A stretch of DNA of 64,000 nucleotides, taken from Candidatus Nomurabacteria bacterium. GTDB taxonomy: Bacteria > Patescibacteriota > Minisyncoccia > Phycocordibacterales > UBA9973. The stretch lies in contig CP064958.1 of assembly GCA_016699085.1 (NCBI GenBank), positions 604,619 to 668,618 of the forward strand. Direction: 5' to 3'. Of the stretch, positions 1-64,000 are shown in pieces; within the stretch, counting starts at the first letter, position 1, and every line of letters begins with the position of its first letter. The notes under the pieces were generated by a model. The model searched no databases. It was not told the origin of the DNA and worked only from the letters and a program-made list of their open reading frames with translations. A program made the position numbers and the translations under genes.

Positions 1-3000
1 GTGTATACCATGACATTAACAGCACAAACATTAAGTGGCACCAAAACAGTTAGTGATTCATTTGAGACGAAGTCATCTCCTTTGTTTGATGTGGTGCGGA
101 CAGGACCAACAAGAATAAATCCAACCGCAGGGTATCCAGTAACGATTGATATTATTCCTAAAAAAAATTGGGAAGGGGTGATCACTGAAAGAGTGCCTTC
201 TGATTTTACTATTTCACCACCAATAAGAAGTATTTCATACGATACTGTTGAAACTCTAAATAATGAAAAGATACTTACGTGGAATGTATCACTTGTTAAA
301 GGCAAGAAAACAACTATTGGCTATTACTTTGATGCTCCAGACGAAAGTCCGCAATTTTATCTCCTTGGACCACTTACATTTGAGCTTGCTTCAACAGAAG
401 ACACAAAAGCGACAACAGTATTTAAGGAGGCACGACAATGGCAAATTGCAAGTGACGTTGCGACTGTCGTACTTTTAACGACTGGTACGAGCTGGAGTGT
501 GCCTGTAGACTTTGATCCAGCAAATAATACTATTGAAGGCATTGGTGGCGGTGGCGGCGGTGGTGGCGGAACAAATGGGACAGGAGCACAGGGTCGTGGA
601 GGTGGAGGAGCTGGTGGAGGAGGTGAATATAGAAAAATTTCGAATTTCAATCCAGGCGGTGCTGGATCAATATCATATGTAATTGGTCAAGGTGGTAGTT
701 TTGGTGCAGCAAATGCAAGTGGTAGTAGTGGTACTGATACGACATGGAATAGTACATCACTCGTAGCTAAGGCGGGTCTTTTAGGTGCAAATACAGGAGC
801 AGGTACAGGAGGTACTGGGGGCGCAGGGGGCACTGGTGGCACAGGAGCTGCAGGGAATAATGATGGTGGTAAGGGTGGCAAAGGTGGGAATCGAAGTGTT
901 ACATTAGGTGGAGGTGGAGGTGGAGGTGGAGGAGCTGGCGGAACAAGTGCTGTCGGAGCTGGAGGAACAAACGGTACTGCTGGTAGTACTGGGGGCGCAG
1001 GAGGTGCTGGGGGTAATGCTTCTGGTGGAACAGCAGGAACGAGTAATGGAGGAGCTGGAGGAGCTGGTACTGTTTGGACCGATAACTCAGGTGGTGCTAA
1101 TAATGGCGTACAAGGTGGAGCTGGTGGTGGCGGTGGAGGAGGACTTGCCGGTGCTGGTGCCGGTGGCGCATCAGGTACGGCTGGTAATTATGGAGCTGGC
1201 GGTGGCGGTGGAGCCGGTGGAGGTTCAGGTTCTTCAGCTGGAAGTGCTGGTACTACAGGAGCAAACGGTATTATTGCTGTTACCTATACTCCGTTTACTA
1301 TTTCGGGTACTGCAAACGGTAATGATACTGCCACTGTAAGAGTTGCTATTAATGGAACTTTACAAGCTCAAACAGGAACTATTTCTGCTAGTGCCTGGTC
1401 TATTAGTGGAGTTACTTTACCAACGTCTGGAGATATTATTACTGTTTGGGTAGATAACGTAACTGATGCAAATGAATCAACTGCTGTAACCATATGGAGC
1501 TCGGGTAGTGTTTCTAGTATGTTGCTAAACACAAATTTTTTAACAATTGGAAGTAATCAAAATACAAGTTTGACGGTCACTAATCTTGGTCAATATGATT
1601 CTGATAATGACGAAGATATTATGCACACCGCAAATAGTGGCGCTTTCTTAGTGCAAGCAGCTGGCAATACGTATACAGGGGAAACTGTTACAATCGCTTC
1701 AAGTAATACACTAACAGTTAGTACGAGTGAATCACTTACAACAGAAAAAATGATTATAAGTGGGACAGTCACTTCATCTGGTACTGCTACGTATACATTT
1801 ACAGGGACAACAGGGACACTCCTTACTAGAACTGGAACATTCACTCAAAGTAATTCAACGGTTAATATTACATCAGCATCTGGAACACCAACATTGCTGT
1901 CTGCTGCGGTCACGTTTCATATTCTTACTATTAATGCAGCTGCAACAGTCATAAATGCAGGTGCCGTCATAACTATCGAAGACACAAGTGGATCTTTGCT
2001 CTATATCCAAACTGGAGTACTCAATGATGATGGTTTAGGAATATCAACTTCGGCTTCTACCACCAATACATTGCAAATTGATTCTGGAGGTACGCTGTGT
2101 TTAGGTGGATCAAGCTCAAATACATCTGCAACTTGCAACACTGGTACTGTATCAACAACGACAAGGTCTATGCCAGCATTTAGTACGTATACATTAAATG
2201 CTTCTTCGACTGTTATTTATTTATCAGATGCGGACACAACTATTTCATCTACACCAACATATGGTAATTTGAAATTACAGCCAAAATTCGTAACTACTGC
2301 ACGTACATATACCTTAAATGGCGCTATGACCGTTAATGGTAATTTTGATATAAATCCCGAAGAATCGGGTGCGGGCACACCTGCACTTACAGTTAATGCC
2401 GGAGGTACCATTACAGTAGCGACAACAAAAACAATAACTCTAACAAGATCAAATAGTTCAAGTAGTTCTCTTGATCTAAGACCTTCATCAACTGATTACG
2501 ATCTTTCGGCTGGGTTCTTGGTGGTAGCCACTAGTGGTACTCTAGATGCAGGAAGTGCTTCATCTGCTATTACACTTACTGGTACTTCTGGAACGCTATT
2601 TACAAAAGCGGGTACCTTCACGCAAGGTACTTCTGAGGTAATTATAACGAGTGCGTCAGGTACGCCGACCTTGCTCTCGGCTGCAACAACATTCCATAAG
2701 TTGACTATTAATAGTACGGCAACCGTGATCAACGCTGGTGCTGTAATAACACTATCGAGTGCAGATGCTGCTAATAAACTTTATATTCAACAAGGTGTAT
2801 TAAATGATGGAGGTAATCAAATCGTTGGCACAGCAAATGGAACTATGCAAATAGATGCTAGTGCAATGCTTTGCATAAATGGCACTGCTGCAGGAACAAA
2901 TGCAACTTGTAATAGTGGTGCAACTATAGGTGGTGGATCAGGCGGATTCCCAACTAACTATACGAATGGCAATATTACCCTTGCAGTTACGTCTACTGTT

Positions 3001-5301
3001 TCATATTTGGGAAATGGTGGTCTGTCTATTTCATCTACACCGACGTATGGGAATCTTAAATTTAATCCAGTAATGGCTGGATCAAATAAAAGTTATACAT
3101 TTTCTGGCGCAACAACTATAAATGGGGATTTTACGATCCTACCTTCAGGTGCTGCATTAGAATTAAAAGTAAAATTAGGGGGCGATCTGACTGTGGCTGC
3201 AACTAAAACAACGACAATTTCAAATAGCGGGGTTCCAACATCTTTATTGCAGCTACGTCCCGTGAGTACAGATTATAATTTGACCACTGGTTTTTTGAAT
3301 GTCAGTAGTGGTTCCGAACTTGATGCAACTATCAGCTCATCGACTATTACTATTACGGGAACATCAGGTACGCTGTATACCAATGCTGGGACATTTGTTA
3401 ATGGAAGTACAGAAGTAAACTTTTCCGGTAATGGTAGTGCGACGATCAATTCTGGCAGTATTACCTTTAATAATTTTAGAAGTTCTGGTACTGGTACAAA
3501 AAGCCTTGGTGTTTCAGGAATTTCTGTTGCGAATAATATATTTATTACTGCAGGAACCTTTAATCCAAACGGAGTAGCCATATCAGGTTCAGGAATTAGT
3601 AATGTACTAACAGCGACAAATAGTACTCTATTGGTAGATCAAAATACAACGACTGCTTTTTCTGATAATTATTCAAGTATGGAAACAGTAACACTTGGTA
3701 CTGGTTCGACAGTTGACTACACGGGAAGTGGTTCGCAGACGATTAGTAGTTCATTCGGTTATGAAAATATAAAAACCTCAACAGGAGGCACCAAGACTTT
3801 AAATGGCACAACGGTGGCTAATGGATCAATTACCATTACTACATCAACACTTACGACAGCAGGTAATACACTGACCGCTCTGAGCATTTCGGTTGATGGG
3901 ACAAGTACATTTACTGCTAGTTCGACATCTACTGTCACGATTAACGGCACCACCGGACCAGTTTTTACGCTTACCTCGGGGGGTGCATTCAATGCAAATT
4001 CATCATCGTTTATCTTTGACGGCAATGCGAGTATGACGCTTCTTTCTGGTGCATTCACCGGTAGTAATGCATTTAATAATGTCACCTTCTCTCCGACAGT
4101 GTCGATTGGCGGTAATAAAACCTATACTCCAAGCTCTACAGCAGTAGAGATAAATGGTAATTTTATTATTAATCCTTCAGCATTGGCTGTCTCGACAACT
4201 TTGATAGTAAATTTAGCAGCAAATCTTACTGTCGCAACAAATAAAACGGTAACAATCCAAGGAACTGGCACTGGGTTAGGCAGGATTGATATACAATCAT
4301 TTGCTCTGAGTGCAGGTTCGATATCAATTGCATCAACTGGGACTATACTCGGTAATAGTGGGAATATTACCTTAGCTGAAAGCTGGACAAATAATGGAAC
4401 ATTTACTGCTGGAACATCAACAGTAACATTAAATAGTGGGACAACTGCAGTCGTAACCGGAACAACGACATTTTACAATCTCACTATTACCCATACGGCA
4501 GCCAAAGAGGTTGATTTTGCAACATCGGGCACCCCAATTTTTCACGTAACGAATGCATTTGTTGTTACGGGTAGTTCAGGTAATTTAATCAAACTGTACT
4601 CAGACTCTGCTGGTACTCAGTGGGAATTTCATCCTACAGGAACTGCTTCAGTTGATTATGCTGATGTCAAAGACGGCGGGTGTCAGTCGGGCGCTATAAC
4701 TATTTCACCGACAAACTCAACGAATAGTGGCAATAATGATCCTTGTTGGTTTTTTGGTACTGCAATATCATTTGATATTGATACAGCGCTCACCGATAGT
4801 GACTCAAATGCCCCATATAGTGTGGCACTGGGCGCTATTACAACATCTGATACGAGAGTATCAGGAAGTACTGATTCTATAAATTATATTTGGTTTGATG
4901 TATCTAGTTCTGCATCTGGTGGTGTAGTTATAACAGTTGTTAATACAAATGGCTCCAATGGTTTAGTTTCTACTTCAGTACCAGCAGATAACATAAATAG
5001 TGCTGACGGTTCTGTCGCAGATGGTACCGAAAATTACGGATTGTGTATTGTTGCGGTTTCAGCAGTGTCAGGCACACTGGATGATGAAGGAGGGTATGAT
5101 GGAGATACGTGTGCAGGTGACAGCGAAACCAATAATGTGCAACAGTTAACATCCACCGGTGAAATTTTATTTGATACAAATGGAGCCCCTATTACTACAG
5201 GTAGGGCACAAATCTCAGTTAATGCTTCAATAAGTGCCACAACTCCGGCACATGATAATTACACGGATACCTTGACCTTTATTGCAACTGGAACATTTTA
5301 A
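1..5301 (+). CDS. Giant secreted/surface protein, 5'-truncated at window edge. It has a Gly-rich low-complexity segment, three tandem ~270-aa Thr/Ser-rich β-helix-like modules, and a ~170-aa C-terminal domain shared with the downstream 379-aa protein.
   Basis: One continuous 1766-aa ORF from base 1; GGxGG-type low complexity at roughly aa 180-420; three internally repeated modules (...TGTSGTL(F/Y)T.AGTF..S.V.I.SASGTPTLLSAA.TFH.LTIN..ATVINAGAVIT...); C-terminal 170 aa about 55% identical to the C-terminus of ORF 5438..6577. Confidence 0.8.
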   Translation: MYTMTLTAQTLSGTKTVSDSFETKSSPLFDVVRTGPTRINPTAGYPVTIDIIPKKNWEGVITERVPSDFTISPPIRSISYDTVETLNNEKILTWNVSLVKGKKTTIGYYFDAPDESPQFYLLGPLTFELASTEDTKATTVFKEARQWQIASDVATVVLLTTGTSWSVPVDFDPANNTIEGIGGGGGGGGGTNGTGAQGRGGGGAGGGGEYRKISNFNPGGAGSISYVIGQGGSFGAANASGSSGTDTTWNSTSLVAKAGLLGANTGAGTGGTGGAGGTGGTGAAGNNDGGKGGKGGNRSVTLGGGGGGGGGAGGTSAVGAGGTNGTAGSTGGAGGAGGNASGGTAGTSNGGAGGAGTVWTDNSGGANNGVQGGAGGGGGGGLAGAGAGGASGTAGNYGAGGGGGAGGGSGSSAGSAGTTGANGIIAVTYTPFTISGTANGNDTATVRVAINGTLQAQTGTISASAWSISGVTLPTSGDIITVWVDNVTDANESTAVTIWSSGSVSSMLLNTNFLTIGSNQNTSLTVTNLGQYDSDNDEDIMHTANSGAFLVQAAGNTYTGETVTIASSNTLTVSTSESLTTEKMIISGTVTSSGTATYTFTGTTGTLLTRTGTFTQSNSTVNITSASGTPTLLSAAVTFHILTINAAATVINAGAVITIEDTSGSLLYIQTGVLNDDGLGISTSASTTNTLQIDSGGTLCLGGSSSNTSATCNTGTVSTTTRSMPAFSTYTLNASSTVIYLSDADTTISSTPTYGNLKLQPKFVTTARTYTLNGAMTVNGNFDINPEESGAGTPALTVNAGGTITVATTKTITLTRSNSSSSSLDLRPSSTDYDLSAGFLVVATSGTLDAGSASSAITLTGTSGTLFTKAGTFTQGTSEVIITSASGTPTLLSAATTFHKLTINSTATVINAGAVITLSSADAANKLYIQQGVLNDGGNQIVGTANGTMQIDASAMLCINGTAAGTNATCNSGATIGGGSGGFPTNYTNGNITLAVTSTVSYLGNGGLSISSTPTYGNLKFNPVMAGSNKSYTFSGATTINGDFTILPSGAALELKVKLGGDLTVAATKTTTISNSGVPTSLLQLRPVSTDYNLTTGFLNVSSGSELDATISSSTITITGTSGTLYTNAGTFVNGSTEVNFSGNGSATINSGSITFNNFRSSGTGTKSLGVSGISVANNIFITAGTFNPNGVAISGSGISNVLTATNSTLLVDQNTTTAFSDNYSSMETVTLGTGSTVDYTGSGSQTISSSFGYENIKTSTGGTKTLNGTTVANGSITITTSTLTTAGNTLTALSISVDGTSTFTASSTSTVTINGTTGPVFTLTSGGAFNANSSSFIFDGNASMTLLSGAFTGSNAFNNVTFSPTVSIGGNKTYTPSSTAVEINGNFIINPSALAVSTTLIVNLAANLTVATNKTVTIQGTGTGLGRIDIQSFALSAGSISIASTGTILGNSGNITLAESWTNNGTFTAGTSTVTLNSGTTAVVTGTTTFYNLTITHTAAKEVDFATSGTPIFHVTNAFVVTGSSGNLIKLYSDSAGTQWEFHPTGTASVDYADVKDGGCQSGAITISPTNSTNSGNNDPCWFFGTAISFDIDTALTDSDSNAPYSVALGAITTSDTRVSGSTDSINYIWFDVSSSASGGVVITVVNTNGSNGLVSTSVPADNINSADGSVADGTENYGLCIVAVSAVSGTLDDEGGYDGDTCAGDSETNNVQQLTSTGEILFDTNGAPITTGRAQISVNASISATTPAHDNYTDTLTFIATGTF

Positions 5302-5437
5302 AAAAATAATAATTTTTGTTGGCAAATTATGATGGTAGTATGGACTGTGGATAACCCATATTGTGGATTTAGATGTTTTTTTGTGTTAAAATAATAGCAC
5401 CTACGAAAATTTATTAACTATTTCATTTCTCTATATT

Positions 5438-6577
5438 ATGAAAAGTATGCGCAGGTCTTTGGTTTTATTAGTTATACTAGCTGTTATTTTAAGTACGACT
5501 TATTATCCGTATCCTCATCTTGTTGAAGCAGCGTCAATTACTAGTGCAAAAGCAACATTTGGTAGATTAAAAGCAAGTACTGCCAATGAATTTGGTACCA
5601 TCGAATTTGCAACTCCATCAGGTATTCAGACCGGCGGTGCTGATACTATTTCATTTACATTTAGTGCTGATTTTACTCTAGCCGCTGAAGTTGCCAATAA
5701 CTACGATATCGAGCTTGGTGATAGTGCAACTTGTTCGAGTGCTACCTATACAGATGAAGTTGTGGCGCTTTCACCATCTGCGACTGATTGGGGGCTTGAT
5801 ATTACAGGTCAGGTAATCACACTTAGTCCTGAAACGGACCAGGTCCTTACGGCTGGTTTTTGTATGCGACTTGTTTGGGGTACAGCTGCAACAACTGGTG
5901 CGACAGGTTCATCGAGTACGATTACAAACGGTGCAGTGGATGATGATGATACCATTACGATTGGAGGCGTTTTTGGTGATAGTGGAACAATAACTGTGGA
6001 TATTATTGATGATGATCAAGTCAGTGTTACTGCATCAGTTAATCAATCCATTACGTTTGACCTTGATGCAACAGTAGCTGATGGCGAGACAAATACGCCG
6101 TATTCTGTGGCACTTGGAACTATTACAACGACAGACACAAGAGTTTCTGGATCAACGGATACTGTGAACATGATTGTTGCTGAAGCAGACACCAATGCTA
6201 GTGGAGGCTTGGTTGTGACAGTCAGAAATGCTAATGGATCAAATGGTCTAGTTTCAACTTCTGTCCCAGCAGATAATATAAATAGTGCTGACGCTGCAAT
6301 GATTGACGGAACAGAAAATTACGGACTATGTGTTATCACTGCTGGTCTAAGTGGCTTTACAATTGCGACCCCCTATGCGACTAATACCTGTGCTACCAAC
6401 TCAGAAACAAATGACGTTGAAGCTCTAACAACAACAGGTGAGAGTATTCTAAGTACAACTGCCCCAGTAGCAGCGGCCCATGCAGAAATTTCAGTTAATG
6501 CTGCAATATCAGGCACTACAGTTGCTCATTCTGACTATACTGATACCCTTACCTTTATTGCCACGGCCACATTCTAA
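5438..6577 (+). CDS. Secreted protein (379 aa). N-terminal signal peptide; C-terminal ~170-aa domain homologous to the C-terminus of the giant protein, both ending ...YTDTLTFIAT(G/A)TF.
   Basis: ORF with hydrophobic N-terminus MKSMRRSLVLLVILAVIL; C-terminal alignment to ORF 1..5301 read directly from the translations. Confidence 0.75.
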   Translation: MKSMRRSLVLLVILAVILSTTYYPYPHLVEAASITSAKATFGRLKASTANEFGTIEFATPSGIQTGGADTISFTFSADFTLAAEVANNYDIELGDSATCSSATYTDEVVALSPSATDWGLDITGQVITLSPETDQVLTAGFCMRLVWGTAATTGATGSSSTITNGAVDDDDTITIGGVFGDSGTITVDIIDDDQVSVTASVNQSITFDLDATVADGETNTPYSVALGTITTTDTRVSGSTDTVNMIVAEADTNASGGLVVTVRNANGSNGLVSTSVPADNINSADAAMIDGTENYGLCVITAGLSGFTIATPYATNTCATNSETNDVEALTTTGESILSTTAPVAAAHAEISVNAAISGTTVAHSDYTDTLTFIATATF

Positions 6578-6690
6578 TATCTTTTAATTATTTGATGAAT
6601 CACATTAAAAAAAAGAGAGTAATCACATTGCTTGTTGTATTGTTTTTTTCTATTGTAAGTTTTACAACAAAAGCTGAGGCCCTGTCTCTT

Positions 6691-6906
6691 TGAAGGAGGG
6701 TATGATGGAGATACGTGTGCAGGTGACAGCGAAACCAATAATGTGCAACAGTTAACATCCACCGGTGAAATTTTATTTGATACAAATGGAGCCCCTATTA
6801 CTACAGGTAGGGCACAAATCTCAGTTAATGCTTCAATAAGTGCCACAACTCCGGCACATGATAATTACACGGATACCTTGACCTTTATTGCAACTGGAAC
6901 ATTTTA
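6691..6906 (+). pseudogene. Duplicated 3'-terminal fragment (last ~72 codons) of the giant surface-protein gene, with no start codon. It is part of the tandem duplication.
   Basis: Nucleotides 6691..6906 are identical to 5085..5301; no in-frame ATG. Confidence 0.8.
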
Positions 6907-7043
6907 AAAAAATAATAATTTTTGTTGGCAAATTATGATGGTAGTATGGACTGTGGATAACCCATATTGTGGATTTAGATGTTTTTTTGTGTTAAAATAA
7001 TAGCACCTACGAAAATTTATTAACTATTTCATTTCTCTATATT

Positions 7044-8185
7044 ATGAAAAGTATGCGCAGGTCTTTGGTTTTATTAGTTATACTAGCTGTTATTTTAAGT
7101 ACGACTTATTATCCGTATCCTCATCTTGTTGAAGCAGCGTCAATTACTAGTGCAAAAGCAACATTTGGTAGATTAAAAGCAAGTACTGCCAATGAATTTG
7201 GTACCATCGAATTTGCAACTCCATCAGGTATTCAGACCGGCGGTGCTGATACTATTTCATTTACATTTAGTGCTGATTTTACTCTAGCCGCTGAAGTTGC
7301 CAATAACTACGATATCGAGCTTGGTGATAGTGCAACTTGTTCGAGTGCTACCTATACAGATGAAGTTGTGGCGCTTTCACCATCTGCGACTGATTGGGGG
7401 CTTGATATTACAGGTCAGGTAATCACACTTAGTCCTGAAACGGACCAGGTCCTTACGGCTGGTTTTTTGTATGCGACTTGTTTGGGGTACAGCTGCAACA
7501 ACTGGTGCGACAGGTTCATCGAGTACGATTACAAACGGTGCAGTGGATGATGATGATACCATTACGATTGGAGGCGTTTTTGGTGATAGTGGAACAATAA
7601 CTGTGGATATTATTGATGATGATCAAGTCAGTGTTACTGCATCAGTTAATCAATCCATTACGTTTGACCTTGATGCAACAGTAGCTGATGGCGAGACAAA
7701 TACGCCGTATTCTGTGGCACTTGGAACTATTACAACGACAGACACAAGAGTTTCTGGATCAACGGATACTGTGAACATGATTGTTGCTGAAGCAGACACC
7801 AATGCTAGTGGAGGCTTGGTTGTGACAGTCAGAAATGCTAATGGATCAAATGGTCTAGTTTCAACTTCTGTCCCAGCAGATAATATAAATAGTGCTGACG
7901 CTGCAATGATTGACGGAACAGAAAATTACGGACTATGTGTTATCACTGCTGGTCTAAGTGGCTTTACAATTGCGACCCCCCTATGCGACTAATACCTGTG
8001 CTACCAACTCAGAAACAAATGACGTTGAAGCTCTAACAACAACAGGTGAGAGTATTCTAAGTACAACTGCCCCAGTAGCAGCGGCCCATGCAGAAATTTC
8101 AGTTAATGCTGCAATATCAGGCACTACAGTTGCTCATTCTGACTATACTGATACCCTTACCTTTATTGCCACGGCCACATTCTAA
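7044..8185 (+). pseudogene. Frameshifted duplicate of the 379-aa secreted-protein gene (copy of 5438..6577). Two single-base homopolymer insertions split it into three ORFs.
   Basis: Identical to 5438..6577 except T6 becomes T7 near 7467 and C5 becomes C6 near 7977; the ORF track shows three overlapping fragments 7044..7550, 7471..7992, 7958..8185. Confidence 0.8.
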
Positions 8186-8199
8186 TATCTTTTAATTAT

Positions 8200-9261
8200 T
8201 TGATGAATCACATTAAAAAAAAGAGAGTAATCACATTGCTTGTTGTATTGTTTTTTTCTATTGTAAGTTTTACAACAAAAGCTGAGGCCCTGTCTCTTTC
8301 TCCTGTGCGATTTGAGCTTTCTGCTGACCCTGGAACCGTGATAAAAGATGAAATGGTATTACTCAATGAGACTGATACCACTGAAACATTTTATGCATCA
8401 TTCTCAAATTTCGAGGCACAAGGCGAGAGTGGAAGTCCTAGCTTTTTGGAGCCAACAGAAGGTCTCGGTACTTGGATTACTACGCAAGATAGTATTACGA
8501 TCCAAGGTGGTCAATCACAGATAGTTCCTTTTGAGATTACTGTGCCAAGCAATGCTCCTGCTGGGGGTAATTTTGCAGCAATTTTTTGGTCAACTAGTCC
8601 TCCAGTTGATGGTAGTGACTCTGTTATTATTGGTGCAAAAACAGGTATATTAGTCCTACTATCAGTCAATGGAGACGTAAAAGTTGCGGGTGGTATTAAT
8701 GACTTTGATACTCTAGGGGGTCAACATTACTTTGAATCATTGCCTATTGATTTTATATATCATTTTCACAATGAAGGTGGCGATAGAATAAAGCCAGACG
8801 GAAATATTATTATTAAGAATATGCTTGGTTTGACCACTCTTATTCCTGCCAATAAGGTTGAGGGGAATGTGCTTCCAAATCAAACTAGAAAATTTGAAGT
8901 ATTGTGGCAAGGTAAAGGTAGTCATTCAGTTAGTGAAGCCCAAGCAATCAGTGGATTTTTTAATAAAGCAAGATACGAATGGCAAAATTTTGCTATTGGC
9001 CGATATAAAGCTACATTATCGCTCATCTATGGCACCGTAACCGAGCCAGTAACCAAGTCAACTGTCCTTTGGGTTTTTCCATGGCACTTCCTGCTTATTT
9101 TTACCATAGTACTTCTCTTGGTATTGTTTATACTAAGAAAACTAATACGCACCTACAATCATTGGATTATTAAGCAAGTTGAAAAGCGGATGGAAGCTCA
9201 AGCCGCAAAGGACGCTACAATTTCTCAAAAAACACCTAATGATATGGGCCCGCGGATATAA
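8200..9261 (+). CDS. Cell-surface protein with N-terminal signal peptide, ~300-aa extracellular domain and a C-terminal TM anchor followed by a basic tail. The architecture is reminiscent of DUF916-type anchor proteins that accompany surface-protein clusters (inference).
   Basis: MMNHIKKKRVITLLVVLFFSIVSF...KAEA signal; C-terminal hydrophobic helix VFPWHFLLIFTIVLLLVLFIL followed by RKLIRTY. Confidence 0.7.
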   Translation: MMNHIKKKRVITLLVVLFFSIVSFTTKAEALSLSPVRFELSADPGTVIKDEMVLLNETDTTETFYASFSNFEAQGESGSPSFLEPTEGLGTWITTQDSITIQGGQSQIVPFEITVPSNAPAGGNFAAIFWSTSPPVDGSDSVIIGAKTGILVLLSVNGDVKVAGGINDFDTLGGQHYFESLPIDFIYHFHNEGGDRIKPDGNIIIKNMLGLTTLIPANKVEGNVLPNQTRKFEVLWQGKGSHSVSEAQAISGFFNKARYEWQNFAIGRYKATLSLIYGTVTEPVTKSTVLWVFPWHFLLIFTIVLLLVLFILRKLIRTYNHWIIKQVEKRMEAQAAKDATISQKTPNDMGPRI

Positions 9262-10975
9262 GAGTTTTGCATTAATGCTTATAGCACTCACCTTTGGGTG
9301 CTTTTGGCTTTTTCAGTCCGCAGACTTATTGCCAATTACAGTCTTTGCTGATGAAATCATAGTAGAGGAAGATCCGGTAAGTGTTAATGCAGTCGTTGGG
9401 TCAGGTGATGGTGGGGAAGATACAGGCGGTGGTGGAGGTTCAGTTTCGTACTGCCAAGACGCAGCTGCAACAAATTTTGGAGATGTGCTGCCTTGTCAAT
9501 ACTCTCCATTGCCGACGACGTGCGTAAATCCACTTGCAACAAACTATGGAGGTGATTTGCCATGTGTTTTTGCAGTAGAGAATTTATGTCAAGATCCTGA
9601 TGCAGTAAATTATCAAGGTGTATTGCCGTGCTTCTATGCTCCACCACCACCGAGATGCCAAGACGCAGCCGCGACAAATTTTGGAGAATTTTTACCATGT
9701 ACATATCCTGAATCTCTCTTGTGTCAGGATTTATTTGCAGAAAATTATGGTAATCCACTGCCTTGTAGTTATCAAGAAGACTGTACGGGGCCTGATTGTG
9801 ATGTTCCGTCGCCGTGTGTTGGCACAGGCTGCACGAATGATGAGAGTACTACTCCAGGAGGTGGAGGGACTGGAAATACAAATCCAACAGGACCGAGCGA
9901 TTTTGCGACGGCTATTACCAACGTGGGCATAATTACTGATCAGGTTACTGAGAGCCTTTCAAATGCGCTTACTATTATCGGCAATACGATCCAGAATGTG
10001 ACACCAGTTCTGGTGATGCCTGCAGGTAGTGTAGAAACAAAAATAATTACAACAGGAGGTTTGGTTGGGGCGGGCGTGTTCTCGCTTGCTTCATTGCTGT
10101 TTATAAATCCACTGTCATTTTCAGAAATTATATTCTTGCCGCTTCGTCTATGGTCGTTACTTCTCGCTGCACTAGGATTGTGGAAGCGCCGTCCGCCGTG
10201 GGGAACTGTGTATGATTCAATAACCAAGCAACCGCTTGATCCTGCTTATGTTGTTCTTTACGATAAGGATGGCAAGGAAGCTGCAACATCGATTACAGAT
10301 CTGGATGGGCGATACGGCTTTTTGCCCCACGTTGGCACCTATACGATTACAGTTCAAAAAACCAATTATGAATTTCCGTCTAAAAAATTACAAGGACTTA
10401 CTCATGATGAAATCTATCAAGATTTGTATTTTGGTAGCAGTCTAATAATCAAAGAAGAAGGGGAAGTTATTACTAAAAACATCCCTATGGATCCGCTTAA
10501 TTTTGACTGGAACGAATTTGCTAAGCGCCAAAACAAACTCATGAAATTTTATTCAAAGCGCTATGTTATTTGGAAGCAAATAAGTGACACTCTTTTTGTT
10601 ATCGGTCTTGTGCTGGCATTGATTGCATTCCTTGTTGCTCCAAAACCATACAATACGATCATACTACTGTGTTACTTGGTCTTTCTGTTCCTTCGACAAA
10701 CTAATCTATTTCGTCATCCACTCGGTAGTGTGGTTGAAAAGAGTACAAATGAGCCACTGGCATTTGCTGTCGTACATATATTCCATGCCGGGTCTACCAG
10801 TGAGATTATGCGCAAAGTTGCAGATAAAAGTGGGCGTTTCTACTCATTGGTTCCTAACGGTAAATATTATGTAAAAATAGAGAAAAAGAATGCAGATATG
10901 AGTTATAGTCTCGTTCACACTTCCATGCCGTTTATTGTTCGTAAAGGTCATATCGATACAACGTTTAAAATATAG
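9239..10975 (+). CDS. Membrane/surface protein. It has a signal peptide, six ~20-aa Cys-containing repeats (C-x-D-x-x-A-x-N-Y/F-G-x-x-L-P-C-x-Y), a Gly/Thr linker, TM segments, and two C-terminal carboxypeptidase-regulatory-like (CarboxypepD_reg-type) β-sandwich domains.
   Basis: Repeats read in the translation (CQDAAATNFGDVLPCQY, CVNPLATNYGGDLPCVF, CQDPDAVNYQGVLPCFY, CQDAAATNFGEFLPCTY, CQDLFAENYGNPLPCSY); motifs DLDGRYGF...GTYTITV and DKSGRFYS...GKYYVKI. Start chosen at the internal ATG 9239 with a signal-peptide-like N-terminus; the ORF is open from 9179. Confidence 0.65.
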   Translation: MIWARGYKSFALMLIALTFGCFWLFQSADLLPITVFADEIIVEEDPVSVNAVVGSGDGGEDTGGGGGSVSYCQDAAATNFGDVLPCQYSPLPTTCVNPLATNYGGDLPCVFAVENLCQDPDAVNYQGVLPCFYAPPPPRCQDAAATNFGEFLPCTYPESLLCQDLFAENYGNPLPCSYQEDCTGPDCDVPSPCVGTGCTNDESTTPGGGGTGNTNPTGPSDFATAITNVGIITDQVTESLSNALTIIGNTIQNVTPVLVMPAGSVETKIITTGGLVGAGVFSLASLLFINPLSFSEIIFLPLRLWSLLLAALGLWKRRPPWGTVYDSITKQPLDPAYVVLYDKDGKEAATSITDLDGRYGFLPHVGTYTITVQKTNYEFPSKKLQGLTHDEIYQDLYFGSSLIIKEEGEVITKNIPMDPLNFDWNEFAKRQNKLMKFYSKRYVIWKQISDTLFVIGLVLALIAFLVAPKPYNTIILLCYLVFLFLRQTNLFRHPLGSVVEKSTNEPLAFAVVHIFHAGSTSEIMRKVADKSGRFYSLVPNGKYYVKIEKKNADMSYSLVHTSMPFIVRKGHIDTTFKI

Positions 10976-11000
10976 AAAGAAAATTGCTATACTTACTACT

Positions 11001-11531
11001 ATGCAAAGTAACTATCAAATAAAATTTAAGACGTACGTTGCGCGGGTAGTACTTGCCTCGCTCCTAATTATTATTGGTCTAGTTCCGGTTCTGGTACGCG
11101 CAGCTGCTACTCCGTTACCGCCGACTGCTGTAGGAATATTTAATAATATAGACTCTGTACAAACAAAAGTTGAAAATGCAATTCCGCCAAGTGTCTTAGT
11201 AAACCTGCAGAAAATTTTTACCACCATTGATGCATACCGAGTAACCATAGCAAATGTGATAGTTAGTAAACGCACCTCGCTCGAAAAGAAATTACAAGAT
11301 GTCCTCATACAAAAGTTAGAGAAATCAGATACACTTTTTAATTTTGAAACTAATACGAATGATGAAACCTCTGAGTATAATCCACTCGAAATGGGCATTA
11401 TTCAGTTTGAAGTATTCTTGTTGACGTTTATTTCCTATATATTTACGAGTGTAGTTATTTTCTACATTTGCTTGGCACTTTTGTTGTACTGGCTTATGAG
11501 GGCTTTTTATAGGCTTATTCGAGGCCGGTAA
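11001..11531 (+). CDS. Small secreted/membrane protein (signal peptide, C-terminal TM helix).
   Basis: MQSNYQIKFKTYVARVVLASLLIIIGLVPVLVRAAA signal-like N-terminus; C-terminal hydrophobic helix. The ORF is open from 10935 (TTG). Confidence 0.5.
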   Translation: MQSNYQIKFKTYVARVVLASLLIIIGLVPVLVRAAATPLPPTAVGIFNNIDSVQTKVENAIPPSVLVNLQKIFTTIDAYRVTIANVIVSKRTSLEKKLQDVLIQKLEKSDTLFNFETNTNDETSEYNPLEMGIIQFEVFLLTFISYIFTSVVIFYICLALLLYWLMRAFYRLIRGR

Positions 11532-11574
11532 ATAGGTATAGGCAAGCGTGGTGGGGGTGTGATATACTTTTGCC

Positions 11575-11862
11575 ATGGGAAATATTCTCCACAAGGCTCT
11601 GTATACTGTTATTCTGCTTGGTTCATTTGTCTATTTGCCATTTTGGATAAGCATTTGTATCGGTATTTTAGGTATCTTCTTGTTTAGTTTTGAAATTATC
11701 ACAGTCATTATTTTTTTTGTTGCAGACATGGTGTACGCGGATCATTTTCTGTTACATATGTTTGTCGGCAAAATTGCTCTGACATTATTAGCACTTTTTT
11801 TAGTTGGTATTTCACTTTACATCAAGCCAAAAATTCGCAGTTTACAATACAATGAGAATTAA
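11575..11862 (+). CDS. Small integral membrane protein (2-3 TM helices), function unknown.
   Basis: 95-aa ORF, strongly hydrophobic; overlaps the start of the downstream PBP gene by 11 nt. Confidence 0.4.
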   Translation: MGNILHKALYTVILLGSFVYLPFWISICIGILGIFLFSFEIITVIIFFVADMVYADHFLLHMFVGKIALTLLALFLVGISLYIKPKIRSLQYNEN

Positions 11863-13537
11863 ATTTTATAAAAAGAAAGTGCAACTTTACGAAATCGCAC
11901 CTGATGAGATTTTTCTTGACGCGCAAAATATACCTGAATTCGATACACAGCAGTTTGAAGGCAGACTAGAAAAATCAATCAACAAGAAGACTATCTTTGC
12001 GCTTGGTTTTTTTTCATTGCTATTTGGGATCTTATTTGCTGGAAGAATTGGTATTTTAGAAATTAAAAAAGGTCAAGCATATCTTGATCGAAGTGAATAC
12101 AACAGTCTAGCGACAACTCCACTGTTTGCTGATCGTGGCATTGTTCTTGACCGCAACAATAAAGAATTGATTGCAAATGTTTTAACCACTAGCGAAGATA
12201 CGTTCCCGCACCGTACGTACATCGATTTGCCTGGCTTTGGACATTTATTAGGCTACGTAAGCTACCCCGCTAAAGATAGTAATGGTATTTACTGGCAAGA
12301 AAAGATAATTGGCAAGGATGGTGTCGAAAAGCAATTCAATCAAGAACTTGCTGGAACTAATGGTCTTAAAATTCTTGAAACCGATGCGTTTGGTAATGCA
12401 CAGTCAGAAAATATACTTGATAAGCCAAAAAATGGCGATAATCTTGTCCTTGCCGTTGATGCTGATATTCAAAGTGTTTTATATAATGCAATCAAAGATT
12501 TCACTGCTCAAACAAAATTTGAAGGCGGCGCAGGTGTCATTATGAATGTAGAAACTGGAGAAATTATAGCTATGACTAGTTTCCCTGAATATGATTCGAA
12601 TATATTATCTGAAGGTGCTGATAGGGAGATGATCAATTCATATATTCATGATCCAAGAAAAGTCTTTTTAAATAAAGTCGTTTCTGGACTTTATACACCA
12701 GGGTCCATTGTTAAGCCATTTGTTGCTATTGGGGCATTGTCTGAAGGTATTATTTCACCAGAAAAGCAGATACTAAGTACTGGCTCTATTGCAATCCCTA
12801 ACCCGTATGATCCAGATTTAAAAACTGTGTTTAATGACTGGGAAGCTCATGGTTGGGTCGATCTTCGCCACGCATTAGCAGTATCATCAAATGTGTATTT
12901 TTATGAAATTGGGGGTGGATTTCAAGAGCAAGTAGGTCTTGGTATTGATAACTTACATAAATACGAATCTATGTTTGGTATGGGCAAAAAAACAAATATA
13001 AATATGCCAGGTGAAACGGCTGGCAATATTCCTAATCCAGTATGGAAAGAGAAAAATTTTCCTGGTGATCCTTGGCGAATTGGTGATACATACAATACAG
13101 CAATCGGACAATATGGCGTGCAAGTTACGCCGTTACAGATGGTGCGAGGTATCGCAGCAATAGCCAATTACGGTCGCATGATTACTCCCACTGTACTTAA
13201 AACTGATGATGTGCAAAAAGGTAGCCCAATAGATATTGCTAAAGAAAATTTTACGATTATCCACGAAGCAATGCGGCTCACGGTAACTGAAGGCACTGGT
13301 ACAGTTTTAAATACGCCGGCAGTTATGGTTGCAGCAAAAACAGGTACAGCTCAGGTTGGTATTGCAAAACAGTTTATGAACTCGTGGTCAGTTGGTTTTT
13401 TCCCGTATGAACATCCCAAATATGCGTTTGTTGTACTCGTTGAACGTGGCCCAAAATCAAATACAATCGGGGCTTCGCATGTCATGCGAACCGTGCTTGA
13501 TTATATAAGTGCAAATAAGCCATCTATGCTCGAGTAA
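11852..13537 (+). CDS. mrdA: Penicillin-binding protein 2-type D,D-transpeptidase.
   Basis: SxxK (SIVKP), SxN (SSN) and KTG(T) (KTGTAQ) motifs in order; N-terminal TM anchor; a second PBP (ftsI) lies in the dcw cluster, so this one is assigned to the PBP2 role by context. Confidence 0.8.
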   Translation: MRIKFYKKKVQLYEIAPDEIFLDAQNIPEFDTQQFEGRLEKSINKKTIFALGFFSLLFGILFAGRIGILEIKKGQAYLDRSEYNSLATTPLFADRGIVLDRNNKELIANVLTTSEDTFPHRTYIDLPGFGHLLGYVSYPAKDSNGIYWQEKIIGKDGVEKQFNQELAGTNGLKILETDAFGNAQSENILDKPKNGDNLVLAVDADIQSVLYNAIKDFTAQTKFEGGAGVIMNVETGEIIAMTSFPEYDSNILSEGADREMINSYIHDPRKVFLNKVVSGLYTPGSIVKPFVAIGALSEGIISPEKQILSTGSIAIPNPYDPDLKTVFNDWEAHGWVDLRHALAVSSNVYFYEIGGGFQEQVGLGIDNLHKYESMFGMGKKTNINMPGETAGNIPNPVWKEKNFPGDPWRIGDTYNTAIGQYGVQVTPLQMVRGIAAIANYGRMITPTVLKTDDVQKGSPIDIAKENFTIIHEAMRLTVTEGTGTVLNTPAVMVAAKTGTAQVGIAKQFMNSWSVGFFPYEHPKYAFVVLVERGPKSNTIGASHVMRTVLDYISANKPSMLE

Positions 13538-13542
13538 TAAGA

Positions 13543-13570
13543 TTGACTTTAGCCTATAAATGATTACAAT
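13543..13570 (+). promoter_or_regulatory. Candidate promoter for greA: -35 TTGACT (13543-48), 16-nt spacer, -10 TACAAT (13565-70).
   Basis: Hexamers read directly; the ATG of greA is 7 nt after the -10, implying a short or absent leader. Confidence 0.35.
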
Positions 13571-13576
13571 AATCCA

Positions 13577-14044
13577 ATGAATCAAGACACAGAATACCTA
13601 ACGAAGGATAGAAAAAAGGAGCTTGAAGTCGAATTGCTGAATTTGCAAACGAACAGGCGCAAGGAGATATTAGAAAATTTGGAGTATGCCAAATCTCTTG
13701 GTGATTTGTCTGAGAATGCTGAATATCACCAAGCACGCGAAGAACAAACAAAACTTGAGGAACGAATTTCAAAAATCGAACATGTGCTCAAAGAGTCAAA
13801 AGTCATTGAGCAGCATCACAGTACAACAGTTGAAATCGGCTCAACAGTCCAAATACAAAAGAAAGGCGTCAAGGATGTGCAGACAATGCATGTCGTTGGA
13901 AGTGAAGAGGCTGATATGGCGCAGGGTAAAATATCTCACCGATCACCGCTTGGCAATGCACTCTTAGGCAAGAAAAAGAATGATAGTGTTTCAGTTAAAA
14001 GTCCCAACGGTACAGCAACTTATACCATAATTGCCATTGAATAA
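13577..14044 (+). CDS. greA: Transcription elongation factor GreA.
   Basis: 155 aa; N-terminal coiled-coil ...LGDLSENAEYHQAREEQ... and C-terminal FKBP-like domain typical of GreA. Confidence 0.9.
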   Translation: MNQDTEYLTKDRKKELEVELLNLQTNRRKEILENLEYAKSLGDLSENAEYHQAREEQTKLEERISKIEHVLKESKVIEQHHSTTVEIGSTVQIQKKGVKDVQTMHVVGSEEADMAQGKISHRSPLGNALLGKKKNDSVSVKSPNGTATYTIIAIE

Positions 14045-14058
14045 TAATTCGCCGCACT

Positions 14059-15519
14059 ATGGCGTCATTTGAAGAATTACAACAGGCACGCAAACAGAAA
14101 CTCGACCTACTTATTACAGGCGGTGTTAATCCATATCCAGCATCATCAAAACGAGATACACGAATCGTTGATATTGGTGCGCAATTTGCATCCCTAGAAA
14201 AAGAGCAAAAAACTATCACAATTGCAGGTAGAATCCTTTCTCTGCGAGGACAAGGGGCAATCATATTTGCAAATATTACTGATGGTGGAGCTATATTTCA
14301 GCTGCTTTTCAAGCGTGATGTACTTGGTGATGAAGTATTATCATTTTTTGAAAGTACGATTGATATTGGAGATTTTATCGATGCAACGGGGACTGTTTTT
14401 TTAACAAAAACTAATCAACAAACACTCCAAGTCTCATCATGGCAAATGCTCACGAAGAGTCTTGCCCCACTTCCAGAAAAATGGCATGGGCTTGAGAATT
14501 ATGAAGAGCGGTTCAGAAAACGTTACTTAGATTTACTCTTGAATCCAGAAGAAAGAGAGCTTTTCATAAAAAAAGCAAAGTTCTGGGAAGTGACAAGAAC
14601 ATTCCTCAAAGAGCGAGGATTTTTGGAAGTCGAAACTCCTACACTTGAAATCACAACAGGCGGTGCTGAGGCAAGACCATTTAAGACTCATCACAATGAT
14701 TTTGATCTAGATGTCTATATGAGAATTTCCGTAGGAGAGCTATGGCAGAAACGCCTTATGGCTGCTGGCTTTGAGCGGACATTTGAAATCGGAAGAGCAT
14801 ATAGAAATGAGGGCTCGAGTCCTGAGCATGTTCAAGAATTCACAAATATGGAATTTTATGCAGCTTACATGAATTTGGATGAAGGCAAAAAAATGGTAAG
14901 AGATTTATATATTAAAATCGGGAAAGAAGTATTTGGCAAAACAATTTTTGAGACGCGTGGTCATACATTTGATTTAGAGAGTGAGTGGGCTGAAATTGAT
15001 TATGCTCAAGAGATAGAGAATCGGACAGGTATTGATATATTCTCTGCGACTGAAGATGAAATGATTGCAAAACTGACATCGCTTGGCGTTACATACGAAG
15101 GCAAAAATAGGGAGCGATTGACTGATTCCTTATGGAAATATTGCCGCAAGCAAATAAGCGGGCCTATATATCTTATTAATCATCCAAAGCTCGTTGCTCC
15201 ATTATCTAAAACAAATCCACTTGATCCAAGAAAGACTGAAATGTTCCAAGTTATTATTGGGGGGAGTGAAATAGGGCGCGCTCATGCTGAGCTTAATGAC
15301 CCGATTGATCAGCGAGAGCGTTTCGAAAAACAGCAAACACTTGTTACTGAAGGTGATGAAGAAGCTATGATGGCTGATTATGATTATGTCGAAATGCTTG
15401 AACACGGCATGCCGCCGACATTTGGCTTTGGTTTCGGTGAACGATTCTTCTCATTCTTGGCTGACAAACCTATTAGAGAAACACAACTCTTTCCATTAAT
15501 GAAGCCAAAGGAAAAATAA
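14059..15519 (+). CDS. lysS: Lysyl-tRNA synthetase, class II.
   Basis: Class II motifs (FLEVETP; ERTFEIGRAYRNEG; GGSEIGRAHAELNDP; HGMPPTFGFGFGERF). Confidence 0.95.
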   Translation: MASFEELQQARKQKLDLLITGGVNPYPASSKRDTRIVDIGAQFASLEKEQKTITIAGRILSLRGQGAIIFANITDGGAIFQLLFKRDVLGDEVLSFFESTIDIGDFIDATGTVFLTKTNQQTLQVSSWQMLTKSLAPLPEKWHGLENYEERFRKRYLDLLLNPEERELFIKKAKFWEVTRTFLKERGFLEVETPTLEITTGGAEARPFKTHHNDFDLDVYMRISVGELWQKRLMAAGFERTFEIGRAYRNEGSSPEHVQEFTNMEFYAAYMNLDEGKKMVRDLYIKIGKEVFGKTIFETRGHTFDLESEWAEIDYAQEIENRTGIDIFSATEDEMIAKLTSLGVTYEGKNRERLTDSLWKYCRKQISGPIYLINHPKLVAPLSKTNPLDPRKTEMFQVIIGGSEIGRAHAELNDPIDQRERFEKQQTLVTEGDEEAMMADYDYVEMLEHGMPPTFGFGFGERFFSFLADKPIRETQLFPLMKPKEK

Positions 15520-15565
15520 AAAAGCACTCTATATCAGAATGCTTTTCTTCTCTTAACTAAATAGA

Positions 15566-16450
15566 TCAGTAAACAAAATCTGTAACGGGTGTGCAGATAT
15601 TTTCTCTTTCCGTTATAATTTTCATTGCCTCAAAAACCATTCGATGCCCTGCGCACTGTGTCTTAATCTCGCAGGAGGGCAACATATAGTGAGAAAATAA
15701 ACTTATTTCTCCTAACCGGTCCACCATTGTGTGGGATAAAAATTTTCTTTGCAATTCGTCAGGGCTTATTTCTTCATCGGGCCACACAACAATTTTATGA
15801 TACTCAAGATTGAATAATCTTGATATAAATTTGAAAAGGTTTGAAATCCCCTGAGGTCCAACTGGAAAAATTTCCGCAATAAGTTCGTCCGTTACTGTCC
15901 TACTTGCTCTACCTTTGACTGACAATTTTTTGTAGTCAATTGATACATTTAATTTAGTCACTTCGTGATTCGCAGGACGTATTTCAACAAACTTATAAAG
16001 TCCATTTTCCCTTAGACTTAGTGGTCCGTATGAATTTATAAATGAAAGATATGGAACTTCGTTATTAGTTATTTCTGCATGTTCCATTATTTTTTCAAAC
16101 ATTGTTCCTGAAGTTAGGTACGGAGGCCATGTGCTTGCTGAAATTGCAATACTATCAAGTCCCGTGAATCGTAGTGCTCCAATATGTTCGTAAATAAATA
16201 ATTTTTTCTTCCCATATTGTAAATAAATATTATGCAACTTTGAAATTTTTGCAATTCGATAATCTATTGGGATATATTTATAAGTGTTTTTTTTGGAGGT
16301 AGGTATTTTCCAGAAAATACCCCTTTCTCCATTAGGCATTGGTTCAAACATTATCCAGGCTTCTCCTCCAAAAGGGTTTTTTCCTAGTATAGGAGTCACA
16401 GGTTCTTTGAGTATGATCTGTTTCATTGTCAATTTTTTATTATAATACAA
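15566..16450 (-). CDS. LpxC-like UDP-3-O-acyl-N-acetylglucosamine deacetylase family protein.
   Basis: Conserved catalytic/zinc-ligand blocks align to LpxC: EHIGALRF (E-H), HTMVDRLGE (H-x3-D), CAGHRM (G-H). The true start may be the internal MKQIILK. Confidence 0.6.
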   Translation of the reverse strand: MYYNKKLTMKQIILKEPVTPILGKNPFGGEAWIMFEPMPNGERGIFWKIPTSKKNTYKYIPIDYRIAKISKLHNIYLQYGKKKLFIYEHIGALRFTGLDSIAISASTWPPYLTSGTMFEKIMEHAEITNNEVPYLSFINSYGPLSLRENGLYKFVEIRPANHEVTKLNVSIDYKKLSVKGRASRTVTDELIAEIFPVGPQGISNLFKFISRLFNLEYHKIVVWPDEEISPDELQRKFLSHTMVDRLGEISLFSHYMLPSCEIKTQCAGHRMVFEAMKIITERENICTPVTDFVY

Positions 16451-16508
16451 TTTTTATTTATTTTTGTCAAAGTTTCGTTACTTCAAGTTATCCACAGGGT
16501 ATAGCTTT

Positions 16509-16537
16509 TTGTATTGTGGGAGAAAGTGGAGTATAAT
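16509..16537 (+). promoter_or_regulatory. Putative sigma70-type promoter of the dcw (mraZ) operon: -35 TTGTAT (16509-14), 17-nt spacer, -10 TATAAT (16532-37).
   Basis: Read directly; perfect -10 hexamer and 17-bp spacing upstream of mraZ. Confidence 0.5.
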
Positions 16538-16560
16538 CACATGCAGTGGGATTAAGTGGG
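16516..16560 (+). promoter_or_regulatory. MraZ-box-like operator: four GTGG(G/A) repeats with 10-bp phasing (16516, 16526, 16546, 16556).
   Basis: gtggg-agaaa-gtgga ... gtggg-attaa-gtggg, overlapping the promoter spacer and 5' leader; MraZ is known to bind direct TGGG repeats with 10-bp periodicity. Confidence 0.5.
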
Positions 16561-16572
16561 AAAAATGTTTTT

Positions 16573-17007
16573 ATGCTAATCGGACAATACTCGCATACAT
16601 TGGATGAGAAAAATCGCATATCGCTTCCTGCCAAGTTTCGTAGGGAAATGGGGAAGAAAGTTATTCTTGCGCCTGGACTCGACCAATGTATAGCGATGTA
16701 TACCGAAAGCGAATGGAAACGTGTTTCCGCGAAGTTGGGTGATTCCTCGGTGTTAGCTTCAGACAATAGAAGCTTTAGCCGGTTCATGTTTGGTGGAGCT
16801 GTAGAAACACAACTAGATGGAGCAGGCAGAATCCTCATCCCAGATTTTTTGAAAGAACGAGCAAATCTCAAATCAAAGGTAATTGTTATCGGTGTTCAAA
16901 ATCGCATAGAAATATGGAATGAACGTATCTGGGAAGACTACAAACAGCAGATAGATGCAAAAGCCGATCAATTAGCAGAGAAATTGGGGCAGCTTGGTGT
17001 CTTATAA
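16573..17007 (+). CDS. mraZ: Transcriptional regulator MraZ.
   Basis: Two SpoVT/AbrB-like halves with DEKNRISLP and DGAGRILIP (DxxxR motifs); start chosen at ATG 16573. The ORF is open from GTG 16546. Confidence 0.9.
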   Translation: MLIGQYSHTLDEKNRISLPAKFRREMGKKVILAPGLDQCIAMYTESEWKRVSAKLGDSSVLASDNRSFSRFMFGGAVETQLDGAGRILIPDFLKERANLKSKVIVIGVQNRIEIWNERIWEDYKQQIDAKADQLAEKLGQLGVL

Positions 17008-17893
17008 CATGCATACAAGTGTTCTTTTACGCGAAGTTATAGATGGTTTGGCGATACAAAAAGGAGATATTGTCGTCGATGCAACATTAGGCGGTGGTGG
17101 TCATGCTGAAGCAATACTAGACGCATTTGGAGACAGTATTACGTTTGTTGGTTTTGATGCTGATAGTAGTGCAATTGATCGAGTAGGGCAGAGACTACAA
17201 CAGTGGCATCTGCATTTAATCAATGCAAACTTTAGATCTATGCAGGTAGCATTGGAGAATGTAGGAATTTCAAAAATAGACAGAATTATGTTTGATCTTG
17301 GTATTAGCTCTTTTCAATTAGAAACAAGCGGGCGAGGCATATCATTTAGTAAAGATGAGCCACTCGTGATGACACTCTCGGACACGCCTACAGAAGAAAC
17401 TTTAACAGCACGAGATATTGTTAATGCTTGGGATGAAGAAGCAATTGCCAATGTGCTCTACGCTTACGGCGAGGAAACATATGCAAGACGGATCGCCAAA
17501 GGTATCGTTACTGCCCGGAAAGTGAATCCTATAGAGACAACATTTGCTCTCGTTGAGATCATCAAGCAAAGCGTTCCAAAAGCTTACACCTATGGGAAAA
17601 AGCATTGTGCAACGAAGACATTTCAAGCCTTGAGGATTGCAGTCAATGACGAATTAGATACACTGCGCACTGGGTTAGAGACAAGTTTTGAACTTTTAGC
17701 AAGTGGTGGACGAATGGCAGTAATTTCATTTCATAGTCTAGAAGACCGAATCGTTAAACATTTTATATTAGAAAAAAAAGAAGCAGGCATAGGATTTTCA
17801 TTACATAAAAAGCCGATTGAACCATCCGAAGAAGAGATCAAAAGTAATCCACGTTCTCGAAGTGCAAAATTAAGAATTTTAGAAAAAAAATGA
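16994..17893 (+). CDS. rsmH: 16S rRNA (cytosine1402-N4)-methyltransferase RsmH (MraW).
   Basis: HTSVLLREVIDGL...DATLGGGGHAEAIL SAM-binding N-terminus; follows mraZ. Confidence 0.95.
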   Translation: MVSYNMHTSVLLREVIDGLAIQKGDIVVDATLGGGGHAEAILDAFGDSITFVGFDADSSAIDRVGQRLQQWHLHLINANFRSMQVALENVGISKIDRIMFDLGISSFQLETSGRGISFSKDEPLVMTLSDTPTEETLTARDIVNAWDEEAIANVLYAYGEETYARRIAKGIVTARKVNPIETTFALVEIIKQSVPKAYTYGKKHCATKTFQALRIAVNDELDTLRTGLETSFELLASGGRMAVISFHSLEDRIVKHFILEKKEAGIGFSLHKKPIEPSEEEIKSNPRSRSAKLRILEKK

Positions 17894-18231
17894 CCTTACA
17901 CCAAGTACACACCAATACACATGCATTAGCAAAAGCCAGAGGCAAGCAGCTTTTTTATATACTCATTTCGGTTATTGTCCTGGCTTTCTGTGTCTATGTG
18001 TATTTTCTCGGCAGAACAGTGTTTGCTGTCGTCGTAAGGAAAAATATTGAGAATAATATCCGCACAAAAGTTACTGCTATTAGTGAGTTAGAACTTGCTT
18101 ATTTGTCAAAGAATAATACGATTGATCCAAATTTGCTGCAGAAAGAAGGATATGTTGCGCCAGAAAAAATGTATTTCATTTCAAGAGAAAATACCGTTGG
18201 ACTAGCATCAGTCAAGGGCTATGACCTCTAA
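17890..18231 (+). CDS. ftsL: FtsL-like cell-division protein (single TM helix).
   Basis: 113-aa bitopic protein between rsmH and ftsI, the canonical ftsL position; sequence itself is uninformative. Confidence 0.5.
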   Translation: MTLHQVHTNTHALAKARGKQLFYILISVIVLAFCVYVYFLGRTVFAVVVRKNIENNIRTKVTAISELELAYLSKNNTIDPNLLQKEGYVAPEKMYFISRENTVGLASVKGYDL

Positions 18232-19942
18232 TTTTTTATTGCGCCTGAGAATACTTGCTGGTTTTTTTATTGTCCTCATTATGCTTATTGCACTGAGGCT
18301 TTTTAGTGTTCAGATTGTGCATAGTGAGGATTATAAAGATCGAGCTGATCGTCAATACGCTGCACCTGCCAGCTCTCTTTTCGAGCGAGGTAGTATATTT
18401 TTTACTGAGAAAGATGGATCGAACGTAAGTGCAGCAACATTGAAGACATTATATAAGGTAGCAATTAAGCCTAAAGAAATCAGTGATAGTGATGCGACGT
18501 ATGCATTTCTCGAACCGTATGTATCACTAACACGTGAAGAATTTCAAAAGAAAGCAAAAGCGATTGATGATCCATACGAACAAGTTGCCAGTCGATTGCC
18601 TAAAAGTGTCGCTGATGCTATTGAAGCTAAACATTTGCCAGGTGTCTATGTATATAAAGAAAAAATTAGATTTTATCCAGGTGAAAGCCTGGCGGCGCAG
18701 GCTTTGGGATTTGTAGCTTATAAAGGTGATGAACTCTCTGGTCGTTACGGTATTGAGCGAATGTATAATGCGATCTTATCCCGTGACAGTAGTACAACTC
18801 AGGTGAATTTTTTCGCAGAAGTATTTTCAAATATTACAAAAACCATTTTTAAAAATCCTGAGGCAGAGGGTGATATTGTACTGACACTTGACCCCGCAAT
18901 ACAAGCAACGTTTGAGAAAACCTTACTCGAAACTAAGACCAAATGGAATGCGGACGCTATTGGTGGCATCGTTATTAATCCGATCGATGGTGCAATTTAT
19001 GCCATGGCATATGCGCCAACCTTTGACCTAAATGCATTTCAGAGTGTCGAAGATCCACTCTTGTATGCAAATCCAAATGTTGAGAACGTCTACGAATTTG
19101 GTTCTGTGATTAAGCCTCTAACGCTTTCTGGTGGTCTCGATACTGGTGTGATCAAGCCTACAACAACCTACGATGACAAGGGTTTTGTGATACTAAGCGG
19201 CAAACAAATAAATAACTTTGATAAAAAAGCTCGTGGACCAGGAACCAGCATGCAAGATGTGCTCAATGAATCATTAAATACTGGCTCTGTCTTTGTTATG
19301 CAAAAAATGGGTCGTGAAAGTTTTAAGAAATATATGCTCTCGTTTGGTATAGGAGACAAGACTGGCATTGACCTGCCAAACGAAACCAGCGGCCTCATAT
19401 CGAATCTAAAGACCAATCGTGATCTCGAGTATGCCAATGCTGCCTTTGGTCAGGGAATCGCTATTACACCGATCGAGGCTGTACGTTCATTTTCAGCTAT
19501 TGCAAATGGTGGACTGATGATTACACCTCACTTGGTGAGCCAAATCAACTACACCAATGGCACGCATACAGAAATTGAACCAAAGGCAGGTACACGTATC
19601 TTGAAGCCTGAAACTTCTCTCGCGATGACAGAAATGTTAACCATTGTGGCTGATACAATGATGAAAACATATAACGAATCACTGCCACATTATAGTATTG
19701 CGGTTAAGACTGGGACGGCTCAAATTGCCAAAGCTGATGGTACTGGCTATATCGAAGGCCAGAATCTGCACTCTATATTCGGCTACTTTCCTGCGTATGA
19801 TCCGAAATTCCTAACTTTTGTCTATATGAAAAACCCAAAAGGTGCGAAATTCTCAGCGCAAACCTTATCTGGGCCGCTTCTGAGTACAGCGTCGTTCCTA
19901 CTTAATTACTACGACGTAACACCGGATATTACTTCCGAGTAA
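18221..19942 (+). CDS. ftsI: Peptidoglycan D,D-transpeptidase FtsI (PBP3-type).
   Basis: SVIKP (SxxK), SLN (SxN), KTGTAQ (KTG) motifs; N-terminal TM; dcw-cluster position. Confidence 0.9.
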   Translation: MTSNFLLRLRILAGFFIVLIMLIALRLFSVQIVHSEDYKDRADRQYAAPASSLFERGSIFFTEKDGSNVSAATLKTLYKVAIKPKEISDSDATYAFLEPYVSLTREEFQKKAKAIDDPYEQVASRLPKSVADAIEAKHLPGVYVYKEKIRFYPGESLAAQALGFVAYKGDELSGRYGIERMYNAILSRDSSTTQVNFFAEVFSNITKTIFKNPEAEGDIVLTLDPAIQATFEKTLLETKTKWNADAIGGIVINPIDGAIYAMAYAPTFDLNAFQSVEDPLLYANPNVENVYEFGSVIKPLTLSGGLDTGVIKPTTTYDDKGFVILSGKQINNFDKKARGPGTSMQDVLNESLNTGSVFVMQKMGRESFKKYMLSFGIGDKTGIDLPNETSGLISNLKTNRDLEYANAAFGQGIAITPIEAVRSFSAIANGGLMITPHLVSQINYTNGTHTEIEPKAGTRILKPETSLAMTEMLTIVADTMMKTYNESLPHYSIAVKTGTAQIAKADGTGYIEGQNLHSIFGYFPAYDPKFLTFVYMKNPKGAKFSAQTLSGPLLSTASFLLNYYDVTPDITSE

Positions 19943-20058
19943 TTACAAATTTCAAAAAAAATGTTATAGTGTTTTCGCAATTTGGCCCTATCGCCCCCGC
20001 CTGCCCTCATGAGTACACGAGGGAGCGGGCAGGTAACGGCTAACGCATTAAAATCGTT

Positions 20059-20295
20059 ATGTACTTTGTCTATGTACTTAAAAGCAAAAAGGATGAGAAA
20101 CTTTATTATGGGTTTACAGAAAATATAGAAAAAAGGTTACATCAACACAATAATGGTGAAGTTCGATCTACGAAATATAGAATTCCACTTCAGTTGCTTT
20201 ATTATGAGAAAGTGGATAATCTTACAGAAGCACGAAAACGCGAAAAGTATTTTAAATCTGGATTTGGTCGAAAATATATAAAAAGTAAACTTTAG
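20059..20295 (+). CDS. GIY-YIG nuclease family protein (UPF0213/YhbQ-like small GIY-YIG).
   Basis: MYFVYVLKSKKDEKLYYGFTENIEKRLHQHNNG...; GIY-YIG motif spacing and conserved R and E positions. Confidence 0.85.
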   Translation: MYFVYVLKSKKDEKLYYGFTENIEKRLHQHNNGEVRSTKYRIPLQLLYYEKVDNLTEARKREKYFKSGFGRKYIKSKL

Positions 20296-20300
20296 CATTT

Positions 20301-20375
20301 GGCCCTATCGTCTAACGGCTAGGACAGATCCTTCTCAAGGATTAAATCAGAGTTCGATTCTCTGTAGGGTCACCA
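20301..20375 (+). tRNA. tRNA-Glu (anticodon CUC), CCA encoded.
   Basis: Hand-folded cloverleaf: acceptor GGCCCUA/UAGGGUC, D arm GUCU-AACGGCUA-GGAC, anticodon arm GAUCC-UUCUCAA-GGAUU (U33, anticodon CUC, A37), 4-nt variable loop, T arm CAGAG-UUCGAUU-CUCUG, discriminator A, CCA. Confidence 0.8.
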
Positions 20376-20428
20376 GTTGCCAGATCTAGCAATTTTTCCC
20401 CCTTGATTAATATTTAAATTGAACTTTA

Positions 20429-21541
20429 ATGATAGCGAGATTTAAATGTCAGATAATACCAAGTTTTTCAATTCCAGTACCGGTATATTCGGTACTAGAA
20501 CCCATTAAGACTCACTTGGGTATAATGGAGGTTGTAATTCATTCACCGCTACAGGCAGAGGCTGAGCTCCCTGATCTAAGTCTGCCGCGACAGGTATTAC
20601 CAGGAAAAACACCACCTTATTTTTCACCAAAAACTCATCCTGTTGTCTCAAATACGAAGATTAATGACGAGGAAACCATAAAAGCTAATTTGATTTTTAT
20701 CGATTTTAAGAAGGAGAGCTTTAGGCGATTTCGTAAAGAACCAAACCCAACTGACCCTTCGAAAGAACAAGTTGAAGAAATTTTATTGCTTTATATTTCT
20801 TCGATTAGAACGATCCTTCAAGGTGGTCAGATAAAGTTTAAACCCATAGACTCAATTCCTTGGATGATTGAATATCTGAATGATGACTACTCCGAACTAC
20901 CCATAGATGAGGCATTGATTAGGGGCGCATTCAATTTTAAATCTGAATTTAATATTTCCCCAATAGATGGGCCTTTATGGGAGCAAATTAAATTGCTCGT
21001 TATGACCAAAGAAAAACCACACATTTGGGAGACTTTATATTTAAATGCGTTATCAGTTTTACCAGATAGCGGAGCAGCCATAACCCTTACGTTTGCATCA
21101 TTAGAAAATCTTATTAACCACGCTTTAGAGTCTCTTGTAGTAAAAAGTAGTATAACCCCTGAGGTTTGGGATTGGATTAAAATTCCGTCAAATGAAAAAC
21201 GTAATTGGTTCAAGGAACCATCCGTGATTGAGCAATACACAAGTATTTTACACATGGTTAGTGGGAAAAATATACAAGAAGATAAGGAATTGTCTGAGCT
21301 ACTTTTAGAGATCAAGAATGTAAGAAATAATTTTATTCATGAAGGTTTACTTTTAAATTCTAAGAAGAAGGAGTTATCTGATACTGAAGTTGAAAATCTT
21401 GTAAGAAGTGCCTCAAAAATTATTGAATGGGTTGAAAGTTATTTACCTGAAGAAAAGCGCCGCAGGAAAAACACGACAAAAATAAATTTTGAGGACTCAA
21501 TAATTTATGACACAACACAGCTTAATGATCGCTCTAATTAA
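20429..21541 (+). CDS. Hypothetical protein with a C-terminal HEPN-like motif (R-x4-H: VRNNFIHEG at about nt 21320-21346); candidate RNase/abortive-infection-type effector. The true start is likely downstream of 20429.
   Basis: Rx4H motif in an all-helical C-terminal segment; no other recognisable domain; located next to a tRNA and an XRE regulator. Confidence 0.5.
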   Translation: MIARFKCQIIPSFSIPVPVYSVLEPIKTHLGIMEVVIHSPLQAEAELPDLSLPRQVLPGKTPPYFSPKTHPVVSNTKINDEETIKANLIFIDFKKESFRRFRKEPNPTDPSKEQVEEILLLYISSIRTILQGGQIKFKPIDSIPWMIEYLNDDYSELPIDEALIRGAFNFKSEFNISPIDGPLWEQIKLLVMTKEKPHIWETLYLNALSVLPDSGAAITLTFASLENLINHALESLVVKSSITPEVWDWIKIPSNEKRNWFKEPSVIEQYTSILHMVSGKNIQEDKELSELLLEIKNVRNNFIHEGLLLNSKKKELSDTEVENLVRSASKIIEWVESYLPEEKRRRKNTTKINFEDSIIYDTTQLNDRSN

Positions 21542-21774
21542 TTTTTGTATCTGTTTCTTTTTCTCATTTCTCTTAACGCCTCCCCATACAACTGATGTGG
21601 ATACACCCCATAGAGCACACAGAGCCTAAACAAGTACTCTGTTCCTGGATAGTAATGTCCTTGCTCCCATTTAGAAACTTGGCCTTCATCTGTAAATCCT
21701 AGGTACGTTGCCACGTCTTTCTGTGTAAGGCCATTGAGCTTCCTAGCTTCTCGTAGTTTGTTTGGTATAGGCAT
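21538..21774 (-). CDS. XRE-family helix-turn-helix transcriptional regulator (78 aa).
   Basis: LREARKLNGLTQKDVATYLGFTDEGQVSKWEQG is a typical Cro/C1-type HTH. Confidence 0.8.
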   Translation of the reverse strand: MPIPNKLREARKLNGLTQKDVATYLGFTDEGQVSKWEQGHYYPGTEYLFRLCVLYGVYPHQLYGEALREMRKRNRYKN

Positions 21775-21777
21775 AGG

Positions 21778-22110
21778 TTATAGCGAAGGGAACCTACCTA
21801 AGAATGGTAAGTCATTATCAAGGTTCTCCAGCTTCTCCTTGGTCTCTTTTTCCTTCTGCTCCCGCTCCCAAGCATCTACTTTCTCCTGAGCCTTCTCAGC
21901 AACACCAGGGAGTGACAAAGCTTTTAAATCCGCTATACTGCTTTGTACTGGTCTCTTATTTTCTAGCAATTCGGAAATCCAGACATTTGGATCACAAACG
22001 GCGCAAAGCCAAATAAACTGCTTTATTTGCGAGCCGTTCGTGAAGCCGCAGTCATGTCGCTTTGCGACAGACGAGGCGGGGTCGCAAGTACTTACGTAGA
22101 ATTTGAGCAT
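21778..22110 (-). CDS. Hypothetical protein (110 aa), co-oriented with and immediately upstream of the XRE gene (3-nt gap).
   Basis: ORF only; acidic/Lys-rich C-terminus; no recognisable motif. Confidence 0.4.
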   Translation of the reverse strand: MLKFYVSTCDPASSVAKRHDCGFTNGSQIKQFIWLCAVCDPNVWISELLENKRPVQSSIADLKALSLPGVAEKAQEKVDAWEREQKEKETKEKLENLDNDLPFLGRFPSL

Positions 22111-22199
22111 AGCGAAAAATTATACTTAGTAACTTGTGACCACATAAACAAAGTACGCGCAGCGTACAAAATAATGGCACCTAAACCCATAATCAAAAC

Positions 22200-23432
22200 A
22201 TGGAAAATCAAAACTTTAGCAACGGATCAGCCAAAAAGAATGAAAAAGAAACTCAAAACAATGAGGTGTCTTTGGGTGCAGATAGTGTTTCAAAGAAAGA
22301 ATTAGGTAAAAAGGAAAAAATAACCCTGGAAATTAATGGGCAAACAATTGAAGCAGTAAAGTATTATTTTGAATACCCTGAAAAGATTCAAAAAGAATCA
22401 GGGATTTTGGGGTATGAGAGAACAAAGATTTCAATAGATGAAAAGTTGATAAGTGACGAGATGGAGCATTATGAGCAATCTAAAATAATTACAGATTTAC
22501 TTGTTACTTTATCAGATGGAGAATATCCTGAGACATGTGTTACGCATAAATTCGGAGCTTATGGTTCTCATGAAGGATTCAAAAAAGGGTTTGCTGAGGA
22601 TAAATTTTTTGTTCAAAAAATATATGATTTAGATCGGATAGAAAAACTAAAAGATGAAATGGATCCAAATTACATATTTAATAACAATGGTGCAAAATTA
22701 GACATTTTTAATAAAAAAGACAACAGCCCCTATTCTGAAAATACCTATGGAAAAATTCCTGAACACCAAGTCTATCATGAAGGAGTACTCTTTTATGAGA
22801 CTACCCCAATTGCAAAAATTCCAAAAAAAATCTTAAGCAATGAGAGTGAATTTTACATTAAAAAAGATTTTTACCTAGAACCAGGGAATTTTTGGCATGG
22901 TGTAGGAATAAAAGATATTGGATTTGGTTTTTCAGTTCTCAATGATCCTTTTTTCTTAAAATATATTGAAGAATCCATTTTACTTGATCCTGAACCTTTA
23001 TTTAAATCTGAGGACTCTACCACAAAGGATATATTTTGTATTTATCTTATAAATGAGTACCATCGACTTGGTTACTCTTTTATTAGTAACTCATCTGATG
23101 ATAAAACTATCGATGAAATAAAAAGAAAATTTATTTTAAAAATAGATGAAATTGCAAAAGAATTTTTAAAAAACAAGATATTATCCAATGGTGATTTATA
23201 TAATTCTGAAATTAGTATGGGTAAGTATGCCACAGAAAAATTTTTAGGGCGTTCGGGTGCTTTTAAAGGAAATTATTTTGTAGGTAATGAAATAAAAATT
23301 CCAATTTTTATGAATCATGACAATATTCCCCAGCTTTCGTGGGGTCACGCAAAATATGCTCATTATTTCAATGATAAAGGTTTAAATTTTTTCAAGTTCA
23401 AACACGCAGACTATTTACCAAAGAAAGAGTAA
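22200..23432 (+). CDS. Hypothetical Lys/Asn-rich protein (410 aa) in a markedly AT-rich segment.
   Basis: Long ORF, composition distinctly more AT-rich than flanking housekeeping genes; no confident domain assignment. Confidence 0.55.
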   Translation: MENQNFSNGSAKKNEKETQNNEVSLGADSVSKKELGKKEKITLEINGQTIEAVKYYFEYPEKIQKESGILGYERTKISIDEKLISDEMEHYEQSKIITDLLVTLSDGEYPETCVTHKFGAYGSHEGFKKGFAEDKFFVQKIYDLDRIEKLKDEMDPNYIFNNNGAKLDIFNKKDNSPYSENTYGKIPEHQVYHEGVLFYETTPIAKIPKKILSNESEFYIKKDFYLEPGNFWHGVGIKDIGFGFSVLNDPFFLKYIEESILLDPEPLFKSEDSTTKDIFCIYLINEYHRLGYSFISNSSDDKTIDEIKRKFILKIDEIAKEFLKNKILSNGDLYNSEISMGKYATEKFLGRSGAFKGNYFVGNEIKIPIFMNHDNIPQLSWGHAKYAHYFNDKGLNFFKFKHADYLPKKE

Positions 23433-23696
23433 ATAAATTCTTCAAATCTATAATGCTACGGTTCATTTTTCATATTTACAAACATATTTTCTCAAGATGA
23501 CACAATGAAGGACTTGAACTTTTTTAATTCTTTGTTGCATTTTGGATTATCTTTTATCTGAACCTTCATTAGTACAAGCAGCTGCAATGACTACTTTTTA
23601 CATTGTGGTACTAAAATCTCTAATACTGCTTTTTTTCCTTAAGTTCACCATGATATAAAAATGTCCATTATAAAATGGTTATCCACAGCTAAATTC

Positions 23697-23725
23697 TTGC
23701 AAGAGAACGAATGTTCTCCTATACT
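23697..23725 (+). promoter_or_regulatory. lexA promoter with embedded SOS (Cheo-type) box: -35 TTGCAA (23697-702), 17-nt spacer containing AGAACGAATGTTCT (23704-23717), -10 TATACT (23720-25).
   Basis: GAAC-N4-GTTC inverted repeat read directly; it sits exactly in the spacer between plausible -35/-10 hexamers, about 205 nt upstream of lexA. Confidence 0.6.
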
Positions 23726-23731
23726 ATATTC

Positions 23732-23920
23732 ATGAGCAAGCATGAATATTTTAAATCAATACATAAGGAACTTAAAAAGATCAATAAAGTTATTGATGAG
23801 AAAATTATTCTTGGCAAGAGCTACAAAGAAGAATCTATGCGTCATAAATTTCTCCTTACACAAATCCGCAAATTGCAAAATAGTCAGATGATGTATAAAT
23901 TCATGACTTTTCTATTCTAA
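23732..23920 (+). CDS. Possible small protein (62 aa from ATG 23732) co-transcribed with lexA. The ORF-track start at 23711 lies upstream of the predicted transcription start.
   Basis: ORF ends 1 nt before the lexA ATG; Lys-rich; no homology recognisable. Confidence 0.3.
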   Translation: MSKHEYFKSIHKELKKINKVIDEKIILGKSYKEESMRHKFLLTQIRKLQNSQMMYKFMTFLF

Positions 23921-23921
23921 T

Positions 23922-24497
23922 ATGTTTGAAACATACAAAAACAAAATAGTAGCGTTCTACAAATCCAACAAGCGTATGCCAAGTTATTCAGAAATTATGA
24001 AAATTACCGGACTCAAATCAAAGAGTCCGGTATTTAAGCTCGTCGGCAAGCTCGTCGAGCAAGGATTCATTGGGAAAGACGCAAACGGTAAACTTATCCC
24101 CAAGCAATCATTTAACAGCATTACACGACTTTCTCAGACAGTATCTGCCGGATACGGTGCAGCTGTGGAAGATGAGGTGGGGGAAAAGGTTGACCTTGAT
24201 GATTGGCTTGTCAGAGATAGTAGCAAGACGTTTGTACTTGAAGTAAATGGAGATTCGATGAAGGATGCCAGCATTCTCGATGGTGACAGTGTCCTTGTTG
24301 AACGGACGACTAACTTCAAAGATGGTCAAATCGTTGTCGCGCTTTTAAACGATGGCTATACAGTCAAATATCTCCGGAAAACACAAAAGTCTATGTATCT
24401 TGAACCAGCAAACAAAAAGTATAAACCCATATATCCAACTGAAGATAATCAAATAGAGCTTGTCGCTGTGGTAAAGACAATCATACGAGAGTTATAA
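23922..24497 (+). CDS. lexA: LexA repressor (winged-HTH plus S24 peptidase domain).
   Basis: C-terminal S24 catalytic Ser in GDSM and Lys in TVKYL; N-terminal wHTH; SOS box upstream. Confidence 0.85.
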   Translation: MFETYKNKIVAFYKSNKRMPSYSEIMKITGLKSKSPVFKLVGKLVEQGFIGKDANGKLIPKQSFNSITRLSQTVSAGYGAAVEDEVGEKVDLDDWLVRDSSKTFVLEVNGDSMKDASILDGDSVLVERTTNFKDGQIVVALLNDGYTVKYLRKTQKSMYLEPANKKYKPIYPTEDNQIELVAVVKTIIREL

Positions 24498-24586
24498 AAC
24501 ATAAAGTAAAACAAAAGTATCTTGACAGGATATGTAAGTAGAGTATTCTATTTTCAGAAAGCTATTTAAATCCAAAAACTACTAGT

Positions 24587-24958
24587 ATGGCCACATCCAG
24601 CAAGCTCAGTGATAAAAAGAAAATAGTAAAAATAAAAAACTGGTATATGTATGCAATTTGCATCCTTGTTGCCACTACCTTAGGTGTGTATAGCTATCAA
24701 TATTTTTGGGAAATATATCCTAAAAGCGATAATCCATATAGCTATATGATATTTATATCAATGCCTATTGGACTGTTGTTTAGTCTAATATTACTCATGG
24801 CAATTGCCGATTGGAGAGATGTGTTTATGGTTACTATTTCGAGACGCATGTACTATATGATAAAAAATATTTTAGATAGGATTATTTTCCTACTAACAAT
24901 AATTGGTATAACATTGTTCCTACTAATTTTCTTTACACTTATTGTTATTTTAATTTAA
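24587..24958 (+). CDS. Hypothetical integral membrane protein (3-4 TM helices).
   Basis: Hydrophobicity pattern only. Confidence 0.45.
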   Translation: MATSSKLSDKKKIVKIKNWYMYAICILVATTLGVYSYQYFWEIYPKSDNPYSYMIFISMPIGLLFSLILLMAIADWRDVFMVTISRRMYYMIKNILDRIIFLLTIIGITLFLLIFFTLIVILI

Positions 24959-24999
24959 AAAACTTCTGGTATTTCCAGAAGTTTTTGTTTTGATAACGA

Positions 25000-25470
25000 T
25001 TATTGTACTAATTTGTACATTTTAACATGTGGCTCATCACGTAATAGAAATATGTCAGATTGTATAGACCAGCCTAATTTTTTATAGAATCCTATCGCTG
25101 ATTGTCTGGCATTACACCAAAATTCATGAATATTTGTTTCGAGAATTATTATTGTCTCAGCGGTTATTAGTAATTCTTTACCGATTCCATACCCTTGGAA
25201 CTGAGTATGTGTTGCCATGCCGCGCAGTTGATATGCAGGTTTTTGTTCCCAAACGTTTAAAATAAATGTGGCGCATCCAAGGATATTTCCTATAGGGTTG
25301 CCAGTCGGATCTTGCCAGTAAGCTCCAAAATGATAGGTTGTACTCTCATTATCGCCTATAAATATGGCCTCATCTTTTGGCAGGCCTTGCCTTAGAATGT
25401 GATGCCTAAGATCAAATATTGCTTCAATATCTACTTTTATTGCAATACGAGCAAGTATGTTATTTTCAAC
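25000..25470 (-). CDS. GNAT-family N-acetyltransferase.
   Basis: Acetyl-CoA-binding motif A (QLRGMATHTQFQGYGIGKELL); start chosen at MVENN. The ORF is open to 25518. Confidence 0.7.
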   Translation of the reverse strand, partial: VENNILARIAIKVDIEAIFDLRHHILRQGLPKDEAIFIGDNESTTYHFGAYWQDPTGNPIGNILGCATFILNVWEQKPAYQLRGMATHTQFQGYGIGKELLITAETIIILETNIHEFWCNARQSAIGFYKKLGWSIQSDIFLLRDEPHVKMYKLVQ

Positions 25471-25546
25471 CATTATAAATTTTTCATTACAATACCATAT
25501 CAAAAATAATATGTACACCTAATGAGATGTAACAAAAATACCTGTT

Positions 25547-26797
25547 TTGCGTTACTATATAGGCATGAAATCACATACACGAAACATATTGTTACTGGCA
25601 GGTGTTGTTCTCATTGCTCTATTTTTTATAATAAGCAATAAGTACAACTTGCCTGTAGCTATACCCAATGAATCTGAAGATATACCTACAATAAAATTTG
25701 ATGCGCCAATCTTTATTTCACCAATTAGTGATCTAGGGTTAGATACTAGTACGCTGTCAGGTTATTTTTCTCTCGCTCCTGATGGCTCAAAAATTCTTTT
25801 TAATGGTATGGGAACAGATGATGAAGTGCATACTGCTGTTGCGCATTTGGATACAGGTAGTGTTGAAGATTTAGAAGGGAATTTACTTTCTGGTTGGGTA
25901 GATAGCGATCTGGTTGTACTCACAAGTAATACTGATATTGTGTTGCATGATTTTAAGACTGATAAGATATATACGATACCGTCCGATGGCAACATGTACC
26001 AAGGCTCACTTTCTCCAGATAGGAAGTGGTATGTCTATCACACACAACAAGGCTTGCGACTGTTCAATCTAGATACTCAAGCGGTCACTGTGCTTTCAAC
26101 TAATAACTACGATGGCGCACATGCATGGTATGCAGACTCAAAACATATCCTCGGGTATAGAGGGACCGATGAAAATCTATTTGAAGCAGGCAAAGGCAAG
26201 CAGTTGGCTATCTGGGACATAGAGACCAAAACATATCAGGATCTACATGTAACACTTCCTATTCATACGCTCAAATATGTTGAATGGCTTGTTCCAGACC
26301 ATATAGCAAGAGTTGTGGCAGGATATGATGACGGATCACATGATTACATCGTCAATATTGATAAAAACATGGTAGTTGATCTAGGTGATACATCAGGGAT
26401 GCTTATGGGTGGTATTGCTATTGATCAGAGTCTGGGCTTGATTGCCTATGTCGGACCAACATACTCAATAAGCGGGGACACAAAAAATAGCGCTAAAGTG
26501 TACACATTTGATGGGGTCATACAGAAAGAAGTACCATTTGCATTTAGTCCTGATCCGAATGCATATGAGAGTAGGGAAAGTGTACGAATACTGAGTGATC
26601 ATGAACTTATATATATTAAAAAAAATGCAGACAAGGGTAGTGCGGCAACAGCATCAATCATAAAACTAGACCTTACAACTCAGGAAGAAATCACACTCCG
26701 AGTAGTTGATGCTTCGGTAAAGCAGATTGCAGTATTGCCTGATCATACAGCTTGGATTACCGCAGATGCGAAGCAGTTTTATATCGAGAAGCTATAG
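25547..26797 (+). CDS. Membrane-anchored β-propeller-like protein (TolB/PD40-like repeats), function unknown.
   Basis: N-terminal TM; repeated D-G-S/K...F/Y β-strand motifs (DGSKILF, SPDRKWYVY). Confidence 0.55.
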   Translation: MRYYIGMKSHTRNILLLAGVVLIALFFIISNKYNLPVAIPNESEDIPTIKFDAPIFISPISDLGLDTSTLSGYFSLAPDGSKILFNGMGTDDEVHTAVAHLDTGSVEDLEGNLLSGWVDSDLVVLTSNTDIVLHDFKTDKIYTIPSDGNMYQGSLSPDRKWYVYHTQQGLRLFNLDTQAVTVLSTNNYDGAHAWYADSKHILGYRGTDENLFEAGKGKQLAIWDIETKTYQDLHVTLPIHTLKYVEWLVPDHIARVVAGYDDGSHDYIVNIDKNMVVDLGDTSGMLMGGIAIDQSLGLIAYVGPTYSISGDTKNSAKVYTFDGVIQKEVPFAFSPDPNAYESRESVRILSDHELIYIKKNADKGSAATASIIKLDLTTQEEITLRVVDASVKQIAVLPDHTAWITADAKQFYIEKL

Positions 26798-26877
26798 TAT
26801 CAAATAAATATACAAAATGATATTTGTGTGGTAGAGTATTTGACACGTTCTTTAAAACAATAAAAAAGGAGGATATA

Positions 26878-27555
26878 ATGCCGAAAAGGTTAGATTTAAG
26901 CAATAAGGCATTTTTTGAAATTAAAAATTGGCTAGTAGATACATTAAAATATCGACAAGTTGGTAGAACAGAATTTCAAAAGGACTTTGAAAGATTGGGA
27001 TTAGTTCCGCCAAGACCCAGAGAAGGTAGGGAAGTAGGTTTTGTATTAACAATGAATGGCTATACAGCAAAAGTCTGGCCAACGTATGATATTGTACATG
27101 GAAAATTTATAGAAAGTGATGCTGCCTGGTTCCTGATTTGCAAGGGAGACAACGCTCTTTATTTTTCTGGGCCAATTCATAGAACAGAGCATTTCGTTCA
27201 GACCCTAGTTTCACTTGCCTGGATTGGTAGAATACGATTGGAAAATTGGCCACTATGCCCAGAAGAAATGTGTAGAGCAACTATGCAAATTGGAACTGGA
27301 AAGAAAAATTTAAAACAAAAGTATCTCTATTGCCCGCACAAAGAATATCATTTAGATGGTGAGGTTAGAATGGAAAGTTGGGACTATGGTATGCCCTGGC
27401 AATTCTATCCAAAAGCACATAAGTTTGTTTTGGAAAGGAGAAAGAGGAGAGCTCGTTGGTATAAAAAACTCAAACAAGATGGCAAAGAACCAAACCAAGC
27501 AATGAAGAGGAGAAAAAAGTGGAAAATAACGAAACCACAAAATATTAGACATTAG
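26878..27555 (+). CDS. Hypothetical Cys/His-containing protein with a highly basic C-terminal tail (possible zinc-ribbon nucleic-acid binder).
   Basis: Strong SD AGGAGG 5-10 nt upstream of ATG 26878; C-P-E-E-M-C ... Y-C-P-H cluster; KRRKKWK tail. Confidence 0.55.
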   Translation: MPKRLDLSNKAFFEIKNWLVDTLKYRQVGRTEFQKDFERLGLVPPRPREGREVGFVLTMNGYTAKVWPTYDIVHGKFIESDAAWFLICKGDNALYFSGPIHRTEHFVQTLVSLAWIGRIRLENWPLCPEEMCRATMQIGTGKKNLKQKYLYCPHKEYHLDGEVRMESWDYGMPWQFYPKAHKFVLERRKRRARWYKKLKQDGKEPNQAMKRRKKWKITKPQNIRH

Positions 27556-27579
27556 ACCCGTATGAATATTACGGGTTTT

Positions 27580-28509
27580 TTATTTATTCTTATGCAACCA
27601 CATGTATATATCTTCAAGAGCTTTGACAGCATCTCCTACGGCGATGTTGTTCTGATGGTAAAGGCCATTGGTGACATCGCCGGCTGCCCAAACACCAGAA
27701 ACACTTGTGCGTTGGTTCATAGGATCAACAACAATTTTCTTCTCTTCGTTAAGTGTGACAAATGATGCAACAAAATCTGTATTTGGAATTTGGCCGATTT
27801 CTACGAAAATCCCGCCAGTTGGAAGTGTTGTCTCTTCGTTCGTATTTTTGTCTTTAAATGTAATTGATTCGATAAATTGTGAACCGCTAACTTTCAATAC
27901 ATCAACATTTTTGTAGGCTTTCATGTTTGGATTCGCAAGTACTTTGGCTACCGTCACTTCATCTGCTCGGTAAGTATCGCTACGGTGTAGGAGGGTAACA
28001 CTAGGGCAGTACGCAAGTAATTGTGCTGCAGTTTCAAAGCCAGCATTGCCGCCACCAATCACAACAACATTCTGTCCTGCAAAAAGCGGACCATCGCATG
28101 ATGCACAATACGTAATACCTTTATTCTCATATTCGCTCGCATTCTCTGCCTCAAGCTTCCTTCGTCCAGATCCTGTGACTATGAGGACTGATCTTGATTC
28201 ATACGTTTTGCCATCATCTGTGGTTACATTAAAACCTGAATCAGTCTTGGCAATAGTTGTCACTTTGACGCCTTCAACTAGATCGAGCATGTCAGCTTTA
28301 TACGCAAGGACGTGATTTTTGAGAGTTTTAGCTAGATCGTTACCACTTATTTTTTCTGTTCCAATCCAGTTCTCGATACCTTCTGAGACCGTTGATTGTC
28401 CACCGAATTCGTAGGTGAGCATAAGCGTCTTCAAACGCTTACGAGAAGCATATACAGCTGCTCCCGCGCCTGCTGGCCCGCCTCCTAGTATAAGTAAATC
28501 GTATTTCAT
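27580..28509 (-). CDS. trxB: Thioredoxin-disulfide reductase.
   Basis: FAD motif LILGGGPAGAGAAVYA, redox-active CASCDG, NAD(P) motif VVVIGGGNAG. Confidence 0.85.
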   Translation of the reverse strand: MKYDLLILGGGPAGAGAAVYASRKRLKTLMLTYEFGGQSTVSEGIENWIGTEKISGNDLAKTLKNHVLAYKADMLDLVEGVKVTTIAKTDSGFNVTTDDGKTYESRSVLIVTGSGRRKLEAENASEYENKGITYCASCDGPLFAGQNVVVIGGGNAGFETAAQLLAYCPSVTLLHRSDTYRADEVTVAKVLANPNMKAYKNVDVLKVSGSQFIESITFKDKNTNEETTLPTGGIFVEIGQIPNTDFVASFVTLNEEKKIVVDPMNQRTSVSGVWAAGDVTNGLYHQNNIAVGDAVKALEDIYMWLHKNK

Positions 28510-28550
28510 GACAGAAGTATACCATATGGGTCAATATGGGGAATATAATA

Positions 28551-28576
28551 AAATTCCGCTTTGAAGCGGAATTTTA
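28551..28576 (-). terminator. Intrinsic terminator downstream of ftsZ (10-bp stem AAAATTCCGC/GCGGAATTTT, T-rich tail on the minus strand).
   Basis: Perfect hairpin read directly, followed on the minus strand by an A/T-rich run. Confidence 0.55.
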
Positions 28577-28587
28577 TTTAGGCAATT

Positions 28588-29847
28588 TTACTTTTTTGAA
28601 CGCCTTAAGAAGGCTGGTACACCTCGCCAGTCATCGTTATCTTCATCAAATATATCGATATCTTCCTTTTTAACATCACCTTTCTTTACATAATCAGTTG
28701 GGAGTGCATTATGAATTTCTTTTTTATTTGAAGCCATATCACCAGTTGCATCAATTTCACCAACATCTACTTTTTCGATTTTTTCAATTCGGTCATTTTG
28801 GAACAATGATCGCTTTGGCATAGCAGATGCGTTAAATCCTGTTGCAATGACGGTCACTTTGATCTCGCCTTTTTTCAAACGGTCATCCTTGATGGTGCCA
28901 AAAATAACTTTTGCATCTTTATCGATAGATTCAGTAATTGTCTTGGCCGCTTCTTGGATTTCAAGTATGCCGAGATCTTCACCTCCTGAGATAGCAAAGA
29001 GTACGCCACGAGCACCATTGATAGAAATATCGAGTAGGGGAGAATTAATAGCCTGGAGCGCTGCAGTTTGTGCACGATTTTCGCCTGAGCCATAACCAAT
29101 ACCCATCAGTGCTGAACCTGCATCTGCCATGACAGCCTTGATATCAGCAAAGTCGATGTTGATAATACCAGGAGTCGTAATGAGATCTGAAATACCTTCG
29201 ACAGCTTGTCGGAGGATTTCATCACAAAGTGCAAATGCATCTTTGAAGCTAGTATTTTTATCAGCGATCATGAGCAGACGATCATTTGGAATAACTAAAA
29301 TTGCATCAACTTCTTTTTCAAGTTCTGCAATACCGTTCTCAGCGATCCGCATTCGTTGGTTGCCTTCGAATGAAAATGGTTTGGTTACAACTGCAACTGT
29401 GAGAATGCCTTGCTCTTTGGCTGCGCGTGCAACGATAGGTGCTGCACCTGTTGCAGTTCCGCCTCCTTGTCCGCAGGCGATAAATACCATATCTGAACCT
29501 TTGAGTGTATCTTGAATTTCTGCTTTGGTTTCTTCTGCAGCTTTTTTGCCAATCTCAGGATTCATACCGGCACCGAGACCTTTTGTTAGATTTTTACCAA
29601 CATGGATTTTCTTATCAGCAAGTGATTTGTGCAAGTCCTGCGTATCGGTATTCATGCAAATAAACTCCACACCCTTTATCTTGGATTGGATCATGTGGTT
29701 AATGGCATTGCCTCCAGAGCCGCCAACACCGATAACCTTGATTCGTGCAAATGTTTCTATATCTGGGTTGATTTTAGGCATATAAAATAAGCTTTTTTCA
29801 CCTACGAGCGCTGGTGAATTAATAATGCTCGTCTTATGGGGCATCAT
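28588..29847 (-). CDS. ftsZ: Cell-division GTPase FtsZ.
   Basis: GVGGSGGNAINHM and tubulin signature ACGQGGGTATGAAP. Confidence 0.95.
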   Translation of the reverse strand: MMPHKTSIINSPALVGEKSLFYMPKINPDIETFARIKVIGVGGSGGNAINHMIQSKIKGVEFICMNTDTQDLHKSLADKKIHVGKNLTKGLGAGMNPEIGKKAAEETKAEIQDTLKGSDMVFIACGQGGGTATGAAPIVARAAKEQGILTVAVVTKPFSFEGNQRMRIAENGIAELEKEVDAILVIPNDRLLMIADKNTSFKDAFALCDEILRQAVEGISDLITTPGIINIDFADIKAVMADAGSALMGIGYGSGENRAQTAALQAINSPLLDISINGARGVLFAISGGEDLGILEIQEAAKTITESIDKDAKVIFGTIKDDRLKKGEIKVTVIATGFNASAMPKRSLFQNDRIEKIEKVDVGEIDATGDMASNKKEIHNALPTDYVKKGDVKKEDIDIFDEDNDDWRGVPAFLRRSKK

Positions 29848-29873
29848 AGCAGAAAAGCCAAAAAAGATACAGC

Positions 29874-31037
29874 CTAGGGTAAGAGCTGGTTTCCTATGCG
29901 AAGGAAGAACTGTTTTATTGATTCCAGTAATCCTGAAGAAGAATCAGGACGACGTTTTGCGGTGTCATCGCGATCAAGGACACAAAGTCCATACGCAACT
30001 GCAAATGCAGTGTCGCGTAGTTTGCCTTTGGTGCGTTCGACGAGAATATCAATACCAAATTTTGCTGGTAGTCTTAGTGCTGCTCGTGCTGCCTCATCTA
30101 TCATGGGAAATTGGGAACTTCCGCCAATCAGTATTGCACCGGCAGGCAGGAGGCCGTTACGACGGATTTTTTTTAATTGCGCATCAATAAGATCAAACAT
30201 ATCTTCAAGTCTAGCATTGACTATTTCATCCAGTTTCTTTTTTGGTGTGTTGCTCATGATACTGCCGATTTTGATACCATCAGCTTCTTCAAGAGGAATT
30301 TTGAGACCAAGCGCAATATCATTTGTTATGTCATTGCCTCCAATAGGAAAAATTTGTAGCGAGACTAGTTTGTTATCCTCGTAGACAATTGTTGAAAGTG
30401 TTTCTGCTCCAAAATTTGCGAGCACGCAGCCAGCCATACGTTGCTTATCAGATAGTATGCCGGCAGCACTAGCAACTGGTGCAGGGACAACGTCGATTAC
30501 CTCGAGTCCAGCGTCAGAAACGGCTACAATAAGGGAGTCAATATGTTGGCCAAGTGCAGTAACAAATAATGATCTGACTTCGAGTTTTACTCCTTTCATG
30601 CCTTCAGGTTCTCCGAGAAGCTCTTTACCATCTAAGCGATAGGCAATCGGGTAGCTATCAATTATTTTCTTATTTGCAATAATAATTGATTCCTCAGATT
30701 GATCCAAAGCTTTCTTGACATCAAGGTGAGTAATCTCACTATCGGCTTTTGAAATAATTGCGCTACCGAGGCCTATGTCAGTACCTAATGTAATACCACC
30801 AATACCGATCATGACCTGCCGTACTCGTACGCCCGCGCTTTTCTCTGCTTCAGCCAATGCTTGTTTAATACTCTCACACGCAAGTTTAAGATTTGTGATG
30901 TAGCCATGATGTATACCTAAAGACGGTGCAGTGCCTACACCTAAAACTCTTGGATATTCTCCAGATTTTTTTTCACAGACGACTATGCGAGTAGTTTGTG
31001 AACCAACATCAATACCAGCTAGAATGGTGCGTATCAT
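29874..31037 (-). CDS. ftsA: Cell-division protein FtsA (actin-like ATPase).
   Basis: ILAGIDVGSQTTRIVV phosphate-1 motif, actin-fold layout, immediately upstream of ftsZ. Confidence 0.9.
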   Translation of the reverse strand: MIRTILAGIDVGSQTTRIVVCEKKSGEYPRVLGVGTAPSLGIHHGYITNLKLACESIKQALAEAEKSAGVRVRQVMIGIGGITLGTDIGLGSAIISKADSEITHLDVKKALDQSEESIIIANKKIIDSYPIAYRLDGKELLGEPEGMKGVKLEVRSLFVTALGQHIDSLIVAVSDAGLEVIDVVPAPVASAAGILSDKQRMAGCVLANFGAETLSTIVYEDNKLVSLQIFPIGGNDITNDIALGLKIPLEEADGIKIGSIMSNTPKKKLDEIVNARLEDMFDLIDAQLKKIRRNGLLPAGAILIGGSSQFPMIDEAARAALRLPAKFGIDILVERTKGKLRDTAFAVAYGLCVLDRDDTAKRRPDSSSGLLESIKQFFLRIGNQLLP

Positions 31038-31070
31038 TCGAATAAGAAAAAGAGTAGAACGCTTTCTTTT

Positions 31071-31466
31071 TTAAGCAATAATATGGAAATGTTTTTTCCA
31101 ACGTTCCTCTTCTGTATCCATCTTACTACTATGTTCCATTCCTTTCAAATGAAGCATACCGTGGATAAGTAAATACGCGAGATGCTTTGTGTAGTCTGCT
31201 CCAAGATTTTTTGCTTCTTTTTTAATTAAGCCAAGTTCAAGCATCAATTCACCACTTACAGGAGATAGAGAAAAACTTAGAATGGTTGTTGGTTTATCTT
31301 TTTTTCGAAAGCGAAAATTAAACTTTTTTGAAACAGCGGGAGTGGCGATGATGATTGATAGATCGTATGTTTCGCCTAGGATTGCATTTTTTATAGACAC
31401 CAAAGGCAAGCTTGGAAGCTTGCCTTTGGTCATTGATGAAATAGCTACAGTATCAGTCGTGTACAT
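31071..31466 (-). CDS. ybeY: rRNA maturation endoribonuclease YbeY.
   Basis: HGMLHLKGMEH (H-x3-H-x5-H zinc motif). Confidence 0.85.
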   Translation of the reverse strand: MYTTDTVAISSMTKGKLPSLPLVSIKNAILGETYDLSIIIATPAVSKKFNFRFRKKDKPTTILSFSLSPVSGELMLELGLIKKEAKNLGADYTKHLAYLLIHGMLHLKGMEHSSKMDTEEERWKKHFHIIA

Positions 31467-31705
31467 TATCGTCCTCGTTCTACATACTTACCTAATTTCT
31501 TGAGACGCTCAGTTTCTTTGCGTCGTTTCATTTTTTTGAGAGCACTTTTTTTCTGGGTCAGTTTTGAAGGGCTTCGTTCGCTGTAGCGATTGCCTTTTAC
31601 TTTAGGAAGAATACCGGATTCTTGGACTCGGCGCATAAAACGACGAATAACACTTGCGTTATTTTCGTTTGCGTTTTTCTTTATTTCAATGGTTGTAATT
31701 GACAT
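31466..31705 (-). CDS. rpsU: 30S ribosomal protein S21.
   Basis: IRRFMRRVQESGIL...KRRKETERLKK, an S21-like basic small protein. Confidence 0.8.
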   Translation of the reverse strand: MSITTIEIKKNANENNASVIRRFMRRVQESGILPKVKGNRYSERSPSKLTQKKSALKKMKRRKETERLKKLGKYVERGR

Positions 31706-31744
31706 AGGAAAACAATAGCATAGAAAAAGCAGCCCCGCAAGATC

Positions 31745-33670
31745 TCAAAGGAGGACATCCGAATCTACATGGATAGAGACTGATGGAGGTAGACATGCTA
31801 ATTTTTCATACAAGGTAAAATCAAACTCATTTTTTTCTGTTAAATAATTGATGTTCCAGCATTCTCGAGATAGTTTGACTAAACATGTTTCTACTGACAT
31901 CTTTTTGTTACTAGAATAGCCAGAAAAGAAGTAGTGTGTCTCATTTGCTAAAAAATTTGTAAGCATAGCATGGACAGCGTTGCGCTCTTCTCCATTACCG
32001 CCATATTGGATGCGAATGAGAGAAGCAAACGGTGGATACTTGTATTTTTCTCTATCTCGAATTTCACTTCGATAAAAATCAGCATACATGCCATGCATTA
32101 GTTCCTGGTAGATATTTTCCTGCTTGGTGCGAGTTTGTACGAATGTATGCTTTGTTGCCAATTGGCGGACTTTACTACTTAAGCGAAGTATTTTTTCATT
32201 CATATTAAAACTTGGAATCGAAAATAATGAATCAAAAGAAGTAATGAGTGTAATAGCAACTGGTGTACTCAAATAGAAGAGTGCCATTTCTGTTCCGACT
32301 AAGATACTGCCTGGTGTTTTATAATATTGCTCGACAAGCTCGTAAGCTTCTTTGTTTGAATGAACAGTATCTTTGCTCAATATAAAAACTGGTACTTTTG
32401 CAAAAGTTTCTTTTACTTCTTCAACAACACGCTCAATCCCTATACCAAGTGGTACTAATTGCCAATTGCCGCAGTACGTACATGTGCGTTCTGTTGTCTC
32501 TGTGCTCTGACAATGAGAACAATAGAAAATTTTTTGTTCTGAATGGGAATCTTTGCTTTGTTTTAAAATTAAGCTTTGGCCACACTTTGTGCATCCTACG
32601 CGTTGTCCACAGTCGCTACAGATTGTAATGGGGGCGTAATTTTTACGGAGCGTAAATATAAATGAATGCTCGCCGTGTTCGATAGCATTTGCCATCGCAG
32701 CACGTGCTTGCAGTGAAATATTTTTAAAACTGTCTTTATTTTTTTGATCTTTCATATGTATGACATCAAACATTGTCACACCCGGTAGTCGCATACTAAT
32801 GGGTGCATACTCTGTTGCCTCGTGAGTCTCTAATCGATGTAGTGTCTCTATTCGCAAGATAGTATCCGCAAAAATTATTTTTGCTTTCATGATTACCGCG
32901 TAGGTCTCTGCAATCACACGCATATCTAGGTATGGCCTTGCTAATCCCACATATGCCTCAGAACTCTCAGATTCAATAATAATTGTTTTGATATCTTTTC
33001 TTGGAATAGAGAGAAAACTTCCTGTGCCAATAATAACAACTGGATGTTTTTCATCCATAATCTTGTTGTAAAAAGCTAGCAATTGTTTGTCTGATACAGA
33101 ATTGTGCAACATGAACGTATAGGGTTCTATGCCTTTTTGAAGTTGCTCATGTAAAACGGTAATATCAAAAATAGTTGGCGCACAAATGTATACCGATTGC
33201 TTGCGGGCAAATGATTCGCGGATCAGAGTTTTGTAATGTCCTAATCGCTCCTCCAAACATGCTTGTAGCAAGAGTCGTTCAGTACGTAGTGGCAACTTTT
33301 TCTCTGTTTCGACAGCGCCTATTTGTAGTGTATTTGCGCGTTTTAAATATATGGAAGGGATAAGGCTTTTAAGAATGGCGCCAGTACTTGCGACATAGTA
33401 GTAATGCAAAACTCTGGCTAATTCTAAAAATTCTAAAGATATGAATGATGGACCAACAATGCTTTTTATTTTCTTTAGTGTATAGGAGCTATTTTTAAGA
33501 GCTTGCTTTTCATACACAGCGTCTTCGCATTCGATAACAAGCGCGACAATATGACGTTTTGCAATAGGCACTGACACTAAGGTTCCAATGGCAATAGGAA
33601 GTGAGGAGAAATAAGATAATGATTCCTTTTGAATACCCCGTGACAAGGGAATGACGCGGACTATTTTCAT
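31745..33670 (-). CDS. priA: PriA-like primosomal protein N'. The Cys4-Cys4 zinc-binding region is present; helicase Walker A/B motifs appear degenerate.
   Basis: CSDCGQRVGCTKCGQSLIL...CSHCQ...CTYCGNW cysteine cluster typical of PriA; no GSGKT; DEEH position reads ESES. Confidence 0.5.
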   Translation of the reverse strand: MKIVRVIPLSRGIQKESLSYFSSLPIAIGTLVSVPIAKRHIVALVIECEDAVYEKQALKNSSYTLKKIKSIVGPSFISLEFLELARVLHYYYVASTGAILKSLIPSIYLKRANTLQIGAVETEKKLPLRTERLLLQACLEERLGHYKTLIRESFARKQSVYICAPTIFDITVLHEQLQKGIEPYTFMLHNSVSDKQLLAFYNKIMDEKHPVVIIGTGSFLSIPRKDIKTIIIESESSEAYVGLARPYLDMRVIAETYAVIMKAKIIFADTILRIETLHRLETHEATEYAPISMRLPGVTMFDVIHMKDQKNKDSFKNISLQARAAMANAIEHGEHSFIFTLRKNYAPITICSDCGQRVGCTKCGQSLILKQSKDSHSEQKIFYCSHCQSTETTERTCTYCGNWQLVPLGIGIERVVEEVKETFAKVPVFILSKDTVHSNKEAYELVEQYYKTPGSILVGTEMALFYLSTPVAITLITSFDSLFSIPSFNMNEKILRLSSKVRQLATKHTFVQTRTKQENIYQELMHGMYADFYRSEIRDREKYKYPPFASLIRIQYGGNGEERNAVHAMLTNFLANETHYFFSGYSSNKKMSVETCLVKLSRECWNINYLTEKNEFDFTLYEKLACLPPSVSIHVDSDVLL

Positions 33671-33695
33671 ACACCTAGGGTAGCATATTTGCCAC

Positions 33696-35216
33696 CTAGA
33701 TGCTTTTTAGAATTTTTATGTCTGCGCCGATTGATCGCAACCTCTCGTCGATGCGCTCGTAGCCTCGTTTAATTGCGTAGACATTCCTCAGTATTGAAGT
33801 GCCTTTGGCACCAAGCATGGCAACAAGGATCATCATTGAAGGTCTAAGCGCTGGTGGACAAATAATTTGGGCAGGTACGAGTTTGGTGGGTCCTTGGACG
33901 AGAACTCGGTGGGGATCAGCAAGCGTGATTGATGCTCCAAGTCGATTGAGCTCAGTAAAATAAATAGCGCGATTTTCCCACATCCAGTCATGGATAAGTG
34001 TTGTTCCTTCAACTTGAGTTGCAATAGGTACAAAAAAAGGTAAGTTATCCGAATTAATGCCAGGATAGGGAAGTGGATGAATTTTGTCTTGGGGGGCAAC
34101 CATAGATGATGAGTAAACGGTTATATCAACAAGTTTTGTGCGATTGTTGAAGGATAGGTATTCTTTTCCATAGGAAGTTTTGAGACCCATCTTTTCTAAT
34201 TTCAAAAGCTCAAGTCGCAAGAAATCAATTGGGCAGCGAGTAATCGTAAGTTTTGATTTAGTAACAATCGCAGCAGCTATAAACATCATTGACTCAATTG
34301 GGTCTTCGCTGTTTGTGTATTCAATTGTTTCTTTGATTTCACTTTTGCCATGGATGACAAGCGTTGTGGTGCCAATGCCTTCGATACTCACTCCTAATTT
34401 TTCAAGAAAAAAGCAGACTTCTTGCACTTGGTAATTTGGTGGAGCAAAACGAAGTGTTGTTGTGCCTGGAATAAGTGCAGAAGCTATGAGTACATTTTCG
34501 GCAGCCGTATCACTTGCTTCATACAGGGTAATATCAGCTGAGTGCAGTTTGCTTGCTTTAATTTCATATACAGATTCTTTTGTCGTTATTGCCACTCCTA
34601 ATGATTCCAATGCGTACCGGTGCGCCGCTATTGTTCGTTCGCCCATTTTGCATCCGCCAGCATGAGGAATAACAAATCGCTTTTTGTTGTGTACAAGTGC
34701 TCCAATGAGCATAATAATTGATCGTATGCGAGCAGCTGAAACATTATTGAGTGATTCAGTTCTGAATACTTTCGGTGGGGTAATGCGAATGCTATGTTCT
34801 GCTATCCATTCAATTTTAACCCCGATACTCTCAAAGACTTCAATCATCCGGTATAGTTCTTCTATTTTAGGAATACCATGAAATACTGTTGGTGCTTTAT
34901 TTATCAGCGCAGCACAAAAAAGTCCCATAGTTCCATTTTTAGAAGTATTAGTTTCAATAGTCCCGTGTAATTTTTTGCCACCAGTAATTTCGAAGTCATC
35001 AGTGAGATCTGCGATACGTACAACATTTTGTTTCAATACACCACTAATTTTTGAGAGTTGCTTCGTGGTGAAATTCTGCTTGCCCTTTTCCATGCGAGCA
35101 ACAGCGCTTTGGGAGGTCTGCAGTGCACGAGCAAAGTGCTTCTGGGTCATATTGCTGGCTTCACGACGAGTTTTTATAAATGTTGCAATTTGTTTTTGAG
35201 CAGACTCTTTTTTCAT
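33696..35216 (-). CDS. murA: UDP-N-acetylglucosamine 1-carboxyvinyltransferase MurA with an in-frame N-terminal XRE-type HTH domain (~80 aa).
   Basis: N-terminus MTQKHFARALQTSQSAVARMEKGKQNFTTKQLSKISGVL (HTH_3-like), then a full MurA/EPSP-synthase fold including active-site Cys in HAGGCKMGERTIAAH; no stop or Met between the two parts. Confidence 0.85.
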   Translation of the reverse strand: MKKESAQKQIATFIKTRREASNMTQKHFARALQTSQSAVARMEKGKQNFTTKQLSKISGVLKQNVVRIADLTDDFEITGGKKLHGTIETNTSKNGTMGLFCAALINKAPTVFHGIPKIEELYRMIEVFESIGVKIEWIAEHSIRITPPKVFRTESLNNVSAARIRSIIMLIGALVHNKKRFVIPHAGGCKMGERTIAAHRYALESLGVAITTKESVYEIKASKLHSADITLYEASDTAAENVLIASALIPGTTTLRFAPPNYQVQEVCFFLEKLGVSIEGIGTTTLVIHGKSEIKETIEYTNSEDPIESMMFIAAAIVTKSKLTITRCPIDFLRLELLKLEKMGLKTSYGKEYLSFNNRTKLVDITVYSSSMVAPQDKIHPLPYPGINSDNLPFFVPIATQVEGTTLIHDWMWENRAIYFTELNRLGASITLADPHRVLVQGPTKLVPAQIICPPALRPSMMILVAMLGAKGTSILRNVYAIKRGYERIDERLRSIGADIKILKSI

Positions 35217-35224
35217 GTTTGTAC

Positions 35225-35242
35225 TATATCACATGTGATATA
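35225..35242. promoter_or_regulatory. Perfect 18-bp palindrome TATATCACA|TGTGATATA centred in the 34-bp divergent murA/murB intergenic region. It overlaps extended -10-like elements for both genes (TGaTATACT on +, TGaTATAGT on -).
   Basis: Read directly; the whole intergenic spacer is essentially this palindrome. Confidence 0.6.
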
Positions 35243-35250
35243 CTTTTTAT

Positions 35251-36273
35251 ATGAAAATTATTGACCATATTTCGCTTGAGAAGCTATCTACATTTAGTAT
35301 TGGTGGTACTGCGAGGCATGGCATTGTCATTTCAGACAAAAATGATATTCCTAAAGCGTTTGCATTTGCCGAGGAACAAAAGCTTAGAGTGCATGTTACA
35401 GGTGGTGGATCTAATACCATATTTGATGATAGTAAAGAGTTGCCACTTTGTATACTTAAGATAGAAATTGATGGCAAGGATGTACACAATCAAGGAGATA
35501 AAATTCATATTTCATTTGGTGCTGGGGTATCTTGGGATGAGGCAGTGCAATATACACTCGATCATAATGCAAGCGGCATCGAAGCATTATCAATGATACC
35601 AGGCACTGTTGGTGCTGCCCCGGTACAAAATATTGGTGCGTATGGTCAAGAAGTTTCGCAGACGATTTATGCTGTACATGCATATGACAGCATTGGGAAA
35701 AAATTTGTAACATTATCGAATCGCGATTGCGAGTTTTCTTATAGACAGAGTATTTTTAATACAGTGGCAAAAAATCGCTATGTTATTCATTCGGTTACGT
35801 TTGCTCTTTCAATGGAATTGCCAGCAGTACCTGTGTATGCGGGAGTATCAGAATTAGTCCAGGCAAAAACGGAAGGAAGTTTGTTGGAAAAAATTAGAGA
35901 ATCAGTCATGGAGCTCCGTAAAAATAAACTACCAGATCCTTCACATATTCCAAATTGCGGCTCATTTTTTAAGAATCCGATAGTCGCAAATAATCTTATC
36001 GAGACTCTGCAAGCTGCTTATAAAACTATGCCAGTCTATAAAGTAACTGATAAGCAAAGTAAATTATCAGCCGGGTGGCTGATCGAGCAGTTAGGTTATA
36101 AAGGTACAACCATTGGCCCAGTTGGCATATATGAAAAAAATGCTTTAGTACTTTACAACCGAGGTGGTGCAACACTTATTGATCTAGAACAAGCCATACG
36201 AGAAATTACTACCAAGGTGAGTAATCGTTTTGCTGTTACACTTATTTGTGAGCCTCTTATTCTTAAAATATAA
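35251..36273 (+). CDS. murB: UDP-N-acetylenolpyruvoylglucosamine reductase MurB.
   Basis: FAD-binding N-terminus (TFSIGGTARH...VTGGGSN) and MurB C-terminal domain. Confidence 0.9.
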   Translation: MKIIDHISLEKLSTFSIGGTARHGIVISDKNDIPKAFAFAEEQKLRVHVTGGGSNTIFDDSKELPLCILKIEIDGKDVHNQGDKIHISFGAGVSWDEAVQYTLDHNASGIEALSMIPGTVGAAPVQNIGAYGQEVSQTIYAVHAYDSIGKKFVTLSNRDCEFSYRQSIFNTVAKNRYVIHSVTFALSMELPAVPVYAGVSELVQAKTEGSLLEKIRESVMELRKNKLPDPSHIPNCGSFFKNPIVANNLIETLQAAYKTMPVYKVTDKQSKLSAGWLIEQLGYKGTTIGPVGIYEKNALVLYNRGGATLIDLEQAIREITTKVSNRFAVTLICEPLILKI

Positions 36274-36279
36274 ACCAAT

Positions 36280-37725
36280 ATGGAATTAGAAAAAATATTT
36301 ATTGATATCCCAATAGAAAAAATTCATGGCAGTTTTGATTGCAGTGTTTCTCATATGACGCTCGATTCTCGCGATGTGCGTGGTGATTCAATTTTCGTAG
36401 CAATCAAAGGGGACAAGAGCGATGGTCATGTATTTATTGACTTGGCGATTCAAAGTGGAGCATTAATGATTATTTGCTCAGTGATGCCAGAGAAAATCCA
36501 TGAAAATATAACCTACGTTTGCATATCAAATATTGAAAGGTTTATTGGAGTTATTGCAAGTCGGTTTTATGGACATCCATCAGAAACACTAAAAGTTATT
36601 GGTGTTACAGGAACTAATGGCAAGACGACTATTGCAACACTTCTATATAAAGCAGTGGGACATTTAGGGAAAAAAGCCGGCCTTATTTCGACAATCGAAA
36701 ATTATGTCTGTGAGAAAGTATTGCAAACAAGCAACACAACACCTGATGCCATAACAATACAGCGATTATTCCGTGAGATGATCAATGCAGGATGCGAGTA
36801 TTGTTTTATGGAAGTCAGTTCTCATGCGCTTGTGCTTGGACGTGTCAATGGCATAAAATTTCATGGTGGAATATTTACAAATCTAACACTTGATCATTTG
36901 GATTTTCATAAAACTCTTTCTAATTACTTAGAAGCCAAAAAACTATTTTTTGATATGTTGCCACAGGGTGCATTTGCACTTGTAAATAGTGATGATGAAG
37001 CAACTGCAAAATTAACTAGAGATACGAAAGCAACTATTTCGACCTATGCACTTTTAAAGGACGCTTTTTATAAAGGTGAAATTAAAGAATTAGTATTTCC
37101 TAAAATGGCATTTGAGATTAATGGACTCCAGGGTAATTTTAAGCTAGTTGGGGATTACAATGCGTATAATATTTTAGCTATATATGGCACATTACAAATA
37201 TTGGGCTTTGAGCCAAACAAAAGCATACAAATAATTGAACGACTTGATGGAGCTAGAGGTAGGTTTGAAATATTAGTATCAAAACTTGGCGCTATAGCAA
37301 TTATCGATTATGCGCATACTCCAGACGGTTTGCAAAATGTTTTAAAAACTATAAGTAATATAAATCAAAACAAGCATAGCATTATAACTGTATTTGGATG
37401 TGGAGGGGACAGGGATAGAACCAAACGGCCACTCATGACTGAGATTGCACTACGCTACAGTAATAAAGTTATAGTAACAACAGATAATTCTCGTAGTGAA
37501 AATCCAGAAAACATAATTGCTGATATGGTTGCGACTCTTGCAGAAAAGACAAATATTGAAATAATTCTAGATCGTAGTTTGGCAATTGCAACTGCGGTGA
37601 AATCATTACAATCGGGAGATATTGTGCTTATTGCAGGTAAGGGTCATGAAATGTATCAAGATATCAAGGGTCTCAAAACTCATTTTAGTGACAGAGAAGA
37701 AGTAGAAAAAATTTTTACATTTTAG
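36280..37725 (+). CDS. murE: UDP-N-acetylmuramoyl-L-alanyl-D-glutamate--2,6-diaminopimelate (or L-Lys) ligase MurE.
   Basis: Mur ligase P-loop GVTGTNGKTT, central and C-terminal Mur ligase domains; DNSRSE in place of the DNPR motif, so substrate preference is uncertain. Confidence 0.85.
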   Translation: MELEKIFIDIPIEKIHGSFDCSVSHMTLDSRDVRGDSIFVAIKGDKSDGHVFIDLAIQSGALMIICSVMPEKIHENITYVCISNIERFIGVIASRFYGHPSETLKVIGVTGTNGKTTIATLLYKAVGHLGKKAGLISTIENYVCEKVLQTSNTTPDAITIQRLFREMINAGCEYCFMEVSSHALVLGRVNGIKFHGGIFTNLTLDHLDFHKTLSNYLEAKKLFFDMLPQGAFALVNSDDEATAKLTRDTKATISTYALLKDAFYKGEIKELVFPKMAFEINGLQGNFKLVGDYNAYNILAIYGTLQILGFEPNKSIQIIERLDGARGRFEILVSKLGAIAIIDYAHTPDGLQNVLKTISNINQNKHSIITVFGCGGDRDRTKRPLMTEIALRYSNKVIVTTDNSRSENPENIIADMVATLAEKTNIEIILDRSLAIATAVKSLQSGDIVLIAGKGHEMYQDIKGLKTHFSDREEVEKIFTF

Positions 37726-39124
37726 GAAACTTTTTTTCAAAAAATATAGGCAAGGTTTGGGGTAAGTTATCAAGGCCGCCTGAAGACATTAGGACAACAA
37801 TATCATCTGCGCCAACTTTTTCATTAAGAAATTGTGTTGCTTCGGTATTCGTACGTACTCCGATGGCCTGAGGTGTATGGATATGTACACGATCAAGAAT
37901 TTCCTCAAATGAGCTTTGTTCATGGGATGCTTTGCCATGGGTTGGCGGTTCAAAAATAACTACATTGTCAGAATCTCGGAAAAGGTCATCGTACCAAGGC
38001 AGTGCAGCCTTATTTCTCCAACTAAATGTATGTGGCTCAAAAACGGTTATTATTTTTTTATTTGGAAAATGGAGTTTTAGTGCGTCAAAAACACTTCTCG
38101 CTTTTGCGTAGGATGAGCCAAAGCCATCATAAATATGCACAGTTGTTTTTTGTGACTTTAAATTAATTCTTCCCTCTAAGCCTTCGAAAGATGCAAGTGC
38201 GAATTTAATTTCATTTGGTGTAAGTAAATTTTTTTCTAACAATACAGCGCTGACACCGATGCAATTTTCGATATTGTGTTTCCCAAGTAGTTTAGTTTCT
38301 AAAGATATAATTTTTTCCTCATCGTGATAAAGATCAAAGCTTGTTATATGGTCAAAAATTAGATTTTTTGCGTACCACCCATTTTGGTTAGCCAGACTGT
38401 ATGTACTTTTGTTTGATTTGGTCTCTCTTAGTAACTGTGGAATATTGGGATGTTCGATTGCTGCGACAATGAGTCCATCACTTGGTAGGTTTTGTAAAAG
38501 TTTCTTGTATGGTTTTAAATAACTTTCTTCTGTTGGAAATATATTGAGATGGTCATGTTCGCCTGAGGTGAGTAATAGAGTGCTTGGGGTATAGTAAAGA
38601 AATTTTGAAGTAAGATCCCAATTAGCGGATGGGTATTCATCGCCTTCAATAATAAAAAGTTCACCATCACCCAAGTGAGCTGTCTCTTCAAAGCCTAAGG
38701 GCACGGCACCAATAAAATAGCTAGGGTCTTTGCCATTTTCTTTGAGACACCAGGCAAGCAACGCGGTACATGTAGATTTGCCGTAACTTCCTGCCACAAC
38801 GATAGTCTCCTTATCTTTTGCCAGCTCTCTAATAATTTCTGGAAACGATGCAATCCGAATGCCAGAATCAAATGCTGCTTTCACTTCTTCATTTTTCTCT
38901 GGTACCAATTCTGCATGTTTGCCAATAATAATGACATCAACGTCACGTGGAATATTTTCTTTTGCATAGTGTGGTGAAAAAGAAATATGCTGATTTACTA
39001 GATAACTAAATACTGGTTCGTATGTGCCACTATCTGAGCCGGTAATTTCCCAGCCTCTCTGTTTTAGCATGCTCGCAACACCACTCATGCCTTTGCCGCA
39101 TATACCAATAAAGTGTGCTTTCAT
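37715..39124 (-). CDS. murC: Mur ligase of the MurC/Mpl type (UDP-N-acetylmuramate--L-alanine ligase or murein-peptide ligase).
   Basis: N-terminus HFIGICGKGMSGVASML (MurC/Mpl Rossmann-like), P-loop GSYGKST. Confidence 0.8.
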   Translation of the reverse strand: MKAHFIGICGKGMSGVASMLKQRGWEITGSDSGTYEPVFSYLVNQHISFSPHYAKENIPRDVDVIIIGKHAELVPEKNEEVKAAFDSGIRIASFPEIIRELAKDKETIVVAGSYGKSTCTALLAWCLKENGKDPSYFIGAVPLGFEETAHLGDGELFIIEGDEYPSANWDLTSKFLYYTPSTLLLTSGEHDHLNIFPTEESYLKPYKKLLQNLPSDGLIVAAIEHPNIPQLLRETKSNKSTYSLANQNGWYAKNLIFDHITSFDLYHDEEKIISLETKLLGKHNIENCIGVSAVLLEKNLLTPNEIKFALASFEGLEGRINLKSQKTTVHIYDGFGSSYAKARSVFDALKLHFPNKKIITVFEPHTFSWRNKAALPWYDDLFRDSDNVVIFEPPTHGKASHEQSSFEEILDRVHIHTPQAIGVRTNTEATQFLNEKVGADDIVVLMSSGGLDNLPQTLPIFFEKKFPKM

Positions 39125-39141
39125 AACAAAACTATATCACA

Positions 39142-40431
39142 TTAGCCTATGAGTACTTCTTTCATTGTAAGTAGGTATTCACCAAACAAATCTGAAGATT
39201 GAGATTTATTCTCTGATCCCAATAGGATATCGATCGGGTGCAAATTTGGCTGCTTTGGAAACATGCCTGTTGTCAAGTTATCTGTTGGCACTTTTTCTGG
39301 TTTGTATTTAGTAAATAATGCAAGCTTTTGCCACTCCTCTTTGTATTTTGAAAGGTATTCTACTTGTCGAAAACTGCCGAGACATTTGAAATGATTAAGT
39401 AATGAGAGAATAGTAAAAACAAGCAGTGTGCCAGGGCATAGATCTCGCGATTCGAAAGCTTCAAGCAGGTTTTCTTTAGTTAATTTTATTACGGTTGATT
39501 TGCTTTGTATAAAACCTTTGTAGAGAATAAATGTCTCTAGTTTGGAATGCTTACTATTTGATTTACCGTAAAATAGACAAACCTTTTCTCCAAATGCTCT
39601 TATGATCTGCTCTTGGTGCTCCTCCTTTAGAAGTATTTTTGTTATTGGATGATTATCGTTTTCTAGTACCTTTTTTATATACGACATGATTACTTCATTA
39701 ATATCTACATAAACAGACGTAGTCTGTGGGAATAGACGTTTGGCAATTTTCGAATGGTTTCCCAAAACCCATGCTGAAAAAGAAGTTTCCTCATCTGGTA
39801 GTGCAAATACTGATTTTGCTGTATCGGTAAAGTATTGTGCGTAGTGGTGTGCTTTTGATGGGATAGTACTTCGATATACTAATGCGTCTTGCATAGAAGA
39901 AGGTATAAAAGATATTTTCCTGACTTCCGATACGGTTTGCGCAGATCGTGTCTCCGCTGAGATTATTTGCTCACGTTCTAAATCTTTGGGAAGCTTTACT
40001 AATGACTCAAGTTTAGTAGTAGCTCCATAATGAATGCAGCCAGGGCGAGTGAGATTCGAAAACGGTATACCAGAGAACATTGCAACAATATAGTAATCTT
40101 TTTTACCAAGTGATGAATTCGAAATCCAATCAATGCAAAACATTCGTGATGTATGAGAAATGCCTAAATGTGGTGCGGTTTGTATGACGCGTGATCGAGT
40201 AATATAGTCTCGTATGTTGGAACTTTCCTCAGTCGGATACCCTAATCTGGTGAGTTCTTCTTGGAATGCTTCATCTAGTGCTTGCTCAAGAGGTAAAATT
40301 GGTTTGTAGCTATAGAGTTCACGGCTGTAGTTTTTGATGGATAGATGCGCATGTGATTGGATAGCTTGAGCGAGGTAAGGTTTTTCTTGAGCTTCTAATA
40401 TTTCCACGAGGCTTTCAATCTCTTTTTCCAT
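39142..40431 (-). CDS. Hypothetical cytoplasmic protein (429 aa) embedded in the mur gene cluster.
   Basis: Long ORF with no recognisable motif; same strand as, and 17 nt downstream of, the murC/mpl-like gene. Confidence 0.55.
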   Translation of the reverse strand: MEKEIESLVEILEAQEKPYLAQAIQSHAHLSIKNYSRELYSYKPILPLEQALDEAFQEELTRLGYPTEESSNIRDYITRSRVIQTAPHLGISHTSRMFCIDWISNSSLGKKDYYIVAMFSGIPFSNLTRPGCIHYGATTKLESLVKLPKDLEREQIISAETRSAQTVSEVRKISFIPSSMQDALVYRSTIPSKAHHYAQYFTDTAKSVFALPDEETSFSAWVLGNHSKIAKRLFPQTTSVYVDINEVIMSYIKKVLENDNHPITKILLKEEHQEQIIRAFGEKVCLFYGKSNSKHSKLETFILYKGFIQSKSTVIKLTKENLLEAFESRDLCPGTLLVFTILSLLNHFKCLGSFRQVEYLSKYKEEWQKLALFTKYKPEKVPTDNLTTGMFPKQPNLHPIDILLGSENKSQSSDLFGEYLLTMKEVLIG

Positions 40432-40472
40432 ATAGTTAGTATAGCAAAGTATTAATTTGATATGATAAAACC

Positions 40473-41735
40473 ATGACAGATGTAGAACATATATATAAGC
40501 TCTATAAAGTGTGTCCTAAAGTTTTTACTGATTCACGAAAAGTTGAAGTAGGAGGCATTTTCTTTGCTCTCTCTGGTGAACAATTTGATGGTAACGCCTT
40601 TGCAGAAAAAGCACTTGAGCTTGGTGCCCGATCTGCAGTCATTGATAATGAAATATATAAAAAAGATGAGCGATATATCGTTGTACCCAATGTACTGCAA
40701 TCATTGCAAGAGTTGGCAAGAAAACATCGTGAGCAATTTACGATTCCAATAATTGGCATAACAGGCAGTAATGGAAAAACGACGACAAAAGAATTGTGCA
40801 GAGAAGTGTTAAGTCAAAAAGGGTATGTGCTCGCGACGGAAGGTAATTTGAATAATCATATTGGCGTACCACTGACGATCCTTACACTCACTCATGAACA
40901 TCAATACGCAATTATTGAAATGGGGGATAATAAACGCGGAGATATTAAAGAATTATGTCAAATTGCGAAACCAACTATTGGCATTATTACAAATGTAGGT
41001 AAAGATCATTTGGGTGGCTATAAAAACCAAAAGGAAAATGTCGCAACTAAGCTTGAACTCTTTGACTATCTCAAAGAGCAAAATGGTGTCGTGCTCGTCA
41101 ACAGTGAAGATGCAGACTTGATGAATGCAGCAGAACATATTGAAAAGAGTATATATACACCGAGTAACTATGAAGTAAAACTAGAAAATGCATATCTTAC
41201 GTACAAACAAAAAGACGCTTGGATACCAACAAAACTGTATGGATTATTTAATATTGCAAATATAGCTTGTGCTAAAGCGCTCGGAGATCATTTTGCTACA
41301 AATAATAAAGAGATGGATAAAGCAATAAGTAATTATGAACCGCTCCTCATGCGTTCGCAGATTGTAGAGACGAAGACAAATACGATTATTCTGGATGCTT
41401 ACAATGCGAACCCATCATCAATGGTACTTGCGCTTGATTCATTCAATATACTTGAAAGCAAAAATAAAAAAGTCGCCATTTTGGGTGATATGTTGGAACT
41501 TGGAATTGAAAGTGAGGAAGAGCATAGAAAGATTGTCGACTTGGTTGAACAGTATGGAATCGAAGCTTATTTGTATGGTCCAGAATTCTATAAAAGTAAA
41601 AATGACAAAGCACTTTTCTTTCCAAATTTTGAAACGTTATTTGACCATATTACAAATATGAAATTTTCGAATACAACAATACTTTTGAAGGCATCACGTG
41701 GAATGAAAGTAGAGAGATTGGTGCCAGTACTGTAA
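40473..41735 (+). CDS. murF: UDP-N-acetylmuramoyl-tripeptide--D-alanyl-D-alanine ligase MurF.
   Basis: P-loop GITGSNGKTTTKEL and Mur ligase architecture. Confidence 0.9.
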   Translation: MTDVEHIYKLYKVCPKVFTDSRKVEVGGIFFALSGEQFDGNAFAEKALELGARSAVIDNEIYKKDERYIVVPNVLQSLQELARKHREQFTIPIIGITGSNGKTTTKELCREVLSQKGYVLATEGNLNNHIGVPLTILTLTHEHQYAIIEMGDNKRGDIKELCQIAKPTIGIITNVGKDHLGGYKNQKENVATKLELFDYLKEQNGVVLVNSEDADLMNAAEHIEKSIYTPSNYEVKLENAYLTYKQKDAWIPTKLYGLFNIANIACAKALGDHFATNNKEMDKAISNYEPLLMRSQIVETKTNTIILDAYNANPSSMVLALDSFNILESKNKKVAILGDMLELGIESEEEHRKIVDLVEQYGIEAYLYGPEFYKSKNDKALFFPNFETLFDHITNMKFSNTTILLKASRGMKVERLVPVL

Positions 41736-41778
41736 AAAGAAATTCCCCATTCATCAGAATTGATAAAAGGGGAAAGAT

Positions 41779-42213
41779 TTATATGCACCAGGGAAATGCA
41801 CGTAGTGATTTATAATTACTGATGGTTGTGACAATAGTCCCAACACTTAGTCCTATTGGAAACCCGATATATACCGGAGTAATGGAAGAGTGTGTTAGCA
41901 ATAGTAATGCAATAAATATTTGTATTGCAACGTAGCTGTACAGCACCTGGTTAATTTTAGGTCTATAAATTTCTACGGAGAGTGCTATGTCATTATTTAT
42001 ATCCTTAATAATGGCGTTAATTGCAATCTTTAAGGCAAAGGCTGTGAGACCCGCGCCATAAATGCTGAAGCCGAGGTTGAACACTAGTGCATTATTTTCA
42101 TTTACGCTTATTAGTAGTACGATAGCAATTGCGATTGCAATAGAGTCGCCTATATTAGCCCAGATACTGGTTGGAGTAAGAAAGATGAGCTTGAATATCC
42201 GAAGTAGTTTCAT
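41779..42213 (-). CDS. Hypothetical integral membrane protein (4 TM helices).
   Basis: Hydrophobicity only. Confidence 0.45.
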   Translation of the reverse strand: MKLLRIFKLIFLTPTSIWANIGDSIAIAIAIVLLISVNENNALVFNLGFSIYGAGLTAFALKIAINAIIKDINNDIALSVEIYRPKINQVLYSYVAIQIFIALLLLTHSSITPVYIGFPIGLSVGTIVTTISNYKSLRAFPWCI

Positions 42214-42320
42214 TTGCTTTGATTTAAGTTAAAAGAATGTTGAATTTATTTAATCACATCTTAATACATTAGTCAATATTTTTTATCGTCCGGTCGAGAA
42301 TATGCTATTATCAACTCCAC

Positions 42321-43334
42321 ATGGGACTTTTTTCTAAAAAATTAGGCATTGATTTAGGGACGGCCAACACGCTCGTGTTTGTTCCAGGCAAAGGCATTGT
42401 CTTAAACGAGCCTTCAGTTGTCGCTGTTTCTGAGCTCGATAATAAGATTTTGGCTATCGGCAACGACGCCAAAGAAATGATCGGACGCACACCAGAAAGT
42501 ATTATTGCCTACCGTCCAATGAAAGATGGTGTGATTGCAGACTATAGGGTAACAGAGGCTATGTTACGTTATTTTATCTCCAAAGCTCTCGGCAAATGGA
42601 ATCTCATCAAGCCTGAAGTTATGATCTCTGTGCCTGCGGGCGTGACCTCGACTGAACGCCGTGCAGTTGTTGAGGCTGCGATCAAAGCTGGTGCCAAGAA
42701 TGCATATGTTGTCAAAGAACCGATCTTGGCAGCGATCGGAGCGGGTATACCGATCCATGAATCTCGAGGCTATATGATCGTTGATATCGGCGGAGGTACG
42801 ACAGATGTGGCAGTGATATCTCTTGGCGGTATCGTTGCGTGCACGTCGGTCAAATGTGCTGGCAATAAAATTGATCAGGCAATCGCTGATTATATTAAGA
42901 AAACATTTAGCTTGGCTATCGGAGATAAGACTGCTGAAGAAGTAAAAATCCGTATCGGGGCAGCCGTACCACTCGAAGAAGAACTTACGATGACGATCAA
43001 AGGTCGTGACTTTATCCAAGGTCTACCACGCTCAGCACAAGTGTCGACCAATGAAATCGTCAAAGCTATCGATAGTGAACTTAGGCAAATGATACGCGCC
43101 ATTAAAGATGTGCTCCAAGAAACCCCACCTGAGCTTGCCTCAGATATTATTGATCAAGGCATCATTATGACTGGTGGTTCTTCTATGCTTCGCAATCTAC
43201 CAGACCTCGTATATAGAAAAACTGGTGTCAAAGCGAGACTCGCCGAAGATGCACTGTATTGTGTCGCCAAAGGCACTGGTATCGCTATCAACCATCTCGA
43301 TACCTACAAAAAGACGATTATCTCTAAGCGTTAG
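42321..43334 (+). CDS. mreB: Rod-shape-determining actin homologue MreB.
   Basis: GIDLGTANTLVFV...IVDIGGGTTDVAVISLGG motifs. Confidence 0.95.
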   Translation: MGLFSKKLGIDLGTANTLVFVPGKGIVLNEPSVVAVSELDNKILAIGNDAKEMIGRTPESIIAYRPMKDGVIADYRVTEAMLRYFISKALGKWNLIKPEVMISVPAGVTSTERRAVVEAAIKAGAKNAYVVKEPILAAIGAGIPIHESRGYMIVDIGGGTTDVAVISLGGIVACTSVKCAGNKIDQAIADYIKKTFSLAIGDKTAEEVKIRIGAAVPLEEELTMTIKGRDFIQGLPRSAQVSTNEIVKAIDSELRQMIRAIKDVLQETPPELASDIIDQGIIMTGGSSMLRNLPDLVYRKTGVKARLAEDALYCVAKGTGIAINHLDTYKKTIISKR

Positions 43335-43337
43335 ACT

Positions 43338-44030
43338 ATGGAAGATATTTTTGCGCATCTGTCACTTGAAAAGCTACATCATGCGTACTTAGTGCCGTAT
43401 GCCCATGAAGGAACGAAGGCTGCATTATTGGAATTTCTCAAAAAAGAAAATGTTACTCTAACAGAGAATCCAGATATGTATAATGCAACATTTTCAACGT
43501 TTACTGTTGAAGATGCAAGCATACTTAAGTCTCAACAATTACTGCGAGGAATAGGGAACGGAAAAAAGTTTTTCATCATTTATTTTACTGCAATGACGAG
43601 TGAGGCTGAACATGCACTCCTGAAAGTACTTGAAGAACCAGCTCGTGATGTGCATTTTTTCTTTCTTACCCCACAGAGCGCAACGATGAAAGATACATTG
43701 CTATCTCGCATGCAAATTATCGTTGGAACATTTGCAAATGAAGAGATACGAAATGCAAAAATGTTTTTGGAATTCGCAATACAGGAGAGATTGGCATTTG
43801 TTACAAAATTCCTAAAGGCATTCGATGATGAAGAAGACACAGGGAAAGTTCGCAATGCATCGATAAAACTTTTGCAGGGTATTACATCGATACTCTATGA
43901 CACGAACCATGATCTTGTACATACTAGCCCAGCATTATTTAGAGAATTGGAAAATTGTATTGTGTACCTCCATGATCGAGGGTCATCGCCAAAGATGCTT
44001 TTGGAACACATTGCACTAATGCTACCGTAA
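43338..44030 (+). CDS. holB: DNA polymerase III delta-prime subunit-like AAA+ protein.
   Basis: HAYLV..., GKKFFII (Walker B region), LLKVLEEP, SRMQII sensor motif, the typical HolB pattern. Confidence 0.7.
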   Translation: MEDIFAHLSLEKLHHAYLVPYAHEGTKAALLEFLKKENVTLTENPDMYNATFSTFTVEDASILKSQQLLRGIGNGKKFFIIYFTAMTSEAEHALLKVLEEPARDVHFFFLTPQSATMKDTLLSRMQIIVGTFANEEIRNAKMFLEFAIQERLAFVTKFLKAFDDEEDTGKVRNASIKLLQGITSILYDTNHDLVHTSPALFRELENCIVYLHDRGSSPKMLLEHIALMLP

Positions 44031-44081
44031 GTATCCAATTGTGATTTGTGCAGATACAAGAAAAAAGCTACACTTAGATCC

Positions 44082-44621
44082 ATGGCATACAATTTCTCAT
44101 CATTTAAAGATAAGATTGCGAAAGCGGAAGAATGGCTTTTGCATGAATACGCATCACTTCATACAGGACGTGCAAGTCCAGCAATACTAGACGGTATAAC
44201 TGTCGAATCATATGGCACTATGCAGACACTAAAAAATGTTGCATCTATCGGTATTGAAGATGCCAAAACACTCAAAATCGCTCCGTGGGACAAATCACTG
44301 ATTCCTGAAATCCAAAAAGCAATCGGTGCAGCAAATATTGGCCTATCAACAGCGCCGGATGATACAGGAGTTAGAGTTATTTTCCCAATGCTGACGACTG
44401 AAACGAGAGAGCGATTGGTCAAGGTCGTCAAAGAACGACTCGAGGATGCACGTATTACGATTAGAAAAGAGCGCGAAGAAGAACAGTCAAACATGAAGGA
44501 TGCAGCAATGTCCGAAGATGAGCATTTTAGAGCTAAAGAAGAATTACAGAAGTACGTTGATGAAGCAAACAAAAAACTCGAAGGGTTGTTTGAGAAAAAG
44601 CAAACTGAAGTAATGAATTAA
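44082..44621 (+). CDS. frr: Ribosome recycling factor.
   Basis: ...LHTGRASPAILDGITVESYG...IRKEREE...; start chosen at MAYNF. The ORF is open from 44046. Confidence 0.9.
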   Translation: MAYNFSSFKDKIAKAEEWLLHEYASLHTGRASPAILDGITVESYGTMQTLKNVASIGIEDAKTLKIAPWDKSLIPEIQKAIGAANIGLSTAPDDTGVRVIFPMLTTETRERLVKVVKERLEDARITIRKEREEEQSNMKDAAMSEDEHFRAKEELQKYVDEANKKLEGLFEKKQTEVMN

Positions 44622-44623
44622 AT

Positions 44624-45721
44624 ATGTCTATACTTATTTTTATAATCGTCTTATTAGTGCTCGTTACTGTTCATGAATTTGGGCATTTTATTGTTGCCAA
44701 AAAATTTGGTATTAAAGTGGATGAATTTGGTTTCGGCTTCCCACCACGGGCAGCTGTACTCGGTAAAATCGGTGAGACGCTCTACACAGTAAACTGGATT
44801 CCATTTGGAGGCTTTGTAAAAATTTTTGGCGAGAATCCTGATACTGAATCAATGACCGGACCTGACAGTAGTAGAAGCATGGTGAATAAACCCAAACTCG
44901 TCCAGGCAGCAGTCTTGTTTGCTGGAATCTTTTTTAATATCGTTTTCGCGTGGATTCTGATTAGTGTTGGTTACATGACAGGATTGCCGACATCAGTCTC
45001 TGAGGCGCCGAAAAACGCGACTATTACAAACCAAGTATTGATGATTACAGAAATATTGCCAAATTCACCAGCACTAGCTGCAGGACTCAAATCTCAAGAT
45101 ATTATTACGAACATTTCAGCTGATGGCGATACGATAGGTATACTAACGCCAGAATCATTGCATGACTTTATTATTGCACATGGCGATAGTGACATCCTCA
45201 TCACCTATGAACGCGACAAAGTAGAAGCAACGACGAGTGCACGTCCGGTAGCTGGCATTATTGGTACTGATAAGGGTATTGGTATAGCAATGGATGCCGT
45301 TGGTATTATTCGCTTGCCATTTTTCTCTGCGATAGGTAATGGTGCCAAGACGACTGCATACTTGTTAGTAAATACGCTCAAAGGTTTCGGCATGCTCATA
45401 AGTGGGGCGTTTAATGGAACAGGGAATTTAGATCAAGTGTCTGGTCCAGTGGGTATAGTGAAAATAGTTGGTGTGGCATATAACTTCGGCTTTGCATACT
45501 TACTCTCATTCACCGCACTCATATCGATCAATCTTGCAATCATCAACCTGATGCCATTTCCGGCACTCGATGGCGGACGACTACTCTTCATCCTCATCGA
45601 ATCCATCAAAGGCTCACGTATTAATCCGAAGGTGGCAAATATTATCAATTTCGCTGGCTTCATAATATTGATAGGCCTGATGCTCCTCGTGACTGTGCAT
45701 GATGTGATAAAACTTTTCTAA
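44624..45721 (+). CDS. rseP: Site-2 protease RseP family zinc metalloprotease with PDZ domain.
   Basis: HEFGHF (HExxH) in TM1; PDZ region; LDGG motif near the C-terminus. Confidence 0.85.
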   Translation: MSILIFIIVLLVLVTVHEFGHFIVAKKFGIKVDEFGFGFPPRAAVLGKIGETLYTVNWIPFGGFVKIFGENPDTESMTGPDSSRSMVNKPKLVQAAVLFAGIFFNIVFAWILISVGYMTGLPTSVSEAPKNATITNQVLMITEILPNSPALAAGLKSQDIITNISADGDTIGILTPESLHDFIIAHGDSDILITYERDKVEATTSARPVAGIIGTDKGIGIAMDAVGIIRLPFFSAIGNGAKTTAYLLVNTLKGFGMLISGAFNGTGNLDQVSGPVGIVKIVGVAYNFGFAYLLSFTALISINLAIINLMPFPALDGGRLLFILIESIKGSRINPKVANIINFAGFIILIGLMLLVTVHDVIKLF

Positions 45722-45834
45722 ATATACAAAAAGAAAAACTAATGATATTCATTGGTTTTTCTTTTGCTTGAACAATTTTTGTTTTTCATGTATAGTATTT
45801 CTGCATTCCTTGCGGGGAATTTTTTATTTACACT

Positions 45835-47628
45835 ATGGCAACCTACAAACAAATTAGAAATATCGCTATCATTGCTCACGTTGACCACGGTAAGACGACA
45901 CTTACTGATGCGCTTTTAAAACAGCAAGGTATGACAGAAGGTGATGTAACGATGGATTCAAACGCGCTTGAACTTGAACGCGGTATTACTATATATGCAA
46001 AAAACACTTCGCTTTTCTATAAAGATACAAAAATTAATATTGTAGACACACCAGGTCATGCAGACTTTGGTTCTGAAGTTGAGCGCGTACTCCGCGCTGT
46101 TGATTGTGTGCTCCTCGTTGTTGATGCTCAAGAAGGTCCTATGCCACAGACACGATTTGTCTTGAAGAAGTCTCTCGAGCTCGGTATGAAACCTATCGTT
46201 GTCATTAATAAAATCGACAAACCTGCAGCTGATCCTAATCGTGTTCATGAGGAAGTATTAGAACTTTTCTTAGAACTCGGTGCCAATGAAGATCAACTTA
46301 ATTTTGAAACTATTTATGCGATCGGACGGCAAGGTATAGCAAAGCGAAGTCTCACTGATGAATCAAAAGATTTAACACCATTACTTGATCTTATACTAAC
46401 AGCTGTGCCAGAAGCATCTGGTAAAGAAGATGCACCGTTTACTGCACAAGTATTTAATTTAGCGTACGATAATTTTTTGGGTCGTATGGCTATTGTCCGG
46501 GTATATCAAGGTATCGTCGAAGATGGTAAAACGCTTACTGCAATCATGCCAAATGGTGAGCGTCGAGTAGGGAAAATTACCAAGCTCTTTACCTTTGAAG
46601 GTATCGCTCGTAAAGAAGTCAAAAGTGTTAGTGCCGGCGACATTGCCATGATTGCAGGTATTCCTGATATTTATATTGGCGAAACACTTTCTAATGATGC
46701 AGATATGGCTCCGATGCCTGCGATTGCGATCGATGAACCAACGATATCTCTTCGATTTCTTGTTAATGATTCACCATTTGCGGGGCGCGAAGGTAAGTTT
46801 GTTACGGGGCGTCAGATTCGAGAGCGACTTGAACGTGAGCTCGAGATAAATGTTGGGCTTCGAATTGATTTTGATACGAGTGAATACTTTTTAGTGTATG
46901 GACGTGGGGAACTTCACATTGCAGTACTTTTGGAAAATATGCGCCGAGAAGGTTATGAGCTTCAAGTGTCACAACCGCATGTCATCATTAAAGAAGAAAA
47001 CGGCGAGAAGTTGGAACCATTTGAAGAAGTGGTGATTGATGTTCCGGAAGTTTCTTCTGGTGTTGTCATTGAAAAGTTAACCAAGCGCCGTGCGCTCATG
47101 ACAGAAATGCGAGAAAAAGATGGTCGCATGCGTGTTGTTTTCGAAATGCCATCACGTGGACTTTTGGGGTATCGAGGTGAATTTGTTATTGATACAAAAG
47201 GTGAGGGTATTATTTCATCTCGCTTTGTTGGTTTCAAGCAGTATGTCGGCGAAATCAAAAAACATGAATTAGGTTCTATGACTTCTATGGTCAAAGGATT
47301 TGCGGCCGGCTACGCACTTTGGAATTTGCAAGACCGTGGTGTTTTATATATTGAACATGGCGCAGAAATATACGAAGGTATGGTTATTGGTAATGTGACC
47401 AAAGGGGAAGAAATGGTGGTAAATCCAAGCAAAGGCAAACAGTTGACCAATGTCCGTGCGTCAGGAACTGATGAAGCGATGGTGCTCAAACCGGCGTTTA
47501 TTCTTTCTATCGAGAGAGGACTTGAGACTATGGCACCAGATGAATACCTAGAAATAACACCAAAATCAGTCCGATTGCGCAAAAAATACCTTACTGAGCT
47601 CGAACGGTCAAAGAAGGGCAAGGAGTAA
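45835..47628 (+). CDS. typA: Translational GTPase TypA/BipA.
   Basis: G1 [10 protein letters not shown]3 DTPGHADF, G4 NKID; BipA-type C-terminal domain. Confidence 0.95.
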
Positions 47629-47730
47629 AAAGGCTAGTTTTCCCCATTTTTGCACATGCTTGACAGGTTTTAGTATATCGAGTATAGTAAATATGACTTA
47701 GTTATTAACGTTTATATATTTATATATTTT

Positions 47731-48759
47731 ATGGCAACAACAAGCTTCAAACCTAAACAAGTTACGAAAAAAATCTTATCACCACTTCAAGACCGTGCGT
47801 ATGATGTTATCCTTTCCCGTTTCGGGCTAGGTGATGACGCCAAGCGCAAGACGCTCGAAGCTATCGGTGAGACATATGGCATTACTCGTGAACGCGTTCG
47901 TCAAATCGAAAACGCGGCTTTGCAGACGATCAGAAAATCAGATGATTTTAAAGAACAAGAATATATTTTTGATGAATTGAAAGGTATTATTGAATCATTG
48001 GGTTCTGTTGTTGCTGAAGATGATTTACTTGAACATTTAGCTAAGGATGAATCAACGCAAAATCATTACCATCTCTATCTGGTGCTTGGTGATGAATTTG
48101 AAAAAAGCAAGGAAGATGACATGTTTAAAGCTCGATGGAGCGTTGATCAAGAGGTAAGTAATAGCGTCCATACATCACTCGAGAAATTATATTCGTCAAT
48201 CAAAGATGAAGAACTCATACCTGAAAGCGAACTTATTGCAAAATTCCTCGAGCATTTAAAGGATGTTTCAGAAGAATATAAAAATAAAGAAATTGCTCGA
48301 CGATGGCTTAATATTTCTAAGAAAATCGACAAGAACCCACTGGGCGAATGGGGTAAATCAGATTCAGCAAATGTTAAAACCCGCGGTATTAAGGATTATG
48401 CTTTTTTGATGATGCGCAAGCATGGCTCTCCGATGCATTTCCGAGAAGTTGCAAATGCTATCTGTGATACGTTTGGTAAAAAAACTCATGTGGCTACATG
48501 TCATAATGAACTTATTAAAGATGGACGTTTTGTATTAGTTGGTCGTGGTGTGTATGCGCTTAAGGATTGGGGATATGAGGCAGGTGTGGTTAAGGAGGTA
48601 ATCAGAAAAATTATCAAAAAAGAAGGTCCGCTTTCTAAGGAAGATATAGTAGAGAAAGTTATGAAAGAGCGTTATCTTAAGAAAAATACTATTCTTGTTA
48701 ATCTCCAAAATCCAAAATATTTCAAGAAAAACAAACAAGGATTGTATACGATCGCATAA
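47731..48759 (+). CDS. Two-HTH protein: N-terminal sigma-70 region-4-like HTH plus C-terminal HARE-HTH (RpoE-delta-like winged helix).
   Basis: N-terminus TLEAIGETYGITRERVRQIENAAL (sigma70 r4 signature); C-terminus PMHFREVANAI...RFVLVGRGVYALKDW (HARE-HTH signature). Confidence 0.65.
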   Translation: MATTSFKPKQVTKKILSPLQDRAYDVILSRFGLGDDAKRKTLEAIGETYGITRERVRQIENAALQTIRKSDDFKEQEYIFDELKGIIESLGSVVAEDDLLEHLAKDESTQNHYHLYLVLGDEFEKSKEDDMFKARWSVDQEVSNSVHTSLEKLYSSIKDEELIPESELIAKFLEHLKDVSEEYKNKEIARRWLNISKKIDKNPLGEWGKSDSANVKTRGIKDYAFLMMRKHGSPMHFREVANAICDTFGKKTHVATCHNELIKDGRFVLVGRGVYALKDWGYEAGVVKEVIRKIIKKEGPLSKEDIVEKVMKERYLKKNTILVNLQNPKYFKKNKQGLYTIA

Positions 48760-48771
48760 ATTTTATTCCCG

Positions 48772-48860
48772 AAAAGAGCAGCAATAATTTTAAAAGTCTT
48801 CGGATCTCCTGTCAGCAGACAGGCCAGACATTTTAAAATTATTGCTGCTCTTTTTCTGTT
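48772..48860 (+). terminator. Large intrinsic terminator: a 22-24-bp stem (AAAAGAGCAGCAATAATTTTAAAA ... TTTTAAAATTATTGCTGCTCTTTT) enclosing an inner 6-bp hairpin (CCTGTC-AGCA-GACAGG), followed by a T-run.
   Basis: Read directly, immediately after the stop of ORF 47731..48759. Confidence 0.6.
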
Positions 48861-48904
48861 ACCCTCGTATGTAACTGTTTTTTATTATTTGCTATACTAC
48901 ACCC

Positions 48905-49393
48905 ATGGAAAATCGAGGATTTGTGAATATACTGCTTATTATTTTTGGGTTTATTTTAGTAGGTATTATAGTAGGATTTTTTGCTTCGAGACATTCAGTT
49001 TCACCGATAGTATTCCCAAACATAACTGGCAAAGAAACCGCCTCACCATTTACGACATTTACTACTGCAAAATGCGGTCTTGTTATAACATCCCCAGAGC
49101 CTAATGCAACAGTAACAATACCCATTGTTGTAACTGGCTATGTAAATGGCTGTGGATGGAATGAAGATGATCAAAATGCCGGGACAGTAGTGCTCTTGAA
49201 TGACCAAGGTCAGGTTATTTCAGGTACATACGTGCTATTTGTAGGTCAGCGCCCACTTTTTTCTTCTGCAAATTTTACAGCAACGATTTATTCTTCTGGC
49301 AAAAAAACTACAAATATGAGTCTGCTTTTCAAAAGCAATGATATTCCGTCAAAGCAGCAAATCTTCCAGCTTCCTCTTATATTAAATAAATAA
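48905..49393 (+). CDS. Hypothetical membrane-anchored/secreted protein (162 aa).
   Basis: N-terminal TM/signal anchor ILLIIFGFILVGIIVGFFA. Confidence 0.5.
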   Translation: MENRGFVNILLIIFGFILVGIIVGFFASRHSVSPIVFPNITGKETASPFTTFTTAKCGLVITSPEPNATVTIPIVVTGYVNGCGWNEDDQNAGTVVLLNDQGQVISGTYVLFVGQRPLFSSANFTATIYSSGKKTTNMSLLFKSNDIPSKQQIFQLPLILNK

Positions 49394-49414
49394 AACATAG
49401 TATACTCTACATAT

Positions 49415-50680
49415 ATGGATCCGAGTTTTGTTGGTGGAACGTTTGTACAATTACTTTTCTTTATTTCATCTTTGGCGCCAATTTGGTTTCCGATTGTGTT
49501 GGTTTTCGTGGCATGGCATTCGTGGCTGCGTTATGTTCGACTTAGTTTCATTTCGAGCCTCAAATGGACACTCTTAGAAATTCGTTTGCCACGTGATGTA
49601 TTTAAATCTCCTCAAGCGATGGAAATAGCGCTTGTTAATGCATTCCATCAAGGTGGGGGTGTGGGTACCTGGTATGCAAAATATTATCTTGGAAAAGTGC
49701 TCATGTGGTTTTCGCTTGAAATTGTATCTATCGATGGTAATGTCTTTTTCTTTATCCGCATCCCCTTAAATTTCAAAAGCTTGGTTGAATCCCAGATCTA
49801 TGCCCAGTATCCTCAAGCTGAGATAAAGATTGTTGAAGACTACACCGATCGCATACCGCATGAAATGAAAACTAATGCATGGAGCATGTGGGGCACTGAA
49901 TTTGAATTTACCAAACCTGACGTTTATCCAATCAAAACGTACGTTGATTATGGCTTAGATAAGAGCACGAGTAGCCTAGATCCTGAGCAGCAAATCGACC
50001 CTATGACGCAAATGATTGAGTTTATGGGCTCTCTCGGCAAAGGTGAACAATTGTGGCTACAGATTATTATCCAGGTTCATTCAAAGCGATTTTCAGAACC
50101 GGGTAAAATGTTTGGTGGTCGCAATTGGCAAGGGCTCGCAAAGGAAGAAGTACAAAAAATCGTCAAGGATGGATTGCTTACAACTGGTGATGAAAAAATA
50201 AAATCAACTCTCAATCTCACCAAGACACAACAAGATGTCATTACTGCCATTGATCGACATATAGAGAAGCCAGCATTTGATACAGGGATCAGGGCGATTT
50301 ATTTAGCAGAGAAAGATAAATTTAATCCGATCAACATCGTCGGCTTGCTTGGTATGTTTAAGCAATACAATTCAAATACCCTAAATGGCTTCAAGCCACG
50401 TAACCTAACAGATTTTGATTACCCGTGGCAAGACCGAAGTGGTGCTCGTAAGGCCGCACTTAAATTAGAGATGTTTGAGGCATATAGACTTCGATCATAT
50501 TTCAATGCACCACATAATAGTAAAAAAGCCGGGGGAAAACATATAATCAGAAAACCACTTGTACTATCAAGTGAAGAATTGGCCACACTGTTTCATTTTC
50601 CTGGTCGTGTATCTGAGACACCTTCATTTGGTCGTATTGAGTCAAAGAAAATTGAGCCTCCACAAAATTTGCCACTCTAA
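49415..50680 (+). CDS. Hypothetical membrane protein (421 aa; N-terminal TM helices plus large soluble domain).
   Basis: ORF and hydrophobicity only. Confidence 0.55.
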   Translation: MDPSFVGGTFVQLLFFISSLAPIWFPIVLVFVAWHSWLRYVRLSFISSLKWTLLEIRLPRDVFKSPQAMEIALVNAFHQGGGVGTWYAKYYLGKVLMWFSLEIVSIDGNVFFFIRIPLNFKSLVESQIYAQYPQAEIKIVEDYTDRIPHEMKTNAWSMWGTEFEFTKPDVYPIKTYVDYGLDKSTSSLDPEQQIDPMTQMIEFMGSLGKGEQLWLQIIIQVHSKRFSEPGKMFGGRNWQGLAKEEVQKIVKDGLLTTGDEKIKSTLNLTKTQQDVITAIDRHIEKPAFDTGIRAIYLAEKDKFNPINIVGLLGMFKQYNSNTLNGFKPRNLTDFDYPWQDRSGARKAALKLEMFEAYRLRSYFNAPHNSKKAGGKHIIRKPLVLSSEELATLFHFPGRVSETPSFGRIESKKIEPPQNLPL

Positions 50681-50683
50681 CCT

Positions 50684-51697
50684 ATGTCTTTTCAAGAAAA
50701 TCCTACAAATGAGCACAGTATTTTACCTCGTACTTTTAATAAAAGTAATTTGCATTTTCTTATTAGACAGTGTATTTTTCTTGCTGTCATTTTATTTACG
50801 GCGAGACTTGTCTTTCTCATATTTGTACCGGCAGCTACGTTCACGCAAGGCTCGATTATTCGTGTGTCACGCGGGGAGAGTCTTATGCATGTGAGCGAAG
50901 AATTAAAAAAAAATAATATCATTTCATCCATTCCTCTATTTCAATTCTTTGTCGTACTTAATGGAGGTGATCGCAGTATAGTGGCTGGAGATTATTATTT
51001 TGGTAGTGCGCAGCCAGTCTATACTGTAGCCAAGCATATGGTAGAAGGCAATTTTGCTATTACTGCAACAAAGGTCACAATTCCTGAAGGATTTACTAAT
51101 AGCGAAATAGGGCAAACATTTGATAAGTTATTCCCATATTTTGATTTGGCAGCTTTTGATGAATTAACAAAAGACAAAGAAGGTTATTTGTTTCCTGATA
51201 CGTATTTCGTCTCGCCTTATAGTGACGCAGCATTTTTAACGAGCACACTTGAAAATACTTTTACAAAAAAGATTTCAACACTCACAGAAGCTATTGCTTC
51301 AAGCGGTCATACGGAAAAAGATATTATAACCATGGCTTCTATTATTGAACGTGAGGCGCGCGGTGATGATGATCGAGAAGTCATTTCTGGTATACTTTGG
51401 CACCGAATGGCGATTGGTATGCCGCTTCAAGTCGATGCAACCTTAGGTTATGTAACAAAGAAAACTAGCAGTGAACTGACGCTTACAGACCTTGCAAGTG
51501 ATTCATTGTATAATACCTATACTCATACTGGTCTGCCACCTGGTCCAATTGCTAATCCAGGAATGCTTGCAATAAAAGCAGCACTAGAGCCTAGTGCATC
51601 GCCGTACCTCTTTTACCTCCATGATAACGACGGGGTGATACATTACGCAAAAACTTTTGATGAGCATAAAGCCAACAAAGCCAAATACCTAAATTAA
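50684..51697 (+). CDS. mltG: Endolytic murein transglycosylase MltG (YceG family).
   Basis: N-terminal TM, YceG-like blocks (MASIIEREA; LQVDATLGY; GLPPGPIANPG). Confidence 0.8.
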   Translation: MSFQENPTNEHSILPRTFNKSNLHFLIRQCIFLAVILFTARLVFLIFVPAATFTQGSIIRVSRGESLMHVSEELKKNNIISSIPLFQFFVVLNGGDRSIVAGDYYFGSAQPVYTVAKHMVEGNFAITATKVTIPEGFTNSEIGQTFDKLFPYFDLAAFDELTKDKEGYLFPDTYFVSPYSDAAFLTSTLENTFTKKISTLTEAIASSGHTEKDIITMASIIEREARGDDDREVISGILWHRMAIGMPLQVDATLGYVTKKTSSELTLTDLASDSLYNTYTHTGLPPGPIANPGMLAIKAALEPSASPYLFYLHDNDGVIHYAKTFDEHKANKAKYLN

Positions 51698-51700
51698 TAT

Positions 51701-52252
51701 ATGCATACACAAAATTTAGCCTTTATAGATACTGAAACAACAGGACTTGATATTGAAAAGCATGAGATTATTCAGCTTGGTTGTGTAGTAGTTTCGCAAA
51801 CGCCAGGCGCTAGTAATGGCGAGGTATATGATATTGTCGAAGAATTTGAATTAAAGATTAAGCCCGCAAGGATTGAAGATGCAGATAAGACTGCACTTAG
51901 GATTAATGGGTACAACGAGGCTGACTGGGTACTTGGTTACACACTTACTGAAGCAATGCAGATCTTTGCCAATAAGACCAAAGATGCCATCATGGTAGGA
52001 CATAATTTGCCATTTGATTTCGCTTTTATTACCAAGGCTTTTGCAACGACTGGTGTCGAGAATAAAATGCATTACCACAAGCTCGATACGATTTCTATAG
52101 CCTTTGCAAAAGCTAAGAAGCGTGATGATATCAATCGTTTCTCGCTTCGATCATTATGCGAAGTATTTAAAATTGAAAATACGCGCGCACATACGGCACT
52201 TGCGGATGCACGGGCGACATTTGAATTGTATAAAAGGTTAATGGCGCTTTAA
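51701..52252 (+). CDS. DEDDh 3'-5' exonuclease (DnaQ/epsilon-like).
   Basis: Exo I FIDTETTGLD, Exo II HNLPFDFAF, Exo III HTALADARA. Confidence 0.8.
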   Translation: MHTQNLAFIDTETTGLDIEKHEIIQLGCVVVSQTPGASNGEVYDIVEEFELKIKPARIEDADKTALRINGYNEADWVLGYTLTEAMQIFANKTKDAIMVGHNLPFDFAFITKAFATTGVENKMHYHKLDTISIAFAKAKKRDDINRFSLRSLCEVFKIENTRAHTALADARATFELYKRLMAL

Positions 52253-52253
52253 A

Positions 52254-52901
52254 ATGAATCACGGTCTTGAAAATCACTTTGAAAATGGTGAAAAGATGTC
52301 TTTGGGATCTGCCCTCTCTGAAGTTTTTGAAGCTCACAAAGCAAAAAGTCTCATTAATTCATATTCTATCCGGACCTTAGAATTATCAAGATCTTATTTT
52401 TGCAAGATAAATTACAAAAGTCCATATAGTAAAAATGCAAAAATATATTTTACTATTAATTCAGAATCTTATGACGTTCCAAATTACCAACTTACTGAAA
52501 GAACAAGTATTCACGAGGTAGAACAATTATTGAATACGATTTTTGAAAATAATGAAACGTTTCTAAAGACAAGCAGAATTGGACAAGAAAAAGGCATAAA
52601 TGCTGAGAATATGTGCCAGCAAGCCCTACTTATTTTGCAAAATCAAGGGAAAATCACTACATTTGAAAAAACTAATTTATGGGAGGAGGGGAAAGCAAGA
52701 GATTTTAAAATAGAATACAAAATTTTTATTATTCCATTACAAATTAAATCTTCAACAAAAGGACAATTTGAGCACAAGAAAAATGCTCTTGGTGTACCTT
52801 CATTAGTAATAAAAGACACAGATAGGGTTGAGTCAATTACTGAAAAAATCATGAAAATTGTCACTGCCTATGAAGAAAAAGGAAATATTCTTCATTTGTA
52901 A
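52254..52901 (+). CDS. Hypothetical protein (215 aa).
   Basis: ORF only. Confidence 0.45.
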   Translation: MNHGLENHFENGEKMSLGSALSEVFEAHKAKSLINSYSIRTLELSRSYFCKINYKSPYSKNAKIYFTINSESYDVPNYQLTERTSIHEVEQLLNTIFENNETFLKTSRIGQEKGINAENMCQQALLILQNQGKITTFEKTNLWEEGKARDFKIEYKIFIIPLQIKSSTKGQFEHKKNALGVPSLVIKDTDRVESITEKIMKIVTAYEEKGNILHL

Positions 52902-52943
52902 CGCTTTGCCCCATCTTTCAAAAAAGGTATAGTAATAAGCCAT

Positions 52944-54041
52944 ATGAATAAAAGCAGAAAAAAACAAACTGTCTTTGTTGGGGTTTCGGGCGGTGTAGAT
53001 TCCTCGGTCTCGGCGTATTTGCTCAAAAAAGCTGACTACAATGTTGTCGGTGTTTTTATACGTACATGGCAACCGGACTTTATCGAATGTACCTGGCGGG
53101 AAGAGCGACGAGATGCTATGCGGGTCTGTGCCCATCTAGATATCCCATTTCTTGAGTGTGATGGGGAAGTTGCGTATAAAAAGGGTGTTGCAGACTATAT
53201 GATCGAAGAATATAGACAAGGACGAACACCAAACCCAGATGTGATGTGTAATCGAGAAGTTAAATTTGGTGTATTTTGGCAGTTTGCAAAAGACTATGGT
53301 GCGGATTATATAGCAACTGGACATTACGCACGGGTTAGTAAAAAGGAAACAGCAAACAGTAAACAGAGGGTATTAGAAATGGGTGTTGATACGACTAAGG
53401 ATCAAAGCTATTTTCTCTGGACACTGACAGAAAAAGATCTTGAGCATACACTTTTTCCCATAGGACATCTCAAAAAAACAGAGGTTAGAAAAATCGCAGC
53501 AAAGATTAAATTACCAACTGCCGCTAAAAAAGATAGCCAAGGGGTATGCTTTTTGGGGCCCCTCAATATGAAAGAATTCATAGAGCACTATATTCCAAAG
53601 AAAACAGGGAATGTGCTTGATACAAAAGGCAATATCATCGGTACACATGATGGTGCGGTTTTTTATACATTGGGCGAGCGTCATGGTTTTACTATTACAA
53701 AGAAATCGGCAATTGATAAGGCATACTATGTTGTCGCTAAAAATATGAAAGCGAATACAATTACGGTTTCTGCATCAACAAATAATATTTCTAATACCGG
53801 TATTTTGCAAAATAACAGTATTGAGCTCATTGGAGTGAATTGGATACATGGGCTACCAAAAGATGGCAAAGAGTATACTGCCCAGATTCGCTATCATGGT
53901 GAACAGGTACCTTGTACAGTTACGAGCAATAAAGCTAATAATGTCACAGTTTTTTTCACTAAGGAAATCTTAGTTTCTCCCGGACAATCCATCGTTATCT
54001 ACAATAAAGATGTATGCGTAGGTGGTGGCATTGTTAAATAA
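52944..54041 (+). CDS. mnmA: tRNA-specific 2-thiouridylase MnmA.
   Basis: PP-loop VGVSGGVDSSV, catalytic Cys context and C-terminal domain. Confidence 0.9.
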   Translation: MNKSRKKQTVFVGVSGGVDSSVSAYLLKKADYNVVGVFIRTWQPDFIECTWREERRDAMRVCAHLDIPFLECDGEVAYKKGVADYMIEEYRQGRTPNPDVMCNREVKFGVFWQFAKDYGADYIATGHYARVSKKETANSKQRVLEMGVDTTKDQSYFLWTLTEKDLEHTLFPIGHLKKTEVRKIAAKIKLPTAAKKDSQGVCFLGPLNMKEFIEHYIPKKTGNVLDTKGNIIGTHDGAVFYTLGERHGFTITKKSAIDKAYYVVAKNMKANTITVSASTNNISNTGILQNNSIELIGVNWIHGLPKDGKEYTAQIRYHGEQVPCTVTSNKANNVTVFFTKEILVSPGQSIVIYNKDVCVGGGIVK

Positions 54042-54072
54042 AAATATTACAAATATTTGCTATACTCACTAC

Positions 54073-55830
54073 ATGAAAACAAAATGGAATTTAAAGCTAC
54101 TGTATAAGTCACTTGAGGATCCTCAAATCAATAAGGATGTTTCAAAACTTGAAGAATCCTACCAAAATTTTAAAAAGAAATACCAAGCTCAAAATTATTT
54201 ACATGATGAAAAGAAATTACTTGAAGCTCTCGAGTTATATGAGAGTTTTGATCTTATACAAAACCCACTGTATTACCTATTTTATTTCACTGATATTCAA
54301 AACGGGAATGCTAAAGCGGAAGCATTACGAAGCAGTATTACGCAAAGATTGACCAATGCAAGCAATCAGATTGTCTTCTTTACATTATCCCTAGCCAAGA
54401 TCTCTAAAGCTGAACAGCAAAAAATACTTACTAATAATAAATTCAAAAAATTCCATCATTTCTTAGAGCAAATTTTTATCACTAGTAAGTATCGTTTGAC
54501 AGAATCAGAAGAGAAAATTCTTAATCTGAAATCGCTTCCCGGCCATACATTATGGAGAGAAGGGCAAGAAAAACTACTCGGGAATACGAATGTCATTTTT
54601 AAAGATAAAAAAATGTCTATCGGTGAGGCTATGAATAAAATACCAGAGTTATCTTTAAGGGAAAGACATGGATTGAATGAACAAGTAATGAAAATGTTAA
54701 AATCAATTAGCCATTTTGCTGAAAGTGAAATGAACGCATTAATTATTGATAAAAAAATCAATGATGAATTGCGAGGGTATGCACATCCAGCCAGCGCAAC
54801 TATCATTGGTTATGAAAATGACGAAAAAGCAATATTAAATTTTGTTGAAACTGTTAGTAATTATTTTCCTATAAGTCATCGGTTTCTTAAAATAAAACAA
54901 AAAATGCTTGGTTTGAGAACATTAACCTATGCAGATCGTTCAGCTCCTGTAGGTAAAACGAAAAGAAAAATATCATTCGAAAACGCCATTGAGATTATCA
55001 AGGTTGCATTTGAGAAGGTAAATCCTGAATATCGAAAGATATTTGAAAACTATTTGCGTAATGGACAGATTGATGTTTTCCCGTATCCCGGCAAAAGAAG
55101 TGGTGCCTATTGTTCGTCTGATGAGGTGCGACCGACTTTTGTACTTCTAAATTATACAGAAAGTATGAAGTCAGTAATGACAATGGCCCATGAAATGGGT
55201 CACGCTATTCATGCAGAATATTCTAAAACTCAGCCGATAATTTCAAGGAATCATACAATTGCAACTGCGGAAGTTGCGAGTACGCTTTTTGAGAATTTTG
55301 CATTCGAAGAAATATTTGCAACTCTGAGTGAGGAAGAGAAAATTATTGCTTTACATGATCGAATCGGTGATGATGTGCAAACAATCTTTCGACAAATTGC
55401 TTGTTTCAATTTTGAAACTGAACTTCATCTAACCGTCAGAGAAAAAGGTACTCTTGCAAAAGAAGAAATTGCTAAACTTATGAACAAGCATATGGGTTCG
55501 TATCTTGGTCCAAATTTTAAATTTACTGAGCTTGATGGGTATTTCTTTGTCTATTGGTCACATATTCGTCAGTTTTTTTATGTGTATTCATACGCATATG
55601 GCCAGCTCATAAGTAAGTCATTGTATGCAAAATACAAAGCTGATCCATCATATCTCTTAAAAATTGAGGAATTTCTAAAAGCCGGTGGAAGCAAAAGCCC
55701 AGAACAAATTTTTAAAGATATAGGCATTGATACTTCTAAATCAGGCTTCTTTATAGAAGGGTTGAAAAGTATAGAGGCAGATATAAAACGCTTGGAGAAA
55801 TTGGTTGGGAATGGTAAAAAGAAAAAGTAA
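54073..55830 (+). CDS. pepF: Oligoendopeptidase F (M3B family).
   Basis: HEMGHAIH zinc motif and M3 architecture. The ORF is open from 54022. Confidence 0.85.
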   Translation: MKTKWNLKLLYKSLEDPQINKDVSKLEESYQNFKKKYQAQNYLHDEKKLLEALELYESFDLIQNPLYYLFYFTDIQNGNAKAEALRSSITQRLTNASNQIVFFTLSLAKISKAEQQKILTNNKFKKFHHFLEQIFITSKYRLTESEEKILNLKSLPGHTLWREGQEKLLGNTNVIFKDKKMSIGEAMNKIPELSLRERHGLNEQVMKMLKSISHFAESEMNALIIDKKINDELRGYAHPASATIIGYENDEKAILNFVETVSNYFPISHRFLKIKQKMLGLRTLTYADRSAPVGKTKRKISFENAIEIIKVAFEKVNPEYRKIFENYLRNGQIDVFPYPGKRSGAYCSSDEVRPTFVLLNYTESMKSVMTMAHEMGHAIHAEYSKTQPIISRNHTIATAEVASTLFENFAFEEIFATLSEEEKIIALHDRIGDDVQTIFRQIACFNFETELHLTVREKGTLAKEEIAKLMNKHMGSYLGPNFKFTELDGYFFVYWSHIRQFFYVYSYAYGQLISKSLYAKYKADPSYLLKIEEFLKAGGSKSPEQIFKDIGIDTSKSGFFIEGLKSIEADIKRLEKLVGNGKKKK

Positions 55831-55831
55831 T

Positions 55832-57658
55832 ATGCGATCCGAAGAAATTAGAAAACGATTTTTAGCATTTTTTGAAAAGCGTGGCCATACGATTATTCCA
55901 TCTGCGCCCTTAGTGCCCCAGAACGATCCGTCAGTGCTTTTTAACACTGCAGGCATGCAACCGCTCGTGCCGTATCTTCTCGGTGAACCACATCCAGCTG
56001 GTAAACGAATAGCAAATATTCAAAAGTGTGTACGCACAGGTGATCTTGATGATATTGGCGACAATCGTCATTTTTCTTTTTTTGAAATGATGGGTAACTG
56101 GTCGCTTGGAGATTATTTTAAAAAAGAAGCAATCAGTTGGAGCTATGAATTTCTGACATCGAAAGAAGAGGGGCTAGGGCTCAACCCTAGTCAGCTTTAT
56201 GTGACTGTATTTGAAGGCGATGAGAACGCTCCACTTGATATGGAGTCGATAGAAATCTGGAAAAGTCTTGGTATTCCCGAGAACAGAATCTATGCACTTC
56301 CGGCTGATGATAACTGGTGGAGTCCTGGAGATAATGGTCCGTGTGGTCCTTGCACAGAAATGTTTTACGATGTGACAGGTAAAGTTGGCGATCTTACTCA
56401 AGAGCAATTTATTGAAGCAGTGAAAAAGGAAGATGTGATAGAAATATGGAATGATGTTTTTATGGAATATGAGAAAAAAGATGGAAAGGTGATCGGGAAA
56501 CTTGCTCAAAGAAATGTTGATACTGGCGCTGGTCTTGAACGTATTACAGCAGTGATGCAAGGAAAGAAAACAGCATATGAGACGGATTTGTTTGAAGAAC
56601 TAATACAGAAAATACAGAAATTGTCGGAAATTAAAAATGAAAAACTTGAAAGAATTATTGCTGATCATATTAGGACATCAATTTTTCTAATTTCAGACGG
56701 AGTTATTCCATCTAGTTCTGCGCAAGGATACATTCTTAGACGTTTACTTAGACGAGCAATTCGTTCCGGACATGCATTAATAACGAACGTAAGTGGAAAT
56801 TACAATCAATTAGTAGAGATTGTAGTAAATAAGTATCAGGTCAGTTATCCTAACTTGAAAGAAAATAAGAATAAAATAATTTTAGAGCTAGAGAAAGAAT
56901 TTGATAAATTTATTAATACACTTGAACTTGGCTTAAAAAAAATTAAAGAGTTATTTGGAAAGGAGGAAGATATAAATACTTTTGGTTTAAATAGTGCTAT
57001 TTTGTTTGATCTTTATCAGACATATGGATTTCCACTTGAGCTTAGTATTGAAGAAATAAATAGAGAGCGTTCTAACCGAGGTCTTCCAGTGTTAGATGAA
57101 CAGCTACGAAAAATTTACCAAGAACAATTTAATAAAAATATGGCTGAGCATCAAAAGCTTTCTCAAACTTCATCCGCTGGCATGTTCAAGGGCGGACTGG
57201 CCAATCATAATGAAAAAACAATTCGTCTTCATACAGCGCACCACCTACTTCTTGCTGCACTTCAACAAGTTTTAGGCAAAGAAGTAAAGCAACGCGGTAG
57301 CAACATTACTGAAGAGCGATTGCGCATTGATTTTTCTTTTGACAGGAAGATGACTGATGAAGAGAAAAAGCAAGTTGAAGATATTGTGAACGCCAAAATC
57401 AAGGAAGGATTAATTGTCGAACGGTGTGAAATGTCAAAAGCTGAAGCTGAAAAGTTAGGCGCTGAAATGGAATTTGGGACAAAGTATGGCGATATGGTCA
57501 GTGTCTATCTCGTGCATAATAAAAACAGTGGTCATTTTTCAAAAGAATTCTGTGGTGGCCCGCATGTTGGCAATACGAGCGAGCTTGGCATATTTAAAAT
57601 TCAAAAAGAAGAAGCATCATCGCAAGGTGTGCGTCGAATTAAAGCCACACTGGGGTAG
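55832..57658 (+). CDS. alaS: Alanyl-tRNA synthetase, short form (catalytic, tRNA-recognition and editing domains; lacks the C-terminal C-Ala domain).
   Basis: N-terminal class II AlaRS blocks (FNTAGMQP, FFEMMGNWSLGDYFK), editing-domain HxxxH (HTAHHLL) and CGGPHV; only about 609 aa. Confidence 0.9.
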   Translation: MRSEEIRKRFLAFFEKRGHTIIPSAPLVPQNDPSVLFNTAGMQPLVPYLLGEPHPAGKRIANIQKCVRTGDLDDIGDNRHFSFFEMMGNWSLGDYFKKEAISWSYEFLTSKEEGLGLNPSQLYVTVFEGDENAPLDMESIEIWKSLGIPENRIYALPADDNWWSPGDNGPCGPCTEMFYDVTGKVGDLTQEQFIEAVKKEDVIEIWNDVFMEYEKKDGKVIGKLAQRNVDTGAGLERITAVMQGKKTAYETDLFEELIQKIQKLSEIKNEKLERIIADHIRTSIFLISDGVIPSSSAQGYILRRLLRRAIRSGHALITNVSGNYNQLVEIVVNKYQVSYPNLKENKNKIILELEKEFDKFINTLELGLKKIKELFGKEEDINTFGLNSAILFDLYQTYGFPLELSIEEINRERSNRGLPVLDEQLRKIYQEQFNKNMAEHQKLSQTSSAGMFKGGLANHNEKTIRLHTAHHLLLAALQQVLGKEVKQRGSNITEERLRIDFSFDRKMTDEEKKQVEDIVNAKIKEGLIVERCEMSKAEAEKLGAEMEFGTKYGDMVSVYLVHNKNSGHFSKEFCGGPHVGNTSELGIFKIQKEEASSQGVRRIKATLG

Positions 57659-57683
57659 CTGTCACTTCCTATTGATGTAGAGT

Positions 57684-58904
57684 TTGCTATACTCTATGTA
57701 TCGTATGGGATTTTTTTCTTCATCAAGTGGCAGAGGCAATCGTGTACTTATTCTTGATATCAGATCATCAAGTGTAGGTGGCGCGCTTGTTGAGTACAAA
57801 GAACCTTCTCATGGTCAAGGCAAAACATTGCCGAGTATTATCTATACCACTCGCAAAGATTTGATTTTCCAGGAAGATCTTAACTTCGAAATCTTCCTGG
57901 AAATGATGCTCAAGTCGCTCGAGGAAGTAGTGGTCGATGTACTCCACGCAAAGCTTGGTGCACCGAGCGCTATCTACTGCGTTCTTGCGTCTCCATGGTA
58001 CGCATCACAGACACGAGTAGTCACGCTCGCAAAAAATACACCGTTTATTTTTACAAAAAAGTTTGCGCAGGAATTGATAGACAAAGAAATAGCTTTATTT
58101 CAAAGCGAACAAGTAACTAAGTACCAAGAACTCGGACAAGCAGTTCGCACAATTGAAGAACAGACCATCGAAGTTGCCTTAAACGGCTATAGCGTCAAAG
58201 ATCCGATTGGTAAGCAGGCGCGGGAGCTATCGATGACGCTTTTTTTGAGCTTTTCTCCAGAGGTTGTTATCAAGGCGATTGAAAATAGTATCCATAAACA
58301 TTTTCATAATAGGCACATAGCGTATTACACGTTTGCGTTTGCCTCATTTATTACACTACGAGATCTTTTTATGAATGAGGATACGTTTTTACTTGTAGAC
58401 GTTGGAGGAGAAATAACAGATATATCGATTGTTAAAAATGACCTTTTGTTGCAGTCAGTTTCTTTCCCTTTTGGTAAGAACTTTTTACTTAGAAAAATCA
58501 GTAAAGCGCTCGGCAAGTCTGGTGGGGAAGCATTGTCGCTCTACCGTATGTATGCAGATATGAAATTGGAGAAAAATACGATTGATCAATTGGCAAAAAT
58601 TCTAGCAGAAGCCCGCGTCGAGTGGTTAACACAGTTCCAGCATTCGTTGGAAGACATTAGTAAGGAGTTTACTTTGCCGGATACAATTTTTATGACAGCT
58701 GATCGTGACACTGTCTCCTGGTTTGTCGACACGCTCCATGCTGAGGAATTCCATCAATACACGAGTACCAAAAGCACATTTAAAATAGTAACGCTTACGC
58801 CGCAGCTTGTGAGTGAATATATTCATTTTGGTTCAGATATGCCGAGAGATTTGGCAATAATGCTCGAAACTATTTTCCTTACTCGAATAAAAGGTGTAAA
58901 ATAG
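57684..58904 (+). CDS. Actin-fold ATPase of the PilM/FtsA-like family.
   Basis: VLILDIRSSSVGGALVE (phosphate-1-like) and VDVGGEITDISIV (phosphate-2-like) motifs. Confidence 0.5.
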   Translation: MLYSMYRMGFFSSSSGRGNRVLILDIRSSSVGGALVEYKEPSHGQGKTLPSIIYTTRKDLIFQEDLNFEIFLEMMLKSLEEVVVDVLHAKLGAPSAIYCVLASPWYASQTRVVTLAKNTPFIFTKKFAQELIDKEIALFQSEQVTKYQELGQAVRTIEEQTIEVALNGYSVKDPIGKQARELSMTLFLSFSPEVVIKAIENSIHKHFHNRHIAYYTFAFASFITLRDLFMNEDTFLLVDVGGEITDISIVKNDLLLQSVSFPFGKNFLLRKISKALGKSGGEALSLYRMYADMKLEKNTIDQLAKILAEARVEWLTQFQHSLEDISKEFTLPDTIFMTADRDTVSWFVDTLHAEEFHQYTSTKSTFKIVTLTPQLVSEYIHFGSDMPRDLAIMLETIFLTRIKGVK

Positions 58905-58908
58905 AACT

Positions 58909-60309
58909 ATGCCTAAAAAAATTGTTGAAGATATGGTCAAATCAAACAAACGTGAGCCGTCAGTATTTTTTTCTGAATTGGCAAAAGCAACAAATAAAAA
59001 TTTAAGTGGCATGACACCACAAAAAACTATTCCTGTTGGAGAGGTGACTCCACCTTTACCACAAGCTCCAATGCAGTTTGAGCCTATGGTGCAAAAAGCA
59101 GCAATACCCACTCCTGTTCTATTATCGAAACCAATACCACCAGTTCAAAGGCCGCCAGCAGGAAGAAAACTTCATCCTGGAGCTATGCTCTGGACTGTAG
59201 CTGGACTCACGGTCGTTATCTTGCTATTCGCACTCTCCTTCCTTTTCTCAGGAGCAACAGTAACGGTAAAGCCAAAAAAAGTATCACTTGATTTGGTAAG
59301 TGATTTTACTGCCAACAAAGATGCTGTTATGCCGACATTGCCATTTCAACTCATGGCCATAACTGCTGATCAGACTATTGATGTACCTGCTACAAGTAGC
59401 ACAACTGAAAGTAAGAAAGCAACAGGACGCGTGATTTTATATAATGCCTACAGTGCATCTCCACAAAATTTATTGATTAATACGAGGTTAGAAGCGGCGT
59501 CAAATAATAAAATTTACTTTACTGATACGGCAGTTGTTATACCAGGGCAAACGGTTAAAAACGGTCAAAAGATTCCAGGTCAGATTGAAATTGCTGTGAC
59601 GGCCACTGAGCCCGGTCCAGAGTACAATACTGATTTGACGGATTTCACCATAGTTGGTTTTAAGGGTACGTCAAAATACACAGGCTACTACGGTAGATCA
59701 AAAACAGAAATAACAGGTGGCACCTCAGGCCTGGTCAATACAATTACTCCAGAAGCTGCAACAGCGGCATATACTGACGTATCAACCAAGCTAGAGAAAA
59801 CACTTGCTGATCGTATTCGCAATGAATTACCTGAAGGATTCGTACTGTTTGATGACGCATTGTTTATAACTCTTGATTCAAAAGTACCGCCTACTCAATC
59901 ATCTGAACCGGCTATACCAGTTACCGCAAGTGGCAGTGCGCAAGCTTTTATCTTTAAAAAGACCGATCTCTACCAGACTATTGCTAAATCATTAGTTCCG
60001 AACTTCGATGAATTGCCAGTAACTATTCCTAACCTAGATTCTTTGTCGTTTACACTTACTAATAAAGCAACAATGAATCCAAAGTCTGTCACATCAGTTT
60101 CGTTCACTCTCGGTGGTCAAACAAACATTGTATGGGATGTTGCTAGTGAAGAAATCATTGATAGTTTACTTGATAAGAAAAAAAGAGATTTTGAAAGTAT
60201 TATGAGTACCTATAAAAATATTGATAGTGCATTGGTCGTACTGCGGCCATTTTGGCAGACGACATTTCCGAGTAAACGCGAGGCTATCCATGTGCTACTC
60301 TCTGAATAG
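58909..60309 (+). CDS. Bitopic membrane protein (cytoplasmic Pro-rich N-terminus, one TM, ~330-aa extracytoplasmic domain), likely partner of the upstream actin-fold ATPase.
   Basis: Single TM MLWTVAGLTVVILLFALSFLF; 4-nt gap to the upstream gene. Confidence 0.5.
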   Translation: MPKKIVEDMVKSNKREPSVFFSELAKATNKNLSGMTPQKTIPVGEVTPPLPQAPMQFEPMVQKAAIPTPVLLSKPIPPVQRPPAGRKLHPGAMLWTVAGLTVVILLFALSFLFSGATVTVKPKKVSLDLVSDFTANKDAVMPTLPFQLMAITADQTIDVPATSSTTESKKATGRVILYNAYSASPQNLLINTRLEAASNNKIYFTDTAVVIPGQTVKNGQKIPGQIEIAVTATEPGPEYNTDLTDFTIVGFKGTSKYTGYYGRSKTEITGGTSGLVNTITPEAATAAYTDVSTKLEKTLADRIRNELPEGFVLFDDALFITLDSKVPPTQSSEPAIPVTASGSAQAFIFKKTDLYQTIAKSLVPNFDELPVTIPNLDSLSFTLTNKATMNPKSVTSVSFTLGGQTNIVWDVASEEIIDSLLDKKKRDFESIMSTYKNIDSALVVLRPFWQTTFPSKREAIHVLLSE

Positions 60310-60376
60310 AGGAATTATGCCCATATATTGCTTGACTCTTCTAGTTATTTTTGTTAAGGTTGTATTTGTTTAAAAC

Positions 60377-60592
60377 ATGAGTGAAAAAAGCGAAGAAATA
60401 CGAATGGGAACTATCACAGAAGCATTACCAAATACGCTTTTTCGTGTGGCATTTGATGAGGTAGGAGAGCCAACGTTGGCATATCTTTCCGGTAAAATGC
60501 GGATGCACCGAATCAAAGTATTACTTGGAGATAAAGTGGAAGTTGTCATTGATCCATATGGCGGCAAAGGACGTATTGTCAAAAGATTATAA
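60377..60592 (+). CDS. infA: Translation initiation factor IF-1.
   Basis: S1-like OB fold ...GKMRMHRIKVLLGDKVEV... Confidence 0.9.
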   Translation: MSEKSEEIRMGTITEALPNTLFRVAFDEVGEPTLAYLSGKMRMHRIKVLLGDKVEVVIDPYGGKGRIVKRL

Positions 60593-60687
60593 ATAGGTTA
60601 TTATGTACTCTCACTCATTCATGACGTGAAAGTAAGTTACTAATTAAGGGACATACCCTTAATTTTCAATTGATTAATCATTTTATT

Positions 60688-60798
60688 ATGAAAGTACGCT
60701 CAAGGGTAAAAAAAATGTGCGCGAAATGTAAAATTGTTAGCAGAAAAGGTCATTTTCGCGTCATTTGTGATAACCCAAAGCATAAGCAAAAACAGTAA
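60688..60798 (+). CDS. rpmJ: 50S ribosomal protein L36.
   Basis: [36 protein letters not shown] (C-x2-C-x12-C-x4-H zinc ribbon); below the ORF-track size cutoff, found by reading the sequence. Confidence 0.85.
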
Positions 60799-60800
60799 TT

Positions 60801-61181
60801 ATGAGAATTCTTGGTATTACAATTCCGAATGAAAAGCGATTGGAGATTGGACTGACGTCTCTTTTTGGTATAGGTATTTCTCGAGCTCGATCTATCTTGG
60901 ATGAAGTCAAGATTGCTCACAATATTAAAGCCGGTACACTTACCGTTGATGAAGAAAATAAAATTAGAAAAATCGTTGAAGGTCTAAAAATTGAAGGCAA
61001 TCTAAAGCGTGAAGTCGCTGCAAATATCAAACGACTTAAAGATATCAAAGCGTACCGAGGTGTTCGCCACATGAGACGTTTACCTGTTCGTGGACAACGT
61101 ACGAAGACAAACTCCCGAACTATTCGAGGCAATGTCCGAAAAACCATGGCATCAGGCCGACGTAAGACTGAGAAAACCTAA
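60801..61181 (+). CDS. rpsM: 30S ribosomal protein S13.
   Basis: MRILGITIPNEKRLEIGLTSLFGIG... Confidence 0.95.
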   Translation: MRILGITIPNEKRLEIGLTSLFGIGISRARSILDEVKIAHNIKAGTLTVDEENKIRKIVEGLKIEGNLKREVAANIKRLKDIKAYRGVRHMRRLPVRGQRTKTNSRTIRGNVRKTMASGRRKTEKT

Positions 61182-61197
61182 TCAATAATTATTTAGT

Positions 61198-61641
61198 ATG
61201 GGAAAGAAAAAAATTATAACCAAAGAGAAAGATGCAGAAACTGCTGTTGAAGGAGAAGTCAAAGTAGCTGCAGCACCAAAAGTACCAAAGAAAAAGGTAG
61301 TGTCTTCAACGCTCCACGTTGAGGCAACATTTAATAATACGAAGGTGGTACTTTCAGATAAGTCAGGTAATACGCTCTTTTGGTCATCAGCAGGGTCTCT
61401 CGGGTTTAAGGGTGCTAAGAAAGGTACACCATTTGCCGCTGCTAAAGTTGGTGAAGTGTTGGCAGACAAAGCGTTGGCGCTTGGTATTAAAGACTTTGAT
61501 GTGATTATTAAAGGTGTTGGCTCTGGTCGGGAATCAGCAGTGCGCGCATTTATGGCTCGAGGATTTGAGCTTACTGGTATTAAAGATATGACGCCAGTGC
61601 CGCACAACGGCCCAAAGCAAAAGAAGCCACGACGAGTGTAA
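61198..61641 (+). CDS. rpsK: 30S ribosomal protein S11.
   Basis: ...HVEATFNNTKVVLSDKSGNTLFWSSAGSLGFKGAKKGTPFAA... Confidence 0.95.
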   Translation: MGKKKIITKEKDAETAVEGEVKVAAAPKVPKKKVVSSTLHVEATFNNTKVVLSDKSGNTLFWSSAGSLGFKGAKKGTPFAAAKVGEVLADKALALGIKDFDVIIKGVGSGRESAVRAFMARGFELTGIKDMTPVPHNGPKQKKPRRV

Positions 61642-61650
61642 TATATTTTT

Positions 61651-62253
61651 ATGATAACAGGACCAAAATACAAAATTTGCAGACGATTAGGCTCACATGT
61701 GTTTGAAAAATGTCAAACGCAGAAATTTTCAGTTTCTGAAGGCAAGCGAGTTAGAAGTGACAAGCGACCAAAGCAGCTTTCTGATTTCGGTGCGCAACTC
61801 TTGGAGAAGCAGCGTATTCGATTTAGTTACGGTATAGCTGAAAAACAATTTAGAAACTATGTCGACAAAGCCATAGCAGTCAAAGGTGTACCAACAACAG
61901 AGAAAATATACGAGCTACTTGAAAGTCGTTTAGACAATGCTGTCTATCGTATGGGACTTGCACACACCAGATCACTTGCACGTCAGATCGTTTCTCATGG
62001 GCATATGGTAGTGAACGGCAAGCGTACCACAGTACCATCACAGCATATCAAGAAAGGCGACGTCATTACTATTCGTGAAGGCAGTCGCAGCAGTGTGCTT
62101 TTTGCTGAACTTGATAAGAAGCTTAAGAATTACACTTCGCCATCATGGATTTCATTTGACCCTACTTCGATGGAAGGCAAGGTAGTCGGCATACCAAAAG
62201 GCAGCGATCCAGTCCTTAACTTTTCCGCTGTGCTTCAATTTTATAGTCGTTAA
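61651..62253 (+). CDS. rpsD: 30S ribosomal protein S4.
   Basis: MITGPKYKICRRLG... and S4 RNA-binding domain. Confidence 0.95.
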   Translation: MITGPKYKICRRLGSHVFEKCQTQKFSVSEGKRVRSDKRPKQLSDFGAQLLEKQRIRFSYGIAEKQFRNYVDKAIAVKGVPTTEKIYELLESRLDNAVYRMGLAHTRSLARQIVSHGHMVVNGKRTTVPSQHIKKGDVITIREGSRSSVLFAELDKKLKNYTSPSWISFDPTSMEGKVVGIPKGSDPVLNFSAVLQFYSR

Positions 62254-62281
62254 CTATTATTAATTAATTTTTTGATAACGT

Positions 62282-63268
62282 ATGTCTGATCATAACATCA
62301 TGTTACCGTCAAAGCCTCGAGTTGTTTCTGAGACTGACCTCAAAGGAGTATATGAGATTGATAATCTCTACCCTGGGTATGGCCACACGCTCGGCAATAG
62401 CCTCAGGCGCATCATCCTCTCCTCGCTCTCTGGAGCTGCTATTACTTCGATAAAAATCGAAGGTGTTTCGCATGAATTTTCTACAATCGAAGGTGTCAAA
62501 GAGGACGTCATTATGATTTTGCTTAATTTGAAAAAAGTTCGCTTCAAAATTTCAGGCGATGAATCTCAAGAGGTAACACTAGAAGTCAAAGGTCCAAAAG
62601 CTATTACCGCTTCCGATATCACATGTCCTGGGCAGGTTGAAGTACTCACACCTGAGCAGTATATTTGTGAAATCACAGGTAAAGTAAAGATCAGCATGAC
62701 GCTACGTATTGAAAAAGGTCTTGGCTTTGTTCCAAAGGATGTACATCAAAAAGACAAAACTGAAATTGGTACAATCGCGCTCGACGCTATCTATAGTCCA
62801 ATTCGTCGCGTTGGTTATGAAGTTGAAAACATGCGTGTAGGGGACAAGACTAACCACAATCGTCTTCGTATGGTAATCGAAACTGATGGTACAATATCGC
62901 CACGTGAGGCACTTCAGAAATCAATCGAAATCATGATCATACAGCTTAAGGCAATATTTGACTTCAAGTTTGAAGAGGAGACAGAACCAGTGGCAGTGAA
63001 AGCACGTAAAGCAGATGATGCTACTCCTGCTCTAGCTGAAACTGATGCTGACAACAAAGAGGATGTTGCTGAAGTTCTAAAAACTCGTATTGATACGCTC
63101 ACGCTCTCATCTCGAACACTAAACGCTCTTACCGCTGCAAATATCCGAACGATTGGTGGCGTTGCCCGTAAGCGAAAAGATGATCTCTTGGAGATCGAGG
63201 GTATCGGTGAAAAGGGAATTCAAGAAATTAAGCGAATATTATCAAATTACGGCCTTACGCTTAAATAA
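62282..63268 (+). CDS. rpoA: DNA-directed RNA polymerase alpha subunit.
   Basis: N-terminal dimerisation domain (GYGHTLGNSLRRILLSS) and C-terminal alpha-CTD (LSSRTLNALT...). Confidence 0.95.
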   Translation: MSDHNIMLPSKPRVVSETDLKGVYEIDNLYPGYGHTLGNSLRRIILSSLSGAAITSIKIEGVSHEFSTIEGVKEDVIMILLNLKKVRFKISGDESQEVTLEVKGPKAITASDITCPGQVEVLTPEQYICEITGKVKISMTLRIEKGLGFVPKDVHQKDKTEIGTIALDAIYSPIRRVGYEVENMRVGDKTNHNRLRMVIETDGTISPREALQKSIEIMIIQLKAIFDFKFEEETEPVAVKARKADDATPALAETDADNKEDVAEVLKTRIDTLTLSSRTLNALTAANIRTIGGVARKRKDDLLEIEGIGEKGIQEIKRILSNYGLTLK

Positions 63269-63289
63269 TTGTCAGTTTAATGTATTTGT

Positions 63290-63643
63290 ATGCGACACCA
63301 CAATAACGTCAGAAAATTTGGAAGAACAACAGGAGCAAGAAGTGCACTTATGAAGTCCCTCGCACTCTCGCTTATTACTCATGGTAGAATCACGACAACA
63401 CTTGCTAAGGCCAAAGAGCTTCGCCCATACGTTGAGAAGATTGTTACCAAAGGTAAAACAGCCAATACTGGTAGCAAGCGCCTCGTTATTGCGAAGCTTG
63501 TCAATCGCAAAACAGAAGTCAAAAAGCTTTTTGACGAGATTGTGCCAAAGTATAAAACTAGAAATGGTGGGTATACTCGTATTCTGAAATTGCCGCCACG
63601 CCTAAGCGATAGCAGTAAGATGGCTATTATTGAATTTGTGTAA
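63290..63643 (+). CDS. rplQ: 50S ribosomal protein L17.
   Basis: MRHHNNVRKFGRTTGARSALMKSLALSLITHGRITTT... Confidence 0.95.
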   Translation: MRHHNNVRKFGRTTGARSALMKSLALSLITHGRITTTLAKAKELRPYVEKIVTKGKTANTGSKRLVIAKLVNRKTEVKKLFDEIVPKYKTRNGGYTRILKLPPRLSDSSKMAIIEFV

Positions 63644-63673
63644 TTTTAAATACTACGCTAGTATACAAACGCT

Positions 63674-64000
63674 ATGAACCACACTATCGATGCCACAAAC
63701 CAATCAGTCGGACGAGTTGCAAGCAAAGCAGCGGTATTTCTCCTTGGTAAAAATGAAGTAGGCTCAAAGAAGAATGAAGTAATTAATGTAATGGTAACGA
63801 TAACGAACGCTTCTAAAGCAGCACTTACACCTAAGAAACTGCTCACGACCATGTATGCTAACTATACTGGTTTTCCTGGAGGTTTTTCTGAAAAAAGCAT
63901 GGGCGAAATAATCAAACGCAAAGGCCATGCAGAAATTTTCAAGCAAGCAATATACGGTATGATTCCAGCAAACAAGCTCCGAAGTAAGATTATGAAGCAT
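63674..64000 (+). CDS. rplM: 50S ribosomal protein L13, 3'-truncated at window end.
   Basis: MNHTIDATNQSVGRVASKAAVFLLGKNEV... L13-like; runs off the window. Confidence 0.8.
   Translation, partial: MNHTIDATNQSVGRVASKAAVFLLGKNEVGSKKNEVINVMVTITNASKAALTPKKLLTTMYANYTGFPGGFSEKSMGEIIKRKGHAEIFKQAIYGMIPANKLRSKIMKH

What the first reader, a model, noticed from the sequence alone, without database searches (positions are those of the whole stretch)
1..9261. Surface-protein cluster with a shared C-terminal ~170-aa domain and a TM-anchored partner (Csc/WxL-like logic with a different domain)
The giant protein (1..5301) and the 379-aa secreted protein (5438..6577) have unrelated N-terminal regions but share a ~170-aa C-terminal domain ending in the identical terminal motif YTDTLTFIAT(G/A)TF. 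The next gene encodes a signal-peptide protein with a C-terminal TM anchor, and further Cys-repeat and small secreted proteins follow. A shared C-terminal module on otherwise different secreted proteins next to a membrane-anchored partner is the organising principle of sortase/LPXTG, T9SS-CTD, PEP-CTERM and Csc WxL systems. This C-terminal domain contains none of those signatures (no WxL, no LPXTG, no PEP). It may therefore be a lineage-specific surface attachment or sorting domain whose receptor is the anchored neighbour.
Basis: partly seen in the sequence, partly recalled or inferred. Interest (0 to 1): 0.6.

Follow-up and report, generated by a model that had tools for sequence, protein, structure and literature searches.

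The report
Pam-type pilus operon in a CPR bacterium
The shared C-terminal domain is the strand-accepting pilin domain of the recently described "Pam" pilus of Candidate Phyla Radiation bacteria. The membrane-anchored neighbour is most likely its chaperone, so this is a divergent member of a known system, not a new sorting signal.

Summary
The giant ORF (1..5301) and the 379-aa ORF (5438..6577) share a 179-aa C-terminal domain (59% identity, E 6e-59). A protein with a signal peptide and a C-terminal TM anchor (8200..9261) follows.

It holds a second copy of the 379-aa gene, broken by two homopolymer +1 insertions.

The domain is not confined to two paralogues. A profile finds 808 protein clusters, always at the extreme C-terminus of proteins of 260-2955 aa. 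All named sources are Patescibacteria.

In 83 related loci, the one to three genes upstream of each homologue of the anchored protein end in this domain or a sister form. The sister form matches NCBIfam NF058581, "Pam pilus system pilin subunit" (59 of 59 above cut-off). A 2026 preprint shows Pam pilins polymerise by donor-strand exchange with membrane-anchored PapD-like chaperones.

The 379-aa protein has the Pam pilin layout. Conservation peaks at its linker strand and at the last strand of the domain. The anchored protein folds like WxLIP and chaperone-usher chaperones. The giant protein lacks the linker motif and is probably a tip adhesin.

Verdict: new member of a known kind.

The parts
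1..5301 (+). Last 1766 codons of a giant secreted protein (about 2490 aa in close relatives). It has a Gly-rich region and long Thr/Ser-rich repeats and ends in the pilin-type C-terminal domain. Probable tip adhesin that accepts a donor strand but does not donate one.
   Evidence: ORF. The full-length 2491-aa orthologue in L091 has an N-terminal signal/anchor. No Pfam or NCBIfam hit. The DDDQVxVTAxV linker motif is absent upstream of its C-terminal domain.
4762..5298 (+). C-terminal domain (CTD) of the giant protein, aa 1588-1766, ending YTDTLTFIATGTF.
   Evidence: 59% identity to the CTD of the 379-aa protein. Domain HMM E 1.4e-79.
5438..6577 (+). Pam-type pilin, 379 aa. By my reading it consists of a signal peptide (aa 1-33), an N-terminal domain (aa 34-185), a linker/donor strand (aa 186-200, IIDDDQVSVTASV) and a CTD (aa 201-379).
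   Evidence: ORF. AlphaFold CTD pLDDT >90. Foldseek top hits are the CsuA/B and CfaB pilins. An HMM of the NF058581-positive sister family hits it at E 3.4e-18. Orthologues sit directly upstream of p353 homologues.
5993..6037 (+). Predicted donor (linker) strand of the 379-aa pilin, aa 186-200.
   Evidence: Among the most conserved segments across 78 type-B proteins: conservation 0.66-0.71 against 0.51 for the N-terminal domain. The position matches the linker strand of PamA/PamB in the preprint.
6038..6574 (+). CTD of the 379-aa pilin, a truncated Ig-like acceptor domain with invariant Cys298 and Cys318.
5085..8299 (+). Two tandem copies of a 1607-bp unit (5085-6691 and 6691-8299).
   Evidence: No mismatches and two 1-nt insertions in copy 2. 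Absent from the close relatives L091 and L092.
6592..6693 (+). Duplicated 5' fragment of the p353 gene: 33 codons of signal peptide, then a stop created at the duplication junction.
6691..6907 (+). Duplicated copy of the last 71 codons of the giant gene, without a start of its own.
7044..8185 (+). Second copy of the 379-aa pilin gene. It is interrupted by +1 insertions in homopolymers at 7463 (T6) and 7976 (C6) and becomes identical to copy 1 once these are removed.
   Evidence: The NCBI record annotates the 173-aa middle fragment (P0023).
8200..9261 (+). Membrane-anchored protein with two beta-sandwich domains (353 aa). By my reading: signal peptide aa 1-30, domain 1 about aa 31-160, domain 2 about aa 161-292, TM helix about aa 295-317, cytoplasmic helical tail. 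Probable PamC/PamD-type chaperone, WxLIP-like.
   Evidence: AlphaFold pLDDT 83. Foldseek top hits are WxLIP 9i25_C and 9i1y, followed by the chaperones CfaA, CsuC and EcpB. Pfam WxLIP_PGBD is hit below threshold in 39 of 48 family members. hhalign against real WxLIP gives 94%, or 81% without signal peptides.
9082..9150 (+). C-terminal transmembrane helix of the 353-aa protein.
   Evidence: Hydrophobic stretch WHFLLIFTIVLLLVLFILRKLIR. Helix 295-344 in the model.
9179..10975 (+). 598-aa membrane protein with five Cys repeats, several TM segments and two CarboxypepD_reg domains. It is a neighbour whose membership in the system is uncertain.
   Evidence: Pfam. Conserved downstream only in close relatives (L090, L092). 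It occupies the place of the dockerin-type gene found in 78 related loci.

Best explanation
The region is a Pam-type pilus locus of a Patescibacteria (Candidatus Nomurabacteria, Paceibacteria-type) genome.

Proposed mechanism:
- The 379-aa protein is a pilin exported by Sec. It has an N-terminal beta-sandwich domain, a linker strand (aa 186-200, DDDQVSVTASV) and a C-terminal incomplete Ig-like domain (CTD).
- Subunits polymerise by donor-strand exchange: the linker strand of one subunit completes the CTD of the neighbouring subunit.
- The giant protein carries the same CTD but no linker motif. It can therefore only accept a strand, and it most likely sits at the distal tip as an adhesin.
- The 353-aa protein has two Ig-like domains held in the cytoplasmic membrane by a C-terminal helix. 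It is the counterpart of the membrane-anchored PapD/FimC-like chaperones PamC/PamD. It would cap the open CTD of newly exported subunits with one of its own strands and hand them to the growing fibre.
- No usher is needed, because there is no outer membrane.

Shown here: the homology, the fold similarity, the gene order and the conservation pattern. Inferred by analogy with the cryo-EM work on Ca. Mycosynbacter amalyticus: polymerisation, the tip position of the giant protein and the chaperone role.
For: 1. The CTD family is large and always terminal. There are 808 cluster representatives, in proteins of 260-2955 aa, and all 150 listed matches run to the last residue. In the related loci 170 of 171 CTDs end at the protein's C-terminus.
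2. Synteny. In all 83 related loci the one to three genes directly upstream of the p353 homologue end in this CTD (fam1) or a sister form (fam2).
3. fam1 and fam2 are homologous over the whole domain: hhalign 98.7%, E 3e-16.
4. All 59 fam2 CTDs pass the curated cut-off of NCBIfam NF058581 'Pam pilus system pilin subunit'. An HMM built from them hits the window's 379-aa protein at E 3.4e-18.
5. The confident CTD model (pLDDT >90) has the chaperone-usher pilins CsuA/B and CfaB as its best PDB matches (probability 0.96-0.99), followed by FimA, PapA and FimG.
6. Over 78 pilin-type proteins, conservation peaks at the linker plus first CTD strand (0.66-0.71) and at the last strand (0.72-0.77), against 0.51 for the N-terminal domain. 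The preprint reports the same pattern for PamA and PamB.
7. There is an invariant Cys pair in the CTD. The preprint reports paired cysteines in Pam pilins.
8. The p353 model has two beta-sandwich domains and a TM helix. Its best PDB matches are WxLIP and the CU chaperones CfaA, CsuC and EcpB. This is the architecture described for PamC/PamD.
Against: - The window's own proteins do not reach any NCBIfam Pam model at E <= 1. Only 3 of 48 fam1 members hit NF058581. Membership therefore rests on transitive homology and synteny.
- No NCBIfam model matches the p353 family. I could not compare it directly with the PamC, PamD or PamR sequences.
- RbmA, the structural relative the preprint names for the terminator PamR, is also among p353's top Foldseek hits.
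- The N-terminal domain of the 379-aa protein was predicted with low confidence, so its nine-strand sandwich is unverified.
- The Foldseek E-value for the CTD is only 4.5e-3.
- No counterparts of PamT, PamE or PamR were identified in the window.
- No complex was modelled, so no donor-strand interaction was tested directly.
- The preprint places Pam pilins mainly in Saccharimonadia and Microgenomatia and does not mention Paceibacteria in its main text or held supplement.
Confidence: 0.72

Rival explanations
1. Non-polymerising surface display, as in WxL/WxLIP clusters. The CTD is a docking domain. The membrane-anchored 353-aa protein binds it permanently by strand complementation, and so tethers the giant adhesin and the 379-aa protein to the cell surface. 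No filament forms. This is essentially the first reader's reading.
For: - p353's closest relatives by structure and by profile are WxLIP proteins: Foldseek rank 1-2, Pfam WxLIP_PGBD in 39 of 48 members, and hhalign 81-94%.
- The cluster logic (large protein, small protein and anchored partner) matches the definition of WxL clusters (PMC9772566, PMC10599100).
- In WxL clusters a WxLIP strand is predicted to complete the WxL sandwich.
- The last-strand motifs of real WxL proteins (YTANITFDL, YTTTITYNL, YTGTITWTL) resemble YTDTLTFIA.
Against: - The CTD is homologous to a family whose characterised members form filaments by donor-strand exchange.
- The linker strand upstream of the CTD is one of the most conserved parts of the pilin-type proteins. 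A pure docking domain would not require this.
- The CTD does not match the WxL domain: no Pfam PF13731 hit in 107 sequences, and hhalign <3% covering the last strand only.
- The WxL chain of 9i25 is not among the top 50 structural matches.
Confidence: 0.15
2. The system is a Pam pilus, but the 353-aa protein is the terminator/anchor (PamR-like, RbmA-like) and not the chaperone. Its conserved mature N-terminal strand would insert into the last subunit and tether the fibre to the membrane. Subunits would self-assemble or use another factor.
For: - RbmA structures are among p353's top Foldseek hits (ranks 5, 6, 14; E about 1e-8).
- The preprint describes PamR as RbmA-like, with a C-terminal TM helix and an extra N-terminal strand.
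- The window has only one such protein.
- The mature N-terminus of p353 (ALTLTPxRxE) is strongly conserved.
Against: - TM-scores to RbmA are poor (TMt 0.35, rmsd about 15.6 A). They are better for WxLIP (TMt 0.44-0.49) and for the chaperones CfaA and CsuC (TMt 0.46-0.53).
- The conserved N-terminal segment is modelled as the first strand of domain 1, not as a free extension.
- p353 homologues sit immediately after the pilin genes in all 83 related loci, as expected for a core assembly factor.
Confidence: 0.12
3. The shared C-terminus is only a local gene-fragment duplication between two neighbouring paralogues and has no wider meaning.
For: The region does contain a very recent 1.6-kb tandem duplication, which shows that segmental duplication happens here.
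Against: - The two CTDs are only 59% identical in protein, and a 133-nt stretch of them is 75% identical in DNA.
- The domain occurs in 808 protein clusters.
- p353 relatives occur in 238 species genomes, and in each of the 83 related loci examined they sit next to CTD genes.
Confidence: 0.01

Closest known systems
Pam pilus of CPR bacteria (PamA/PamB pilins, PamC/PamD membrane-anchored chaperones; Ca. Mycosynbacter amalyticus; bioRxiv 10.64898/2026.03.03.709456; NCBIfam NF058581, NF058579)
   Same: [quoted passage not shown]
- The CTD contains a Cys pair.
- A two-Ig-domain protein with a C-terminal TM helix is encoded next to the pilins.
- There is no usher.
- The family is restricted to CPR.
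- The sister CTD subfamily in syntenic loci passes the NCBIfam cut-off.
   Different: - The window's CTD subfamily (ending ...AHsDYTDTLTFIATGTF) is not detected by NF058581.
- There is only one chaperone-like gene, and no recognisable PamT, PamE or PamR.
- The CTD is also fused to a giant (about 2500 aa) protein.
- The host lineage is Nomurabacteria/Paceibacteria-type, not the Saccharimonadia or Microgenomatia named in the preprint.
- Relatives carry dockerin-like and cohesin-like genes downstream.
- No ATP synthase gene was found among the ten downstream ORFs I scanned.
Csc / WxL clusters of Firmicutes (small WxL, large WxL and WxLIP = DUF916 + DUF3324 + TM helix)
   Same: - The cluster logic is the same: a large and a small secreted protein share a C-terminal domain next to an anchored protein of about 340-350 aa with two Ig domains.
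- WxLIP is p353's best match by structure and by profile.
- Partner binding by strand complementation is predicted in both.
- The last-strand motifs are similar.
   Different: - The CTD is not a WxL domain. There is no PF13731 hit, no first WxL motif, and hhalign is <3%.
- WxL proteins have variable tails after the last motif, whereas this CTD ends exactly at ...TGTF-COOH.
- WxL proteins are not known to polymerise.
- There is no LPXTG partner here.
Archaic (sigma-type) chaperone-usher pili: Csu pili, SCPU-domain pilins (PF05229) with CsuC chaperone and CsuD usher
   Same: - CsuA/B is the best structural match of the CTD, and CsuC is among the best matches of p353.
- The C-terminal motif at the very end of the protein is shared: CsuA/B ...GDYKDTLLVTVNF and SCPU ...GTYTDTLxVTLxF, against ...SDYTDTLTFIATATF here.
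- The sister family has an FGTL hairpin motif.
- Both use donor-strand logic.
   Different: - There is no usher and no outer membrane.
- The chaperone is membrane-anchored.
- The donor strand is an internal linker after an extra N-terminal domain, not an N-terminal extension.
- There is no Pfam SCPU or PapD hit, and hhalign is only 3-5% and limited to the motif.
TasA / archaeal bundling pili (AbpA), donor-strand fibres of monoderms and archaea
   Same: They are secreted beta-sandwich subunits that polymerise by donor-strand insertion without an usher (PMC9245690).
   Different: There is no Peptidase_M73 hit, no SipW-type peptidase and no TapA-like gene. TasA and AbpA structures do not appear among the top structural matches.

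Membership tests
Pam pilus system (CPR) | The pilin C-terminal domain matches NCBIfam NF058581 (CPR_Pam_pilin_C) at or above its cut-off of 55 bits. | tested here: not met
   The window's 379-aa and giant proteins give no hit at E <= 1. Only 3 of 48 subfamily members hit the model, best E 4.6e-8. The sister subfamily in syntenic loci does pass: 59 of 59 above cut-off.
Pam pilus system (CPR) | Homology of the CTD to bona fide Pam pilin CTDs. | tested here: met
   hhalign of fam1 against the NF058581-positive fam2 gives probability 98.7% and E 3e-16 over 156 columns. The fam2 HMM hits the 379-aa protein at E 3.4e-18. This is indirect: the PamA and PamB sequences themselves were not available.
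Pam pilus system (CPR) | Pilin architecture: Sec signal peptide, N-terminal beta-sandwich, linker (donor) strand and truncated Ig-like CTD, with the linker and CTD groove most conserved. | tested here: met
   The signal peptide and layout are read from the sequence. The CTD fold resembles CU pilins. Conservation peaks at the linker and at the last strand. The fold of the N-terminal domain is unverified because its pLDDT is <50.
Pam pilus system (CPR) | A PapD/FimC-like chaperone with two beta-sandwich domains and a C-terminal TM helix, encoded in the operon. | tested here: met
   p353 model. Foldseek hits to CfaA, CsuC and EcpB at E 1e-8 to 1e-6, and to WxLIP. It lies adjacent to the pilin genes in all 83 related loci. 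Not compared with the PamC or PamD sequences.
Pam pilus system (CPR) | Accessory subunits PamT (tip), PamE and PamR (terminator/anchor). | tested here: inconclusive
   No NF058579 (PamT) hit for the window proteins. fam2 members hit PamT only below its cut-off. The giant CTD protein may take the tip role. No PamR candidate was found apart from p353 itself.
Pam pilus system (CPR) | Filament formation by donor-strand exchange. | not testable with these tools
Csc / WxL cluster | At least two proteins with a WxL domain (Pfam PF13731, with the dual W-x-L motif). | tested here: not met
   No PF13731 hit in 48 + 59 CTD sequences at E <= 10. A real WxL protein scores 2.5e-39 as a control. hhalign against 25 real WxL sequences gives <3%. 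The first WxL motif is absent, and the second position holds F, Y or occasionally W.
Csc / WxL cluster | A WxLIP protein: PGBD (PF06030), HBD (PF11797) and a C-terminal TM helix, 337-365 aa. | tested here: inconclusive
   The length (353 aa) and architecture match. PF06030 is hit in 39 of 48 members but below the gathering score (best 3.9e-6; the window protein scores 16.9 bits against 27.3). PF11797 is not among the 21 families matched by any of the 48 members at E <= 0.1. hhalign gives 81-94% for domain 1 only. The top Foldseek hit is WxLIP.
Chaperone-usher pili (archaic, SCPU/Csu type) | SCPU-domain pilins (PF05229), a PapD-like periplasmic chaperone (PF00345/PF02753) and an outer-membrane usher. 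| tested here: not met
   No Pfam hits to the SCPU or PapD families. hhalign gives 3-5% against SCPU and 3% against CU chaperones. No usher-sized gene is present in the window cluster. Only the fold and the terminal motif are shared.
Sortase/LPXTG, PEP-CTERM, T9SS-CTD sorting signals | A C-terminal sorting motif followed by a TM segment and a basic tail (LPXTG, PEP-CTERM), or a T9SS CTD together with the cognate sorting enzyme. | tested here: not met
   The proteins end in ...TGTF with no hydrophobic tail. No such Pfam or NCBIfam hits were found.

The most novel reading that the evidence does not exclude
The membrane-anchored assembly protein of this Paceibacteria Pam-type locus would be a true homologue of Firmicutes WxLIP (DUF916/DUF3324). 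On this reading the Csc/WxL clusters, the CPR Pam pili and, more distantly, the archaic SCPU/Csu chaperone-usher pili are branches of one ancient family: a two-Ig-domain chaperone plus subunits with an incomplete Ig fold. The monoderm forms keep the chaperone tethered to the membrane and need no usher. It would imply that WxL proteins may also be assembled, or even polymerised, by donor-strand exchange. The Pam preprint does not mention WxL, DUF916 or Csu.
Probability: 0.35. Interest if true: 0.6.

Novelty: new member of a known kind. Interest (0 to 1): 0.4.

Why it matters
Pam pili were described only in 2026, from one cultured Saccharibacteria-related parasite.

This locus shows a syntenic, divergent version in Nomurabacteria/Paceibacteria-type genomes. 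At least 238 species-level genomes encode the chaperone-like protein.

The pilin-domain subfamily in the window is one that the current NCBI model misses, so many such genes are still annotated as hypothetical proteins.

The giant protein carrying the pilin domain is a concrete candidate for the host-contact adhesin of these epibionts.

The closest sequence and structure relatives of the chaperone-like protein are the WxLIP proteins of lactic acid bacteria and enterococci. That gives a testable link between two surface systems that have so far been treated separately.

Tried and rejected
- WxL-domain membership of the CTD is rejected. There is no PF13731 hit. hhalign against 25 real WxL sequences, fetched from plasmids and by a homologue search, aligns only the last strand.
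- SCPU membership is rejected at the sequence level. hhalign gives 3-5% and covers the motif only.
- TasA/camelysin, LPXTG and PEP-CTERM gave no hits.
- A WxL consensus that I wrote from memory found nothing relevant in the PDB. I therefore could not retrieve the WxL chain of 9i25.
- The PDB sequence set holds no recognisable Pam pilin. The preprint's supplement holds no sequences.
- The downstream genes (598, 198 and 95 aa) are not conserved beyond close relatives. I do not count them as core parts.
- ATP-synthase co-localisation, reported for pam operons, was not seen among the ten downstream ORFs I scanned.
- Literature search found no paper combining WxL with a CPR term among the papers listed.

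Full report
**1. The observation**

The window opens inside a long ORF (1..5301, 1766 aa). It is followed by a 379-aa ORF (5438..6577) that has a clear signal peptide.

BLASTP aligns the last 179 residues of the two proteins at 59% identity (E 6e-59). Nothing else in them aligns significantly. Both end in YTDTLTFIAT(G/A)TF.

ORF 8200..9261 (353 aa) has a signal peptide and a C-terminal hydrophobic helix. ORF 9179..10975 has five Cys-bounded repeats. The description is therefore correct.

Positions 5085-6691 are repeated in tandem at 6691-8299, with no substitutions and two extra bases.
- Both extra bases lie in homopolymers: T5 to T6 at 7463 and C5 to C6 at 7976. Removing them restores an ORF identical to the 379-aa gene.
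- The junction leaves a 33-codon stub of the 8200 gene and a copy of the giant gene's last 71 codons.
- Two contigs from close relatives (84-90% nucleotide identity) carry a single copy. Their gene order is giant (2491 aa), 379 aa, 358 aa, 568 aa, 176 aa, 95 aa, PBP2.
- The duplication is therefore private to this assembly. It is either a very recent event or an assembly or polishing artefact.

The source is very probably a Candidatus Nomurabacteria MAG. A 173-aa NCBI protein from an 808-kb contig is 99% identical to the middle frameshift fragment over the aligned part.

**2. How widespread the domain is**

The domain alone finds 90 proteins. Those that carry a source name are nearly all labelled as Patescibacteria-group MAGs. 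None has a Pfam domain.

A profile search of 1.84 billion representatives finds 808 clusters at E <= 1e-3 and 522 at E <= 1e-10. In every one of the 150 listed matches the domain runs to the last residue. The proteins range from about 260 to 2955 aa.

**3. Gene context**

The 353-aa protein (p353) has 469 relatives by the word-indexed search, none with a recorded Pfam domain. A scan of one genome per species found relatives in 238 genomes, of which 80 loci were kept.

I translated all the loci and searched them with HMMs.
- In 42 of the 84 sequences searched (83 related loci plus the window), the genes directly upstream of the p353 homologue carry the same domain, which I call fam1.
- In the remaining loci the upstream genes end in a related motif...AGsYsTnlTY(W)IATGNF, which I call fam2.
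- fam1 and fam2 align over the whole domain: hhalign 98.7%, E 3e-16.
- 170 of 171 domains end at the protein's C-terminus.

The usual gene order in the related loci is:
- a large protein of 1000-2900 aa;
- a small protein of 130-170 aa;
- a 'type A' protein of about 265-360 aa;
- a 'type B' protein of about 350-410 aa;
- the p353 homologue.

In most loci these are followed by a dockerin-bearing protein and two cohesin-like TM-anchored proteins. The window has the short form, like its closest relatives L004 and L005: giant, type B, p353.

**4. Folds**

The AlphaFold model of the 379-aa protein is confident for residues 200-379 (pLDDT >90) and poor for the N-terminal part.
- Foldseek against the PDB ranks the archaic chaperone-usher (CU) pilin CsuA/B first (E 4.5e-3, probability 0.99).
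- CfaB follows, then FimA, PapA, FimG and other CU pilins.

The p353 model (pLDDT 83) has two beta-sandwich domains and a long C-terminal helix.
- Its best matches are WxLIP of Enterococcus faecium: 9i25_C 'bound to long WxL' and 9i1y, at E 4-7e-9.
- The CU chaperones CfaA, CsuC and EcpB follow, and RbmA also appears.

**5. Identification**

Pfam has nothing above threshold for the domain.

NCBIfam release 20 has NF058581 'Pam pilus system pilin subunit' and NF058579 'CPR-type pilus protein PamT'.
- All 59 fam2 domains pass the NF058581 cut-off.
- Only 3 of 48 fam1 members hit NF058581, and the window's own proteins do not hit it at E <= 1.
- An HMM built from the fam2 sequences detects the 379-aa protein at E 3.4e-18.

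The underlying work is a 2026 preprint (bioRxiv 10.64898/2026.03.03.709456). It reports the following.
- Cryo-EM of filaments from Ca. Mycosynbacter amalyticus identified the pilins PamA and PamB.
- The linker of one subunit fills the C-terminal domain of the next subunit (donor-strand exchange).
- The operon encodes PapD/FimC-like chaperones (PamC, PamD) that carry a C-terminal TM helix, unlike periplasmic chaperones.
- It also encodes a tip pilin (PamT), PamE and an RbmA-like terminator/anchor (PamR). There is no usher.

**6. Fit of the window to that model**

The 379-aa protein has the Pam pilin layout: signal peptide, N-terminal domain of about 150 aa, the segment IIDDDQVSVTASV, then the C-terminal domain.

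I aligned 78 such proteins taken from directly upstream of p353 homologues.
- Conservation is highest at the linker plus first strand of the domain (0.66-0.71) and at the last strand (0.72-0.77).
- The N-terminal domain scores 0.51.

An invariant Cys pair lies in the domain.

The giant protein, like the large proteins of other loci, lacks the linker motif ahead of its domain. It can accept a strand but cannot donate one. That is the property of a tip subunit, comparable to the two-domain tip adhesins of CU pili (established knowledge). This placement is an inference.

p353 has the PamC/PamD architecture, but I could not compare it with their sequences, and no NCBIfam model matches it. A PamR-like anchoring role therefore remains a rival reading.

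**7. Relation to WxL and SCPU systems**

- 39 of 48 p353 relatives hit Pfam WxLIP_PGBD, although below the gathering score.
- hhalign against six real WxLIP proteins, taken from Enterococcus, Lactiplantibacillus and Lactococcus plasmids, gives 94%, or 81% with signal peptides removed. It covers domain 1 only.
- hhalign against CU chaperones gives 3%.
- WxL clusters are defined by a small WxL protein, a large WxL protein and WxLIP. AlphaFold predicts that a WxLIP strand completes the WxL sandwich (PMC9772566, PMC10599100).

The domain itself is not a WxL domain.
- There is no PF13731 hit, while a real WxL protein scores 2.5e-39 in the same test.
- hhalign aligns only the last strand.

The same holds for SCPU pilins. 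The terminal motif is strikingly similar: CsuA/B ends ...GDYKDTLLVTVNF and other SCPU proteins end ...GTYTDTLxVTLxF. Profile comparison nevertheless stays at 3-5%.

A deep common origin of the WxL, Pam and archaic CU systems is therefore possible but not shown. The preprint does not mention WxL, DUF916 or Csu.

**8. Verdict**

The finding is real, and its central intuition is right: a shared C-terminal module that works with the anchored neighbour. The module is a pilin polymerisation domain of a system already described and already modelled at NCBI.

What is new here is modest.
- There is a divergent domain subfamily that the NCBI model misses.
- Syntenic loci occur across many Nomurabacteria/Paceibacteria-type genomes.
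- The pilin domain is fused to a giant putative adhesin.
- The chaperone-like protein has an affinity to WxLIP.
- There is a private tandem duplication.

I rate this as a new member of a known kind, with interest 0.4.

Noticed in passing
window 5085-8299: A perfect 1607-bp tandem duplication. Its second copy differs only by +1 bases in a T5 run and a C5 run (7463, 7976), which splits the second pilin gene into three ORFs. Close relatives have a single copy. The pattern suggests long-read homopolymer errors inside a repeat that short reads could not polish, or a very recent duplication.
   Followed up: partly
L003:8500-11676, L004:10956-14605, L005:5858-9443 (and 78-81 of 83 related loci): Downstream of the p353 homologue, relatives encode a protein of about 300 aa with Big_6 and type I dockerin domains, followed by two TM-anchored proteins whose N-terminal domain looks cohesin-like. 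The window lacks these genes and has the 598-aa Cys-repeat/CarboxypepD_reg membrane protein in their place. The first ~70 residues of that protein resemble the start of the dockerin protein.
   Followed up: partly
window 9452-9771: Five tandem repeats of 66-69 nt encode C-x(13-14)-C units (CQDAAATNFGDVLPC...) in the 598-aa protein. No family was assigned to them.
   Followed up: no
window about 540-1320 (giant protein aa about 180-440): A long Gly/Ala-rich low-complexity tract (GGGGAGGTGG...) lies in the giant protein. It coincides with the highest GC content and GC skew of the window (0.449 and 0.229 for positions 1-2000).
   Followed up: no
window about 4480-4640; L004, L005, L007, L045, L067: Large domain-bearing proteins of many loci share a conserved module just upstream of the pilin domain: ...VTGSSGNLIKLYSDSAGTQWEFHPTGTASVDYADVKDGGCQSG... 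It has no family assignment.
   Followed up: no
L001:7531-8846, L003:4885-6177 and many other loci: Relatives encode two further conserved proteins that are absent from the window. One is a secreted protein of 130-170 aa ending in ..QF/..EF/..TF. The other is the 'type A' protein, in which the pilin domain is preceded by only ~55 aa with three STNF-like strand motifs (DLTSTNFIIRDPIIGTGGGYGTSTNFQLISAGHTLLSG..STNF.TRYGFLYY). Their roles (adaptor, tip or initiator) are unknown.
   Followed up: no
L087:5999-6715 and L087:7824-12302 (Enterococcus plasmid): Bona fide WxL-cluster proteins can have Y or F in place of the second-motif Trp (YTTTITYNLTADP, YTANITFDLRSAP). The 'WxL' signature is therefore not strict even within the family.
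   Followed up: no
L090 (JGI contig Ga0490005_000040): The region upstream of the 97%-identical p353 homologue is broken into many ORFs of 50-120 aa where relatives have the giant gene. This looks like a frameshift-rich assembly.
   Followed up: no
window 11804-19942: The pilus locus sits directly upstream of cell-envelope and housekeeping genes: a PBP2-type transpeptidase, GreA, a class II aminoacyl-tRNA synthetase, MraW and a second PBP.
   Followed up: partly

What the first reader, a model, noticed from the sequence alone, without database searches (positions are those of the whole stretch)
5085..8298. Exact 1.6-kb tandem duplication: second copy differs only by two homopolymer insertions that frameshift the duplicated gene
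Segment 5085-6690 (3' end of the giant surface-protein gene, the intergenic region, the complete 379-aa gene and the first 32 codons of the next gene) is repeated head-to-tail as 6691-8298. The copies are identical except for one extra T near 7467 (T6 to T7) and one extra C near 7977 (C5 to C6). The first-copy junction also truncates the start of the downstream gene into a 32-codon stub, while the intact gene follows the second copy. Identity this perfect apart from homopolymer-length errors suggests either an assembly artefact (a mis-joined or repeat-resolved read with homopolymer sequencing errors) or a very recent real duplication that is being pseudogenised. Either way the annotation of three fragment ORFs at 7044-8185 is misleading.
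Basis: seen in the sequence. Interest (0 to 1): 0.55.

Follow-up and report, generated by a model that had tools for sequence, protein, structure and literature searches.

The report
Tandem gene duplication with unpolished Nanopore errors
A 1.6-kb stretch carrying one surface-protein gene really is written twice in a row in this Nanopore-assembled wastewater bacterial genome, but the two "frameshifts" in the second copy are most likely leftover sequencing errors, so this is a data-quality matter and not new biology.

Summary
Window 5085-6690 (1606 nt) recurs head-to-tail as 6691-8298 (1608 nt) with no substitutions. The only differences are two single-base insertions, T5->T6 at 7463-7468 and C5->C6 at 7976-7981.

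The window comes from GenBank CP064958, an 808,221-bp circular Patescibacteria MAG from Aalborg West activated sludge. It was assembled with CANU from Nanopore R9 reads at about 43x, then polished with Racon, medaka and finally Illumina reads.

About 34 kb of unique window sequence, compared with a 99.8-99.9 % identical strain, shows no gene-breaking homopolymer indel. I conclude that the two indels are most likely Nanopore consensus errors that short-read polishing cannot reach inside a repeat, and not pseudogenisation.

The duplication itself may well be real in at least some of the sampled DNA. The 3.2 kb fits inside single reads of at least 4 kb (mean about 8.5 kb). However, it is absent from all 16 other assemblies of this locus, including a PacBio assembly of the near-identical strain, and its junction has only 1 nt of microhomology. 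Only mapping the reads can settle it.

The duplicated gene encodes an uncharacterised secreted protein with an adhesin- or pilin-like fold. Interest is low.

The parts
1..5301 (+). 3' part (1766 codons) of a giant surface-protein gene, 2492 aa in related contigs. Its C-terminal ~180 aa are paralogous to the C-terminal domain of the 379-aa protein (59 % aa identity).
5085..6690 (+). Copy 1 of the tandem repeat unit (1606 nt). It is identical to the independent short-read contig L003 over 5179-6690.
6691..8298 (+). Copy 2 of the tandem repeat unit (1608 nt). It equals copy 1 plus two single-base homopolymer insertions.
6682..6699 (.). Novel junction ...CTGTCTCTT|TGAAGGAGG... between 6690 and 6691. 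Microhomology is 1 nt and no filler bases are present. The junction 41-mer is absent from the genome and metagenome collections.
5438..6577 (+). Intact 379-aa gene (GenBank QQR50086.1, IPF86_03335). The product has a signal peptide and two beta-sandwich domains with an adhesin- or pilin-like fold. It belongs to a family of more than 400 'hypothetical' Patescibacteria proteins.
6595..6693 (+). 32-codon stub holding only the signal peptide of the downstream 352-aa gene. It is closed by a TGA created at the junction.
6691..6907 (+). Orphan duplicate of the last 72 codons of the giant gene, with no start of its own.
7044..8185 (+). Second copy of the 379-aa gene, split into three ORFs: 7044-7550 (QQR50087.1, 168 aa), 7471-7992 and 7958-8185. 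Removing one T and one C restores the identical 379-aa product.
7463..7468 (+). T6 run. It is T5 at 5857-5861 in copy 1 and in all related contigs aligned at the DNA level (L001-L003).
7976..7981 (+). C6 run. It is C5 at 6369-6373 in copy 1 and in all related contigs aligned at the DNA level (L001-L004).
8203..9261 (+). Intact downstream 352-aa gene with a signal peptide and a C-terminal transmembrane segment. It has a sub-threshold hit to the WxL-interacting-protein domain.

Best explanation
The window is part of GenBank CP064958, MAG AalW_18-Q3-R10-53_BAT3C.395. This is an 808-kb circular Patescibacteria/Paceibacteria genome built with CANU from Nanopore R9 reads.

A 1606-nt segment carrying one complete adhesin-like gene stands in direct tandem. 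It was probably present in at least part of the sampled population, as an ordinary illegitimate-recombination duplication.

The two 'frameshifts' in the second copy are not mutations. They are residual Nanopore homopolymer-length errors. In the last polishing step, Illumina reads mapped one place each with minimap2 and fed to Racon, reads from a duplicated stretch go to the copy that matches them better, which is the error-free copy 1. Copy 2 therefore stays at Nanopore-plus-medaka quality. If so, the real genome has either two intact copies of the gene or one.

Shown here: the repeat, the nature of the differences, the provenance and pipeline, and the absence of the duplication elsewhere.

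Inferred: the polishing blind spot as the cause of the indels, and the reality of the duplication in the reads.
For: Provenance:
- The copy-1 product and the 168-aa fragment are exactly QQR50086.1 and QQR50087.1 (IPF86_03335 and IPF86_03340) on an 808,221-bp contig.
- Supplementary Data 3 of PMC8012365 lists that size as CP064958, one circular contig, with Illumina coverage 22.4x and Nanopore coverage 42.7x.
- The MAG name carries none of the 'fly', 'uni' or 'cln' suffixes. It therefore came from the automated pipeline: CANU, then Racon on Nanopore reads, then medaka twice, then Racon on Illumina reads.

Nature of the differences:
- Both are +1 changes in homopolymers, with no substitutions in 1606 nt.
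- This is 2 errors in 1608 nt, about 0.12 %. From my own knowledge, that is the usual range for an R9.4.1 medaka consensus.
- Removing the two bases restores the identical protein.

Confinement to the repeat:
- About 12.5 kb plus 21.4 kb of window sequence is 99.8-99.9 % identical to the JGI strain. Within these near-identical stretches there is no gene-breaking indel in the window.
- The only homopolymer difference is A8 versus A9 at 26617, and there the window has the intact ORF.
- Copy 1 is 100 % identical to the independent contig L003.

Published basis: PMC8812927 states that residual long-read errors are mostly homopolymer-length errors and often remain in repeats after short-read polishing.

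For the duplication being in the reads:
- Reads were filtered to at least 4 kb and average about 8.5 kb. The 3.2-kb structure therefore lies inside single reads, with about 25 spanning reads expected.
- Locus tag 03335 is roughly the 667th feature, which places it in the interior of the record. It is not an untrimmed circular overlap.
- Both copies share the window-specific alleles at 5696 and 6388. Copy 2 is therefore not any of the other strains assembled so far, L001, L002 or L004.
- The family has expanded by tandem duplication in other Patescibacteria: L017 and L018 carry two adjacent paralogues 55 % identical.
Against: - No other assembly has the duplication. This covers 8 assemblies of the same or a nearly identical species: L001/L005, L002-L004 and L019-L022. 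It also covers 8 more distant relatives, L007-L014.
- L001 is a PacBio 6-10 kb metaFlye assembly of a strain 99.8 % identical here. Collapse of the repeat by short reads cannot explain its single copy.
- The Logan short-read contig L003 is 100 % identical to the window strain. It runs straight through the native 6690->8299 boundary without a break. A fixed duplication should break a de Bruijn-graph contig there. This is inference, and coverage in that sample is unknown.
- The junction 41-mer is absent from both public collections.
- The junction has only 1 nt of microhomology.
- The four longest runs in the unit (A8, T7, T7, A7) are unchanged and two 5-mers are hit. This is mildly unexpected for any slippage or error model.
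- I could not look at reads.
Confidence: 0.5

Rival explanations
1. False duplication. The real genome has one copy. CANU's layout or consensus wrote the segment twice, for example by following one aberrant read or by mis-joining reads. The second, unsupported copy kept Nanopore errors because no short reads were assigned to it.
For: - The locus is single copy in all 16 other assemblies, including a PacBio long-read assembly of a 99.8-99.9 % identical strain.
- L003, which is identical to the window strain, crosses the native boundary unbroken.
- The junction has 1 nt of microhomology and falls at arbitrary positions inside two genes.
- The junction sequence occurs nowhere else in public data.
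- All errors sit in one copy.
Against: - No step of the documented pipeline is known to me to create a clean 1.6-kb internal tandem copy.
- The structure is shorter than every read used, at least 4 kb at about 43x. No repeat resolution was needed, and a single chimeric read should have been out-voted or trimmed.
- A ligation chimera of two fragments from the same 3 kb of an organism at 0.29 % abundance is very improbable.
- The duplication is not at the record ends, judging by the locus-tag index. An untrimmed circular overlap is therefore unlikely.
- There is no change of strain similarity at the junction.
Confidence: 0.3
2. Real duplication and real frameshifts. This would be a very recent tandem duplication whose redundant second copy has already been inactivated by two slippage insertions.
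For: - The sequence as deposited shows exactly this.
- Both indels lie inside the coding region of the duplicated gene, while the longer runs outside it are untouched.
- The Logan contig L004, from another sample, starts exactly at the first C of the C5 run. A C5/C6 polymorphism would produce that in a de Bruijn graph, but the hint is weak.
Against: - Two independent indels with no substitution in 1.6 kb is unlikely for real divergence. Between this strain and its closest relative, substitutions outnumber homopolymer indels by at least 20:1 in the near-identical stretches.
- The differences are exactly the dominant error class of the sequencing platform used, in exactly the kind of region where polishing fails.
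- T5 and C5 are short tracts with low slippage rates.
- No T6 product is on record from any other dataset. In the 90 % protein cluster the only 168-aa member is this record's own QQR50087.1.
Confidence: 0.12
3. Two co-existing haplotypes written in tandem. A second allele of the locus from a co-occurring strain was placed next to the first one instead of being collapsed.
For: - Activated-sludge populations contain several strains of this species. L001, L002 and L004 differ by SNPs.
- False duplications from haplotypes are well known in eukaryote assemblies (titles).
Against: - Copy 2 carries no SNP relative to copy 1. It shares the window-specific alleles at 5696 and 6388 that distinguish it from all other known strains.
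- The MAG's polymorphic rate is very low, 0.00098.
Confidence: 0.05
4. Programmed or phase-variable switching of the second copy through the T and C tracts.
For: The gene encodes a surface protein, and the differences lie in homopolymers inside the coding region.
Against: - Tracts of 5-6 nt are shorter than typical contingency-locus repeats (own knowledge).
- Two separate shifts are present and together they do not restore the frame.
- The tracts are invariant, T5 and C5, in all related contigs aligned at the DNA level.
Confidence: 0.02

Closest known systems
Residual homopolymer-length errors in repeats of long-read assemblies after short-read polishing (described for bacterial genomes in the Polypolish paper, PMC8812927)
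   Same: The assembly is Nanopore-first and was polished last with short reads aligned to one place each. The differences are homopolymer length only. They are confined to repeated sequence, while the unique sequence around it is clean.
   Different: Here the repeat is a two-copy tandem duplication whose own reality is unverified, not an rRNA operon or an IS element. I could not inspect the alignments.
Spontaneous tandem segmental duplication in bacteria by illegitimate (RecA-independent) recombination
   Same: The copies are direct and head-to-tail, with a single novel junction and no filler bases. Both boundary genes keep one intact copy, and the gene in the middle is doubled together with its upstream region.
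   Different: There is only 1 nt of microhomology, whereas short direct repeats are common at such junctions (own knowledge). The duplication has been seen in a single assembly only, and its population frequency is unknown.
False duplications in genome assemblies (heterotype or homotype duplications discussed for vertebrate assemblies, e.g. PMC9516821)
   Same: The copies are near-identical and adjacent, differ only by error-type changes, and inflate the gene count with fragment ORFs.
   Different: No gap or contig boundary is visible, and the haploid population has low polymorphism. The duplicated span is shorter than the reads used.
MSCRAMM-type adhesins and chaperone-usher or Gram-positive pilins (for the duplicated gene's product only)
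   Same: The AlphaFold model (pLDDT 89) has two beta-sandwich domains behind a signal peptide. Best Foldseek PDB matches are FnBPA, SdrE and SdrG N2-N3, plus the CfaB and Csu pilins.
   Different: Whole-protein TM-scores are low, 0.2-0.25, reaching about 0.5 only against single-domain pilins. There is no sequence-family hit in Pfam, NCBIfam or PDB. No LPXTG motif or sortase context was examined.

Membership tests
Unpolished long-read homopolymer errors in a repeat | The assembly was built from error-prone long reads and polished with short reads mapped to a single location each | tested here: met
   The source was identified as CP064958. Methods were CANU v1.8, Racon, medaka twice, then minimap2 plus Racon with Illumina reads.
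Unpolished long-read homopolymer errors in a repeat | The differences are homopolymer-length changes only | tested here: met
   T5->T6 and C5->C6, with 0 substitutions in 1606 nt.
Unpolished long-read homopolymer errors in a repeat | The errors are confined to repeated sequence and the unique sequence of the same contig is clean | tested here: met
   No gene-breaking indel in about 34 kb of unique window sequence compared with a 99.8-99.9 % identical strain. Copy 1 is 100 % identical to L003.
Unpolished long-read homopolymer errors in a repeat | Short reads from the sample support only the uninterrupted alleles (T5, C5) | not testable with these tools
   The raw reads of PRJNA629478 are not available here.
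Real tandem duplication | Head-to-tail identical copies with one novel junction | tested here: met
Real tandem duplication | The junction and doubled depth are supported by reads or by an independent assembly | tested here: not met
   Independent assemblies: 0 of 16 have it. The junction 41-mer is absent from the genome and metagenome collections. Read support itself could not be tested.
Untrimmed overlap of a circular long-read contig | The repeat sits at the two ends of the record, or at a rotation point | tested here: not met
   Locus tags IPF86_03335 and IPF86_03340 are roughly the 667th feature of an 808-kb record. The pipeline trimmed overlaps and reports no rotation. This is an inference from tag numbering, and record coordinates were not seen.
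Pseudogenisation of a redundant paralogue | Disabling mutations accompanied by other signs of relaxed constraint, or seen in independent data | tested here: not met
   The two frameshifts exist in the record, but there are no substitutions. No other dataset carries the T6 fragment.
Phase-variable contingency locus | A long, length-polymorphic simple-sequence tract in the coding region or promoter | tested here: not met
   The tracts are 5-6 nt and invariant in related contigs.
WxL / WxL-interacting-protein cell-surface cluster of Gram-positive bacteria (context of the duplicated gene) | WxL domain (PF13731) in the secreted proteins and WxLIP domains (PF06030) in the neighbouring gene above the Pfam thresholds | tested here: not met
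   The 379-aa protein and the giant C-terminus have no Pfam hit even at E<=10. The 352-aa protein hits PF06030 at 16.9 bits against a cut-off of 27.3.

The most novel reading that the evidence does not exclude
The duplication and both frameshifts are real. Under this reading, a CPR bacterium very recently doubled an adhesin-like surface gene by illegitimate recombination, and the extra copy was then silenced twice by slippage in short homopolymers. That would be a snapshot of birth and immediate death of a gene copy, or of a crude on/off reserve copy of a surface protein.
Probability: 0.1. Interest if true: 0.3.

Novelty: already known. Interest (0 to 1): 0.1.

Why it matters
This matters mainly as quality control. 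GenBank CP064958 carries an intact gene (QQR50086.1) followed by at least one deposited protein fragment (QQR50087.1). The three ORFs of the broken copy and the 32-codon stub are most likely products of unpolished Nanopore errors, possibly sitting on a mis-assembled copy.

Such records inflate protein databases and paralogue counts, and they can be misread as pseudogenisation in the reduced genomes of Patescibacteria.

If the duplication is real, it is an ordinary and probably transient tandem duplication of a surface-protein gene.

The gene family deserves more attention than the duplication. It has more than 400 unannotated Patescibacteria members, a predicted adhesin- or pilin-like fold, and a conserved position next to a giant surface protein that shares its C-terminal domain.

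Tried and rejected
1. Adapter-driven artefact. The last 9 nt of the repeat unit, CTGTCTCTT, equal the start of the Tn5/Nextera mosaic end. I noticed this because the only metagenome hit to the unit's last 21 nt was an adapter-contaminated contig. I rejected it for two reasons. The 9-mer is native, being present in L001-L004. The source libraries were Nanopore ligation and PCR-free NEBNext, not Nextera.

2. Strain switch at the junction, as a sign of a chimeric join. Divergence from the JGI strain starts about 1.2 kb beyond the repeat, near window 9500, and not at 6690 or 8298.

3. Untrimmed circular overlap. The locus-tag index places the repeat in the interior of the record.

4. Second-strain haplotype. 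The two copies share the window-specific SNP alleles.

5. Paralogy-driven mis-alignment. The left boundary, 5085 in the giant gene, aligns within about 5 columns of the C-run site in the 379-aa gene. However, the paralogous DNA is only about 75 % identical, and the junction partner at 6690 lies in a different gene. I treated this as coincidence.

6. Protein search with the 168-aa frameshift fragment. It returned only two distant hits and missed the known 99 % homologues, so it says nothing about T6 alleles.

7. Exact-product look-ups of the fragment, the stub and the strain-specific 578-aa protein. Nothing was on record in that index. The cluster look-up did find the record.

8. Pfam, NCBIfam and PDB sequence searches for the 379-aa protein. 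No family was found.

9. Using contig start and end positions of Logan contigs (L003 at 5179, L004 at 6369) as evidence for graph branches. They do not fit known SNP positions cleanly, so I used them only as a weak hint.

Full report
**1. Observation**

A repeat search finds one long direct repeat in the whole 64-kb window. A global alignment shows copy 1 at 5085-6690 (1606 nt) and copy 2 at 6691-8298 (1608 nt), lying head-to-tail. They align in three perfectly identical blocks of 772, 512 and 322 nt, separated by two single-base insertions in copy 2. There are no substitutions.

The insertions lengthen a T run and a C run. The T run is 5857-5861 (T5) in copy 1 and 7463-7468 (T6) in copy 2. 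The C run is 6369-6373 (C5) in copy 1 and 7976-7981 (C6) in copy 2. Everything else in the description is right.

The repeat unit holds four elements:
- the last 72 codons of a giant gene;
- a 136-nt intergenic region;
- a complete 379-aa gene (5438-6577);
- the first 32 codons of the next gene.

That 32-codon stub ends at a TGA which the junction itself creates. Copy 2 of the 379-aa gene is broken into ORFs 7044-7550, 7471-7992 and 7958-8185. Removing one T and one C restores a product identical to copy 1. The junction ...CTGTCTCTT|TGAAGGAGG... shares only 1 nt between the flanks and has no filler bases.

**2. What the other assemblies show**

Exact-product look-ups for the downstream 352-aa protein and for a close homologue of the 379-aa protein returned contigs from eight other samples. 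These are L001/L005/L015 (JGI 3300056831), L002-L004 and L019-L022. Eight more distant Patescibacteria loci came from species-representative genomes, L007-L014.

In every one the order is giant gene, one homologue of the 379-aa gene, then the homologue of the 352-aa gene. L013 has an extra partial paralogue. L017 and L018 have two diverged tandem paralogues, 55 % identical. So the family does duplicate in tandem over evolutionary time.

The junction 41-mer is absent from both the genome and the metagenome collections.

The JGI contig is 99.8 % identical to the window over 1-6690 and 99.9 % identical over 26281-47725. It comes from a PacBio 6-10 kb library assembled with metaFlye (PMC10949500 and its Table S1). 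Short-read collapse therefore cannot explain its single copy.

L003, a Logan short-read contig, is 100 % identical to the window across 5179-6690 and then 8299-9436. That span includes strain-specific positions, and L003 carries T5 and C5.

**3. Provenance**

A cluster look-up identified the copy-1 product as QQR50086.1 (IPF86_03335). The 168-aa first fragment of copy 2 is QQR50087.1 (IPF86_03340). Both lie on an 808,221-bp contig labelled Candidatus Nomurabacteria.

Supplementary Data 3 of Singleton et al. 2021 (PMC8012365) lists exactly this size for MAG AalW_18-Q3-R10-53_BAT3C.395, which is CP064958. The entry records:
- one circular contig;
- GTDB classification Patescibacteria; Paceibacteria; UBA9983_A; UBA9973;
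- Illumina coverage 22.4x and Nanopore coverage 42.7x;
- polymorphic rate 0.00098.

The methods are documented:
- Nanopore ligation libraries were run on PromethION R9, and reads under 4 kb were discarded.
- Assembly used CANU v1.8, and circular overlaps were trimmed.
- Polishing used Racon with Nanopore reads, then medaka twice, then Racon with Illumina reads mapped by minimap2.
- The Illumina libraries were PCR-free NEBNext.

Mean Nanopore read length after QC for this sample is about 8.5 kb.

**4. The two indels**

They belong to the dominant residual error class of Nanopore consensus. They also lie in the one place where short-read polishing is expected to fail.

The Polypolish paper states that residual long-read errors are mostly homopolymer-length errors and often remain in repeats, because short-read alignment is unreliable there (PMC8812927).

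The rest of the window is clean. About 34 kb of it is 99.8-99.9 % identical to the JGI strain. Within those near-identical stretches there is no gene-breaking indel in the window. The single homopolymer difference is A8 against A9 at 26617, and there the window carries the intact ORF.

Copy 1 is error-free when judged against L003. Copy 2 has 2 errors in 1608 nt, about 0.12 %. From my own knowledge this is typical of an R9.4.1 medaka consensus.

The inferred mechanism is as follows. Each Illumina read is assigned to the copy that fits it better. Reads covering the T or C run therefore go to copy 1, and copy 2 is left unpolished.

Real pseudogenisation fits less well. It would need two independent indels with no substitution. 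Between this strain and its nearest relative, substitutions outnumber homopolymer indels by at least 20:1 in the near-identical stretches. No other dataset carries the T6 fragment. I put the probability that the indels are errors at about 0.8.

**5. The duplication itself**

Arguments for it being real in the sampled DNA:
- The full 3.2-kb structure is shorter than every read used. At about 43x, roughly 25 reads should contain it together with both flanks. CANU therefore did not have to resolve a repeat.
- No documented step of the pipeline creates clean internal tandem copies.
- The repeat is interior to the record, at roughly the 667th feature. It is not an untrimmed circular overlap.
- Similarity to other strains does not change at the junction.
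- Both copies carry the window-specific alleles.

Arguments against:
- It is absent from all other assemblies, including the long-read one.
- L003 passes unbroken through the native boundary.
- The junction has essentially no microhomology.
- A consensus built on a template read can preserve a minority or aberrant structural variant.

My estimates are about 0.6-0.65 that the duplication exists in at least part of the population and about 0.3-0.35 that it is a mis-layout (including the two-haplotype variant). Only read mapping can settle this.

**6. What is duplicated**

The 379-aa protein has no Pfam, NCBIfam or PDB sequence match. It does belong to a family of more than 400 Patescibacteria proteins, all annotated as "hypothetical".

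An AlphaFold model built from 59 family members has a mean pLDDT of 89. It shows a signal peptide followed by two beta-sandwich domains. The best Foldseek matches in the PDB are staphylococcal MSCRAMM adhesins (FnBPA, SdrE, SdrG) and the pilins CfaB and Csu. TM-scores are modest.

The C-terminal domain of the protein is 59 % identical to the C-terminus of the neighbouring giant protein. The downstream gene has a sub-threshold hit to the WxL-interacting-protein domain. The product is best described as an adhesin- or pilin-like surface protein. This rests on structural resemblance only.

**7. Verdict**

The feature is real in the record and ordinary in kind. It is a two-copy tandem duplication of uncertain reality, whose apparent pseudogenisation is most probably a polishing blind spot. 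It is useful as an annotation and QC flag for CP064958. It is not a biological discovery.

Noticed in passing
window 6682-6690 and 8290-8298 (also 38680): The 9 nt immediately left of the duplication junction, CTGTCTCTT, equal the first 9 nt of the Tn5/Nextera mosaic-end adapter. The 9-mer is native to the genome. The source study used no Nextera libraries, so I treat this as coincidence.
   Followed up: yes
L006 (OJCR01010588.1) 1-40, minus strand: This public metagenome contig ends in Nextera read-through adapter sequence (CTGTCTCTTATACACATCTGACGCT). It matched my 21-nt probe only for that reason, so it is adapter contamination in a deposited contig.
   Followed up: partly
window ~9500-13600: A segment holding the 578-aa Cys-repeat/CarboxypepD_reg protein, a 198-aa ORF and the start of a PBP gene is only about 90 % identical to the JGI and Logan strains. 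Its flanks are 99.8-99.9 % identical. It looks like a recombined or hypervariable surface-protein block.
   Followed up: partly
window 9452-9771: Five copies of a Cys-containing repeat with a period of about 66-69 nt (consensus roughly CQD..A.NFG..LPC) lie inside the 578-aa gene.
   Followed up: no
window 26617 (ORF 25547-26797) versus L015 ~337: The window has A8 and an intact 416-aa ORF. The PacBio/metaFlye JGI contig has A9, and its gene is split into 364 + 65 aa. This is a probable homopolymer error or a real frameshift in the other assembly.
   Followed up: partly
window ~20000-23650 versus L005 15935-19903: The window has a low-GC (31 %) block of ORFs without Pfam hits. At the same place the JGI strain carries a serine recombinase, HTH, NUDIX and glyoxalase island. 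This is a strain-specific insertion site just after the second PBP gene.
   Followed up: partly
window 4765-5301 and 6041-6577: The C-terminal ~180 aa of the giant 2492-aa protein and of the 379-aa protein are paralogous (59 % aa identity). Both end in ...YTDTLTFIATxTF. From memory this resembles the C-terminal motif of Gram-positive WxL domains, but Pfam gives no hit.
   Followed up: partly
L017 4831-7131 and L018 1428-3728: Another Patescibacteria genome (GCA_020049755.1) has two diverged tandem paralogues of the 379-aa gene, 55 % identical. They lie next to proteins with cohesin and dockerin domains.
   Followed up: partly
L004 position 1 = window 6369: The Logan contig from SRR26425197 begins exactly at the first C of the C5 run that is C6 in copy 2. 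A polymorphism at or just before this run would give this start in a de Bruijn graph, but a coverage drop would too.
   Followed up: partly
window 5085 versus 6365-6373: In the paralogue alignment, the left boundary of the duplication in the giant gene falls within about 5 columns of the C-run indel site in the 379-aa gene. No mechanism was found, and it is probably coincidence.
   Followed up: partly

What the first reader, a model, noticed from the sequence alone, without database searches (positions are those of the whole stretch)
19976..23432. tRNA-Glu-associated islet: GIY-YIG gene with flanking direct repeats and partial tRNA copy, followed by HEPN-like protein, XRE regulator and two unknown proteins
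Between the dcw cluster (ftsI) and lexA lies a segment that breaks housekeeping synteny. It contains three elements. First, a GIY-YIG small nuclease gene is flanked by a 14-nt direct repeat ATTTGGCCCTATCG (19980-19993 and 20297-20310), where the right copy is the 5' end of tRNA-Glu. Second, upstream of GIY-YIG there is a degenerate copy of the tRNA 5' third (GGCCCTATCG ... TAACGGCTA), interrupted by a ~40-nt GC-rich hairpin-like insert. Third, downstream of the tRNA are an ORF whose C-terminus carries a HEPN-type R-x4-H motif (VRNNFIHEG), a convergent XRE-HTH gene preceded by a 110-aa unknown ORF, and a 410-aa Lys/Asn-rich protein in conspicuously AT-rich DNA. HEPN RNases paired with small regulators are typical toxin-antitoxin, abortive-infection or defence modules, and tRNA-proximal AT-rich DNA is typical of horizontally acquired islands. 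The combination is a candidate uncharacterised defence/addiction module.
Basis: partly seen in the sequence, partly recalled or inferred. Interest (0 to 1): 0.65.

Follow-up and report, generated by a model that had tools for sequence, protein, structure and literature searches.

The report
Tiny nuclease element colonising tRNA genes
The repeats around the small GIY-YIG gene mark a roughly 0.3-kb selfish element that sits in front of a tRNA gene and keeps a broken, palindrome-split copy of the tRNA's front end; it belongs to a widespread family I could not find described, while the genes after the tRNA form a separate, strain-variable islet carrying a HEPN-type protein.

Summary

(1) 5' side, about 0.3 kb. 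It holds a copy of tRNA nt 1-21 split by a 38-nt GC-rich palindrome, a 16-nt leader, and a 78-aa Slx1/UPF0213-like GIY-YIG gene that stops 5 nt before the intact tRNA. This layout recurs:
- Of 82 homologous loci, 61 have a co-oriented tRNA (12 isotypes) directly after the gene.
- Most carry a palindrome-interrupted copy of that same tRNA's 5' part upstream.
- Evidence of mobility: empty alleles, a relic, inverted-repeat-bounded copies inside protein genes, and an element 98-99.6% identical in two genomes whose flanks are 66-81% identical.
- Hosts include Patescibacteria and Bacteroidota.
- Six literature searches found no description.

(2) 3' side, 3,275 bp (20375-23649). It carries ORF370, XRE, ORF110 and ORF410. 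A 99.6%-identical strain lacks it, and there the tRNA abuts position 23650, so the segment is strain-variable. ORF370 has a C-terminal HEPN-like domain with an invariant R-x4-H. Its family has at least 666 clusters, and one member lies beside a CBASS system. The four genes are never linked elsewhere, so "one defence module" is not supported.

The parts
19942..19970 (+). Promoter-like site ATTACA-17-TATAGT with TG-extended -10, 13 nt before the pseudo-copy. It is probably the ancestral tRNA-Glu promoter.
   Evidence: The same aaaaTGnTATAnT motif lies about 10 nt before tRNA +1 in the empty alleles L009, L014, L018, L019 and L020, and before the left pseudo-copy in L012, L023, L029 and L031.
19984..19995 (+). 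Pseudo-tRNA segment: copy of tRNA-Glu nt 1-12 (nt 11 T>C).
19996..20033 (.). 38-nt GC-rich palindromic insert (CCCGCC...GGGCAGG) at the family's canonical tRNA-Glu site, between nt 12 and 13.
   Evidence: It is the only CCYGCC..GGCRGG hairpin in the 64 kb. Homologous inserts lie at the same site in L012, L024, L028, L034 and L037-L039. The stem is kept by compensatory changes. The insert occurs in both orientations.
20034..20042 (+). Pseudo-tRNA segment: copy of tRNA-Glu nt 13-21. Homology ends here.
20043..20058 (+). 16-nt leader between the pseudo-copy and the ATG.
20059..20295 (+). 78-aa GIY-YIG nuclease gene, a minimal Slx1/UPF0213-like domain with no other domain.
   Evidence: Pfam E = 3e-14. 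Closest solved structures are 1ywl (4e-5), 1zg2 and Slx1. Y5, Y16, G18, R26, H30, E62 and K66 are conserved in at least 96% of 82 homologues.
20301..20375 (+). Intact tRNA-Glu (anticodon CTC), 5 nt after the GIY stop codon.
20375..23649 (.). 3,275-bp strain-variable islet at the 3' end of the tRNA, bounded by TCACC at 20370-20374 and 23645-23649.
   Evidence: It is absent from the 99.61%-identical contig L106, whose nt 1-30 are the tRNA 3' end joined to window 23650 onward.
20429..21541 (+). ORF370: N-terminal beta-rich domain of unknown fold (1-170) plus a C-terminal helical HEPN-like domain (181-336) with R299 and H304.
21538..21774 (-). XRE-family HTH protein (78 aa), convergent with ORF370 and overlapping it by 4 nt.
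21778..22110 (-). ORF110: unknown, four Cys in the N-terminal 40 residues, 3 nt upstream of XRE on the same strand.
22200..23432 (+). ORF410: member of a Patescibacteria-wide family of unknown function, in DNA of 26-31% GC.

Best explanation
Two independent accessory elements flank tRNA-Glu(CTC).

(A) 19984-20295 is a minimal selfish element built around a 78-aa Slx1/UPF0213-like GIY-YIG nuclease. Shown: elements of this family sit directly 5' of a tRNA gene, less often 3', and rarely inside protein genes. The intact tRNA is kept on one side. On the other side lies a partial copy of the same tRNA, interrupted by element-specific GC-rich palindromes at the D-arm junctions (after nt 12, or after nt 21/22). 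The elements are patchily present and have moved between diverged genomes.

Inferred mechanism:
1. The nuclease breaks tRNA-gene DNA in or near the D-arm (T-arm in the mirror form).
2. Repair from an occupied allele copies the element in.
3. The duplicated tRNA segment keeps the essential tRNA functional.
4. The palindromes inactivate the spare copy. They remove the target site, and they shorten the direct repeats that could otherwise delete the element.

In this genome the best promoter lies before the pseudo-copy, so the nuclease mRNA and the tRNA are probably one transcript.

(B) 20375-23649 is a strain-variable islet at the tRNA 3' end. It carries unrelated cargo. ORF370 is most likely a stand-alone HEPN RNase with an N-terminal sensor-like domain, a candidate abortive-infection or defence protein. 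XRE and ORF110 form a small regulatory pair. ORF410 is a lineage-wide protein of unknown function.
For: (A) Association with tRNA genes:
- 59 of 82 loci have a co-oriented tRNA starting -1 to +34 nt after the GIY gene.
- Two more (L042, L093) have a tRNA-Asn hidden from ARAGORN by a group I intron.
- Twelve isotypes are represented.

(A) Pseudo-copy and palindromes:
- The tRNA's first 10 nt recur 50-220 nt upstream of the ATG in 39 of 59 loci, against 0 of 59 in a downstream control. Chained homology scores at least 18 in 49 loci, against 10 controls.
- Inserts are GC-rich, 19-41 nt, with CCYGCC...GGCRGG ends. They lie after nt 12 (13 cases) or nt 21/22 (16 cases).
- 54 of 69 such hairpins in 198 kb lie within 150 nt upstream of a GIY start. 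The window has only one.
- 95% of stem cells are paired, three pairs show compensatory changes, and 0 of 500 shuffles reach the covariation score.
- The asymmetric Glu-type insert occurs in both orientations, 11 forward (the window's own only marginally, 26 v 22) and 4 reverse.

(A) Mobility:
- tRNA-Glu alleles in L009, L014, L018, L019 and L020 are empty, and L010 holds a relic.
- L047 versus L050: ORF 99.6% and pseudo-copy/palindrome/leader 97.7% identical, while flanks are 80.7% and 66%.
- Inverted-repeat-bounded copies sit inside protein genes.
- Two copies at least 90% identical lie on one Saprospiraceae contig.
- 79 of 82 ORFs are intact with conserved catalytic residues.
- The promoter lies before the left copy.

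(B) Islet:
- The L106 junction shows the segment is absent in a near-identical strain.
- In ORF370, R299, H304, G306, E226 and D152 are invariant in 58 homologues.
- HEPN Pfam families hit 18, 7 and 6 of 58 members. Three independent weak HEPN hits fall on residues 251-351 of the window protein.
- The AF2 model has pLDDT 90 with a helical C-terminal half.
- One homologue lies beside CD-NTase and Cap15.
Against: (A)
- No cleavage activity, target site or transposition has been shown. The intact tRNA next to the gene still carries the presumed target, so self-cleavage must be avoided in some unknown way.
- Element boundaries are ambiguous. In L092 the whole left copy looks donor-derived, whereas in L047/L050 the acceptor parts of both copies are host-specific. 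A simple single-site insertion model does not fit every locus.
- Protein relatedness tracks tRNA isotype (42 of 59 nearest neighbours). Long vertical residence would produce the same pattern.
- Across all loci, promoter-like boxes are no better before the pseudo-copy than before the real tRNA. Co-transcription is therefore inferred only for the Nomurabacteria Glu group.

(B)
- Whether the strain difference is an insertion here or a microhomology deletion in the other strain is unresolved.
- The islet has no integrase.
- The window protein's own HEPN hits are below Pfam thresholds, and structural matches to solved HEPN proteins are weak (Csm6: probability 0.57, E = 0.12).
- No experimental or guilt-by-association support exists beyond one CBASS neighbour.
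Confidence: 0.7

Rival explanations
1. The GIY-YIG gene is a resident, non-mobile partner of tRNA genes, for example a repair or processing factor co-expressed with the tRNA.
For: - Spacing is tight and co-oriented in 61 of 82 loci.
- ORFs are intact with conserved catalytic residues.
- Protein similarity tracks tRNA isotype.
- The pseudo-copy plus palindrome is as conserved as the ORF, or more so (L059/L092: 94% against 79%).
- The stem is kept by compensatory changes.
- The 2006 survey regarded bacterial Slx1-like proteins as vertically inherited and noted a fusion to the tRNA methyltransferase TrmH (PMC1564403).
Against: - Related genomes hold empty alleles and a relic.
- A near-identical element sits in genomes with 66-81% identical flanks.
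- Cognate duplications occur at 12 different isotypes.
- Copies lie inside protein genes, bounded by inverted repeats.
- There are pseudogenised copies.
- The asymmetric palindrome occurs in both orientations. That argues against a strand-specific RNA leader.
Confidence: 0.15
2. One reading: the whole 19976-23432 segment is one horizontally acquired defence or addiction module integrated at tRNA-Glu, with the 14-nt repeats as its insertion scars.
For: - The region is accessory and tRNA-linked.
- A HEPN-like protein lies next to an XRE regulator.
- GC is low.
- One ORF370 homologue lies next to CBASS.
Against: - The variable segment starts after the tRNA, at 20375, not at 19976.
- The 14-nt repeat belongs to the recurrent GIY element.
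- ORF370, XRE/ORF110 and ORF410 never co-occur elsewhere.
- No PADLOC system model matches beyond weak HEPN and HTH hits.
Confidence: 0.07
3. The partial tRNA copy is the scar of an integrase-mediated genomic island or prophage that has since been lost (an attL/attR remnant), and the GC-rich insert is an unrelated REP- or MITE-like repeat.
For: Partial tRNA gene copies commonly arise that way (PMC9897764, title and abstract as listed; paper not read). The L010 relic shows a pseudo-copy without the gene.
Against: - Integrases duplicate the 3' part of a tRNA, whereas here the 5' part is duplicated.
- No integrase is present.
- The same layout recurs with the GIY gene in dozens of unrelated loci.
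- The palindrome is not a dispersed repeat: one copy in 64 kb, and 62 of 69 copies lie within 150 nt of a GIY gene.
Confidence: 0.04
4. The GIY-YIG ORF is the homing endonuclease of a group I intron, or another self-splicing insertion, in the tRNA.
For: [quoted passage not shown] Two family loci do have such an intron in the adjacent tRNA-Asn.
Against: - No ribozyme is detected in 19000-25000 at E <= 1.
- The tRNA after the ORF is complete and uninterrupted.
- The non-ORF part of the unit is only about 75 nt.
- In L042 and L093 the intron is a separate insertion in the anticodon loop, downstream of the GIY unit.
Confidence: 0.02

Closest known systems
Phage T4/T6 SegB, a free-standing GIY-YIG homing endonuclease in tRNA gene clusters (PMC2330249; PMC13096335)
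   Same: - GIY-YIG nuclease gene lodged among or next to tRNA genes of many isotypes.
- SegB recognises tRNA-gene DNA (the T-psi-C stem-loop motif).
- It spreads by homing and drives duplication of tRNA-containing segments.
   Different: - Per these papers SegB is a phage protein that recognises a 27-bp site. From my own knowledge (not checked here) it is about 220 aa with a DNA-binding part and belongs to the UvrC/I-TevI-like branch.
- The present protein is a chromosomal 78-aa bare domain of the Slx1/UPF0213 branch. Its hit to phage GIY-YIG families is very weak (phrog_5123, E = 0.008).
- No palindrome-split pseudo-tRNA appears in what was read of either paper (abstracts and one results section).
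Bacterial Slx1-like stand-alone GIY-YIG proteins (UPF0213: EF2693 1ywl, BH0048 1zg2)
   Same: They are the best sequence matches among solved structures (E = 4e-5 and 7e-3). They share the minimal domain and lack auxiliary domains.
   Different: Those proteins were treated as vertically inherited, non-selfish genes of unknown role (PMC1564403). No tRNA-gene residence, target duplication or palindromes were reported for them.
tRNA-integrating genomic islands (integrase-mediated, regenerating the tRNA by carrying a copy of its end)
   Same: The essential tRNA gene is kept intact by a duplicated tRNA segment, leaving a partial copy at the far end of the insert. The 3' islet here also abuts the tRNA end with a short repeat.
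   Different: - No integrase.
- The GIY unit duplicates the 5' part, up to about the anticodon loop.
- The unit is 0.3 kb, not kilobases.
- The spare copy is systematically broken by palindromes.
REP/RAYT and MITE-type palindromic repeats with a cognate nuclease or transposase
   Same: Short GC-rich palindromes are tied to one nuclease family and occur in either orientation. The terminal CCTG...CAGG is shared with the inverted repeats of ORF-bearing copies.
   Different: The palindromes are not dispersed through the genome. They lie almost only inside the spare tRNA copy next to the gene. The enzyme is GIY-YIG, not an IS200-like Y1 transposase.
HEPN-domain abortive-infection/defence proteins (RiboL-PSP-HEPN, AbiU2 and Apea-like HEPN families; Csm6/Csx1 effectors)
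   Same: For ORF370: R-x4-H motif at the start of a long helix, an all-helical C-terminal domain, and weak profile hits to several HEPN families over the same residues.
   Different: - The N-terminal 170-residue beta domain has no match in Pfam, the PDB or BFVD.
- There is no CARF, MNT or other known partner.
- The family is not in PADLOC.

Membership tests
GIY-YIG nuclease superfamily | Match to the GIY-YIG catalytic domain above the curated threshold | tested here: met
   PF01541: 53.4 bits against a cut-off of 22.6, E = 3.2e-14, covering residues 1-72.
GIY-YIG nuclease superfamily | Catalytic residues: Tyr of 'GIY', Tyr-x-Gly of 'YIG', Arg, His, and the metal-binding Glu | tested here: met
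   Y5, Y16, G18, R26, H30 and E62 are conserved in 96-99% of 82 homologues.
Slx1/UPF0213-like minimal branch | Closest to the UPF0213/Slx1 sequences, with no auxiliary domain | tested here: met
   PDB hits are 1ywl (4.2e-5), 1zg2 (6.7e-3) and Slx1 (0.13-0.6). The protein is 78 aa in total. The branch's lack of the C-terminal Asn was not examined in detail.
Free-standing homing endonuclease gene (Seg-like) | Presence/absence polymorphism at the same locus in related genomes | tested here: met
   tRNA-Glu(CTC) alleles are empty in L009, L014, L018, L019 and L020. They are occupied in the window, L012, L023 and others.
Free-standing homing endonuclease gene (Seg-like) | Evidence of lateral spread independent of the flanks | tested here: met
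   L047/L050: element 97.7-99.6% identical, flanks 80.7% and 66%.
Free-standing homing endonuclease gene (Seg-like) | Site-specific cleavage of the allele that lacks the gene | not testable with these tools
   Needs biochemistry.
Free-standing homing endonuclease gene (Seg-like) | DNA-binding module giving a long recognition site | tested here: not met
   Only the 78-aa catalytic domain is present, with no further Pfam domain.
Group I intron with an intron-encoded endonuclease | Ribozyme core interrupting the host gene | tested here: not met
   No Intron_gpI hit in 19000-25000 at E <= 1, and the tRNA is uninterrupted.
Integrase-type tRNA-linked genomic island (for 20375-23649) | Presence/absence between close strains at a tRNA 3' end | tested here: met
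   L106 junction.
Integrase-type tRNA-linked genomic island (for 20375-23649) | Integrase gene and att repeats of about 15 nt or more derived from the tRNA 3' end | tested here: not met
   No integrase among the four ORFs. The repeat is only TCACC(A).
HEPN superfamily (ORF370 C-terminal domain) | R-x4-6-H motif conserved across the family | tested here: met
   R299 and H304 are invariant and N300 is at least 90% conserved in 58 sequences.
HEPN superfamily (ORF370 C-terminal domain) | Significant match to a HEPN profile | tested here: inconclusive
   The window protein scores 14 bits against a cut-off of 24.4 (HEPN_Apea), with PADLOC Csx20/Csx1 hits at E = 1e-3 to 7e-3. Among homologues, HEPN_RiboL-PSP hits 18 of 58 (best 5.7e-7), AbiU2 7 and Apea 6.
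HEPN superfamily (ORF370 C-terminal domain) | All-alpha bundle fold similar to solved HEPN domains | tested here: inconclusive
HEPN-MNT type II toxin-antitoxin | Adjacent minimal nucleotidyltransferase antitoxin | tested here: not met
   No NTase domain in the neighbouring ORFs.
XRE-family HTH regulators (21538-21774) | HTH_3 domain | tested here: met
   PF01381, E = 6.8e-12.
Dispersed REP/MITE-like repeats (the palindrome) | Many copies scattered through the genome | tested here: not met
   One copy in the 64-kb window. In 198 kb of related loci, 62 of 69 copies lie within 150 nt of a GIY gene.

The most novel reading that the evidence does not exclude
A previously unrecognised class of minimal (about 0.3 kb) nuclease-encoding mobile elements. 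A bare Slx1-like GIY-YIG domain, together with cognate GC-rich palindromes, colonises tRNA genes at arm junctions in Patescibacteria and Bacteroidota. It regenerates the tRNA from a carried or duplicated segment, uses the tRNA promoter, and disables the spare copy with the palindrome. The enzyme would act as a structure-specific nuclease on hairpin or cruciform DNA rather than as a sequence-reading homing enzyme. That would make part of the supposedly vertical, non-selfish bacterial Slx1 lineage selfish.
Probability: 0.4. Interest if true: 0.85.

Novelty: new variant of a known kind. Interest (0 to 1): 0.68.

Why it matters
- These would be among the smallest autonomous selfish DNA elements known: a 234-nt gene plus about 75 nt.
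- They would explain why small "GIY-YIG nuclease family protein" genes cluster at tRNA genes in two large phyla.
- They would give the enigmatic bacterial Slx1/UPF0213 proteins a first biological role and a candidate natural substrate: the palindrome, or the tRNA-gene arms.
- They account for partial tRNA gene fragments that confuse tRNA annotation.
- They matter for tRNA expression in genome-reduced Patescibacteria, where the sole tRNA-Glu(CTC) gene found in this window may be transcribed through a nuclease gene.
- A minimal nuclease tied to a short defined DNA structure may also be of technical interest.
- The 3' islet adds a large uncharacterised HEPN family (at least 666 clusters) with a new N-terminal domain to the list of defence candidates. 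It also shows strain-level gene flux in a Nomurabacteria population.

Tried and rejected
- The first AF2 run, with three sequences, gave pLDDT 51 and was discarded. The 58-sequence run was used instead.
- A profile search of ORF370 through the word index returned only 6 proteins. A PDB profile search gave only chance-level hits.
- ORF110 has no relatives in viral contigs and is a singleton cluster.
- A profile-based locus search with alignment A2 failed for lack of a conserved stretch.
- The GIY protein has no match in the plasmid or phage collections at E <= 1e-8.
- ORF410 shows no consistent Pfam family (16 families, each hit by only one of 36 members, E <= 0.1) and no PDB hit, even with a 36-sequence profile.
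- A promoter comparison across all loci (pseudo-copy side against real-tRNA side) did not discriminate. The co-transcription claim is therefore limited to the Nomurabacteria Glu group.
- A transcription-terminator reading of the palindrome was rejected. There is no T-run, no terminator-like site, and both orientations occur.
- A simple single-site insertion model was considered but does not fit L092 or L047/L050. It is kept only as one option.
- Looking up the GIY protein and ORF110 by exact sequence found only the same strain. Whether the L106 strain carries the GIY element is unknown.
- Six literature searches and three targeted readings found no description of the arrangement. Subscription-only papers are not covered.

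Full report
**Source and layout**

The window comes from a Candidatus Nomurabacteria (Patescibacteria) genome; the ORF370 and ORF410 products are 100% identical to IPF86_03425 and IPF86_03440 on an 808-kb contig. The order of features is:
- mraZ, rsmH, ftsL-like, ftsI (16546-19942)
- pseudo-tRNA with palindrome
- GIY-YIG gene
- tRNA-Glu(CTC)
- ORF370
- XRE(-), ORF110(-)
- ORF410
- an AT-rich spacer, ORF69 and a LexA-like S24 peptidase

**Checking the observation**

- The 14-nt repeat is exact and occurs only twice in 64 kb, against 0.02 expected. A second colinear 9-nt match follows.
- Aligned with relatives, the upstream copy is tRNA nt 1-12 (19984-19995, one substitution), a 38-nt GC-rich palindrome (19996-20033) and nt 13-21 (20034-20042).
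- The insert folds stably: -18.3 kcal/mol for the 40-nt stretch alone, and z = -2.2 for the 85-nt region.
- It is the only hairpin of its type in the window.
- Rfam finds only the tRNA in 19000-25000.
- The domain calls for GIY-YIG, XRE and the R-x4-H motif are correct.
- An independent assembly is identical over 20 kb.

**The 5' unit is one member of a large, regular family**

A metagenome scan with the 78-aa protein returned the 80 best of at least 452 relatives, at 47-73% identity. Results below include the window and L012.

- tRNA association. In 59 of 82 loci a co-oriented tRNA starts -1 to +34 nt after the gene. In two more (L042, L093) the tRNA-Asn carries a group I intron and was missed by ARAGORN.
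- Isotypes seen: Glu, Lys, Arg, Asn, Leu, Met, Gly, Asp, Gln, Thr, Ala and His.
- Upstream copy. In 39 of 59 loci the first 10 nt of that very tRNA recur 50-220 nt upstream of the ATG, against none in a downstream control. Chaining short matches raises this to 49 of 59, against 10 controls.
- Extent. The copy runs from +1, sometimes with up to 12 nt of flank, to about nt 21-38, and once to nt 50. It is broken by one to three GC-rich inserts.
- Inserts. They are 19-41 nt, start CCYGCC and end GGCRGG. They lie preferentially after nt 12 (13 cases) or nt 21/22 (16 cases), the two junctions of the D-arm.
- Linkage to the gene. Of 69 such hairpins in 198 kb of loci, 54 lie within 150 nt upstream of a GIY start and 8 within 150 nt downstream.
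- Structure. In 16 Glu-type inserts, 95% of stem positions pair, three pairs show compensatory changes, and no shuffle reaches the observed covariation.
- Orientation. This asymmetric insert occurs in both orientations at the same site, 11 forward (the window's own only marginally, 26 v 22) and 4 reverse. That points to a DNA-level insertion or palindrome rather than a strand-specific RNA motif.

Three variants exist:
- A mirror form has the intact tRNA upstream and a 3' partial copy downstream, with a palindrome in the T-loop (L080, L084, L044).
- L023 has an additional 3' pseudo-copy with a palindrome in the anticodon loop.
- Some copies sit inside protein genes, bounded by 12-15-bp inverted repeats whose ends (CCCTG...CAGGG, TGCCCCG...) resemble the palindrome ends (L065/L067, L090/L091, L043/L058).

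**Evidence that the unit is selfish and mobile**

- In related Nomurabacteria the tRNA-Glu(CTC) gene is empty (L009, L014, L018, L019, L020). L018 keeps the ftsI-tRNA-Glu order without the gene. L010 has a pseudo-copy without a GIY gene.
- L047 and L050 carry elements 99.6% (ORF) and 97.7% (pseudo-copy, palindrome and leader) identical. Their upstream host gene is 80.7% identical and their downstream DNA 66%. The identical tract runs from nt 8 of the left copy to nt 3 of the real tRNA.
- In L092 the left copy resembles another tRNA-Asn allele (that of L059) rather than the resident tRNA.
- Two copies at least 90% identical lie on one Saprospiraceae contig.
- Three of 82 ORFs are truncated. The rest are intact, with Y5, Y16, G18, R26, H30, E62 and K66 conserved.
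- Hosts named by the sources are Nomurabacteria, Yanofskybacteria, Kerfeldbacteria and other Patescibacteria, plus Polaribacter and Saprospiraceae (Bacteroidota).
- Protein similarity tracks isotype in 42 of 59 cases, with switches such as Thr/Ala and Leu/His at about 70% identity.

**How the 5' unit probably works (inference)**

- The protein is a bare GIY-YIG domain, closest to UPF0213 proteins and to Slx1, a structure-specific nuclease. It has no DNA-binding module.
- The insertion points of the palindromes coincide with stem-loop junctions of the tRNA gene (D-arm, T-loop, anticodon loop).
- I propose that the nuclease breaks tRNA-gene DNA at such junctions and that repair from an occupied allele copies the element in.
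- The duplicated segment preserves the tRNA. The palindromes destroy the target in the spare copy and cut the direct repeats into tracts of 12 nt or less, which limits deletion by recombination.
- Palindrome-only conversions would be tolerated only in the dead copy. That would explain their accumulation there.
- In the window and in L012, L023, L029 and L031, the TG-extended -10 box typical of empty alleles lies before the left copy. The nuclease mRNA and the tRNA are therefore probably co-transcribed. This does not generalise to all loci.
- Two points remain unexplained: how the adjacent intact tRNA escapes cleavage, and where the element ends exactly.

**The 3' islet**

- Contig L106 (another sample) is 99.61% identical to window 23645-34958. 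It begins with the last 30 nt of tRNA-Glu joined to GTATATAAAAATG (window 23650 onward). TCACC lies at both edges in the window.
- Hence 20375-23649 is absent from a near-identical strain. Whether this reflects an insertion here or a microhomology deletion there is unresolved, and there is no integrase.
- In 10 of 13 relatives ftsI is followed by a Mur ligase gene. In L018 and L020, as here, it is followed by tRNA-Glu.
- None of the islet genes is found after ftsI in any relative.

**ORF370**

- An exhaustive profile search finds 666 clusters at E <= 1e-3 and 349 at E <= 1e-30, mostly full-length.
- D152, E226, L288, R299, H304 and G306 are invariant in 58 members.
- Members hit HEPN_RiboL-PSP (18 of 58), AbiU2 (7) and Apea (6). 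The window protein itself gives three sub-threshold HEPN hits, all on residues 251-351.
- The AF2 model (pLDDT 90.3) shows a beta-rich N-terminal domain and a helical C-terminal domain with R-x4-H on helix 286-305.
- Structural searches are weak: Csm6 at E = 0.12, and nothing in BFVD.
- Contexts differ from locus to locus:
  - between tuf and rpsJ (L001);
  - in an operon with a 518-aa unknown protein (L103);
  - beside CD-NTase and Cap15 (L104).
- A stand-alone HEPN RNase with a sensor domain, possibly defensive, is the best reading, at moderate confidence.

**ORF410, XRE and ORF110**

- ORF410 belongs to a Patescibacteria-wide family (66 hits) with invariant Tyr, His and Arg residues and no known domain. 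Elsewhere it lies next to pth or bipA.
- XRE and ORF110 form a two-gene unit with no detectable relatives for ORF110.

**Comparison with what is known**

- Phage SegB is the nearest functional analogue. It is a GIY-YIG homing enzyme linked to tRNA genes that recognises the T-arm motif and amplifies tRNA segments.
- SegB recognises a 27-bp site and is phage-borne. That it is about 220 aa with a DNA-binding part and sits on the other GIY-YIG branch is from my own knowledge, not checked here.
- The 2006 survey of the superfamily treated bacterial Slx1-like proteins as vertically inherited and non-selfish.
- The 2026 survey of tRNA introns in Patescibacteria does not mention hairpins, palindromes or duplications, and a full-text search found no occurrence of 'GIY-YIG' in it.
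- Six full-text searches found nothing matching.
- I therefore rate the 5' unit as a new variant of a known kind (a free-standing homing-type element). The caveat is that subscription literature was not searchable.

Noticed in passing
L042 617-1234 and L093 1730-2020: The tRNA-Asn(GTT) gene directly after the GIY gene also carries a group I intron in its anticodon loop (Rfam RF00028, 82.9 and 61.7 bits). One tRNA gene is thus colonised by two different selfish elements. In L093 and L059 the GIY stop codon lies inside tRNA nt 8-10.
   Followed up: partly
window 27580-31466 versus L010, L013, L014, L015, L021: The block trxB-like / ftsZ / ftsA / ybeY (minus strand) lies immediately upstream of the 13577-15519 genes and mraZ in five relatives. 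In the window it lies downstream of the islet and lexA. This is a rearrangement of the division-gene neighbourhood in this lineage.
   Followed up: partly
window 20429-20524: The deposited annotation starts ORF370 at M33 (338 aa). The N-terminus MIARF, 32 codons upstream, is conserved in homologues of 34-43% identity, so the real protein is 370 aa and starts 53 nt after the tRNA.
   Followed up: yes
window 22200-23432; L003 10001-11227; L005 6804-7997: ORF410 belongs to a family found across Patescibacteria (Nomura-, Pace-, Moranii- and Woesebacteria). It has 19 invariant residues (including Y59, P60, G68, G71, Y72, R74, H116, H402, with H383 at least 90% conserved) and no Pfam or PDB match. 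It looks like an enzyme of unknown function. Here it sits in DNA of 26-31% GC that a sister strain lacks.
   Followed up: partly
L104 655-3332: A homologue of ORF370 (26% identity) lies convergent to a CBASS pair (CD-NTase plus Cap15 effector). This is the only defence-island context seen for the family.
   Followed up: no
L103 2593-5315: Another ORF370 homologue overlaps by 4 nt the end of a 518-aa gene with no Pfam domain. This may be a two-gene operon.
   Followed up: no
L001 2-6267: There the ORF370 homologue lies in a roughly 5.7-kb stretch separating tuf from rpsJ, two genes that from my own knowledge are usually adjacent in bacteria (not checked here). The stretch also carries SRPBCC, NUDIX, EamA, Zip and YibE_F genes.
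   Followed up: no
L010 about 1357-1460 (minus strand): A pseudo-copy of tRNA-Glu(TTC) nt 1-16 and 22-37, without a GIY gene, lies about 100 nt upstream of the real tRNA. A CCCGCC..GGCGGG hairpin lies further upstream. It looks like a decayed element.
   Followed up: partly
L061 about 1400-1885: Two palindrome-split pseudo-copies of tRNA-Arg(CCT) are present, one before and one after the GIY gene, ahead of the intact tRNA. This suggests repeated conversion or duplication.
   Followed up: no
window 23711-23920 and 23922-24497: A 69-aa ORF with no homologue ends 1 nt before the start of the LexA-like S24 peptidase gene. The LexA-like protein has only a weak match to the LexA DNA-binding domain (E = 0.058).
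   Followed up: no
window 24007-24030: This is the only other perfect GC-rich 8-bp hairpin in the window (CCGGACTCAAATCAAAGAGTCCGG). It lies inside the LexA-like gene.
   Followed up: no
L005 2572-3243: A 223-aa ORF with a faint LAGLIDADG_3 hit lies near the ORF410 homologue. It may be another homing-endonuclease relic in a Patescibacteria contig.
   Followed up: no
L065/L067 around 1480-1800: The GIY element there interrupts a four-helix-bundle (23S rRNA intervening-sequence protein-like) gene exactly between ...SNIA and EGAARG.... The host reading frame continues on both sides.
   Followed up: partly
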